The position numbers and the translations under genes are program-made. Positions 1 through 32,000 of a DNA stretch of 32,000 nt are shown here, piece after piece (within the stretch, counting starts at the first letter, position 1; every line of letters starts with the position of its first letter). The notes beneath the pieces were generated by a model. The model made no database searches. It was not told where the DNA came from and saw only the letters and a program-made list of their open reading frames with translations. The stretch comes from Edaphobacter aggregans (GTDB taxonomy: Bacteria > Acidobacteriota > Terriglobia > Terriglobales > Acidobacteriaceae). The stretch is from positions 1,020,001 through 1,052,000 of the forward strand of contig NZ_RSDW01000001.1 in NCBI RefSeq assembly GCF_003945235.1, given 5' to 3'.

Positions 1-1289
1 TCACCCTCCACCAGATGCAGGACAAGCAGCGCATCGCCACCACCGACAACGAGGATGCCGACGTCTTCGGCTACCACTACGAAAACGAGATGCTCGCCGT
101 CAACCTCTTCCACATGCGCGGAGGAAAGATCGTCGACCGCCGCGACTTCTTCTGGGAAGACCTGCCCGAGTTCCTCTCCGAAACCCTCAACGAAAACCCT
201 GACGAAGCCAACCCCAACCTCGAACCCAACCCCAAAGTCTCGGCTCCCGAGATCGACGAAGACGCACCTGCAGCCCTCGACATAGTCCAACACACCGCGG
301 TCTCGGAGCTGGGCGGCACCTTCAACCCGGCAGAATTCTTCTCTGCCCTCCTCAAACAGCTCTATCTCGATCAAAGCTACGTCCCGCGCTCCGTTCTCGT
401 CCCCGTCGAGTTTCCTGACCGCGTCATCCTCGCCGAACTCCTCACCGAAAGAACTGGCCGCCGCGTCGAAATCCTCGCCCCCCAGCGCGGCGAAAAGCGC
501 TCCCTCGTCGACCTCGTCTGCCAGAACGCCAAGCAATCCTACGACCAGCGCTTCCGCGTCCTCCAGCCCAGCATCAAGGCCATCCAGGAGGCATTGCAAG
601 ACGCCCTTACCCTCGAAGAGCTCCCGCGCCGCATCGAATGCTTCGACATCTCCCACATCCAGGGCGCCGAAACCGTAGCCTCCATGGTCGTCTGGGAAGA
701 CGGTGCGATGAAAAAATCCGACTACCGCAAATTCCAGGTCAAAACCGTCACCGGGGTCGACGACTTTGCCAGCATGCGCGAGATCATCCAGCGCCGCTAC
801 AAGCGCCTCCTCGACGACAACAAGCCCTTCCCCTCCCTAATCCTCATCGACGGAGGCCTCGGCCAGCTCCACGCCGCCTATGCCGCTCTCGAAGAAATCG
901 GCGTCACCCTCCAACCGCTCGCATCCATCGCAAAAAAAGAGGAGATCATCTACGTCTACGGACAGGAGAACGAACCCGTAGTCCTGGACCGCCGCTCCCC
1001 CGTCCTGCACCTCGTCCAGAAGATCCGCGACGAGAGCCACCGCTTCGCCGTCACCTACCACCGCAAGCGCCGCGAGATGCGCGACCGCGACTCCGAACTC
1101 CTCGCCATCCCCGGCGTAGGTCCCCGCACCCGCCAGCGCCTGCTCGAACACTTCGGAAGCATCCGCGGAATCAAACAAGCCAGCCCCGACGCCCTCACCG
1201 CCGTCGTCAGCACCGCCACCGCAGAGAGTATTCGCGCCCACTTCGATACCGAATCCAAAGCCACTGCCCTGCCCGTCCTCAACGACTAA
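1..1289 (+). CDS. uvrC: Excinuclease ABC subunit C (UvrC), C-terminal ~425 aa; the 5' end lies upstream of the window
   Basis: The frame is open from the window edge to TAA at 1287-1289. The translation carries UvrC endonuclease-domain motifs (ECFDISHIQG, LILIDGGLGQL, RDESHRFAVTYHRKRR) and a C-terminal helix-hairpin-helix (LLAIPGVGPRTRQRLLEHFGS). Confidence 0.93.
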   Translation, partial: TLHQMQDKQRIATTDNEDADVFGYHYENEMLAVNLFHMRGGKIVDRRDFFWEDLPEFLSETLNENPDEANPNLEPNPKVSAPEIDEDAPAALDIVQHTAVSELGGTFNPAEFFSALLKQLYLDQSYVPRSVLVPVEFPDRVILAELLTERTGRRVEILAPQRGEKRSLVDLVCQNAKQSYDQRFRVLQPSIKAIQEALQDALTLEELPRRIECFDISHIQGAETVASMVVWEDGAMKKSDYRKFQVKTVTGVDDFASMREIIQRRYKRLLDDNKPFPSLILIDGGLGQLHAAYAALEEIGVTLQPLASIAKKEEIIYVYGQENEPVVLDRRSPVLHLVQKIRDESHRFAVTYHRKRREMRDRDSELLAIPGVGPRTRQRLLEHFGSIRGIKQASPDALTAVVSTATAESIRAHFDTESKATALPVLND

Positions 1290-1493
1290 CGTTGCCGTGG
1301 CTTTTGCCTGACCCGAATTGAACCGAAGGAAAGAAACCGCATCTCCGCCGGGGCGCGCCACTAAAGCTCTGGCAGGGCAACATCAATTTCCTTGTCAAGC
1401 CCCCTAACCTCATAAATCACTGACAACAAATGACATCCGCGTAGCCGAACAACTCACTCCACCAGCTATAATAGAGATAGAGTGAAAATAAAC

Positions 1494-1527
1494 AGCCCCG
1501 GATCAACCCTCCGGGGCTCTTTCATTT
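1494..1527 (+). terminator. Rho-independent terminator-like hairpin
   Basis: Perfect 9-bp stem AGCCCCGGA (1494-1502) / TCCGGGGCT (1510-1518) with a 7-nt loop, followed by the T-rich tail CTCTTTCATTT. It lies 205 nt after the uvrC stop and 181 nt before the pyrE ATG. Confidence 0.6.
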
Positions 1528-1707
1528 AAAGCGTCAGCACATAAGGAACCTAAGCAAAATGAAATGAGTACTTTACAAAACCAGACCTGCGAATCCAGAG
1601 ACTTTCCGTATCACGGAACCCACAAGTCCAGATCTAAAGTATCTGCATTGAATACTTTGCACAAAATCGCACCCTCGGGGGAGTATCCTCTACAATCGGA
1701 CAAAGCC

Positions 1708-2403
1708 ATGCCAACCGACAATCATCCAGACACGAAACAAGCCCTCCTCAATCTCATCGCGACCCTCTCCTTCCGCCTCGGTGACTTCACCCTCGCGAGC
1801 GGCCAAAAGTCCGACTATTACATCGACTGCCGCACCACCACCCTCCACGCCGAAGGCGGCCGCCTCTCCGGCCTCCTCCTCTACAAGCTCATCCGCCGGC
1901 ACTTCCCTCTGGCCGAGGCCGTTGGCGGACTCACCATGGGCGCCGACCCGCTGGTCTCGAACACTGCCAGCGCCTCCGCCTGGCGTCCCGCACTAAGAGC
2001 AGCCTTCCAGGAAATGATGGAGTATCCGGAAAAACTTGAGGGTACCGGCTTCCAGGGAATCGGCACGTGGGATGACAACTACCCCACCCATCCCATCCAC
2101 GGCTTCCTCGTCCGCAAGGCCGAAAAGACCCACGGCACCGGTCGCCGCCTCGAAGGTTTCCACAAACTCGGAGCCCACGTAGTCATTGTCGACGATGTCT
2201 GCACCACCGGAGGCTCCACCATCGCAGCCATCGAAGCCACCCGCGAATCCGGCATGAACGTGATAGGCGTCCTCTGCCTCGTAGACCGCGAGCAAGGAGG
2301 CCGAGCCAACATCGAAGCCGCCGCTCCACACGCCCCCTTCATCTCCCTCTTCACCGCCACAGACGTCCGTACCGCCCACATCGCCCTCAATAAATCCACC
2401 TAG
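1708..2403 (+). CDS. pyrE: Orotate phosphoribosyltransferase (231 aa) with an internal ~35-aa insertion
   Basis: Type I PRTase PRPP loop VVIVDDVCTTGGST, N-terminal FTLASGQKSDYYID motif, and GGLTMGADP ... FLVRKAEKTHGTGRRLEG. I prefer ATG 1708 over the ORF-track start at 1564 because codons 1564-1707 are A/T-ending, unlike the C-ending style of the rest of the gene. Confidence 0.9.
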   Translation: MPTDNHPDTKQALLNLIATLSFRLGDFTLASGQKSDYYIDCRTTTLHAEGGRLSGLLLYKLIRRHFPLAEAVGGLTMGADPLVSNTASASAWRPALRAAFQEMMEYPEKLEGTGFQGIGTWDDNYPTHPIHGFLVRKAEKTHGTGRRLEGFHKLGAHVVIVDDVCTTGGSTIAAIEATRESGMNVIGVLCLVDREQGGRANIEAAAPHAPFISLFTATDVRTAHIALNKST

Positions 2404-2494
2404 TCCCACTTCGGAACACGCCTCAACAAAAATCACCGAAACACCTGATGATCACGACGAATTGCCTCTACCGTAGCAAGTGGAGGCATACGAA

Positions 2495-2686
2495 ATGTAC
2501 CGCAAGAAGAGGTGCCCAACCTGCACCTCGAACCAAATCCGCCGCTCGCACCGCCGCGCCATCGAGAAAGCTCTGCTCTTCCTGTTCCCTCGCATCGTGC
2601 CGCACCGCTGCAACGAGTGCAGCCGCCGCTTCTACATCCTGAACCTCCGCTCGAACCGACAGAGCTCTCTCGAACAGAGCATCTGA
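2495..2686 (+). CDS. Small zinc-ribbon-like protein (63 aa, two CxxC pairs)
   Basis: ATG 2495 lies 8 nt downstream of GGAGG (2482-2486). The product MYRKKRCPTC...HRCNECSRRF has CPTC and CNEC pairs and is basic. Its C-ending codon style matches the flanking genes. Confidence 0.55.
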   Translation: MYRKKRCPTCTSNQIRRSHRRAIEKALLFLFPRIVPHRCNECSRRFYILNLRSNRQSSLEQSI

Positions 2687-2732
2687 CGCCGGGCAAGCAT
2701 CTTCAGCCCGCCTCCGATAAACTAGAAGGGAC

Positions 2733-3806
2733 ATGATTCCCACCCTAGAATGGCTCCCCAACGGCGTTAACTTCCTCGACCAAACCAAGCTCCCCCTCGA
2801 AGAGACCTACGTCCTCGCAACCGACTACAACCAAGTCGCCACCGTCATCCGCGACATGATCGTCCGCGGCGCACCAGCCATCGGAGTCAGCGCCGCGATG
2901 GGCGTAGCCCTCGGCGTAAGCCAGAGCACAGCAACCGACATCGCCAGCCTCAACGCCGAAGTCGCCACCATCTCTGACACTCTCGCCGCGACCCGTCCCA
3001 CAGCAGTCAACCTCTTCTGGGCCATCCAGCGCATGCGCGACCGCTACAACGCCCTCGCCGCAGCCAACACTCCGATCCCCGAGATCAAGGCCGCCCTCAT
3101 CGCCGAAGCCCAGCAGATGTACGACGAAGACATCGCCGCCTGCAAGGCCATGGGAGCCCACGGAGCAGAACTCCTACCCCAGGAAGGCACCGTCCTCACC
3201 CACTGCAACGCCGGAGCTCTCGCCACATGCGGCTACGGCACAGCCCTCGGAGTCATCCGCGCCGCCATCGAACGCGGCCACAAGATCGACGTCTTCGCCG
3301 ACGAGACCCGCCCCTACCTGCAAGGCGCCCGCCTAACCGCATGGGAGCTCCTCCACGACAACATCCCCACCACCGTCCTCTGCGACAACATGGCCGGCGC
3401 CCTCATGCGCCAGGGCAAGATCCAGGCCGTCATCGTCGGAGCCGACCGCATCGCCGCCAACGGCGACACCGCCAACAAGATAGGCACCTACTCCGTAGCC
3501 GTCCTGGCCAAAGAACACGGCATCCCCTTCTACGTAGCCGCCCCCCTCTCGACCATCGACCCCGCCACCCCCCACGGCGACGGAATCCCCATCGAGCAGC
3601 GCGCCGCCACTGAAGTCACCCACTCCAACGGCAAGCAGATGACCCCTAATGGCGCGGCCATTCAAAACCCTGCCTTCGACGTCACGCCCGCCAAATACAT
3701 CACCGCTATCATCACCGAGCACGGAGTCCTACGCGCTCCTTACGAGCAGTCCATCGCTCAGATGGCCGCCGAAGCCACAACAAAGCGCGAACTGACGACC
3801 GCATAA
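2733..3806 (+). CDS. mtnA: S-methyl-5-thioribose-1-phosphate isomerase (eIF-2B alpha/beta/delta-like family)
   Basis: The N-terminus [52 protein letters not shown] and [17 protein letters not shown] are typical MtnA motifs. Length is 357 aa. Confidence 0.9.
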
Positions 3807-3880
3807 ATCCGCAAATCTCCGGCGGAGATCGCAACCGCATAGTGCATACTGTGTTGACAAGGTTGACCGCCGGAGACCCC

Positions 3881-5740
3881 ATGCAGCGTTTGCTTTCTCT
3901 GATTTTTTTTCCTGCCCTCACTTCCCTCGCCCTCGCACAGACTCCCGCTCAACAACCAGCGCCCAGCGAGCCTGTCCCTACCATTAAGGCAGGCACGCAG
4001 ATCGTCATTGTGGACGTCGTCGTCACCGACGCCAAGAACCAACCCGTCCGCAATCTCAAAGCCTCCGACTTCACCGTCCTGGAAAACAACATCTCCCAGC
4101 CCATCAGGAACTTCGAAGAGCACACGGCCCTCTCCGCCGCCGACGCAGCAAAGCTACCTCCCATGCCCAAGATGCCCCCGGGCATCTTCACCAACTACAC
4201 ACCCGCGCCCCCCAGCAGCGCCGTCAACGTCCTCCTGCTCGATACGCTCAACACACCGATGAAGGACCAGTCCTTCGTCCGCGACCAGTTGAAGAAGTAC
4301 CTTAAGTCAGCCCAACCCGGCGCCCGCACCGCCATCTTCGGCCTCACCTCGCGCCTCTATCTCCTGCAGGGCTTCACCTCCGATCCAGAGATCCTGAAGA
4401 CCGCCCTTAACCAGAAGGACCTCAAGTCATCGCCCCTGCTTGACGACCCGGTCGGCGGCGGCACTGGCCCCGAGTCCATGTCTGACACGATGAGCGACAG
4501 CATGGGCAATGACCCCAGCACAGCCCAGGTCGTCGCAAATCTCCAGCAGTTCGAGGCCGAACAACAGTCCTTCCAATTGCAGCTTCGCGCCCGCTATACC
4601 CTCGACGCCATGAACCAGCTCGCCCGCTATCTCAGCGGAATTCCCGGCCGTAAGAACCTCATCTGGTTCTCCGGCTCCTTCCCTATCAGCATCCTTCCCG
4701 ACGGCGACCTGCAGAACCCCTTCGCCGTCGTCGCCGACTCCGAGGATGAATTCCGCGAGACCACAAACCTTCTCTCAACCAGCCAGGTCGCTGTCTATCC
4801 TATCGATGCCCGCGGCCTCATGTCCTCGCCCAGCTACAGCGCCACCAACTCAGGCAGCAAATACGCCCGCAACCCTACGGCCTTCGCCAAAGACGAAACC
4901 AAGTTCTTCCAGCAGACCACCGCCGAGCACAGCACCATGCTTCAAATGGCCGAGCAGACCGGTGGCCACGCCTTCATCAACACCAACGGTCTCAGCCAGG
5001 CAGTGGCCAGCGCCGTCGACTCCGGCTCGAACTTCTACACCCTTACCTACTCCCCCACCAACACGAACTGGAATGGCGGCTTCCGCAAGATCCAGGTCCG
5101 TCTCCAGCAACAAGGCCTCACCCTCGCCTATCGCCGCGGCTACTACGCCGACGACCCAAAGACTCCTCCCAAACATAAAGAGCCTGTGCCCGCCATAACC
5201 ACACCCACTGCGACCGTCAACGCCATGCGCGTGGCCATGATGCGCGGCGCCCCTGACCCTACCCAGATTCTCTTCAAGATCCTCGTCCGTCCCGCCACTG
5301 CGTCAACTGAAGACGCTCTCGCCCCGGACAACGCTCCTAATCCCACGACCAAAGTGAAGCCTCCCTATCGGCGCTACAGCATCGATTTCGCAGCCAACCC
5401 ACGCGACATCACCTTCACCCGATCCCCCGAGGGCAACTACCAAGCTGACATTCAGTTCCTCGCCTATCTCTACGATCAGGACGGGACCCTACTTAACACT
5501 ACCGGTGCCGCTGTCAAGGCAAACATGCCCCCAGCAGCCTACGCAGCGAGCCTCCGCGGCGGCCTACAGTTTCACCAGCAGATCAGCGTGCCCGCCAAAG
5601 GCGCCTATTATCTCCGTATCGGTATCCACGATGTCACCGGAGACCGTGTGGGAGCGATCGAGATTCCGGTGGCAGCAGTGTCCAAAATGCCTCCCGCCGA
5701 CACGCCCGCCACCTCATCAACCCCGTCCTCAACCAAATAG
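3881..5740 (+). CDS. Secreted VWA-domain protein, acidobacterial VWFA-related type (619 aa)
   Basis: ATG 3881 yields the signal peptide MQRLLSLIFFPALTSLALAQ. The N-terminal beta module (IVIVDVVVTDAKNQPVRNLKASDFTVLENN) followed by a VWA-like core (VNVLLLDTLNT ... IWFSGSFP ... VAVYPIDARG) resembles the TIGR03436-type family as I recall it. The ORF-track start at 3842 is rejected because it gives no signal peptide. Confidence 0.8.
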   Translation: MQRLLSLIFFPALTSLALAQTPAQQPAPSEPVPTIKAGTQIVIVDVVVTDAKNQPVRNLKASDFTVLENNISQPIRNFEEHTALSAADAAKLPPMPKMPPGIFTNYTPAPPSSAVNVLLLDTLNTPMKDQSFVRDQLKKYLKSAQPGARTAIFGLTSRLYLLQGFTSDPEILKTALNQKDLKSSPLLDDPVGGGTGPESMSDTMSDSMGNDPSTAQVVANLQQFEAEQQSFQLQLRARYTLDAMNQLARYLSGIPGRKNLIWFSGSFPISILPDGDLQNPFAVVADSEDEFRETTNLLSTSQVAVYPIDARGLMSSPSYSATNSGSKYARNPTAFAKDETKFFQQTTAEHSTMLQMAEQTGGHAFINTNGLSQAVASAVDSGSNFYTLTYSPTNTNWNGGFRKIQVRLQQQGLTLAYRRGYYADDPKTPPKHKEPVPAITTPTATVNAMRVAMMRGAPDPTQILFKILVRPATASTEDALAPDNAPNPTTKVKPPYRRYSIDFAANPRDITFTRSPEGNYQADIQFLAYLYDQDGTLLNTTGAAVKANMPPAAYAASLRGGLQFHQQISVPAKGAYYLRIGIHDVTGDRVGAIEIPVAAVSKMPPADTPATSSTPSSTK

Positions 5741-5774
5741 GCTGCTGGTACCCAGCTATTGAAAGCATCAAACT

Positions 5775-6842
5775 TCATTGTGAAGAAGCCGACGATCCAG
5801 AGGAAGAAAGGCCTCCGGAGGATGCCTGGGTTTGCTGGAGGAGACGATATCCATCCCGAGTCCGTATGTGATACTTCTGCAGATCCTTCCCTACCAGCTT
5901 GACCGTGATCGAACGCCAGCCATGATTTGGATTTGGCTGAGGATAGTAACTGAGCGCATAGAGATGGGCCAAGTCATCACGGATGGAGGCAAACGCTTGC
6001 TTCTCATCTTTCCAATCCTTTGAAAAATAGGCTTTGCCACCAGTAGCCTTGCTCATTCTCTCAAAGACAGCGGTAGAAACCGGCTCCTCTTCCGCTTGCC
6101 GAGTGCTGATCATGTAAATGATCGTTCCGGTTGACTGGGCCAACTCCGCTACATCCTCAGGGGGTACCAGGCTGGCATTGTCAGGGCCATTAGAAAAGAC
6201 AACAATTGCCTTGCGCCCGGTCAATTGGGCTGCGTCCTTTACCGTCATCAAGAGGCAGTTATAGAGTGCTGCGTCATCACCGGCGACCGTATTACGCACT
6301 CCACGTAACACCTGGGAGCGGTCGGGGGTAAGCGCGGAGACCCGTGAGAGATCGCGGCTATAAGAATACAAGGCCACTTTGCTCACACCTTCCAATGACC
6401 GAATGAAATCGGCGATAGCATCCTGCGCGAATACAAATCCCCGGTACATGTAGTTACTGGTGTCAAAAAGAATAAATACATTAGCTCCGGCAACTGACGC
6501 TTGAAACTTTCCCTGGTCGCCCGTCATCTCCGGCGCAACTGGCTCTGATGCCTTGACCACACTCTGCGCTGAGTGACCGCTATCGGGTCCAATCAATCTA
6601 CGCGTGGGTTCGTTACCTTCTTCGAAAGTCGCGAGCTTTTCCGGAATCTTGTCCTCAACAATCTCAAAGTCTTCTGGACGAAGGCCGCTGACGTAGTTTC
6701 CCTTACGGTCAGTAACAGCTACATTCAGCTGCACCAGCACGACGTTCACACGAATACGTGACGCGTCATCCTGCGCCCCTGCCCCCCCGCCGAAGAAAAG
6801 AACTGAAGATGCACAGAGAAATAGAAAAACTCGCTTTGCCAT
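5775..6842 (-). CDS. Secreted VWA-domain protein, acidobacterial VWFA-related type (355 aa), paralog of 3881-5740
   Basis: ATG 6842 is preceded by AGGGGGA and gives the signal peptide MAKRVFLFLCASSVLFFGGGAGAQ. It has the same N-terminal module (VVLVQLNVAVTDRKGNYVSGLRPEDFEIVEDK) and a VWA core (VFILFDTSNYM ... IVVFSNGPDN ... IIYMISTR). It starts 7 nt after the stop of the upstream 1064-aa gene. Confidence 0.8.
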   Translation of the reverse strand: MAKRVFLFLCASSVLFFGGGAGAQDDASRIRVNVVLVQLNVAVTDRKGNYVSGLRPEDFEIVEDKIPEKLATFEEGNEPTRRLIGPDSGHSAQSVVKASEPVAPEMTGDQGKFQASVAGANVFILFDTSNYMYRGFVFAQDAIADFIRSLEGVSKVALYSYSRDLSRVSALTPDRSQVLRGVRNTVAGDDAALYNCLLMTVKDAAQLTGRKAIVVFSNGPDNASLVPPEDVAELAQSTGTIIYMISTRQAEEEPVSTAVFERMSKATGGKAYFSKDWKDEKQAFASIRDDLAHLYALSYYPQPNPNHGWRSITVKLVGKDLQKYHIRTRDGYRLLQQTQASSGGLSSSGSSASSQ

Positions 6843-6849
6843 GATCCCC

Positions 6850-9800
6850 CTATTGTGCGTATCCATCTCTCACCGTCCGCTCTAATGAAGTGGTGGCATT
6901 CGCCATTGGTGGCAAGGCGATCTTGCCTTGCCGAAGCTCTTCTCCGGTCTCTTCCATAGCGCGCAGCATTGCCGGCCAGTCCTCGAGGTCCGTGGCAAAA
7001 ATCTTTGCAGTCATCCGACGCGTTAGCTCGGGAGCAAGGCGGTTCAGCATCACCGGGGAATATCCCATCTCATCCGTCAGGCGAGCCCAATACAAATTGC
7101 CGGACTCCCACGACTCGCCGAACAGGCGGCTGGAGTACGCTCCAAAAAACGGGAATGGTTTTACATTCAGCAGCTCGCGAGAGTACGTTCTAGCCAATGT
7201 CGGATGAGGAACACCGAAGTCTCTCGATAGACGCTCATAGCTGACCTCCGCAGGATATTGCTGCGAGAGACTCTCCAATTGTTGACCCGCTGGCCCCAAC
7301 GAAGTAGCTTCTCCAGGAAATCTCGTACGAAACTCCGCGGCCAGATAAAAAGTCTCTGATGGCATCATTCGAAGGCGAATCGCAGCCGGATCTTCCCCGC
7401 GCTGCAGGGCATGTTCGGTCTCTTCCAATCGTTGCGGCGACATACGATCCGAAAGAATACTGATCACCTTGCCCCGCAGCTGTACATCCTTTGTCGATGC
7501 GACCAAAAGCTCTTCTCCCGATCGTTGATAAAGAGCGGCGGCATGAAGTTCATTCGGACTCACAGCCCACCAGCGTGGGAGCGTCGCACTAACGAGAAGA
7601 TCTGGCACCAACTCCTTCCAGATCAGGGCCTGAATGTTTTCCGGCGCAATGAAATCCTGCTCTGCCATCGCCAGTGCATAAGGCAAGTCAGCTAGCGAGC
7701 CCATTAGATACGCCCCACCACCAGCCGGCGTACCGACCCCCAACAACACGGGAGCCTGCCAGAGCCGCTCCGAGCCAATCATGGATATTCCCGAAAAGTC
7801 ATGCGCACGGATGAAGAGCGGATTATTGTGAAGAATTTGAGCACCGGGCGGTTCATAGTAGGCATAGTTCAAGCCCACCAGGGTGTCTCTCAAAAAAGGC
7901 GCAAGTTGGCCGCGAGCGGCTTCCAGTTGTGCGTGCGTACTGGGTGTCTTGATCACCTTTGACAGATCCGTCTGCACCTGCAATTCCGCGTGATGGGTAC
8001 TGTAGACTCTCGGCGCCCAGTCAATCTTCTCGCTCTTGGTAAAGATCGGACGAGGCATCTCGAACTCTCGAAGCTCACCGGCAAGCCCGAGCATCTTTTC
8101 GTTCCTCGGTCGCCCCTGTTCCATATCGCTCAAACCATCGCTTAGCGCGAACAGTGTATCGATGGAGACTAAGTGCTGATCGACCAGCACTGCACGAATC
8201 TTTCCGGCCAATTCTTCATGCACGCGTTGGCCGTCCGGGTTCTCTTGATGAGGTCCCGCAAGCAAATCCACGATCTGATCTTGCGGACTGTCCGCTTTAG
8301 CGCCGGCAGCAAGAAGAATTTCCCCAAACGAGTTATGAGCTGCATCGAAGAGCTGAGTCGTCGAAGAAATCTTGGCAAAGGGATCGATCATCTTCTGCCA
8401 TGAGGCATCCAGTTGGTCCTTCGGGATCTCTCCCTGACGCGCAAGTATCTGCCAAAGTCCGACGTTTGCTTGAAAGGCCCCAAGGACATTTCCACGCAGA
8501 GTCGAATTTGAAATCCCGTCTACCCCGTCTGCCACATTCACGAAGCGGGCAATGGACGCATCGCTCAACTCTGGGAACTCAGTGAAGATCAAATACCAAC
8601 TACTGAAGTCTGAAAATCTATCAGCCAGCAGGCGTACGGTTTCTGGGGACAGGCGCTTTTCCGGCGGACGCGCGCTGTCTAGTTCGCTTGCCATGAGGTA
8701 GCTCTGCAATGGCCCGCTATCCGTCACCACACGAGTTAGCGCGGTCATTCCCTCAAGCAACTGCTCTGGGTGATCCCAGCTATGTGCACGCTTGCCCCAA
8801 TCACGAATAATTTTTGAGTCGGTCTTCTGGCGAAAGATCTGTTTCCAAACCTCCAGATTCCCGGGAACGTGCGGATCGCCGTTAGGTTCCCACTCGACGC
8901 GGGTGAACAAGACCAGGAGATCCGGACCCTGTCGAAATACGCCTCTCGTCGCGTCTGCATCAGCGCCAGGTGCTCGAAAAGCCTCATACAACCGCTTCAT
9001 GCGCGGAGACTGAGTAAGGTGCTCCTGCTGTGTATGACTGACGCGCGACAGAACATCAAAATATGCAGCCATCCAACCGCCGTCCTTCGCGAGCAAGTGC
9101 GCAACGAAGTCTCCCGGCGAATCAGGACTAGCTCCCACCATCTCCTTCCAGACAGGTTCGGCATTCGCTCCTCCAGGCACAATCACGCGTCCCGAGCGAA
9201 TGCTTATCTGATTTCCATAAAAATCAAGTGCCGCAGCATAGGGAAGCAGCCGCCTGAGCCCCAGCGACTCGTGTAACACAATCCTGGTTTCGGCATTATT
9301 CTTTGCTAAACCCCAATAAAGACGGGCTATTGTCGGATCGTTTATCAGTACATCTACGACACTTCCGTAGTTTTTTCGATTGCCCGCGCCCAGCGTAATC
9401 CAGTCGTTCTCCGTAAACAGCACCGGGACCTTCGACACCGGATACGAATAAGAGAAGGGAGTTCCTTTCTGGAGCGCCTCTTCGAGTTCCGTGAGAGGAA
9501 AGCCCGAGTCGATCGTGAGAAATGCTCTCTCCGGATTAGCGGTCTCCAGAAAGACATTCTTCTGTCCGCAGCCTTCCCGTAGCCGATACCCAAGGATCTG
9601 GACCAACGTGCCCGCATCATCACAACTGGCAACACGAATCGTACTGCTCGGTCCAGCCAGAATCTGAAGCTCTCTTGCCTGATGTACGTAGCGGTCCAGC
9701 AGAATCAGGAACTCTGTTTGATTGCCGTTCTGATAGCCCTGCATGTAAACATTGCGAGCCAGCAACGGCAGAACATCGTCAACAGGGACCTTTTGACTGA

Positions 9801-10044
9801 TAGCAGCCATGCGCATAAAAGATCGCAATGGGCCGGGAATGATGATCGTCTCTACCTTGTCCACCCTTGGTGCGACCGGTGCCGCAACGGCAGAGGTGAC
9901 CGGTGCCGCAACAGCAGGTGTGCTAGGCCGGGCCGACGGATAAGGCGCAGGCACCTGGCCATCAGAGTAGCCGGACGAGCAAAGACACAGGCACGAAGAA
10001 AGAGCGAGAAGAAAAGCAAACGGACGAAAAGTAGGCTTCATCAC
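6850..10044 (-). CDS. Large exported hypothetical protein (1064 aa), probable lipoprotein; function unknown
   Basis: Uninterrupted 3.2-kb ORF. GGAAGAGG lies ~9 nt upstream of the ATG. The N-terminus MMKPTFRPFAFLLALSSC has a lipobox-like L-S-S-C. I recognise no catalytic motif. The composition is Leu/Ala/Glu/Arg-rich. Confidence 0.75.
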   Translation of the reverse strand: MMKPTFRPFAFLLALSSCLCLCSSGYSDGQVPAPYPSARPSTPAVAAPVTSAVAAPVAPRVDKVETIIIPGPLRSFMRMAAISQKVPVDDVLPLLARNVYMQGYQNGNQTEFLILLDRYVHQARELQILAGPSSTIRVASCDDAGTLVQILGYRLREGCGQKNVFLETANPERAFLTIDSGFPLTELEEALQKGTPFSYSYPVSKVPVLFTENDWITLGAGNRKNYGSVVDVLINDPTIARLYWGLAKNNAETRIVLHESLGLRRLLPYAAALDFYGNQISIRSGRVIVPGGANAEPVWKEMVGASPDSPGDFVAHLLAKDGGWMAAYFDVLSRVSHTQQEHLTQSPRMKRLYEAFRAPGADADATRGVFRQGPDLLVLFTRVEWEPNGDPHVPGNLEVWKQIFRQKTDSKIIRDWGKRAHSWDHPEQLLEGMTALTRVVTDSGPLQSYLMASELDSARPPEKRLSPETVRLLADRFSDFSSWYLIFTEFPELSDASIARFVNVADGVDGISNSTLRGNVLGAFQANVGLWQILARQGEIPKDQLDASWQKMIDPFAKISSTTQLFDAAHNSFGEILLAAGAKADSPQDQIVDLLAGPHQENPDGQRVHEELAGKIRAVLVDQHLVSIDTLFALSDGLSDMEQGRPRNEKMLGLAGELREFEMPRPIFTKSEKIDWAPRVYSTHHAELQVQTDLSKVIKTPSTHAQLEAARGQLAPFLRDTLVGLNYAYYEPPGAQILHNNPLFIRAHDFSGISMIGSERLWQAPVLLGVGTPAGGGAYLMGSLADLPYALAMAEQDFIAPENIQALIWKELVPDLLVSATLPRWWAVSPNELHAAALYQRSGEELLVASTKDVQLRGKVISILSDRMSPQRLEETEHALQRGEDPAAIRLRMMPSETFYLAAEFRTRFPGEATSLGPAGQQLESLSQQYPAEVSYERLSRDFGVPHPTLARTYSRELLNVKPFPFFGAYSSRLFGESWESGNLYWARLTDEMGYSPVMLNRLAPELTRRMTAKIFATDLEDWPAMLRAMEETGEELRQGKIALPPMANATTSLERTVRDGYAQ
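9874..9912. repeat. Short in-frame tandem repeat (15-nt identical core, 24-nt period) inside the 1064-aa gene
   Basis: GACCGGTGCCGCAAC occurs at 9874-9888 and again at 9898-9912. It encodes the AVAAPVTS/AVAAPVAP duplication in the Pro/Ala-rich linker after the signal peptide. Confidence 0.7.
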
Positions 10045-10119
10045 TGGATACCTCTTCCGAACTTTTAAGACTTGCGGTGGCCCACAGTCCGCATCCCAGA
10101 AGCGACGCTTTCGGGAGCA

Positions 10120-10148
10120 AAACTAGGGAACCGCAAAATTTAGCACAA
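10120..10148 (-). promoter_or_regulatory. Candidate sigma70-like promoter for the 1064-aa gene / VWA operon
   Basis: On the minus strand, TTGTGC (10148-10143), a 17-nt spacer and TAGTTT (10125-10120) lie ~75 nt upstream of the ATG at 10044. This is pattern only. Confidence 0.3.
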
Positions 10149-10888
10149 CTTTGGTCTAAACCGCGCTTATGCCGTTGTCTAACGAGTTCTTACTTTTCGC
10201 GGACGAGATATGCTATCGGTCCCCGTATCCAGGTCTTTTCAATCGTTCAAATCAAGAAGCACGTCGGTTCTACCTAACCCGATCGCCAATACTGTACTCC
10301 CGTCCGCAAGGATTTACTAGAAAAGAAGTTATAGAAATCGACTGTACACATTTAAATTACAACTGGGCGCGCCATACCCCGATCATCCTTGCTGTCCGCG
10401 CCGGATCTGCCATAGCAGTCCGTTTGCTTTGACTCGACTAATTGAATGATCGAACTCTCGGGCCAGGAGCACGGTACAACTTGTCCTCGGTTGCTCAGGG
10501 GAGCGCGGCTCGCATTGCCGTTGCCTTGCTTTGTCGTCCTTTTGCCGAGACCTGACAGCAATACCTGACACCTCTGAAATCTATCCCACCAGAATCCTGT
10601 CAAGCCTTAAACAACGAATCCCCATGCAAATCAAGGAGATTCGCGTGGTGTACCAATTCCACTCGAGCACCTATAGTAACGGGAGATTAAGGCCCGGCAC
10701 ACCGGTATTTCTGCCTTTCTTTCATTTCAAATCGACGTAATTGCGAAAATTAGCATTGAGTTTTTAGAATGAATATTTTGCCGGCAACTATTTTGTTTGG
10801 AATATCTTAGTGACGCCCGTTTTGCATTTATCCGTAAACAGGAGTCTTACAAATTGATCCTAGGGGTATGACCGGTTTTATCCCATGC

Positions 10889-11413
10889 CTATATACGTCC
10901 TGTAGGCGGAGTGTCCTGGGCGTCAAACGGAACGCGCTCCTGCTCCCATAGAACCGACACATAAGCAGGGGTTTGGAGCAACCGCACACAGCGATTCCAT
11001 CGAAGGATGGCGTCGTCGTTTCCTGTCGGACGGATTTTTTCGGCCTCCGCGAAGGACCGCAGAGCCTGCTCGAAAAGTGGTAGCAGCGTATGAGGAGGCT
11101 GACCAGCATTGAGCTGCGCCTTCGCTCGCCGTTCATACAGAATTCCTGCGTAGTAGAGCCGTTCATATGGATCGATGAGTTTCTGGAAGGCCTCTTCCGC
11201 CTCTCGATAACGATCGGAGGCACCGCCAATGAACTGATCCGTAAGCGCGAGCCCGAGTAGCCGCAAGGCAAGTTGATGCAGCGGTGCAATCGTCAAGATA
11301 TCGCGACAGATTGATTCCGCCTCTTCCGGCTCATTCAGAGAGCGGTAGAGTTCTACCTTCGCAATGGCTTCGGTGACCCCCGCCGTCGAGATGCATTTGA
11401 GTTCGTATTCCAT
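10889..11413 (-). CDS. Helical-repeat (TPR-like) hypothetical protein, 174 aa, last gene of the sdh operon
   Basis: The ATG is preceded by the strong SD GGGAGGGA and sits 14 nt after the sdhB stop. The sequence is rich in helix-forming repeats (EAESICRDILTIAPLHQLALRLLGLAL; EQALRSFAEAEKIRP). Confidence 0.7.
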   Translation of the reverse strand: MEYELKCISTAGVTEAIAKVELYRSLNEPEEAESICRDILTIAPLHQLALRLLGLALTDQFIGGASDRYREAEEAFQKLIDPYERLYYAGILYERRAKAQLNAGQPPHTLLPLFEQALRSFAEAEKIRPTGNDDAILRWNRCVRLLQTPAYVSVLWEQERVPFDAQDTPPTGRI

Positions 11414-11427
11414 AGCTTCCCTCCCGT

Positions 11428-12183
11428 TTAGCTTTTTGGAGCGCTGCGAATCTTGCGAACAAGCATAAGCAGCGGATCGTAGAACTCATCCACCACCCGC
11501 TCTTTCAGCGGAATGATGGCATTATCAGTGATATGGATGTCTTCGGGGCAGACCTCAGTACAACACTTCGTGATGTTGCAGAGACCAATCCCCAACTCGT
11601 CCTTTAACAAACGCGCACGCGAGGCACCATCAAGCGGGTGCATCTCGAGCGAAGCCGTACGAACGAAGAACCGCGGTCCGCCAAATTGCTCCTGCTTATC
11701 GTGATCACGCAAAACGTGGCAGATATTCTGGCAAAGGAAACACTCAATGCATTTGCGAAATTCCTGTATGCGATCCACGTCGCGCTGGTCCATCTTCCAC
11801 GCAACCCCGGGCCGCGGCTGAAAAGGTGGAATCTTCCGGTTAACCTTGAAATTCCACGAAACATCCGTAACCAAATCCTTGATCACTGGGAAAGACTTCA
11901 TCGGAAAGATGTCGATGGGCTGATCAAGCGGAAGAGAATCCATCCGAGTCTTGCAAGTGAGCCGCGGACGGCCATTGACCTCAGCCGAACACGAGCCACA
12001 CTTTCCCGCCTTGCAATTCCACCTCACAGCAAGATCAGGAGCCTGATGTGCCTGAATCCAATGCAGCGCATCAAGCACCACCATACCCGGAACGAGAGGC
12101 ACACTATAGTCGGCAGGCGCTCCACCATCCTTGTCGCCTCGGAAGACCCGCAACGTTACCTCTGCGAACGAGCCCTCAGCCAT
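11428..12183 (-). CDS. sdhB: Succinate dehydrogenase / fumarate reductase iron-sulfur subunit
   Basis: 2Fe-2S motif CKAGKCGSCSAEVNGRPRLTC and 4Fe-4S/3Fe-4S motifs CIECFLCQNIC and CNITKCCTEVCP. GGAGG lies upstream of the ATG. Confidence 0.93.
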   Translation of the reverse strand: MAEGSFAEVTLRVFRGDKDGGAPADYSVPLVPGMVVLDALHWIQAHQAPDLAVRWNCKAGKCGSCSAEVNGRPRLTCKTRMDSLPLDQPIDIFPMKSFPVIKDLVTDVSWNFKVNRKIPPFQPRPGVAWKMDQRDVDRIQEFRKCIECFLCQNICHVLRDHDKQEQFGGPRFFVRTASLEMHPLDGASRARLLKDELGIGLCNITKCCTEVCPEDIHITDNAIIPLKERVVDEFYDPLLMLVRKIRSAPKS

Positions 12184-12195
12184 CGCCAGCCTCCG

Positions 12196-13923
12196 CTACT
12201 TCGCTCCACTATCATCTGCCAACAGTTGTTTCAGATCGTCCGGCATCTCAAGGACAGGCGTTTCGGCGAGACTCATCATGCCAGCCTTCTTGACCACGAC
12301 ATTATGCTTCTTTCCCCAGGCATCGTCCAGACCGGGAAAATCAATGCGGCTATGCGCTCCCCTACTCTCGCGACGAGCAAGCGCACTCCGCGTCACTGCT
12401 TCAGAAACAGTCAACATGCTCTGCAAGTCCCTCACCAAATGCCAGCCCGGATTGAAGAGTCGTGAGCCTTCAACGCGCACATACGCCGCACGCTCCTTCA
12501 GTGCCTCGATCTCCGATAACGCTCGCTGCAGATCTTCCTCGTTGCGAAAGATGCCCACAAGGCTCTGCATCGTAGCCTGCAAATCCTCATGAATACTGTA
12601 CGGACTCTCACCTTCCGATCGCTCGAACGGCGCAAGCATCTGGTGCACAGCCTTCTCAATCTGCGACGAATCGATCTCAGGCATCTCACTTCCCTTGGCA
12701 TGTTCCGCAGCCGCCAATCCCGCTCGTCGCCCAAACACCAGCAGGTCGGAGAGCGAATTACCACCCAACCGATTCGCCCCATGCAGCCCCACGGCAGCCT
12801 CTCCGGCCGCAAAAAGCCCTGCAACGGAAGCCTGCGCCGTCTCTGCATCCACACGAATGCCACCCATCATGTAGTGACACGTCGGCCCAACCTCCATCGG
12901 TCCCTTAGTAATGTCCACATCCGCCAGTTCCAGAAACTGGTGATACATACTTGGCAGCTTGCGCTTCACATAATCAGCAGGCTTATGCGAGATATCGAGG
13001 AACGCTCCCCCATGCTCAGTACCGCGACCCTCACGTACCTCAGTGTAGATAGAGCGCGCAACCACATCGCGCGTAGAAAGCTCCATCTTCTTAGGATCGT
13101 AGCGCTCCATAAACCGCTCGCCGTCCTTGTTACGAAGCACCCCACCTTCACCACGCACAGCTTCCGTCACCAGAATCCCTTGCACACCAGGCGGCCACAC
13201 CATGCCAGTGGGATGGAACTGTACAAATTCCATATCCATCAGATCAGCACCCGCATCATAAGCGAGCGCCATGCCGTCGCCCGTATATTCCCAGGAGTTC
13301 GAGGTTATCTTCCAAGCCTTTCCAATTCCACCTGTACAAATGATGACTGACTTAGCCCTGAACACCACAAATCGCCCCTGCTCGCGCCAATATCCGAAAG
13401 CACCGGCAATACGGTCACCGTCTTTGAGCAGTTGAGTGACCGTGCACTCCATATAGACATCGATACCCAAATGCACACCACGATCCTGCAAGGTGCGAAT
13501 CATCTCTAGCCCAGTGCGATCACCTACATGGCACAAACGCTTATAGGTATGGCCCCCGAAAGCTCGTTGCAGGATGTCGCCATTCTCAGTGCGATCAAAC
13601 AAGGCGCCCCATTGTTCCAACTCGCGCACGCGTTCCGGGGCCTCCTGGGCGTGGAGCTGCGCCATGCGCCAGTTATTCAGAAATTTTCCGCCACGCATTG
13701 TGTCGCGAAAGTGCGTACGCCAGTCGTCAGACGTATCCACGTTGGCCATCGCCGCAGCGATGCCGCCTTCGGCCATCACCGTGTGTGCTTTGCCAAGCAG
13801 AGACTTGCACACAACCCCGACCCTTACACCTTGTGCCAACGCCTCAATCGCAGCGCGAAGCCCCGCACCGCCAGCGCCGATGATGAGCACATCGTGTTCG
13901 TGTACTTCGTACTTTGAATTCAC
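12196..13923 (-). CDS. sdhA: Succinate dehydrogenase / fumarate reductase flavoprotein subunit (575 aa, GTG start)
   Basis: FAD-binding fold DVLIIGAGGAGLRAA, covalent-FAD His context KAHTVMAEGG, and FVQFHPTG, RGEGG and HYMMGGI motifs. Confidence 0.95.
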   Translation of the reverse strand: MNSKYEVHEHDVLIIGAGGAGLRAAIEALAQGVRVGVVCKSLLGKAHTVMAEGGIAAAMANVDTSDDWRTHFRDTMRGGKFLNNWRMAQLHAQEAPERVRELEQWGALFDRTENGDILQRAFGGHTYKRLCHVGDRTGLEMIRTLQDRGVHLGIDVYMECTVTQLLKDGDRIAGAFGYWREQGRFVVFRAKSVIICTGGIGKAWKITSNSWEYTGDGMALAYDAGADLMDMEFVQFHPTGMVWPPGVQGILVTEAVRGEGGVLRNKDGERFMERYDPKKMELSTRDVVARSIYTEVREGRGTEHGGAFLDISHKPADYVKRKLPSMYHQFLELADVDITKGPMEVGPTCHYMMGGIRVDAETAQASVAGLFAAGEAAVGLHGANRLGGNSLSDLLVFGRRAGLAAAEHAKGSEMPEIDSSQIEKAVHQMLAPFERSEGESPYSIHEDLQATMQSLVGIFRNEEDLQRALSEIEALKERAAYVRVEGSRLFNPGWHLVRDLQSMLTVSEAVTRSALARRESRGAHSRIDFPGLDDAWGKKHNVVVKKAGMMSLAETPVLEMPDDLKQLLADDSGAK

Positions 13924-14678
13924 AGTAGCCGAATATCCTTCAGCACACCCGAGGAGACCATGCGCACATAGAGATCAGCCAGACCCACTGAAAAGAGACT
14001 CATCCAGGCAAAGAGCATGTGGCGTTCGTTCAGCCGGCTAAGCCATCCCCAGGCACTATGGCGCGAAGGACCAAACTGCGTGCAGGAAAAGCAATCCAGC
14101 TTCCCTCCCGCCAGATGACGCAGGGAATGACAAGAGAAGGTGTAAAGAGTGAGCAAGACGATATTCGCCAGCAACACTAGTGAACCCACACCAATTCCAA
14201 ACCCATCCTGAAAAAAGAAAGCGCGAATCGCATCCCACCAAAGAAAGGCGAGAAACACCAATGCAAGGTAAAGGAACCAGCGATGAAGGTTTTGCAGAAT
14301 GAATGGGAAGCGCGTTTCACCACGGTAAGCGCCTCTGCCTCCTTCGCTTACACCGCAAGCTGGAGGGTGCAGGAAAAACGCCCGATAGTACGCTTTTCGA
14401 TAGTAGTAGCAGGTCGCCCGAAACCCGAGTGGACCGGCCAAAATCAGAAGTGCCGGCGAAAACCGCCACCAGCGATGCTCAGGATCGATCAGCGGAGAAT
14501 AAAACGGTGAAAGGTAAGGCCCCCACGCATAGAACTTCCCTTCGAAAGCCCGAAAGGTGGCATAAATTCCAAATGAACTCAGAATGACGATGACAGGCAG
14601 AAGTTCAACCCACCATGCGTCTCGTCGCAACGTACTGCCGAAGACATTGAGTCGACGATCCGCAGAAGATCCCGCCAT
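13920..14678 (-). CDS. sdhC: Succinate:quinone oxidoreductase membrane anchor, single large cytochrome b-type subunit (type B, 252 aa)
   Basis: Multi-helix hydrophobic protein with conserved-looking His residues. It overlaps the sdhA start by 4 nt. The C-A-B gene order matches the Bacillus/Wolinella-type enzymes. The subunit class assignment is an inference. Confidence 0.7.
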   Translation of the reverse strand: MAGSSADRRLNVFGSTLRRDAWWVELLPVIVILSSFGIYATFRAFEGKFYAWGPYLSPFYSPLIDPEHRWWRFSPALLILAGPLGFRATCYYYRKAYYRAFFLHPPACGVSEGGRGAYRGETRFPFILQNLHRWFLYLALVFLAFLWWDAIRAFFFQDGFGIGVGSLVLLANIVLLTLYTFSCHSLRHLAGGKLDCFSCTQFGPSRHSAWGWLSRLNERHMLFAWMSLFSVGLADLYVRMVSSGVLKDIRLL

Positions 14679-14815
14679 GGGTACCCCTCACGTCCGTACT
14701 AGAGTAGTCATAAAACCTGTTTTTGCAAATCGGAATTTCAGAACATTACTTTCTACCTATCTCAACCTTTTGGTGGATGTTGAACCTGTGAAGCTCCCGG
14801 TACGATGTTGCCTCA

Positions 14816-16126
14816 ATGGAACAGCATAGGCAGCTGGGGTTGGCAGCTACGATCGCCGTCGTTACAGGAGAATCCATCGCGCTCGGCATCTTCCTGACGC
14901 CAGCTGCCATGGCAAAGTCCTTAGGATCTCCTCTGCTGCTCGCAGCAGTATGGTGCGGTATGGGACTGATAACAATGTGCGGCGCGCTGTGTTATTCGGA
15001 GTTGGCCGTACGCTTCCCCCACGCTGGCGGCGAATACGTCTACCTTCGCGAGGGCTATGGCAGTCGCGTGGCATTTCTCTACGGTTGGATGTCCGCAGCC
15101 GTGATGGATCCGGGTATTGCTGCAGCGCTGGCCATGGGCGCTACGCCCTATCTGTTTTCACTCTTCGGCGTCTCCCCGCAGGTCAGATTATGGATTCCTG
15201 CCGTTATTCTCCTTTGTCTCGCGGCGTTGAACTATACCGGAACTCAGTTCAGCCGACGAATCATGGCGTCTGCAAACTTGCTCAAAATAGCAGTCTTGTT
15301 GTGTCTGGTCGCATGGGCTTGGCTCTCAGGCCACGCAACCACGGCTAACCTGATGCCTCTCGCAGAACGTCGTAGCGGATCAGAGCCCATCTTTGGCGCG
15401 ATTGCCGGAGCGACCGTCAGCGCATTCTTCAGCTTTGGTGGATGGTGGGAAGCAGGCAAAGTGGCCGGAGAGGTACGCAACCCACGACGCAATCTTCCAC
15501 TCGCCTTCACCTGCGGAGTATTCCTGGTCACCCTGGTCTATCTATTAGTGAGCTTCGCATTCCTGTCGGTCGTGCCGCTTGAACGCATTGTCTCGAACAC
15601 CGCCTTCGTTGCCCAGTTCGGCGAAGCACTCTTCGGAAGTATCGGCGGAAAAGTCCTCTCCGCCTGCGTGCTGCTATCGGTTTTCGGCGGCTTGATGGCA
15701 CTCACTATGGCTGCGCCGCGCGTCTACTACGCTATGGCGAAAGATGGCGCATTCTTCTCCGCCTTTGGACGACTCCATCCGCGCTTCGGCACACCGGCCA
15801 ACGCCGTTCTATTGCAGACCGGTCTTGGCCTTCTCGTCATATGCTTCGGCGCGTTCGACCGCATTCTCTCCTTCATCATCTTTTCGGCGATCTGCTTTCT
15901 AGCCCTGTCTGCCGCGTCTCTCTTCCGGCTCAAGGAGCCTGTGACACGCTGGTGGTACCCCATCGCTCCCATACTCTTTCTCGTCGGCTGCACCATAATC
16001 AATCTGCTCATCCTGATGCACGATCCTGTCCCCGCGCTCGTGGGTTTGGCCGCAGTACTTTGCGGAGATCCCATTCGACGTCTCTTTTTCTCTACACCAA
16101 AGATTTCTGCTACAACTACCGCTTAG
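14816..16126 (+). CDS. Amino acid/polyamine (APC superfamily) permease, 436 aa
   Basis: About 12 hydrophobic segments. The N-terminal IAVVTGESIALGIFLTPA and the FSFGGWWEAGKVAGEVRNPRRNLP motif are typical of APC transporters. Confidence 0.85.
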   Translation: MEQHRQLGLAATIAVVTGESIALGIFLTPAAMAKSLGSPLLLAAVWCGMGLITMCGALCYSELAVRFPHAGGEYVYLREGYGSRVAFLYGWMSAAVMDPGIAAALAMGATPYLFSLFGVSPQVRLWIPAVILLCLAALNYTGTQFSRRIMASANLLKIAVLLCLVAWAWLSGHATTANLMPLAERRSGSEPIFGAIAGATVSAFFSFGGWWEAGKVAGEVRNPRRNLPLAFTCGVFLVTLVYLLVSFAFLSVVPLERIVSNTAFVAQFGEALFGSIGGKVLSACVLLSVFGGLMALTMAAPRVYYAMAKDGAFFSAFGRLHPRFGTPANAVLLQTGLGLLVICFGAFDRILSFIIFSAICFLALSAASLFRLKEPVTRWWYPIAPILFLVGCTIINLLILMHDPVPALVGLAAVLCGDPIRRLFFSTPKISATTTA

Positions 16127-16153
16127 CAAGCCTAGCTGAAAGGATGTATCACC

Positions 16154-16723
16154 ATGCCTCACATTCAACTACCCGAAGGACTACCTGGCATCCGCGGCGC
16201 AATGGCCTTCCGGCCTGAAACAGCGAAGCCTCTTAACGAGCTGGTTGAGATTCTCCTCCACGGGCCCAATTCCCTCTCGCCAGGAGAGCGCGAACTCATC
16301 GCAACCTACGTCTCATCAGAGAACGATTGCTACTACTGCCAAACAATCCACGGCTCAATTGCAGCCGCCAGCCTGAACGACGATGAAGCCCTCGTGAAGA
16401 AGGTTAAGCATGATTTTCAGAGTGCCGCTGTCTCCGACAAATTGAAGGCACTCCTCGTCATCGCTGGGCAGGTGCAAAAGGGCGGCAAGCACGTTACAGC
16501 AGAAGCTGTCGCGCACGCCCGCGATATCGGCGCAACCGATTTCGAAATCCATGACACTGTCCTGATAGCCGCTGCCTTCTGCATGTTTAACCGTTATGTC
16601 GATGGCCTTGACACGACGCAACCAAGAGACGAAGCGATGTATCGTGAACGTGGCAAGCGTGTCGCTCGTGAAGGATACGTTACTGTCAGTAAAGAATATC
16701 TACCCGCGGAAGTTTCTAGCTAA
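16154..16723 (+). CDS. Carboxymuconolactone decarboxylase (AhpD-like) family, peroxidase-related protein, 189 aa
   Basis: CxxCxxxH redox motif (NDCYYCQTIHG). The MPHIQLPEGLPGI N-terminus and overall layout resemble the uncharacterised peroxidase-related CMD subfamily. AAAGGA lies upstream. Confidence 0.8.
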   Translation: MPHIQLPEGLPGIRGAMAFRPETAKPLNELVEILLHGPNSLSPGERELIATYVSSENDCYYCQTIHGSIAAASLNDDEALVKKVKHDFQSAAVSDKLKALLVIAGQVQKGGKHVTAEAVAHARDIGATDFEIHDTVLIAAAFCMFNRYVDGLDTTQPRDEAMYRERGKRVAREGYVTVSKEYLPAEVSS

Positions 16724-16754
16724 AACATCAACAACACCCAGAGGATCAGCGAAC

Positions 16755-17324
16755 ATGCCACACATATCACTTCCTGAAGGGTTGCCAGGCATCAGCAGCG
16801 GCTTCGCATTCCGTCCCGAAACGGCCAAGCCAATGCGCGAGCTGGCTCACATCCTTCTGCACGGACCCAGCACTCTGACACCGGCAGAACGCGAACTGAT
16901 TGCAACCTACGTATCGAGTCAGAATGATTGCTATTTCTGCCAGACGAGCCACGGCGCTGCCGCAGCCGCTCATCTCGGCGATGACTCGACTCTTGTGGAG
17001 CAAGTAAAACAGGACTTTCTTCATGCCGACATTTCGGACAAGCTCAAAGCGCTCCTCGTAATCGCGGGCCAAGTCCAAAAAGGCGGCAAGAATGTCCTGC
17101 CACACAGCATAGGAAAAGCGCGCCGGGAAGGTGCGACTGACCTTGAGATCCATGACACCGTACTCATTGCTGCGGCCTTCTGCATGTACAACCGTTATGT
17201 CGATGGGCTCGCCACATGGCAGCCCCGCGATCCGGCTATGTATTCCAGCGTGGGAGAACACCTCGCCACACATGGATACCTAACGCCTTCAGTGAAGGCC
17301 CCAGCTCTGGAGGTTACGAAATGA
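16755..17324 (+). CDS. Tandem paralog of the CMD/AhpD-like protein, 189 aa
   Basis: Same length as its neighbour and roughly two-thirds identical to it by eye (MPHISLPEGLPGI..., NDCYFCQTSHG, DKLKALLVIAGQVQKGGK). GAGGA lies upstream of ATG 16755. The ORF-track start at 16596 is rejected. Confidence 0.8.
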   Translation: MPHISLPEGLPGISSGFAFRPETAKPMRELAHILLHGPSTLTPAERELIATYVSSQNDCYFCQTSHGAAAAAHLGDDSTLVEQVKQDFLHADISDKLKALLVIAGQVQKGGKNVLPHSIGKARREGATDLEIHDTVLIAAAFCMYNRYVDGLATWQPRDPAMYSSVGEHLATHGYLTPSVKAPALEVTK

Positions 17325-17686
17325 CCCACCCGTTCCGTATGTTCCTGTCAGTAACGTTTGTATCCATCTCCTGCTTCGCCATGGCCGCAGATCGCGGCAC
17401 CGACGTCACAGTATCCGGCTGGGTCATCGATTCGGCGTGCGCCTACACGAAAGGTCTCGACAAGCCAATTGGCCCTGCCTGCGCCAAAGCATGCGCCCGA
17501 AATGGTTCCCCTCTAGTTATTCTGCGAGATGATGGCACCATCTTCATGCCCATCGACAGCAAAACACCCTCCTCTTCCCAGAATCCGCGGCTGATGCCAT
17601 TCGCGGGTGAACGTGTCACAATCACGGGAAGAGACTACGTTCGCAACGGTTCACACGGTTTGGCGATAGACAAAATCTCTAAGTAA
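17321..17686 (+). CDS. Small secreted Cys-containing hypothetical protein, 121 aa
   Basis: ATG 17321 overlaps the stop of the preceding gene (ATGA), with GGAGG 7 nt upstream. The signal peptide is MTHPFRMFLSVTFVSISCFAMA. The mature part has a C-x11-C-x3-C pattern (SACAYTKGLDKPIGPACAKAC). Confidence 0.65.
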   Translation: MTHPFRMFLSVTFVSISCFAMAADRGTDVTVSGWVIDSACAYTKGLDKPIGPACAKACARNGSPLVILRDDGTIFMPIDSKTPSSSQNPRLMPFAGERVTITGRDYVRNGSHGLAIDKISK

Positions 17687-17768
17687 AGAAGCAGCGCCCA
17701 ACATGACGCACCAAATCGTTTAGCTCGCTTGCCAGCAAGCATCGCACCAACAAATAGACAGACTTAAG

Positions 17769-19091
17769 TCAAAAAAAGGATGCTGCAAGAAAAATCCTGA
17801 TCTGTCGAACAAGCTGAAGTTTCGACATTCGCCAGTAAAGACCGCGCCCAATGGTGTCAACGCTGGCACAACTGTGTGAGGCGAAACGAGAGACCAAGTA
17901 AACGAAGTATTGCAGATAGGGGTGTAGTTCGCGTGATTGCGTCGCTCGATCGCTGACCATTCGAACCAATGGCGTATTCATCCGCGCGAAGTGGGTGGGG
18001 ATTAAAGTTCGTTTAAGCAGTTTTAATTTTGCCATAGGGGATTTCAGAAAGCTCATGTGGAGCCATAGGAAATCCTTATTCATATGCGACATATCTTCAA
18101 TGGAAGACATCGCAAAACGGCGCAACCATTGCCGCTGCAATGATGGCAAACTTTCGATTGCTTTCAGAACGTGTGGGTTGAGATTGCAACCAAACAAAGA
18201 TCGAGCGTAGTAGAAAGCGATTGCCTCACAGGATTGAAGAGTAGCATCATGTGTCTCGGACCAGGCCGCCCAGAAGGTATCATCTTCGGCTCGACGATGA
18301 AGAAAAATAGCCAACTCGTAAACGTGATGAAGGATCGTATCTCGCAGGAAAATATTCCGCAGTATATGAAGAGCAAGATAACCGAGGTTATCGACAGGGG
18401 AAAGAGAAGTAAAGGTAAAACCATCGATGGCCCTCATGGTGCGTCGATCCCAGAAACGGTCGATCGCAGCTACGTGAAAATAGGAAACGGATCGGTTCCA
18501 AAGGCAGAAGTGCAACTCGATGGAAAGTGGCATCTCAGGATCGAATGAATTTTCTCTCCAGCGCCAGTCGCCCATACGATTCATGGTGCGATCATGGTCG
18601 GCGTAGGTGTAGCTCTGTTGGTCGTTCGGGGTGTAACCAATTCCTTGCAAGGCGATTCGCGCGGATTTGATCATCTCTGGTGGACAGTAAAGATCAAGAT
18701 CGGATTGTGCTCGCAGACGCGGGTCTTCAACATAGTCAGGAGCCTGAGTGAATCCCTTAATCACAACATGGTTGACTCCCGCCCTGTCGAGCGCTTCTGC
18801 TGCTTCCCTGTAGGTGGCCTTTACGCGCTCGAAGCGCAAGGCGTTGTCAGCGACGTTCGTCTTGAGCCTTTCGACAACCCACGATGGAAAGCCGTCTTTT
18901 GGAAGCTGTGCAAGCGATAGCGTCAGGTGCCCCAGGTCGCAAAACGCGAGCAGGCTGCCCCACTCATGATCTTCCAACTGCGCCAATGATGCTATATCCG
19001 GTTCGCGCAGATGAAGTGCCCTTATGAGAGCAGCGACCGCTCGAGGGACCTTCAAAGGAGACACGTCAGATGTAATCGTGTGTGCATTCAT
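17769..19091 (-). CDS. Uncharacterised nucleotidyltransferase family protein (NTP_transf_5-like), 440 aa
   Basis: The core VVIKGFTQAPDYVEDPRLRAQSDLDLYCPPEMIKSARIALQGIGY ... SIELHFCLW matches my recollection of the PF14907 pattern (KG...R...D[IL]DL...GY...ELH). Confidence 0.7.
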   Translation of the reverse strand: MNAHTITSDVSPLKVPRAVAALIRALHLREPDIASLAQLEDHEWGSLLAFCDLGHLTLSLAQLPKDGFPSWVVERLKTNVADNALRFERVKATYREAAEALDRAGVNHVVIKGFTQAPDYVEDPRLRAQSDLDLYCPPEMIKSARIALQGIGYTPNDQQSYTYADHDRTMNRMGDWRWRENSFDPEMPLSIELHFCLWNRSVSYFHVAAIDRFWDRRTMRAIDGFTFTSLSPVDNLGYLALHILRNIFLRDTILHHVYELAIFLHRRAEDDTFWAAWSETHDATLQSCEAIAFYYARSLFGCNLNPHVLKAIESLPSLQRQWLRRFAMSSIEDMSHMNKDFLWLHMSFLKSPMAKLKLLKRTLIPTHFARMNTPLVRMVSDRATQSRELHPYLQYFVYLVSRFASHSCASVDTIGRGLYWRMSKLQLVRQIRIFLAASFF

Positions 19092-19210
19092 AGAAGGTCT
19101 ACGCCCTTAAGTGTCAATTTCGGTAGCGCAGGTACAAAGTAGAACGAGAATTTGGTATCGAGGTCGGAGACGACAAGGTTGTGGTCGTCGGCGATACAGT
19201 CGAGCCGCAT
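19088..19210 (-). CDS. Micro-ORF (40 aa, MRLDCIADDHNLVVSDLDTKFSFYFVPALPKLTLKGVDLL); possible precursor peptide or truncated PqqD/RRE-like remnant
   Basis: The ATG lies 4 nt after the cupredoxin stop, and its TGA overlaps the nucleotidyltransferase ATG (ATGA). An alternative upstream ATG at 19252 with GGAAG gives 54 aa. There is no homology evidence. Confidence 0.35.
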   Translation of the reverse strand: MRLDCIADDHNLVVSDLDTKFSFYFVPALPKLTLKGVDLL

Positions 19211-19214
19211 AACC

Positions 19215-19577
19215 CTAGTCCGTGACGTGAACGGTAAAGACCATCGATCCATGGCCGCTTCCGCAAAATCTTCCGCACACCCCATGGAAGTCTCCGGAGC
19301 GATTTGGCGCGACAGTCACATCGACCGGGTGTCCCTTGAGCATTTCTTGCTTGATGTGCAGGTCGGGAACAACAAGACTATGAGCAACATCGTCGGAGAT
19401 CAGTCGAAGTTTGACGGTCTCTCCTTTCTTTAGCCTGATTTCGGCGGGGGAAAAGGCAAACCGATGCGCATGTATCTCGATGGTGCGAATCTGCTCCTGC
19501 GCCAACGATGTTGATGCTTCTCGTATGACAAGACCAAGCATCAACATCGCAGGCAAGACTCTCCGTATCCACTTCAC
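19215..19577 (-). CDS. Secreted cupredoxin-fold protein with CuA-type ligand motif, 120 aa (GTG start)
   Basis: Signal peptide MKWIRRVLPAMLMLGLV...SLAQ. The C-terminal HGVCGRFCGSGHGSM matches H...C-x3-C-x3-H-x2-M copper ligand spacing. AGAGGA lies 7 nt upstream of the GTG. Confidence 0.75.
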   Translation of the reverse strand: MKWIRRVLPAMLMLGLVIREASTSLAQEQIRTIEIHAHRFAFSPAEIRLKKGETVKLRLISDDVAHSLVVPDLHIKQEMLKGHPVDVTVAPNRSGDFHGVCGRFCGSGHGSMVFTVHVTD

Positions 19578-19703
19578 TGTTCAATCCTCTATTTCCGTTT
19601 TCAACCTATCGGTACTTGTTAATCTCTATGGGCCCGGTCGGACAAAGAGACCTTCAGATATGCCGATCGGCTGTCCGACGGTCAAGTAGACTGGCACTCC
19701 AAG

Positions 19704-19719
19704 GACTTCGAACGAAGTC
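19704..19719. promoter_or_regulatory. Inverted repeat GACTTCG-aa-CGAAGTC in the divergent intergenic region (candidate operator)
   Basis: Perfect 7-bp arms at 19704-19710 and 19713-19719. Confidence 0.3.
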
Positions 19720-19761
19720 GAGTATAGGAACTATCGAAACTCGATTTGTCACTGCAATGTC

Positions 19762-19772
19762 GACAATTTGTC
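19762..19772. promoter_or_regulatory. Inverted repeat GACAA-t-TTGTC, with further GACAA/TTGTCA copies nearby (candidate operator)
   Basis: Palindrome at 19762-19772. Related copies are TTGTCA at 19746-19751, CGACAAAGTCG at 19808-19818 and TGACAAAT at 19819-19826. Confidence 0.25.
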
Positions 19773-19840
19773 AAAGTCTTTAGCGTGACGAACTTCGCGC
19801 CAAATCCCGACAAAGTCGTGACAAATAGAACGACGCGGCT

Positions 19841-19855
19841 GGTCAATACTTGACC
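19841..19855. promoter_or_regulatory. Inverted repeat GGTCAA-tac-TTGACC (candidate operator overlapping a -35-like TTGACC)
   Basis: Perfect 6-bp arms at 19841-19846 and 19850-19855. Confidence 0.25.
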
Positions 19856-20110
19856 TGTATTCCTAATTCCATAACGAAGCGCTGAGGCGAGATCAAGAAT
19901 CGTTCACTGGCAGGATGCTCTCAAATAGGCCGAATTGGATTCGGCTTCTGGCGAGTGGTTCATAAACTTCCCAGAGCCCCGGGGAAGGCAATCGTACGAT
20001 ACTTCTGGTCTGTCACGACACAAGGTAACAAAAGACATTCTCCTGATAAGCACCATGAGTCAGAGCTTTAGAGTCGAGTTGCATTTCAACATTTCGGAGA
20101 GACAACAACC

Positions 20111-23100
20111 ATGCTTACCCTGTCACGATGCACGACCGTCGTTACACTGATCAGCGCTCTGGCTGTAACAGCCATGTACGGACAGGCTCCTGGAACCGGC
20201 GCCATAAACGGCCGCGTCTTTGATGCAGCACGATTGCCCATCGTGAACGCGCAGATATTTGTAGTGAACGAATCAACGCACACATCGAGAATAGTTGCTA
20301 CCACTGCTGAAGGCTTCTTTTCGGCGCCTCTGCTTACCCCGGGATCTTATTCGGTGACAGTGCAACAACCCGGCTTTGAAGGGAAAGAAGCACAGAAAAT
20401 TCTCGTAGCAGTGGGGGAGATAACTTCACTTGCGTTCACTTTATCGGTCGCGCAACACCATGAGACTGTGCAGGTGAACGCGGATGTAGAACTTGTGCAG
20501 GCGCAGAGCGCGACCCTGGGCCGCTCCGTAGATGACCGGGCCATCCAGGCCTTGCCTCTCGCAAATCGCAACTTCACGCAGATTCTTTCGCTTTCTCCAG
20601 GAGTCATTGTCTCGCTGCCCGATGCCACAACTCTTGGACGGGGCACCCAGAACGTCGCTACCAACGGAAATAAAACGACAGCCAACAATATTCAGTTCAA
20701 TGGCATTGATGCCAACAATCTTTCGCAAAACTCTGCTGAGAGCGACGGCGAAGAAGTGGGTGTCGCTGTTCCAGCCCCCGACTCCATTCAGGAGTTCAAG
20801 GTACAGACTGCAAATTACGATGCCACGTATGGCCGTGGTACCGGTGCAAACGTAGATTTGGTGAGCAAGGCTGGAACAAATCAGTTTCACGGCAGTGCAT
20901 GGGAGTTCATTCGAAATGACATCTTCAACGCCAACACGTTTTTTCTAAAGCGTTCCGGCCAACCTCGCCCGGTGCTCAAGCAGAACCAATTCGGGGTCTC
21001 GCTCGGTGGCCCGATTTTCAAAGACAAGACCTTTTTCTTTGCCGCCTATCAAGGACTCCGCTCCAGCAATGGCCTTGGCAACACTTCGACTGTTTTTCTA
21101 CCGCAGTTGACCTCCGATCGATCCGCCGCGACGCTTGGAGCTGAGTTCTGCTCGTCGGGGCCGACGAACGCTGGCGGAACGCAACTGGCCTGTGATGGCT
21201 CCAACATTAATCCTGTAGCGCTGAAACTGCTCAATTTCAAATTCTCGAATGGCCAGTTCGCTGTGCCGGCTCCGCAGATACTGCTTCCGGAAACTCCCGG
21301 ACAGACACCTATCGGCCAAAGTACATTCTCGATCCCGGCAACCTATAAGGAGGACCAGTTCACCGGAAATCTGGATCAGACGATTGCCGCCAAGGATCAG
21401 GTGATGGCCCGATTCTTTTACTCCCACGCTCCTACGATTCAACCATTCTCTTCAAATGCTGCGAATTTACCTGGATGGGGAACAAATGAGCTAGATCAAA
21501 ACGCCATGCTGGTTCTGGGATACACCCATGTCTTTAATTCGAACATGGTGAATCTCGCGCGGTTTGGCTATATGCGCTTCGATGGAATCGCGTCCATTGC
21601 CGCTCCCATCTCGACCGCCGATATTGGAACTCAGTCGCCTTTGGGTGTCTCAAGTACGAACGTTACCGCGCCCTACATCAGTGTCAATGGGTTATTCATT
21701 GTTGGCGCAATAACCCCTTTTCAAGACCAAGTCACCAACACGTTTGTCTGGCAGAATACGCTTTCGATGACGAGCGGGCGCCATTCTCTGCGCATCGGTG
21801 TCGAAGCAAAACATCATCAGGTCATGGTGAACCCGCCATTCGGCATTGCAGGTGCCATAGAGACGCGGACCTTCAATGATTTTCTGCTTGGTCAGAGTGC
21901 CGCGCAGAATGGGAGCCCGAACGGACTCAGCAATGTGCAATTGAGTAATGGCGCTTCAGGAATCTTTCGAAGGGATGAACGTTACAACGATTTAGCCGCA
22001 TTTGTGCAGGATGACATTCGTCTCTCCTCACGGGTATCCATCTTTGCTGGCATACGATACGAGATCTTCGGTGCTCCTACAGAGGAAAACGGACGACTTG
22101 CGATCTTCGATCCCTCTATAGCGTCACCCACCGCGCCTCCAAGTGGAACTTTCAGCGGGTTTGCAGTTACGAACAACTTTCCGGGCGCCATACCTGATGG
22201 CGTCCTTCGTCTGAATCGCAATGGCCTATGGCCTAACAACTACTTCAATATTTCACCGCGAATAGGCTTTGCTGTTCGGCTTACAGATAGGCCAACAATC
22301 TTGGTACGCGGTGGTTATGGAATCTACTTCGATCGATTATCGGCGGGGCTAGTAGAGAACCTGGTAAATCAACCTCCATTCGCACTAACACAAACTCTCT
22401 CAGATGCACAGAATGGCGCCGCAACTGAACAGCAGCCATTCAATCCGATACTGCCTCCAACGAGCAGTTATCCAATCTTCATGCCGCGCGTCCCGGGCGG
22501 AGCTCAGTCACTCTTTCAGGTTGACCCCAACGTTACCGATCCTTACACGCAGGAATACAACCTGAACATCCAGTCCTCATTCGCTCGCGACTATCTGTTT
22601 GAAGTGGGCTATGTGGGAACTCGCTCGCTGCATATTCCTGGAGGGGTCGAATTCAATCAGGCTCTCCTTGCAAGCCCTCAACATCCAATCAATGGAGAAA
22701 CTACAAATACCGTTGCTAATATCACGAACCGTTTACCCTTTGATGGCGTAAGCACTGGGTCGATTATCTTTCAAACCCGGTTTCCATCGAACTTCAACTC
22801 ACTGCAGACGAGTCTCACCAAACGCATCAGTCATGGCTTACAGTTTCTCGCCGGCTACACGTGGTCGAAGAGTATGGACGAGACGAGCGGCACTGGAGGC
22901 AGCGAAGTCTTTGAAGAGTGGCTGTTATCGAACGATCAGAACAACCCTCGACAGGCCTATGGCCCCACAGATTTTGATCGCACCCATCGCTTCGTATTCA
23001 GTCTTGTCTATCAAACACCATCTTTTTCTTCAGCCCCCCGCCTGACTCGAAATATATTGGGCAACTGGCAGGCATCGGCAATTGCCGTTGCACAGTCGGG

Positions 23101-23542
23101 ATCAGCCCTGACAATTCTGGACAGCAACGCGGGACTGGTCTATGGGAACTTTGAAAACCGCGCGCAGAGACCTACTTCCAATCCATTAACACCGGGTTCG
23201 GTCTACGATCGCGCGTTGGGGCACTATCTGGATGCCAACGCGTTCCCTTCCGCTCCCATGGCTCCCAACGGAGTAACAGCGTCGGATACAGATTTCGGCA
23301 ACAGCAGTACTGGCTTCTTGCGCGGCCCCGGCCAGCGCAATCTCGATCTGGCGCTGGAACGTTCCTTCCCGATCTTTGAACGGATGACCTTTCACTTCCG
23401 CACGGAGTTCTTCAATATTACGAACACCCCTAACTTTGCGAATCCGAACAACAATCTCAGCTCAGGTCAGGCATTCGGAACAATAACTGGCACTTCAAAT
23501 AATCCACGCATCATTCAGTTTGCGGGAAAAATCCTCTTCTAG
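20111..23542 (+). CDS. TonB-dependent outer-membrane receptor with N-terminal carboxypeptidase-regulatory-like domain, 1143 aa
   Basis: Signal peptide, then GAINGRVFDAARLPIVNAQIFVVNE...GSYSVTVQQPGFE (CarboxypepD_reg-like). Plug-like motifs follow (LPLANRNFTQILSLSPGV). A long beta-barrel region ends in the terminal aromatic ...QFAGKILF. Confidence 0.88.
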   Translation: MLTLSRCTTVVTLISALAVTAMYGQAPGTGAINGRVFDAARLPIVNAQIFVVNESTHTSRIVATTAEGFFSAPLLTPGSYSVTVQQPGFEGKEAQKILVAVGEITSLAFTLSVAQHHETVQVNADVELVQAQSATLGRSVDDRAIQALPLANRNFTQILSLSPGVIVSLPDATTLGRGTQNVATNGNKTTANNIQFNGIDANNLSQNSAESDGEEVGVAVPAPDSIQEFKVQTANYDATYGRGTGANVDLVSKAGTNQFHGSAWEFIRNDIFNANTFFLKRSGQPRPVLKQNQFGVSLGGPIFKDKTFFFAAYQGLRSSNGLGNTSTVFLPQLTSDRSAATLGAEFCSSGPTNAGGTQLACDGSNINPVALKLLNFKFSNGQFAVPAPQILLPETPGQTPIGQSTFSIPATYKEDQFTGNLDQTIAAKDQVMARFFYSHAPTIQPFSSNAANLPGWGTNELDQNAMLVLGYTHVFNSNMVNLARFGYMRFDGIASIAAPISTADIGTQSPLGVSSTNVTAPYISVNGLFIVGAITPFQDQVTNTFVWQNTLSMTSGRHSLRIGVEAKHHQVMVNPPFGIAGAIETRTFNDFLLGQSAAQNGSPNGLSNVQLSNGASGIFRRDERYNDLAAFVQDDIRLSSRVSIFAGIRYEIFGAPTEENGRLAIFDPSIASPTAPPSGTFSGFAVTNNFPGAIPDGVLRLNRNGLWPNNYFNISPRIGFAVRLTDRPTILVRGGYGIYFDRLSAGLVENLVNQPPFALTQTLSDAQNGAATEQQPFNPILPPTSSYPIFMPRVPGGAQSLFQVDPNVTDPYTQEYNLNIQSSFARDYLFEVGYVGTRSLHIPGGVEFNQALLASPQHPINGETTNTVANITNRLPFDGVSTGSIIFQTRFPSNFNSLQTSLTKRISHGLQFLAGYTWSKSMDETSGTGGSEVFEEWLLSNDQNNPRQAYGPTDFDRTHRFVFSLVYQTPSFSSAPRLTRNILGNWQASAIAVAQSGSALTILDSNAGLVYGNFENRAQRPTSNPLTPGSVYDRALGHYLDANAFPSAPMAPNGVTASDTDFGNSSTGFLRGPGQRNLDLALERSFPIFERMTFHFRTEFFNITNTPNFANPNNNLSSGQAFGTITGTSNNPRIIQFAGKILF

Positions 23543-23543
23543 C

Positions 23544-24599
23544 ATGCAAAAACACTCGCGAAACGGTAGAGAAGAACAGCGGTTGCTGACAATTCCAGAA
23601 ATCGAAGCTATATACGCAAGGTCGGAGCTGATACCTCCCACCGATCCTGTCTATGCTCGAATGGAGTTCCCCTTCAAGAGAAGGTTTTATCCACTCGGAT
23701 TTCCAGTAGATATATCTACGAATACGGAGGAGGTATTAGAGGCTGCCGCGCAGAGTTGGGCAACCTTCACAGAGGCCTTTCAGACTCCGCCCATCCGAAT
23801 CCAGATAGGCGTTATGGAAGGACTCTCTTCCGAGTGTCCTCCAGCACCAACGTGCCGGGTACAACAACATCTCTTTTCGTACGTTGCCGATCAAGAAAAC
23901 TTTGGCATGAATGATATGGCTCGCGGCTTTTCCTGTATCTGGCTGACGGAAGCGGCAGTGAGACACCGTAGTTACTTACGGCATTTCTTTCTCGATTGTG
24001 CGGTCTTTTGCCAGATTGCGACGCGATGCGCAACTGGAGTGCACGCAGCTTGCGTGATCCGCGACGGCATCGGAGTACTGTTGTGCGGCGACTCCGGCGC
24101 TGGGAAATCGACGCTGTCTTATGCCTGCGCCAAAGCTGGCTGGACCTACGTGACAGATGATCTGAGTTTTGTAATTCATGACCGCGACGACCGTTTGGTG
24201 TCAGGTAACTGCCATCAGTTACGTTTCCGACCATCCGCGGGCTCGATCTTCCCGGAGATTGAAGGCCGCGAGATCACGCAGCGCGCGGAAGTTGGCAAGC
24301 CATCGATTGAGTTAGGGGCAACGGCATTGCAAAACATAGACCGATCCCAGACAACCGAAATTAAATACGTAGTCTTCCTGAATCGGCGAGATGGCAACAA
24401 CGCGGCAATCAGGCCCTACTCAAAAGAAATCGCCAGGCATTTCATAGGACAAGGGCGATTCAGCCCACTGGATTTGATGCCTCGACATTACGAGGCTATT
24501 GACAGACTCCTTCAGGCGGACGTCCTGGAACTGCGCTATCGCGATCTCGATTGGGCGATTGAACAACTCGAAGCACTGGTGGAGACCGCGCGTCCATGA
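23544..24599 (+). CDS. HPr kinase/phosphorylase-like P-loop kinase (stand-alone HprK C-terminal-like domain plus unknown ~180-aa N-terminal domain), 351 aa
   Basis: VHAACVIRDGIGVLLCGDSGAGKSTLSYACAKAGWTYVTDD matches the HprK/P catalytic core pattern (HG-V-x-G-GVL-x-G-SG-GKS-x-L-G-LV-DD). The ATG is 1 nt after the receptor stop, and the TGA overlaps the MFS ATG. Confidence 0.75.
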   Translation: MQKHSRNGREEQRLLTIPEIEAIYARSELIPPTDPVYARMEFPFKRRFYPLGFPVDISTNTEEVLEAAAQSWATFTEAFQTPPIRIQIGVMEGLSSECPPAPTCRVQQHLFSYVADQENFGMNDMARGFSCIWLTEAAVRHRSYLRHFFLDCAVFCQIATRCATGVHAACVIRDGIGVLLCGDSGAGKSTLSYACAKAGWTYVTDDLSFVIHDRDDRLVSGNCHQLRFRPSAGSIFPEIEGREITQRAEVGKPSIELGATALQNIDRSQTTEIKYVVFLNRRDGNNAAIRPYSKEIARHFIGQGRFSPLDLMPRHYEAIDRLLQADVLELRYRDLDWAIEQLEALVETARP

Positions 24600-25888
24600 T
24601 TCCGGAGCGAACGGTGCACAAGGCTTCTGGTCGCGATCTCTCCCTATGGCAGCGCGCACAATCTCGCCTGCGGCACTTGCACAGTGGCTTCTGGACCTTA
24701 TATGCATCGTCATTTCTGATTGACCTCGGGCTTTGTCTTTATCTCTTCATGTTCAGCCTCTTTTTGGTGGAACATCACTTCACAGAGCGAGTCATCGGAT
24801 ACATCACTGCGGCTTTGACAATCGGCACCCTAGCCGGCACAGTGCCAAGCAGTCTCCTGGCAAAACGTCTGGGACTGCGGACCATGTTGGTGGTGTATAT
24901 CATCGCTGTTCCTCTGTGTTTTGCATCGCGTGTTTTCCTTCTACAGATGCCGGCACAGTTGTGGTTAGCATTCCTGAGCGGAATGGCGATGAGCATTTGG
25001 TCCGTATGCTTTTCTCCAACGCTTGCAAAACTAACAACGCACGAAAACAGAGCATTCGGTTTCAGCATATTTGTCGCTACAGGAATAGGCGCAAGTGCGC
25101 TGGCGGGGTTACTCGGCGGTTATCTTCCTGATCAGTTCCAGCGTCTCGGCCGAGCAGGTTCTCAAGTGGATGGAATCAGAATCGTACTGTTGCTGGCCTG
25201 CATCATCCTCGCTCTTGCCTTGTTTACGATACTCAAACTGCATTTACGTTTGGATGAAACCGGGCAGACGAGCGGCAAGGTGTTCAGCGGATTCCTTCTG
25301 CGCTTTCTGGTAGCCATTGCAGTTTGGAACTTCGCACTAAATTTCTTTACACCCTTTGCAAATGTTTATCTCTCAAGGCATCTTGGCCTTCCGGTGACGC
25401 GTATCGGAGCAATATTTTCGTCTTCCCAGCTGATGCAGGTGGCCGTCATCCTGATGGCTCCTCTTCTTTACCGCAGGGTGGGGCTTGTCACTGGACTTGC
25501 AATAACACAACTGGCCACCGCTTCGTTGCTTTGGGGACTTTCGCGGGCATCTGGACTGACGATCGCACCCTACATCTATCTGCTATTAGCATCGGTGCAA
25601 TGGACTGCTGGCCCTGGAATTGCTTCACTCTTAATGAATCGCACACCCGAGAAGCACAGAAGCCAGGCTACCGCGATCCAGAATATTGTGAATCTGGCAA
25701 CGCAAGCGGGCTCTGCGGCGCTAGCCGGAAAACTTTTTGAGCAATATGGATATTCCAGGCCGCTCGCAGCAAATGCAGGAATAGCCGTTCTGGCTGCCGT
25801 CCTGCTGTACACGCTGCTTGGGCGGAATAATCGAAATCATCGCATGGCGCAGACAGTATTGATGGAAAGCTCAGAAGTCCGGCCCTAA
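24596..25888 (+). CDS. MFS transporter, 430 aa
   Basis: About 12 hydrophobic helices, an MFS-like loop motif (LLAKRLGLRTML) and a central hydrophilic loop. The ATG overlaps the kinase stop (ATGA). Confidence 0.8.
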   Translation: MIPERTVHKASGRDLSLWQRAQSRLRHLHSGFWTLYASSFLIDLGLCLYLFMFSLFLVEHHFTERVIGYITAALTIGTLAGTVPSSLLAKRLGLRTMLVVYIIAVPLCFASRVFLLQMPAQLWLAFLSGMAMSIWSVCFSPTLAKLTTHENRAFGFSIFVATGIGASALAGLLGGYLPDQFQRLGRAGSQVDGIRIVLLLACIILALALFTILKLHLRLDETGQTSGKVFSGFLLRFLVAIAVWNFALNFFTPFANVYLSRHLGLPVTRIGAIFSSSQLMQVAVILMAPLLYRRVGLVTGLAITQLATASLLWGLSRASGLTIAPYIYLLLASVQWTAGPGIASLLMNRTPEKHRSQATAIQNIVNLATQAGSAALAGKLFEQYGYSRPLAANAGIAVLAAVLLYTLLGRNNRNHRMAQTVLMESSEVRP

Positions 25889-25938
25889 AGACCACAAAAA
25901 AACACGTTTAACCACTCGTAGATTGTGCGCGGCGACGA

Positions 25939-25972
25939 AAGCCGAGACCAGTGCCAGCGCACGTCTCGGCTT
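25939..25972 (+). terminator. Stem-loop downstream of the MFS gene (possible terminator, no U-tract)
   Basis: 10-bp perfect stem AAGCCGAGAC (25939-25948) / GTCTCGGCTT (25963-25972) with a 14-nt loop, 51 nt after the stop at 25888. Confidence 0.35.
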
Positions 25973-26126
25973 ACGGTCGATAGCGGCACGTTCATCTCAA
26001 AACGCAAGTGACAATCAATTGACAAAAAACAGACTCTTAGAGAACACATCCGAAGACGCGTATCGCTAATGTAATGCTATGCAGCGATCGATACTGAGCT
26101 TCTCTTTTCTAAATAGGATGCGGACT

Positions 26127-27131
26127 ATGAGGCGAATCGCTCTCGCTCTGGTTTTGTTTTGTTCTATGAGATACGGGACCGCACAAAACACGCCACTAAT
26201 CTCCGGCGGAGTTGGTTTTTTGACATCTACAAATGGTGGTAATACGACATATCTACCAATTATCGAACCTCTTTTCGCCGCTCCAATTGGTAACCATTTT
26301 TTTGTCGAATCGCGAGCGGCATTGGTCGAGGTCTTTTTCCCGAATGGCAATGGTTACGGCCACACCCATTCCATCGGGCTTACATATCTGCAGGGAGCCT
26401 ACCTCGCTTCTCCGCATATCACCGTAGTCGGCGGCAGCTTTCTAATTCCGTTTGGCACCTACAATGAGCGTCTATCCCCTGTATGGATCAACAATTTACA
26501 GGACGGGCCATTGATCTCCAGTCTGGGCACCATGTCTACTGGCACTGGTCTGGGCGGGATGATGCGCGGATCGGCCATCTCGCGACGTAAATACTCCATC
26601 GATTACGCCGCATACTTCTCCGCCTTAAGCCAAAACGAACAGTTCAATGCCAGGCGTTCCTCCGGTGGCCGGGTCAACCTTTACCTCCCCGAAAGTCGTC
26701 TGGAGATCGGGTTCTCTTATAACCGTCTACTGCAAGGCACGCAGGAGAACTTTTATGGCACACACGTTTGGTGGCAGCCAAAGAACACCGCCCTTCGCCT
26801 GCGCTCCGAGTTCGCACGCGGCGGTCACGCGCAGGGCTACTGGATCGAAGCCGACTATCGCTTGCAACGGTTCGGTGGCCCCGATAGTTGGATTGGCCGA
26901 ATCGAGCCCGTGTTCCGTATGCAACAAACTTTTCGCCTCGACACAAGCGCCAGCGACGGTCTCCCCCTTGTAAACACACAGCGGGCCGACTTCGGGTTGA
27001 ACTACAATCTGCCGCACAACACGAGAATACTTACCAGTTACTCAAGGCAGTTCTCTTCCACCGGCAATACCAATATCTGGGAGACAGGAATTGTCTATCG
27101 TTTCCTGTTTCCCGCCTGGAAAGGAAAATGA
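26127..27131 (+). CDS. Outer-membrane beta-barrel (porin-like) protein, 334 aa
   Basis: Signal peptide MRRIALALVLFCSMRYGTAQ. The rest shows alternating amphipathic, aromatic- and Gly-rich segments (YNLPHNTRILTSYSRQF, ETGIVYRF). The start at 26127 is chosen for AGGA 8 nt upstream; 26118 is also possible. Confidence 0.65.
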   Translation: MRRIALALVLFCSMRYGTAQNTPLISGGVGFLTSTNGGNTTYLPIIEPLFAAPIGNHFFVESRAALVEVFFPNGNGYGHTHSIGLTYLQGAYLASPHITVVGGSFLIPFGTYNERLSPVWINNLQDGPLISSLGTMSTGTGLGGMMRGSAISRRKYSIDYAAYFSALSQNEQFNARRSSGGRVNLYLPESRLEIGFSYNRLLQGTQENFYGTHVWWQPKNTALRLRSEFARGGHAQGYWIEADYRLQRFGGPDSWIGRIEPVFRMQQTFRLDTSASDGLPLVNTQRADFGLNYNLPHNTRILTSYSRQFSSTGNTNIWETGIVYRFLFPAWKGK

Positions 27132-27454
27132 CCATGCGCCAGAGATATCTTTTCGCTGGCTGCCTTGTCTTAGGGGCTGCCTTTACCACTTCGCTAGCTG
27201 AGTTACAGGCCCAATCGCGCCACACTCCACCACCCACCGCCCAAACAGACAAAAAACAGACGGCCTCCACACCAGGCTCTCAGCAGCAACAGAATGAGGG
27301 AGCGCGCATCTTCGAACAGAACTGCTCACGCTGCCACACAGCTCCGGATGGCTTCTCGCCACGTATCTCCGGTACGATCGTTCGTCACATGCGGATTCGG
27401 GCATCGCTCAGCCAACATGACGAACAGGAGCTACTGCGCTTCTTCAATCCATAA
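27128..27454 (+). CDS. Monoheme c-type cytochrome, exported, 108 aa
   Basis: Single CxxCH (EGARIFEQNCSRCH), an N-terminal signal sequence and a candidate distal Met (VRHM). The ATG overlaps the porin stop (ATGA), with AAGGA upstream. Confidence 0.75.
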   Translation: MTMRQRYLFAGCLVLGAAFTTSLAELQAQSRHTPPPTAQTDKKQTASTPGSQQQQNEGARIFEQNCSRCHTAPDGFSPRISGTIVRHMRIRASLSQHDEQELLRFFNP

Positions 27455-27559
27455 ATAGATCCTGTGATGAAGCCAGGTTCGGGCTACAGAAAAACTCTCC
27501 ACAGATCCAGCATGATAGGCTGCACCGCCAGTTGCCATCGATGATCTAATATTTTCTGA

Positions 27560-29533
27560 ATGACCAAACACAATATTAGCCAGGGACTTACGCGCCGGGA
27601 TCTCCTGCGCCTCTCAACCGCCGGAGCAACTGCATTAGGCGCTAAACTCGCATTTCCCGAGTGGGTCTCAGCAGCAGTCGAACAAAACGGCACTCCTCAG
27701 ACGGCCACAACCCTCTACGCCCAACTCCTGCAGACCTGGTGCGATGGTCTGCTCGAACATCAGGTCACAGAGATTCAGAATCCGGCCCTTCACGGAGCGC
27801 TTCTCTGCCCTGCCTGCGCGCTCATTCACGGACGCTGCGGTGACGCCGTCTACCCTCTTCTACGCGTAGCCCACACAACCGGTAACGCGAAATATCTCAA
27901 CGCAGCTCTCCTCGTGCACGAATGGTCAGAACGACAGGTAAGCCGCGCCGACGGTAGTTGGATCAACGACGTTACTCTCAGTTCGTGGAAAGGCATCACC
28001 GTCTTTCACGCCATCTCTCTCGCCGAAGCGCTCCGGCACCACAGCGCTCTCCTCGATACCGCCACCCACCAGCGCTGGACCAACCGCCTCGCCCGCGCTG
28101 CGAAATTCCTCGACACCTTCATCTCCATCGAAACCGGCAATATCAACTACCCTGTCACCTCCTCCTTCTGCTTCGCCCTATGCGGCCAGGTCCTCGGCAA
28201 CGACCACTATCTCGACCGTGCCCGCCAGCTAGCCCACACCACCCTCGATTACTTCACGCCCAACAACTTTCTCTACGGCGAGGGCCACCCCCTCAAAGGC
28301 CTTACTGCGAAACACTGCCATCCGGTCGACCTCGGCTATAACGTCGAAGAGTCCCTTCCCTCCCTCGCGCAGTACGCTCTACTCACCAACGACAAGCTCG
28401 TCCTAGATCAGACCATCGCCGCCCTACGCACCCACATGGAGTTCATGCTCCCCGACGGAGCCTGGGACAACAGCTGGGGCACCCGCAACTACAAGTGGAG
28501 TTGGTGGGGAAGCCGCACCAGCGACGGCTGTCATCCCGCCTACGTCCTCCTCGCGCCACACGAGCCAAAGTTCCGCGAAGTCGCCTACCGCAATCTCGAA
28601 TTCATGGCCGCCTGCACCCACAACAATCTCCTCTACGGCGGTTCCGACTACTTCGCCCATGGCGACCTTCCCTGCATCCACCACACCTTCACCCACGCCA
28701 AAGCCCTGGCAACCGTACTCGATAGCGGCGCCGACGACCTTGTCCCCGCACCGCGCCTCACACTCCCACGCGACGAACCCTACGGCGTCAAAACTTATCC
28801 CGAGATCGGTACTCATCTCGCCGCCATCGGCCCGTGGCGCGCCACCGTCACCGACTACGACTGGGAATACGTCGAACACGTCCAATCCGGCAGCGGCGCA
28901 TCAGGCGGAGGCCACGTCTCGGGCGGAACCCTCTCCCTCCTCTTCCATCGCCAACTCGGCCCCATCCTTACCGCCAGCATGACCGAGTACCAGATGATCG
29001 AAATCTCCAATCAACAAACCTTCGGCGACTACCCCCACATGTCACTCGCCCCACGCATCGAGCTCATCAGCGACAAGACCTACACCAGCACAACCGACTT
29101 CGCCGCAACTCTGACCTCCACCAGCACACCAGCGAAAATCACCTTCGACGCCAGCGGTCGCCTGCTCACCGCCGCTCACCAACCACCGTCGACAGGAGAC
29201 CTGCACTACCACCTCACATACCGTCTCAACGACACCGCCATAGAAATCGAAGCCACCGCCGACGCCGCAGTTCCCCTCCCCGCCCCGTTGCGTTTCATCC
29301 TTCCCGTCATCTCACGATCCACCGAATCCATCAATCAAACCGACCCCAAAACCATTCGCATTGCCAAACCAGGCGGAACTCTTATCGTCCGCACCGACGC
29401 TCCCCACGGCTTCGAACTGATACCGAACGAACGAACATTCAATCTAGTTCCAGGCTTCGAGTGCGCTCCTCTAACAATCGCCATGCAACCCAGCAAGCCG
29501 ATCCGAATTCAAATGGAATCTCAGCTCCCGTAG
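27560..29533 (+). CDS. Tat-exported hypothetical protein, alpha/alpha-toroid-like N-terminal part plus beta-rich C-terminal part, 657 aa
   Basis: Twin-arginine signal (GLTRRDLLRLSTAGATALGA...VSA). Two DG[SA]W motifs (RADGSWIND, LPDGAWDNSWG) are reminiscent of prenyltransferase/squalene-oxidase-type repeats. There is also a Cys cluster, CPACALIHGRC. The function is not assignable by eye. Confidence 0.7.
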   Translation: MTKHNISQGLTRRDLLRLSTAGATALGAKLAFPEWVSAAVEQNGTPQTATTLYAQLLQTWCDGLLEHQVTEIQNPALHGALLCPACALIHGRCGDAVYPLLRVAHTTGNAKYLNAALLVHEWSERQVSRADGSWINDVTLSSWKGITVFHAISLAEALRHHSALLDTATHQRWTNRLARAAKFLDTFISIETGNINYPVTSSFCFALCGQVLGNDHYLDRARQLAHTTLDYFTPNNFLYGEGHPLKGLTAKHCHPVDLGYNVEESLPSLAQYALLTNDKLVLDQTIAALRTHMEFMLPDGAWDNSWGTRNYKWSWWGSRTSDGCHPAYVLLAPHEPKFREVAYRNLEFMAACTHNNLLYGGSDYFAHGDLPCIHHTFTHAKALATVLDSGADDLVPAPRLTLPRDEPYGVKTYPEIGTHLAAIGPWRATVTDYDWEYVEHVQSGSGASGGGHVSGGTLSLLFHRQLGPILTASMTEYQMIEISNQQTFGDYPHMSLAPRIELISDKTYTSTTDFAATLTSTSTPAKITFDASGRLLTAAHQPPSTGDLHYHLTYRLNDTAIEIEATADAAVPLPAPLRFILPVISRSTESINQTDPKTIRIAKPGGTLIVRTDAPHGFELIPNERTFNLVPGFECAPLTIAMQPSKPIRIQMESQLP

Positions 29534-29653
29534 CGAATCATCAACTCCCGTGTTGTGGCCAGAGGCTGCAAGCTCGTAGCCTCTCGCTGCAAAAAACTCC
29601 ACGCTTCCTGCAAAGCGCTGGAAGACAAGCCAGAGCTACCCCATGCTTGGGGC

Positions 29654-30622
29654 ATGAGAATTCCTTACTGCTTACTCACGCCCACCCTGCTGATTGCTCT
29701 CGCTACAACTTCGTTCGCACAACGATCAAGCCTGTCGGAATTGTCGCAGGCGCAATCGTTGAATGAACAGGGTCAAACCCGTGCTGCGATTGCGATCCTA
29801 GAACCACTACTGCAACCGGAATCGCACATGCTCGACCCGGCCAACACCGGAATCGCCTGGAATTTGCTGGGTTCCGCCTATAGAAGCTTCGATGAGTACG
29901 ACAAAGCGCGACGCTGCTACGAGACTGCATCCCAAATCCTAAGTGCCGTCCCGAACGAACAGTCAGAGTACGCCTCGGCGCTCAATAACCTTGGCGCAAT
30001 CGAGGAATTCAAGGGGCAGTTCAACTCCTCGAAAACTCTGCGAATCAAAGCCAAACGTCTTTATGAATCAGTTGGCGATCACGCCGGCGTCGCCGTGGCC
30101 TCCAGCAATCTTGCGCAGCTAGCCTTCCATCAGAATGATCTGCCTACAGCTCGCAAGAACATGGCCGAGGCATTTCGCGAAGCACAACTCACAAATCAGA
30201 TCACCGACAACAATCTTGCAGCAATGTACACCGTGAAGAGCGCCCTCTCATATATGGAGAAGGACTTCCACGCGGCGATCGCGGCAGACCAGCACGCCAT
30301 AGATATCTGGACTCGTGTCCACGGCCCCGAATTCTACCAACTAGGACTTGCCTATAGACTCCGCGGCCAGGCATCCAGTCAACTCGGTGATAGTCAGCAG
30401 GCGATCTCCGATCTCCAGCATGCGCTGAAGCTTTTAGAAGGAATCCCGGGCAAAAATAGTCAAACCTATTTAATGACAGAGCTCATCTACGCGCGCATGC
30501 TTCGCGATGCAGGATCGACCCAGGAGGCCGAATTCCTTGAGAAGAAGGCGCAGACTGCTCTTACGACCGTTCGCATTCAGCAGTGCGGCGGTTGTACCAT
30601 TAGCGCAGAAAGCTTCCGGTAG
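29654..30622 (+). CDS. Exported tetratricopeptide-repeat protein, 322 aa
   Basis: ATG 29654 gives the signal peptide MRIPYCLLTPTLLIALATTSFAQ. TPR-like units repeat (AWNLLGSAYRSFDEYDKARRCYETA; ALNNLGAIEEFKGQFNSS...). The GTG at 29555 is rejected. Confidence 0.75.
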   Translation: MRIPYCLLTPTLLIALATTSFAQRSSLSELSQAQSLNEQGQTRAAIAILEPLLQPESHMLDPANTGIAWNLLGSAYRSFDEYDKARRCYETASQILSAVPNEQSEYASALNNLGAIEEFKGQFNSSKTLRIKAKRLYESVGDHAGVAVASSNLAQLAFHQNDLPTARKNMAEAFREAQLTNQITDNNLAAMYTVKSALSYMEKDFHAAIAADQHAIDIWTRVHGPEFYQLGLAYRLRGQASSQLGDSQQAISDLQHALKLLEGIPGKNSQTYLMTELIYARMLRDAGSTQEAEFLEKKAQTALTTVRIQQCGGCTISAESFR

Positions 30623-30629
30623 GGTGACA

Positions 30630-31766
30630 ATGAAGCAGCGACGCGAAACCTACACCAACGGCATTTCATCCGCGCTTGAATTAGGCTCGCTGCACCTTCG
30701 CGGAACATTTGTGGCGCTTGCGGCGGCGGTAATCATGTCTTTCCTCACCGCCACCGTCTGCCACGGGTTTGTTAATTCGACCCACTCGGCCCCCATGACC
30801 CCCGCGCTGCTCTTCGGTGCAGCCTTCTGGCTCTGGTGGGGAGTCGTCGCAATCGCCATGTGGTGGTTTGCGCAGCGATGGCCCTCCCTGCTCACTTGCA
30901 CGGCGCGAAGCCTTTCTCTTCACGCCGTACTTGCCTGCCTGCTGGGTCTCGCACACCTGGCATTGTTGCAGCAAATGCTCAACTTCGCCGCCCGGCATTG
31001 GCCAGCCTGGGCCCCCGCGATGGACTACTTTAATCTCATGCGATTTGGATTCGAATTCCTGCTCTACGGATTCGTCCTCGGATTCTCCGGGCTGCTCCAT
31101 GTGCAATCGCAGGCCCAGCGAGACGCAATGCGCTCCCTCGAGTTGGAAAAGCAGCTCTCGCAAGCTCAACTCAAAGCCCTGCAGATGCAGCTAGAGCCGC
31201 ACTTCCTCTTCAACACGCTCAATGCGGTGACCACGCTGGTCGAGCTAGGAAGAAACCAGGAAGCCTCCGAGACACTCGCACACCTCAATACCATTCTGCG
31301 AACAACCCTGCAGCGAAATACCCCTGAAAAAGTCCCCTTCGCACAGGAATTGCAAGTGGTCGAAAGCTACCTGGCAATCCAGCAGGTCCGTTTTGCAGAC
31401 CGTCTCCGCGTGCAGTTCCATACAACACCCGAAGCGCTCGACGGCCTCGTCCCCTGCTTCATCCTGCAGCCCATCATTGAGAACGCCATCCGCCATGGAA
31501 TCTCCCACCGCGAAAGCGATGGCCTGCTCGAAACCTCTGTCGAACGCATCGGCGACAAACTAAGCCTGCGCGTCCGCGACAATGGCCCGGGCCTGAACGG
31601 CTCCTCGAAGCAGAGCAATGGCCATGGCATCGGCATGCGCAACACGCGCGAGCGCCTCTCTTACTTCTATCCCGGCGCATACGACTTAGTTGCCGTCGAA
31701 CCCGAGACCGGCGGGTACGAAGTCACCATCCGAATTCCCTACGAGCGCCAGAGATCACGCGCATGA
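30630..31766 (+). CDS. Membrane sensor histidine kinase, LytS/YehU-type (His_kinase plus HATPase_c), 378 aa
   Basis: Four to five N-terminal TM segments. The H-box region is LQMQLEPHFLFNTLNAV, followed by ATPase motifs (IIENAIRHG, DNGPG, GHGIGMRNTRERL). Confidence 0.85.
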   Translation: MKQRRETYTNGISSALELGSLHLRGTFVALAAAVIMSFLTATVCHGFVNSTHSAPMTPALLFGAAFWLWWGVVAIAMWWFAQRWPSLLTCTARSLSLHAVLACLLGLAHLALLQQMLNFAARHWPAWAPAMDYFNLMRFGFEFLLYGFVLGFSGLLHVQSQAQRDAMRSLELEKQLSQAQLKALQMQLEPHFLFNTLNAVTTLVELGRNQEASETLAHLNTILRTTLQRNTPEKVPFAQELQVVESYLAIQQVRFADRLRVQFHTTPEALDGLVPCFILQPIIENAIRHGISHRESDGLLETSVERIGDKLSLRVRDNGPGLNGSSKQSNGHGIGMRNTRERLSYFYPGAYDLVAVEPETGGYEVTIRIPYERQRSRA

Positions 31767-32000
31767 AGCTCAAAACCATCGTTGCGGACGACGAGCCGCT
31801 GGCAAGAGAGAGGCTCAAGCTCCTCCTCTCACACGATGACGAGGTCGAAGTCATCGCCGAATGCCGGAACGGTAAGGAGACCATCGCACGTCTGAAATCC
31901 GCTCCGGCCGACCTGCTCTTCCTCGATATCCAGATGCCCGGCATCGGAGGTTTCGACGTCATCGACTCCATGGGTCTTCCTCATATGCCCCCAACCGTCT
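31763..32000 (+). CDS. Response regulator receiver domain (probable LytTR family), 3' end beyond the window
   Basis: My own translation is MKLKTIVADDEPLARERLKLLL...DLLFLDIQMPGIGGFDVI. The ATG overlaps the kinase stop (ATGA). The frame is open to the window end, so it is absent from the ORF track. Confidence 0.8.
   Translation, partial: MKLKTIVADDEPLARERLKLLLSHDDEVEVIAECRNGKETIARLKSAPADLLFLDIQMPGIGGFDVIDSMGLPHMPPTV

Follow-up and report, generated by a model that had tools for sequence, protein, structure and literature searches.

Lasso peptide gene clusters of the paeninodin/pseudomycoidin type carry an HPr-kinase-like P-loop kinase (K) linked to a putative nucleotidyltransferase (N); in lasso peptides, the kinase phosphorylates a serine at the C-terminus, to whose phosphate hexoses are attached by the nucleotidyltransferase (PMC8498205). 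A comparable pair is present in the window studied here, i.e. the whole stretch of 32,000 nucleotides analysed from Edaphobacter aggregans. By description it can be likened to PadeK and PsmK/PsmN, both in the linkage of an HPr-kinase-like P-loop kinase to a nucleotidyltransferase (NT) and in the two steps that we propose, phosphorylation of a hydroxyl group followed by decoration of the phosphate. Unlike in the lasso K+N clusters, precursor, B1/B2, C and D genes are absent, and the pair is linked to a TonB-dependent receptor (TBDR), an MFS permease, a CuA cupredoxin, cytochromes c and exopolysaccharide (EPS) genes.

Known systems of other kinds also share features with the locus. As in porin-cytochrome conduits (Cyc2 with rusticyanin; MtoAB/PioAB), the genes of an outer-membrane barrel and a c-type cytochrome are linked, with fusions of the two in some relatives, and a periplasmic cupredoxin and a cytochrome c are encoded alongside; this likeness is based on gene arrangement. 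In Cyc2 the cytochrome is N-terminal, whereas here it either has its own gene or is fused at the C-terminus; unlike the rusticyanin partner, the cupredoxin is of the CuA type and not type 1, and no link to a terminal oxidase was seen. Known as well are uptake operons with a TonB receptor, an inner-membrane permease and a cytoplasmic kinase, and the Lic-type decoration pathways with import, kinase and nucleotidyltransferase functions. The receptor-kinase-permease logic, the translational coupling, and the NT and EPS genes in the same regulon resemble these; unlike them, the enzymes have PEPCK/HprK-type and PF14907 folds, not APH-like and GlmU-like ones, and the kinase is also found without transporters.

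Our preferred reading, to which we assign a probability of roughly 45%, is that the genes flagged in the initial annotation belong to a conserved Acidobacteriaceae regulon, two-component-controlled and with two modules, and not to a RiPP cluster. They are part of a larger, jointly regulated set in common soil Acidobacteria (Acidobacteriaceae). Module R (envelope redox) would comprise a barrel and a monohaem cytochrome c (26079-27454) together with the secreted CuA cupredoxin (19215-19577), and module K (cytoplasmic) the HprK/PEPCK-fold P-loop kinase and the PF14907 nucleotidyltransferase. The genes of the receptor and the permease flank the kinase gene in this lineage. No published description of the gene set was found, and the initial annotation, partly confirmed in its observation and partly supported in its interpretation, was right in that this is a genuine multi-gene system, apparently undescribed.

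The five large ORFs between 17769 and 25888 are genuine genes, and profile searches back their family assignments; all six ORFs had been placed correctly. The intergenic region of 533 bp (19578-20110) is likewise as described, as are the two ATGA overlaps and the gap of 4 nt. The NT (17769..19091, minus strand; 440 aa, no signal peptide) matches PF14907 (NTP_transf_5), as proposed, far over the cut-off (117.9 bits, E=7e-34; cut-off 31.2), and its K-G...D-x-D motif (K112 G113 D131 D133) is found unchanged in 18 cluster-linked homologues; the sequence is 100% identical to that of an Edaphobacter aggregans protein. Against our preferred reading, its identity to most cluster-linked NTs is only ~20%, with loose orthology across loci, and close NT relatives are found also without the kinase. 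On the plus strand, the 1143-aa TBDR (20111..23542) was recognised by CarboxypepD_reg, Plug and OMP_b-brl_4 (681 bits) and the 430-aa MFS permease (24596..25888), which has an ATGA overlap with the kinase gene, by MFS_1 (99 bits), both in agreement with the earlier assignments. The sixth ORF, a 40-aa micro-ORF (19088..19210, minus strand), had been taken for a gene but, judging from its sequence, is probably not one: it has no family match in profile searches, its sole tblastn match is in one near-identical MAG (L003) with ACG in place of ATG, and relatives have a 160-175-aa cytochrome c gene at this position, to which no residual similarity is detectable.

The gene between those of the receptor and the permease (23544..24599, plus strand) encodes a predicted HprK/PEPCK-fold P-loop kinase with a precomputed ScmC domain (Pfam family PF27840). 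The kinase alone scores 31.5 bits against PF07475, under the cut-off of 33.3; the earlier HPr-kinase-like assignment is supported by the family profile, which matches the HPr kinase/phosphatase (HprK/P) structure 1ko7 (E=2.4e-5), and by a confident predicted structure (pLDDT 85) matching PEP carboxykinase (PEPCK) and HprK/P folds. Its true start is probably TTG 23583, which fits the homologue N-termini (MLTIxEI) better than ATG 23544 and gives a TBDR-kinase gap of 40 nt (32-43 nt in relatives); the 1-nt gap reported previously holds only if the ATG is chosen. The best NCBIfam matches of the kinase are to the HPr-rel-A (TIGR04352/TIGR04353) and ScmC (TIGR04249, PF27840) cassettes, but with scores far under the cut-offs, 51 vs 200 bits for TIGR04352 and 32 vs 125 for TIGR04249 (SynChlorMet ScmC), and, unlike in those cassettes, the kinase has no adjacent PqqD-family partner or radical-SAM/SPASM maturase in the window.

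The ScmC signature and the weak TIGR04352/TIGR04249 matches do point to peptide-modification cassette families, and the closest characterised relatives of the kinase/NT pair act on lasso precursors. RiPP-type tailoring of a ribosomal peptide or exported protein encoded elsewhere, where the kinase would phosphorylate a serine and the NT phosphoglycosylate it, would also be consistent with an ABC exporter directly 5' of the receptor in some relatives and with the B12-radical-SAM and methyltransferase clusters that adjoin the kinase in several genomes. We nevertheless consider it unlikely, given that no conserved small ORF is present in 80+ loci, that the micro-ORF is unconserved and its start codon lost in L003, that the kinase lies far under the HPr-rel-A and ScmC cut-offs and that the fold of the whole kinase is as similar to the small-molecule kinase PEPCK as to HprK/P. 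Moreover, no PqqD/RRE protein, Asn-synthetase-like cyclase or transglutaminase-like leader protease was found among window ORFs of at least 150 aa, as the initial annotation had itself remarked for the cyclase and protease, and no precursor peptide was found, which leaves its RiPP framing unsupported. The analogy drawn to lasso-isopeptidase loci is likewise unsupported, with no Pfam match for such a peptidase in any window or neighbour ORF scanned.

The gene set was found again across Acidobacteriaceae with shuffled gene order. Searching GTDB species genomes for the kinase gave 423 kinase-encoding stretches, of which the best 80 are all from Acidobacteriaceae, other Terriglobales or unclassified Acidobacteriota MAGs. 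Neighbourhoods were counted for the 57 kinase loci with full 10-kb flanks: the TBDR gene is directly 5' of the kinase gene in 43 and the MFS gene directly 3' in 51, the latter junction nearly always overlapping or abutting, while the barrel (OMP350) and the NT are within 10 kb in 35 and 30 loci, respectively; in 55/57, at least one of module R, NT and regulator operon is near the kinase. According to synteny analysis many genomes carry the two operons together, which runs counter to the refuting case named in the initial annotation: they diverge in L001-type loci, are colinear in L002 (cupredoxin-NT-TBDR-kinase-MFS) and form a single array of barrel, cytochrome c, cupredoxin, cytochrome c, kinase and NT in L086, with gaps of 4, 58 and 5 nt among the last four called genes. 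Against our preferred reading, the L086 kinase has neither TBDR nor MFS, and in Terriglobus and Granulicella the kinase is alone, with receptor, MFS and NT all missing from the 10 kb on either side; import therefore cannot be essential to kinase function. The TBDR and the MFS are lineage-specific additions to the set. Where they are present, the tight TBDR-kinase-MFS operon fits an import-and-modify pathway, which had been proposed earlier and is possible. Coincidental juxtaposition of unrelated operons had also been considered, and every gene family is indeed common by itself in Acidobacteria; the same genes in shuffled order in dozens of species, together with a common cis-element, make this so improbable that we regard it as ruled out.

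This element is an 11-bp-phased direct repeat, TGACAA-N5-TGACAA, found on all three transcription units of the window. A perfect box (TGACAA tcaat TGACAA; 26009..26025, plus strand) is located 5' of the barrel gene, and the same variant is found 5' of the barrel orthologue in Terriglobus, Granulicella and many MAGs. The TBDR operon is faced by CGACAA agtcg TGACAA (19808..19824, plus strand), conserved in L003, and the cupredoxin/NT operon by a degenerate three-half-site box (TGACAA attgt CGACAT tgcag TGACAA; 19746..19773, minus strand), i.e. two overlapping 2-mismatch matches, with perfect equivalents 5' of the cupredoxin gene in L001-type loci. The repeat-rich control region noted initially is real and above chance (two exact GACAA-N6-GACAA sites in the window vs 0.03 expected). 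In relatives, 114 box sites were counted in 1.65 Mb of loci vs ~2 by base composition (~50-fold enriched), at least one box is present in 62/85 loci, and 94/101 sites are at most 400 bp 5' of a gene start. The genes that follow are mostly those for the barrel, cupredoxin, NT, kinase and regulator, and further sites are present 5' of the EPS genes Bac_transf, Wzx and WecG and of the adjacent OmpR/PhoB-type response regulator gene. Against our preferred reading, the regulator and sensor genes are absent from the window.

On the opposite strand the box reads TTGTCAt-N4-TTGTC, which we take to be Pho-box architecture. A Pho-like phosphate-starvation regulon, in which the receptor, MFS and a periplasmic GDPD would import phosphodiesters, could also explain why PhoB is the regulator's best NCBIfam model, the secreted GDPD+HEAT protein encoded after the MFS in 17/57 loci and the weak PgtP-type match on the MFS. 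It appears very unlikely, however: the regulator scores 198 vs the PhoB cut-off of 296 bits, in a near-tie with RpaB and MtrA, a large periplasmic dCache domain sets the sensor apart from PhoR, pst, phoU and phosphatase genes are present in no locus, and the Pho regulon does not include cupredoxins or cytochromes c.

The region 17769-25888 was borne out as part of the set, but its right boundary is too narrow, and the flanking genes at 26079-27454, which had been called unrelated, belong to the same conserved, co-regulated set. The first (26079..27131, plus strand) encodes the predicted outer-membrane beta-barrel OMP350, 75-80% identical across genera and with no Pfam family assigned; structure modelling was unsuccessful (pLDDT 33), and its fold was therefore assigned indirectly, from a by-eye signal peptide and remote relatives that match OMP_b-brl and Porin_O_P. 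An ATGA overlap joins it to the gene for a minimal monohaem cytochrome c of 108 aa (CSRCH ... HMR; 27128..27454, plus strand). Natural fusions of the two exist (P0257, P0290), and relatives have a second cytochrome c in module R. The stand-alone, secreted cupredoxin of 120 aa (19215..19577, minus strand) matches COX2 (41 bits), Cupredoxin_1 (40 bits) and a CoxB-like NCBIfam model, and the CuA ligands H...C-x3-C-x3-H-x2-M (H66, C101, C105, H109, M112), correctly noted before, are invariant in 14 homologues.

One regulon with two cupredoxin kinds, two cytochromes c, two outer-membrane proteins and a TonB receptor would also suit copper or iron handling, with the receptor importing a metal or metallophore, the cupredoxin and cytochromes c acting as periplasmic redox or chaperone partners, and the kinase and NT processing or recycling the ligand. 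Known analogies are Fe(II) oxidation by Cyc2 with rusticyanin, the CopI/CopJ proteins of cop clusters, and MbnT/MbnP/MbnH, which are found by TonB receptors. Weak matches to CopI (E=5e-4) and to cytochrome-579 (E=1.6e-3) point the same way, the barrel/cytochrome fusions recall fused cytochrome-porins, and the regulator is in the OmpR family, like CopR and CusR. We judge this rather doubtful, as multicopper oxidase, P-type ATPase, CusCBA, siderophore and methanobactin genes are absent from the window and the loci examined, Met/His-rich motifs are not visible in the outer-membrane protein sequences, and comparison of the TBDR with solved copper or iron receptors detected no similarity; in addition, the regulator scores 153 bits on the heavy-metal model, less than its 198 on PhoB, and the sensor is dCache-type, not CusS-like. 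A metallophore or copper role is near one reading of the initial annotation.

In the two-module regulon that we favour, a dCache-type sensor kinase and its regulator would switch on the whole set, and the receptor and permease would bring a solute into the cytoplasm. The kinase might phosphorylate this solute, or a serine of a protein, and the NT would attach a nucleotidyl or glycosyl cap to the phosphate, as suggested by the lasso-peptide relatives of the enzyme pair; the product may enter cell-envelope or exopolysaccharide chemistry. Electron transfer between periplasm and outer membrane would fall to module R. This module is found without the kinase too: in a distant clade, a homologous CuA cupredoxin (hhalign 96%, E=1e-9) accompanies the barrel and cytochrome c.

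The six open reading frames (ORFs) spanning 17769-25888 lie where the initial annotation had placed them, i.e. a nucleotidyltransferase (NT; 17769-19091), a 40-aa micro-ORF and a cupredoxin (19215-19577) on the reverse strand, and a TonB-dependent receptor (20111-23542), a kinase (23544-24599) and an MFS permease (24596-25888) on the forward strand. Also correct were the gap of 4 nt, both ATGA overlaps and the 533 bp between the divergent operons. Our data argue that these genes belong to a real, co-regulated gene set with two modules, and not to a RiPP cluster (estimated probability above 0.85); module R consists of a barrel protein, a cytochrome c and the CuA cupredoxin, and module K of the kinase and the NT. 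We document below the conservation and shuffling of the genes, their translational coupling, a common box, natural fusions, and the family and fold assignments.

Profile searches backed the proposed families for five of the six ORFs, the kinase being sub-threshold on its own and supported through its family profile and a structural model. The micro-ORF had no family match and was found only in the window and in a near-identical metagenome-assembled genome (MAG; L003), where its ATG is ACG, and it is probably not a gene; compared with the cytochrome c gene that is missing here, it showed no similarity that would mark it as a remnant. The NT scored 117.9 bits against PF14907 (NTP_transf_5; gathering score 31.2), and K112, G113, D131 and D133 of its G...DxD motif are invariant in the alignment. 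The 1143-aa receptor has a Plug domain (24.1 bits, gathering score 23.9), a C-terminal beta-barrel (OMP_b-brl_4, 681 bits) and a CarboxypepD_reg domain (62.6 bits), and the combination of plug and barrel identifies it as a TonB-dependent transporter. The last gene of the rightward operon encodes an MFS_1 permease, for which the PDB gave only a marginal match to EmrB; sequence and profile searches of the PDB with the NT, the receptor and the barrel protein gave no match. The 120-aa cupredoxin matches COX2 and Cupredoxin_1 in Pfam, and the ligands H66, C101, C105, H109 and M112 (H...C-x3-C-x3-H-x2-M) are invariant in 14 homologues; by its ligand set it is a CuA-type cupredoxin, predicted to bind copper. 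The NT shares 100% identity with a protein of Edaphobacter aggregans, a species of Acidobacteriaceae (Terriglobales). As a separate observation, identity between window and L003 is only 80% for the NT, while the receptor, kinase, MFS permease and cupredoxin are 91-97% identical, which reflects either faster evolution or exchange of the NT.

As a single sequence the kinase stays just below the PF07475 cut-off (31.5 against 33.3 bits) and far below that of TIGR04352 (51.3 against 200 bits), and is thus not classed as HPr-rel-A. In an alignment of 20 relatives, CGDSGAGKS...TDD, with the Walker A signature GxSGxGKS and the DD pair, is invariant, and the family profile matched the HPr kinase/phosphatase (HprK/P) structure 1ko7 (E=2.4e-5). 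The AlphaFold model is confident (pLDDT 85), and in Foldseek searches it matched ATP-dependent PEP carboxykinase (PEPCK) across both domains (E=5e-8) and the catalytic domain of HprK/P (E about 1e-6). On the basis of the invariant motif, the profile match and the model we assign the protein to the HprK/PEPCK-fold P-loop kinases; according to precomputed annotation it is a member of ScmC, a new Pfam family. Its true start is probably TTG 23583, since the resulting translation (MLTIPE...) fits the N-termini of the homologues and the codon follows a purine-rich stretch. The receptor-kinase gap, previously read as 1 nt, would then be 40 nt, and that of relatives is 32-43 nt. Cysteines C98, C170 and C181 are invariant in the family and C104 and C195 nearly so, with C98 and C104 forming part of a CPPxPxC motif in the N-terminal domain that is unusual in a cytoplasmic kinase; this pattern hints at a site for a metal or for redox chemistry.

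When GTDB genomes were scanned, one for each species, 423 kinase-encoding stretches were returned, the best 80 of which all belong to Acidobacteriaceae, other Terriglobales or unclassified Acidobacteriota MAGs. To survey the neighbourhoods, the window proteins were mapped onto the loci and all ORFs of the loci were clustered, and counts were taken from the 57 loci with full 10-kb flanks. The receptor is located directly upstream of the kinase in 43 and the MFS gene directly downstream in 51 of these loci, with a kinase-MFS junction that is almost always overlapping or abutting; the NT (30/57) and the outer-membrane barrel (35/57) lie within 10 kb of the kinase. The genes of the two operons do occur together elsewhere, in shuffled orders: a Telmatobacter locus (L001) is divergent, with cupredoxin-cytochrome c-NT facing barrel-cytochrome c-receptor-kinase-MFS; L002 is colinear (cupredoxin-NT-receptor-kinase-MFS); and L086 has barrel, cytochrome c, cupredoxin, cytochrome c, kinase and NT in one array that lacks receptor and MFS and in which 4, 58 and 5 nt separate the final four called genes. 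Terriglobus saanensis and Granulicella WH15 have a stand-alone kinase 3 kb from the barrel/cytochrome pair, beside a Wza-Wzi-Wzz exopolysaccharide (EPS) locus. Because the same genes recur in different orders, the suggestion that the two operons are juxtaposed by coincidence was rejected, its probability being practically negligible. In some of the lineages, that of E. aggregans among them, the receptor and the MFS permease have been added around the kinase.

Where the kinase or the NT lacks the receptor and the MFS permease it adjoins two to four B12-binding radical-SAM genes (L038:11177-18834; L084:17105-21050; L085:16563-21026; L086:1-5932; L088:1-7953). These clusters also carry SAM methyltransferases, an amidohydrolase, and GT28/GT87 glycosyltransferases or an acyltransferase, and in L038 and L086 there is a box at the junction; the clusters may produce a lipid, glycolipid or peptide.

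The genes to the right of the operon, earlier taken to be unrelated, belong to the set. The first (26079-27131) encodes a secreted protein of 335-350 aa without a Pfam family, here called the barrel, which is the best conserved member of the set (55-80% identity across genera); the second (27128-27454) is the gene for a monohaem cytochrome c of 108 aa (CSRCH). With 639 representatives among 1.8 billion proteins, the barrel family is a small one. The AlphaFold (AF2) model, built from a shallow alignment of 75-80%-identical sequences, was unusable (pLDDT 33), and the fold is deduced solely from remote family members that reach the Pfam thresholds for OMP_b-brl and Porin_O_P; hhalign found the barrel unrelated to a second conserved outer-membrane protein (c6). 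In two family members, P0257 and P0290, the barrel is naturally fused to the same minimal cytochrome c (NCxRCH...HMRxRA) at its C-terminal end, and such fusions constitute Rosetta-stone evidence for a porin-cytochrome pair. The start of the CxxCH cytochrome gene overlaps the stop of the barrel gene (ATGA), and both this overlap and the natural fusions would be in line with a putative Cyc2-like conduit, in which the haem c domain would carry electrons across the outer membrane.

In 68 metagenome loci representing a distant barrel clade, the barrel/cytochrome c pair is followed in 21 by a gene for a 145-aa protein homologous to the window cupredoxin (hhalign 96%, E=1e-9) with the CuA motif kept, and neither kinase nor NT lies near it. 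Since the trio occurs there without module K, we conclude that module R is an older unit, which in Acidobacteriaceae is joined to, and co-regulated with, module K. The distant clade (L089-L156) also has, after barrel, cytochrome c and cupredoxin, a conserved secreted, cysteine-containing protein of 125-131 aa with a weak DUF5818 match (e.g. L090:4411-4788); a convergent PMT_2/ArnT-like glycosyltransferase gene lies next to it, with a GT2 gene and a MacB/HlyD transporter nearby.

The control region had been described as repeat-rich, and it indeed contains 11-bp-phased direct repeats of (T)GACAA, i.e. the box TGACAA-N5-TGACAA. The 32-kb window has two exact matches to GACAA-N6-GACAA where 0.03 are expected, at 19809-19824 facing the receptor operon and at 26010-26025 just upstream of the barrel gene, and a degenerate box with three half-sites (19746-19773) faces the cupredoxin/NT operon. 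Among the related loci we counted 114 exact boxes in 1.65 Mb against about 2 predicted by base composition, with at least one in 62 of 85 loci, and 94 of 101 non-redundant sites are positioned at most 400 bp upstream of a gene start. The boxed genes are mainly those for the barrel, cupredoxin, NT, kinase and an OmpR-type response regulator; EPS genes (Bac_transf, a Bac_transf-GT4 fusion, Wzx/WecG), an ABC exporter gene and B12-radical-SAM genes also have a box in front of them. A four-gene regulator operon, itself boxed, is found in about half of the loci but not in the window, and encodes the response regulator, a sensor kinase (dCache_3, HAMP and HisKA domains), a 514-aa outer-membrane protein and a protein with a type-1-copper-like C-x2-H-x2-M motif. 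Regulators of the OmpR/PhoB family usually bind direct repeats spaced one helical turn apart. Given that the box is of this type and that the regulator operon carries it, this candidate two-component system may control the whole gene set. A Pho-like regulon would be compatible with the box architecture; the best NCBIfam model for the response regulator is PhoB at 198 bits, below the cut-off of 296, the sensor is dCache-type and the loci have no pst or phoU, and we regard this reading as very unlikely. A sigma-70 promoter scan (1 match, 7.9 expected) was uninformative, and an Rfam scan of the control regions gave nothing credible; a riboswitch-controlled uptake locus was rejected.

With respect to RiPP synthesis, Pfam scans of all window ORFs of at least 150 aa and the six cluster ORFs revealed no PqqD-family partner of the kinase (PqqD/RRE, PF05402), no transglutaminase-like leader protease (PF13471) and no Asn-synthetase-like cyclase (PF00733). 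No conserved small ORF that could be a precursor peptide was present in more than 80 loci, the few "conserved" short ORFs being translations of the box or antisense frames. The RiPP reading was consequently dropped, and a lasso-isopeptidase import locus was considered and rejected. A kinase/nucleotidyltransferase pair of lasso-peptide clusters is reported to phosphorylate a C-terminal serine, the phosphate then receiving hexoses (PMC8498205); tailoring of a peptide or protein with a remote substrate would use module K in this way, and we rate it improbable. The Cu ligands of the cupredoxin and the copper-like motif in the regulator operon would suit a copper or iron system; methanobactin/chalkophore (MbnA/B/C) and siderophore (NRPS/NIS) synthesis genes were not detected by Pfam among the window ORFs and conserved neighbours, and we consider such a system unlikely, if the least so of these alternatives. 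An anti-phage defence system was rejected as well, as PADLOC had no match for the NT, kinase, MFS permease, cupredoxin or barrel.

We tentatively favour, at somewhat less than even odds, a composite mechanism. A periplasmic signal sensed by the dCache kinase would switch on the regulon; the receptor and the permease would import a solute; the HprK-like kinase would phosphorylate this solute or a protein serine; and the PF14907 enzyme would decorate the phosphate, a step modelled on the lasso chemistry. The product would probably serve envelope or EPS chemistry, given how often boxed EPS genes lie within the set, and module R would provide an electron path from the outer membrane to the periplasm. 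A more specific proposal, possible though doubtful, is that barrel, minimal cytochrome c and CuA cupredoxin represent an unrecognised type of outer-membrane porin-cytochrome conduit (split or with a C-terminal haem fusion) of abundant soil Acidobacteria, which in Acidobacteriaceae is under one two-component regulator together with EPS genes and a non-RiPP HprK-like kinase/PF14907 pair acting on an imported small molecule or protein.

Each of the protein families is known; no family tested accommodates a combination in which a CuA cupredoxin stands alone, the porin-cytochrome is split or fused, and an HprK/PEPCK-fold kinase lies between TonB receptor and MFS permease, together with a PF14907 enzyme and one box. 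Our literature searches, which covered part of the journals, found no published description of the set, an omics supplement for Granulicella WH15 had no relevant locus tags, and a manganese proteome study proved irrelevant. Acidobacteriaceae are among the most abundant soil bacteria, and functions are known for only a minority of their conserved gene sets. For the present set, starting points are a defined regulon marked by a clear cis-element, a regulator candidate and a host that can be cultivated, Edaphobacter aggregans DSM 19364. Should the kinase/transferase pair work outside RiPP chemistry, both enzyme families would have a wider scope than is now known, with consequences for the orphan HPr-rel-A and ScmC cassettes too. 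Should the trio be an electron conduit, it would add a new extracellular redox route in acidic soils and peat, with iron, manganese, copper and humic substances as candidate partners.

Finally, we note some features in and around the set. In T. saanensis, ribBA (DHBP synthase plus GTP cyclohydrolase II, riboflavin synthesis; L084:11443-12657) lies between the barrel/cytochrome pair and the kinase, and in L055 (7009-8214) it is near a box; with two lineages only, the placement may be chance. A 657-aa protein (27560-29533) with a twin-arginine signal (RRDLLRLS) and no Pfam/NCBIfam match is conserved in L003 only and has no box, and is for these reasons probably outside the set. Two tandem carboxymuconolactone-decarboxylase (AhpD-like) paralogues are encoded at 16154-17324; their longest ORFs overlap by about 130 nt, and the second gene probably starts further downstream. 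Two large ORFs, 3842-5740 (632 aa) and 5775-10044 (1064 aa), have no Pfam match, the latter being translationally linked to a VWA-domain protein. The G+C content of the cluster region (18001-27000) is 0.50-0.54, lower than that of 1-6000 and 28001-29000 (0.58-0.63).

Follow-up and report, generated by a model that had tools for sequence, protein, structure and literature searches.

A TonB-dependent receptor (TBDT), a P-loop kinase and an MFS permease are tightly packed on the plus strand at positions 20111-25888 of the window, the 32,000-nucleotide stretch of the Edaphobacter aggregans genome (NZ_RSDW01000001.1:1020001-1052000) that was analyzed (Table 1). The original prediction described these three genes, and its gene coordinates are borne out, as are the single base separating the TBDT stop codon (TAG, 23540-23542) from an ATG in the kinase frame at 23544 and the ATGA overlap between the kinase stop codon (TGA, 24597-24599) and the MFS start codon (ATG, 24596-24598). 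The kinase start calls for a caveat, as homologues with a length of 337-338 aa start where an in-frame TTG stands here at 23583 (MLTI...), so that the true gap behind the TBDT gene is perhaps 40 nt rather than 1 nt. Across relatives, the TBDT stop codon and the conserved kinase start lie 21-68 nt apart in 41 of 42 loci, and with either start the spacing is operon-like. In 52 of 56 loci the MFS frame, taken from its most upstream start, overlaps with the kinase stop codon, and terminator-like signals between the genes do not exceed chance (10 seen, 10.5 expected), with none at the junctions.

Table 1. Genes and candidate operator repeats of the module and its flanks, in window coordinates.
Feature	Position	Strand	Remarks
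NT5, 440 aa	17769..19091	-	NTP_transf_5, Pol-beta-type nucleotidyltransferase; PF14907, 117.9 bits; divergent
Cupredoxin, exported	19215..19577	-	CuA-motif; Pfam COX2 and Cupredoxin_1; first gene of the divergent cupredoxin-NT5 operon
[TC]GACAWW direct repeats, 11-bp phase	19745..19825	- at 19745, 19756; + at 19808	Divergent promoter region
TBDT, Oar-class, 1143 aa	20111..23542	+	Signal peptide, CarboxypepD_reg N-terminal extension, Plug, large beta-barrel
Kinase, cytoplasmic, two-domain P-loop	23544..24599	+	351 aa from ATG 23544; 338 aa from TTG 23583
MFS permease, 430 aa	24596..25888	+	Pfam MFS_1, 99.3 bits
TGACAAT-N4-TGACAAA phased repeat	26009..26026	+	53-70 nt upstream of the POR start
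POR, outer-membrane beta-barrel-like, 350 aa	26079..27131	+	No Pfam match; conserved neighbour
Cytochrome c, exported monohaem, 108 aa	27128..27454	+	Weak Cytochrome_CBB3 Pfam match; overlaps the POR stop

The three-gene view proved incomplete, as it missed a fourth partner, the divergently transcribed nucleotidyltransferase NT5, which is fused to the MFS permease in other Acidobacteriota. The flanking genes recur as well. The cupredoxin gene is found again in relatives' loci, POR is present in 49 of 81 loci, and the cytochrome c gene and POR co-occur in relatives. When 16 kinase-positive genomes from the family were sampled, 15 had POR, for the most part no farther than 15 kb from the kinase. 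Pfam scans of the window ORFs and of the conserved neighbour families detected no glycoside hydrolases or catabolic enzymes.

The kinase comprises an N-terminal domain (approximately residues 14-160) followed by a catalytic domain. The HprK-type core that had been proposed from the motif GVLLCGDSGAGKSTLSYACAKAGWTYVTDD, which is contained in the kinase translation, is retained here under the broader designation HprK/PEPCK-type. The P-loop GDSGAGKS (nt 24087-24110), the TDD motif (nt 24153-24161) and VHAAC are kept in 22 close and 12 broad homologues, with the histidine, the P-loop lysine and the Asp-Asp pair as the invariants of the broad family. The protein nonetheless misses every curated family cut-off, scoring 31.5 bits against Pfam Hpr_kinase_C (PF07475; cut-off 33.3) and 27.9 bits against TIGR00679 (HprK/P; cut-off 240). 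Its best curated HMM match is TIGR04352 (HprK-related kinase A; E 8.4e-14), with 51.3 bits where 200 are required and an alignment confined to the C-terminal domain. ScmC is also among the closest curated families, and kinase homologues carry PF27840 (ScmC).

PEPCK is a small-molecule kinase. In Foldseek searches with the AF2 model of the kinase (pLDDT 86.9), PEPCK ranked above the HprK C-domain and aligned over both kinase domains (TMq 0.41-0.49), whereas full-length HprK structures aligned over the C-domain only (TMq 0.29); the P-loop, Asp-Asp and histidine positions align with HprK structures 1ko7 and 1jb1. The earlier judgment that the N-domain is unrelated to that of HprK, for which structure prediction had been suggested as a check, is thus upheld. 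The reported lack of HPr holds beyond the neighborhood, with no match to PF00381 at E <= 0.01 anywhere in the single-contig, 6.15-Mb genome (99.98% complete). Given the sub-cut-off scores, a genome without HPr and the PEPCK match over both domains, the enzyme cannot be an HPr kinase. Two further candidate features were rejected: a metal or FeS site built from kinase cysteines (CPPxPxC), which are not conserved outside the Acidobacteriaceae, and a kinase-MFS fusion in G424, where an apparent 837-aa open frame resolves into two separate genes when stop-to-stop ORFs are considered.

The TBDT matches PF25183 (681 bits), PF13620 (62.6 bits) and PF07715 (24.1 bits), and its CarboxypepD_reg extension, Plug and 22-strand-type barrel correspond to the domain architecture that defines the Oar subclass of these receptors (PMC6434023). 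Orthologues encoded upstream of the kinase are 49-74% identical to it, and other TBDTs of the same genome only about 28%. A PDB sequence search with the TBDT gave no matches. The MFS permease has only marginal matches in NCBIfam, which do not indicate a direction of transport, and sequence and profile searches of the PDB were uninformative, with matches only to EmrB (E 0.035) and to a ferroportin homologue from bacteria (E 0.0026), besides spurious WD40 ones.

The catalytic KG...DxD motif of NT5 is invariant. Sequence searches of the PDB with NT5 found no matches, and Foldseek returned weak ones only, namely ANT(2'')-Ia, LnuA, MenT and FKRP (E 0.008-0.05). In 27 of 54 loci with full flanks (species-level loci with at least 8 kb on each side of the kinase), no more than 10 kb separate the NT5 gene from the kinase gene, and in distant homologues the two genes are adjacent. 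At least 424 protein clusters show a fusion of NT5 to the cytoplasmic N-terminus of the MFS permease. The fusion occurs in Bryobacteraceae-type genomes, in the operon order kinase-TBDT-NT5::MFS; the kinase gene was immediately upstream in all seven NT5::MFS contexts examined, with the TBDT gene in between in six.

Linkage of the kinase to both transporters is conserved. Of 81 loci, 71 have the MFS gene directly behind the kinase in the same orientation, and 66 have the TBDT gene directly in front of it. Among the 54 full-flank loci, the MFS gene adjoins the kinase in 50, the TBDT gene in 43 and both in 42, and a distant family (L088) has the same genes in permuted order. The TBDT-kinase-MFS arrangement is far beyond chance. 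The synteny survey that had been called for thus confirms the linkage, and the kinase, kept with its neighbors across relatives, is no insertion unique to this strain. The module occurs widely: kinase relatives form at least 353 clusters at 50% identity (E <= 1e-30) and are encoded in 512 GTDB species genomes. The kinase is part of a conserved four-part module, consisting of kinase, NT5, MFS permease and Oar-class TBDT.

This module is situated mostly in surface-polysaccharide loci of Acidobacteriota. In 44 of the 54 full-flank loci, genes for Wza, Wzi, Wzy, Wzx, Wzz, GT4 or WecG are no more than 10 kb away from the kinase, and most loci are embedded among Wzy-type polysaccharide genes. The same context surrounds the Bryobacteraceae-type block, which reads GT4, kinase-TBDT-NT5::MFS, then GT4-Wzy_C-Wzz-Wzy_C, with no visible Wzx and no Wza, and with Bac_transf absent from three of its four loci. 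Type B loci have a Wzx of their own and, immediately behind the MFS gene, a WecG/TagA-type transferase.

Phased direct repeats point to a putative shared operator (Table 1). The module holds four of the eight phased repeat pairs of the whole genome, for which 1.5 pairs are expected genome-wide, and the TGACAAT-N4-TGACAAA element is a strict match, of which the 6.15-Mb genome has just one more. Repeat density is 65 per Mb in relatives' loci versus 1.3 per Mb in this genome. The same repeats were not found upstream of a response-regulator gene at 1.136 Mb of this genome. A Pho-regulon reading of the repeats was also considered; the neighbors of the response regulator are omp514 and p243, not pst or phoU. 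A search for precursor peptides, based on the clustering of 1497 intergenic ORFs (18-99 aa; about 80 loci), yielded no family in more than six loci, and those few resemble translated regulatory DNA. A 54-aa micro-ORF at 19088-19252 has matches in the same species only.

By analogy with characterized pathways, we tentatively favor a model in which the module provides a Lic-1-like (or CUT-like) salvage-and-decoration route for a surface glycan; that it serves the surface-polysaccharide loci of Terriglobia is, likewise, plausible but short of probable. The model builds on the conserved linkage, the start/stop overlaps, the NT5::MFS fusion, the intact and invariant catalytic residues of kinase and NT5, the genomic absence of HPr and the polysaccharide genes nearby. 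From these we infer a direction of transport, a type of substrate and an order of reactions. A substrate would be imported across both membranes, with the MFS permease carrying it over the inner one; the kinase would phosphorylate it at the cytoplasmic face; and NT5 would build on the phosphate, through either NDP activation or a transfer that forms a phosphodiester, before the product would be placed on exopolysaccharide. Phosphorylation after two-membrane import, the original prediction's simplest model, survives as the leading reading, but the simple nutrient trapping or inactivation that it envisaged appears less likely than glycan feeding or tailoring, since most relatives have the module in exopolysaccharide loci.

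Several further observations agree with salvage and decoration. Signal peptides are absent from both kinase and NT5, in keeping with a cytoplasmic location; the fold match to PEPCK over both domains fits a small-molecule substrate; no conserved small ORF offers itself as a peptide substrate; and the weak NT5 analogues ANT(2'')-Ia, LnuA and FKRP act on sugar hydroxyls or transfer phospho-alcohols. A signal-peptide-bearing, periplasmic glycerophosphodiesterase (GDPD) is encoded directly 3' of the MFS gene in 18 of the 54 loci. Other observations count against the model. Polysaccharide genes are not nearby in this window or in L088/L104-type loci; this genome has no GDPD gene near the module and no LicD-type transferase (PF04991), a step that NT5 might cover, as FKRP among its fold matches hints. 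Neither the kinase nor NT5 has homology to the known kinases for choline or sugars, or to sugar-phosphate nucleotidylyltransferases; the curated relatives of the kinase (HprK_rel_A, ScmC, lasso kinases) are tied to peptide substrates, and the MFS subfamily offers no clue to transport direction.

The main rival reverses the flow: in the cytoplasm, kinase and NT5 would prime a phosphate-linked glycan or small product, the MFS permease would flip or export it, and the TBDT would provide passage through the outer membrane. This reading is possible but doubtful. Enzyme-transporter fusions are common in synthase-exporters. In many Acidobacteriaceae loci NT5 adjoins Wza, with both genes on one strand; six loci have, ahead of the kinase, an ABC half-transporter of about 586 aa that appears exporter-like from its sequence; PsmK/PsmN offers a parallel for priming on a serine; and export through an Oar-class TBDT is on record, since PopC secretion in Myxococcus xanthus requires one (PMC6434023). 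The Bryobacteraceae-type block, without flippase, initiating phosphoglycosyltransferase or Wza, fits a biosynthetic or export role equally well and thereby weighs against salvage. A more specific version, in which kinase and NT5 replace initiation by polyprenyl-phosphate and phosphoglycosyltransferase, the (fused) MFS permease acts as flippase and the Oar-class TBDT as exit, is unlikely, but if true would explain why that block has glycosyltransferases, Wzy and Wzz yet no visible initiator, Wzx or Wza. Against outward flow, nearly all characterized TBDTs are importers and none is known for glycan export; the module stands without glycan genes in this window, L088 and L104; and a second flippase would be redundant in type B loci, which have their own Wzx and transferase.

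Peptide tailoring, in which the kinase acts on a peptide Ser/Thr, NT5 attaches a sugar or a nucleotidyl group to the phosphate, the MFS permease exports the RiPP-like product and the TBDT re-imports it, is improbable. Its attraction lies in the peptide-system kinases that are closest among the curated families (HprK_rel_A, E 8e-14; ScmC), in the kinase and NTP_transf_5 pair known from lasso peptides (PMC8498205) and in a second triad of this genome at 2.008 Mb, composed of a kinase-like protein, PqqD and NT5. The cupredoxin and cytochrome genes belong to the same putative regulon, and in view of these co-regulated copper and haem proteins the product could possibly be a metallophore. The window, however, has no PqqD/RRE, cyclase, protease or radical-SAM genes, the small-ORF search and the species-restricted micro-ORF supply no precursor, and the family as a whole does not keep the Cys motifs seen in the kinase. 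A regulatory role, with an HprK/P-like kinase controlling envelope polysaccharide through targets such as a transporter domain or a polysaccharide-synthesis regulator, would suit a family of protein Ser kinases and the two-component system that shares the supercluster in 31 of 54 loci; it is very improbable in a genome without HPr, for a full-length fold closer to PEPCK than to HprK and an obligate pairing with a nucleotidyltransferase and two transporters that is atypical of a regulator. Hardly credible is inactivation of an imported xenobiotic or antibiotic by O-phosphorylation and O-nucleotidylylation (compare APH and ANT) followed by MFS efflux. Kinase, nucleotidyltransferase and MFS permease do resemble a resistance toolkit, with ANT(2'')-Ia and LnuA among the NT5 analogues, but those matches are weak, a dedicated TBDT importing a toxin makes no sense, and the polysaccharide-locus placement and shared putative operator would be left unexplained.

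Acidobacteriota rank with the most abundant bacteria of soils. Their exopolysaccharides, whose genetics are barely explored, influence the aggregation of soil as well as survival where habitats are acidic and rich in metals. The NT5::MFS fusion, together with the cultured carriers Granulicella mallensis, Terracidiphilus gabretensis, Occallatibacter savannae and a Telmatobacter sp., makes the role of the module directly testable.

Literature on HprK-related kinases, on PF14907 and on HPr kinase with TonB-dependent genes in Acidobacteria contains no description of the module that our searches found. The claim of an undescribed layout is sustained for the enzyme families and the coupling to NT5, but the logic of TBDT, MFS permease and kinase is known from CUT loci; in the GlcNAc system of Xanthomonas, Nix TBDTs, the NagP MFS permease and NagK kinases constitute one uptake system (PMC4173781). 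The present module shares with CUT/PUL loci the combination of a TBDT, an inner-membrane MFS permease and a cytoplasmic kinase in one locus, and differs in its lack of glycoside hydrolases and catabolic enzymes, its HprK/PEPCK-fold kinase, its added nucleotidyltransferase and its biosynthetic exopolysaccharide context. In the Lic-1 pathway, a GDPD, a permease, a kinase and a nucleotidyltransferase decorate glycans (GlpQ, LicB, LicA, LicC, LicD; PMC10434233). The same logic may recur here: one third of the loci encode a periplasmic GDPD, and genes for a permease, a kinase and a nucleotidyltransferase are linked, the last fused to the permease in other lineages. None of the proteins is homologous, LicB, LicA and LicC included; a TBDT is added and LicD is absent. 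The TBDT resembles Oar of M. xanthus, whose cargo is a protein, in its domain architecture.

With HprK/P, the kinase has in common the Walker A motif G-D-S-G-x-G-K-S, the downstream Asp-Asp, the preceding histidine and the catalytic-domain fold, but only about 60 residues align, the N-domain is another one, and the operon context is that of transporters rather than PTS and carbon control. HprK-related kinase A systems likewise have an NT5 partner (PF14907) and a polysaccharide-type neighborhood, and the triad elsewhere in this genome is of their type. The module differs in that it has no PqqD-family peptide chaperone as a partner (the only PqqD of the genome is the one beside the other kinase-like gene), in an N-domain that is about 80 aa longer and in a transporter coupling specific to this subfamily. 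In lasso-peptide tailoring, an HPr-kinase homologue (PadeK/ThcoK/PsmK) phosphorylates a hydroxyl, and with the nucleotidyltransferase PsmN a hexose is then added to the phosphate (PMC8498205, PMC11912497). The same enzyme families, an HprK-like kinase and an NTP_transf_5-type nucleotidyltransferase, are paired here, and the homologous pair supports the salvage model; cyclase, leader protease, RRE and precursor are, however, missing from the window Pfam scans and the small ORFs of about 80 loci, and the pair is instead coupled to a TBDT and an MFS permease, fused elsewhere, in polysaccharide loci. The finding of this pair, known only from lasso-peptide tailoring, in a transport and polysaccharide setting suggests a general chemistry in which a substrate is phosphorylated and the phosphate is then built upon.

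The three reading frames of the original prediction, encoding a TonB-dependent transporter (TBDT), a P-loop kinase and an MFS permease, are borne out by the ORF coordinates, and the P-loop segment quoted there is found in the kinase translation. In its domain order, the TBDT corresponds to the "Oar subclass" of such transporters (PMC6434023). The TBDT stop codon TAG (23540-23542) is followed by an ATG at 23544, and the TGA of the kinase (24597-24599) is overlapped by the ATG of the permease. Although this ATG exists and would give the 1-nt gap between TBDT and kinase that had been described, homologues of 337-338 aa begin at the position equivalent to the in-frame TTG at 23583, and the TBDT stop lies 21-68 nt from the conserved kinase start in 41 of 42 loci; the true gap may therefore be 40 nt. 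Neither start codon has a clear Shine-Dalgarno sequence, and terminator-like signals between the three genes do not rise above chance. From their spacing and conservation, we infer that the genes are co-transcribed. Family and PDB searches to assign the MFS subfamily gave no pointer to the direction of transport.

Features of the kinase locus and of the second kinase-like system in the Edaphobacter aggregans genome
Feature	Position	Strand	Description
NT5, NTP_transf_5 (PF14907) nucleotidyltransferase	17769-19091	divergent to TBDT, upstream	Pfam
Small CuA-motif cupredoxin	19215-19577		precedes NT5; Pfam
Phased [TC]GACAWW repeats, first intergenic region	19745-19825	minus at 19745 and 19756; plus at 19808	
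TBDT	20111-23542	+	1143 aa: signal peptide, CarboxypepD_reg extension, Plug domain, full PF25183 barrel (Pfam)
Kinase	23544 (ATG) or 23583 (TTG) to 24599	+	GDSGAGKS at nt 24087-24110; TDD at 24153-24161
MFS_1 permease	24596-25888	+	430 aa
Phased [TC]GACAWW repeat, second intergenic region	26009-26026	+	
POR-monohaem cytochrome c pair	26079-27454	+	recurs in relatives (loci L001-L082)
HprK_rel_A-like protein (260 aa), PqqD and NTP_transf_5 (408 aa)	G000:C1:2006700-2009500 (L087 7711-10499), ~2.008 Mb		second triad

The linkage of these genes is conserved. A word-indexed search returned more than 2455 kinase homologues, the best 120 being 320-379 aa long and 49-96% identical, and scanning GTDB species, each represented by one genome, yielded 512 loci encoding a relative, of which the best 80 are all from Acidobacteriaceae/Terriglobales. 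Searching a 50%-identity cluster library with the kinase profile gave at least 353 matching proteins at E <= 1e-30, rising to 1150 when the threshold was relaxed to E <= 1e-10. Family members from Occallatibacter, Telmatobacter and Terracidiphilus (P0107, P0109 and P0081) carry the NCBI/RefSeq label "aldolase", a name that nothing observed supports. Cultured carriers include Terracidiphilus gabretensis S55, Granulicella mallensis, Occallatibacter savannae AB23 and Telmatobacter DSM 110680. Neighbours were counted after clustering the ORFs of the relatives' loci. Across 81 loci, including those with partial flanks, an MFS gene lies immediately 3' of the kinase on the same strand in 71, and an orthologous TBDT gene lies immediately 5' in 66; the orthologues at these loci are 49-74% identical, compared with about 28% for paralogues. 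When the count is restricted to the 54 loci flanked on both sides by 8 kb or more, the permease is present in 50, the TBDT in 43 and both in 42, which excludes an insertion unique to this strain, the outcome that the original prediction had set against itself. If the most upstream start is taken for the permease, an overlap with the stop codon of the kinase is seen in 52 of 56 loci. In L088, a locus from another family within the class, the same genes stand in the order kinase-TBDT-MFS. Within the Acidobacteriaceae, the module is patchy, occurring in 16 of 150 genomes drawn evenly from its genera.

A fourth component, the nucleotidyltransferase NT5, was absent from the earlier account of the locus. 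Its distance from the kinase is at most 10 kb in 27 of the 54 full-flank loci, and the two genes adjoin in more distant homologues (L089, L090 and L094). In L088, the gene 3' of the TBDT (3903-6317) encodes a single protein of 804 aa, in which NTP_transf_5 forms the N-terminal and MFS_1 the C-terminal domain. Such fusions, 720-866 aa in length, form at least 424 clusters at E <= 1e-10, with both domains present in 120 of 120 among the matches listed; named carriers include Bryobacteraceae, Ca. Sulfopaludibacter, "Acidoferrales" and other Terriglobia, and the source annotation reads merely "MFS transporter". In all seven fusion contexts inspected (L088, L096, L097, L098, L102, L103 and L104), the kinase is immediately 5', and the TBDT stands between kinase and fusion in six. 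By Rosetta-stone reasoning, the fusion puts NT5 on the cytoplasmic side of the permease and makes kinase, NT5, MFS and TBDT a single functional unit. The Pol-beta-type KG...DxD motif is retained in NT5, the model of which (pLDDT 79.8) has weak structural neighbours, namely MenT, LnuA and ANT(2'')-Ia (TMt 0.60-0.65), Cid1 and FKRP. Between cupredoxin and NT5, a 54-aa micro-ORF (19088-19252, minus strand) matches the same species alone (L003); in relatives, the position is filled by the gene of a 176-aa cytochrome c or left as a short gap.

The kinase itself scores under every curated cut-off of Pfam and NCBIfam: 31.5 bits for PF07475 (cut-off 33.3 bits), 27.9 bits for TIGR00679 (HprK/P; 240 bits), 51.3 bits for TIGR04352 (HprK-related kinase A; 200 bits) and 31.7 bits for TIGR04249 (ScmC; 125 bits). 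Precomputed annotations give its homologues the newer Pfam family PF27840 (ScmC). In comparison with PDB sequences, the similarity to HprK/P is confined to some 58 residues that surround the P-loop (E 3e-5). With an AlphaFold model (pLDDT 86.9, alignment of 22 homologues) as the Foldseek query, ATP-dependent PEP carboxykinases (PEPCK) ranked first, matching over both domains (E 2.6e-8, TMq 0.41-0.49), followed by the isolated HprK/P catalytic domain (TMt 0.55-0.65), whereas full-length HprK reached a TMq of only 0.29. Since PEPCK matches both domains and full-length HprK matches poorly, structure prediction agrees with the earlier view that the N-terminal domain is unlike that of HprK; taken as a whole, the modelled protein resembles a two-domain kinase of PEPCK type in minimal form. 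A His before the P-loop, the P-loop Lys and an Asp-Asp pair are invariant down to 21-38% identity, as are an Asn and an Asp in the N-terminal domain; the Cys-rich motifs are not invariant across homologues. The complete genome (6.15 Mb, 99.98% complete) holds a single PF07475-like gene, that of the kinase, and encodes no HPr. The absence of HPr noted originally thus extends to the complete genome, and HPr cannot be the substrate. A second, classical-looking triad, which contains the only PqqD-family protein of the genome, is set among sugar-nucleotide genes (phosphomannomutase, GDP-mannose pyrophosphorylase, acyltransferase_3 and cytidylyltransferase); its kinase-like protein is about 29% identical to the module kinase over only about 100 residues.

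In relatives, the module is embedded in a larger cluster. In 44 of 54 loci, polysaccharide genes are found no more than 10 kb away, with Wza (Poly_export/SLBB), Wzi, Wzy_C, Wzx-type flippase, GT4 and WecG/TagA families represented, together with families labelled Wzc-like and Bac_transf-like as judged from their sequences. At least one kind of exported redox or outer-membrane protein occurs in 52 of 54 loci, in recurrent sets: the 350-aa barrel-like protein POR with a 108-aa cytochrome c, a cupredoxin with a 176-aa cytochrome c, and the 514-aa outer-membrane protein omp514 with the 243-aa cupredoxin-like p243. One possibility is that these barrel/redox pairs serve as porin partners for Wza-type exporters or in periplasmic redox chemistry. 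An OmpR-type two-component system is present in 31 of 54 loci, and a signal-peptide glycerophosphodiesterase-HEAT protein is encoded directly 3' of the permease in 18 of 54. Four Bryobacteraceae-type fusion loci (L096, L098, L102 and L103) share the block GT4, kinase-TBDT-NT5::MFS, GT4-Wzy_C-Wzz, with a second Wzy_C gene after Wzz in all except L103. Among the type C loci (L060-L081), an exporter-looking 586-aa ABC half-transporter is encoded 5' of the kinase or of the TBDT-kinase pair in six, so that the operon can carry two inner-membrane transporters. In the E. aggregans window, the cluster is reduced to NT5 and the cupredoxin on one strand and, on the opposite one, TBDT-kinase-MFS and then POR-cytochrome; Pfam scans of its ORFs revealed no glycan genes in the 32 kb, and the two-component, omp514 and p243 genes are 87 kb from the module. 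Because POR occurs in 15 of the 16 kinase-positive sampled genomes, mostly within 15 kb, but in 45 of 150 genomes overall, the kinase module is an accessory of the larger cluster.

Direct repeats bear on regulation. A search of the whole genome and the relatives' loci for [TC]GACAWW pairs phased at 11 bp gave eight pairs in the genome against 1.5 expected, four of them in the two intergenic regions of the module. In the loci of relatives, such pairs show an enrichment of about 50-fold and stand mostly 5' of cupredoxin, POR, Wzx and TBDT genes. This pattern supports, short of proof, co-regulation of the putative TBDT-kinase-MFS operon with its neighbours, and the repeats are likely candidate operators of the OmpR-type regulator of the cluster; in the E. 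aggregans genome, none occurs at the promoter of that regulator, whose gene is at 1.1355-1.1361 Mb. In L088 (10567-11148) and L104 (3692-5592), ECF sigma-factor genes lie directly 5' of a stand-alone kinase-TBDT-NT5::MFS set without glycan genes, which suggests that this lineage is wired to different regulation.

The sole experimental knowledge of this enzyme pair, kinase and nucleotidyltransferase, comes from lasso peptides, in which an HPr-kinase homologue phosphorylates the C-terminal Ser hydroxyl and one or two hexoses are added to the Ser phosphate, a step that needs the PsmN nucleotidyltransferase (PMC8498205, PMC11912497). The present pair probably works in an analogous way, with the kinase transferring phosphate to a hydroxyl group and NT5 elaborating that phosphate. 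The leading model, to which we give somewhat less than an even chance, is a salvage-and-decoration route in which a compound would be imported through both membranes, phosphorylated, subjected to nucleotidyl activation or transfer and finally joined to a surface glycan. Such a route would fit the presence of a TBDT, the tight TBDT-kinase-MFS order, the fusion of NT5 to MFS, the periplasmic phosphodiesterase and the polysaccharide setting, taken together.

The main rival, which we consider unlikely, reverses the direction: a glycan or small product, linked through phosphate, would be primed by kinase and NT5, flipped or exported by the MFS permease and released by the Oar-class TBDT. The Bryobacteraceae-type block, which has no visible Wzx, initiating transferase or Wza, the frequent position of NT5 beside Wza, and the requirement of Oar for PopC secretion (PMC6434023) favour such export, but the module is also found alone, without glycan genes, and some loci have their own Wzx and WecG right 3' of the permease. 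Peptide tailoring is distinctly improbable, given that Pfam scans detected no PqqD/RRE, lasso cyclase, protease or radical-SAM gene among the window ORFs and that no small ORF is conserved across the relatives' loci. A role as a regulatory protein kinase seems still less probable, and inactivation of a xenobiotic the least probable of all.

Full-text searches found no account of the kinase/NT5/MFS/TBDT module. The claim that the layout is undescribed thus stands for the module, although not for its component logics: it recombines the TBDT/MFS/kinase logic of uptake with the kinase/nucleotidyltransferase tailoring pair, in a setting that is new and widespread and that includes a new NT5::MFS domain fusion, of relevance to envelope biology and to the biology of soil microbes. 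The logic of the proposed salvage-and-decoration route has two precedents: the CUT loci, which combine Nix TBDTs, the NagP MFS transporter and NagK kinases (PMC4173781), and the Lic-1 pathway of GlpQ, LicB, LicA, LicC and LicD (PMC10434233).
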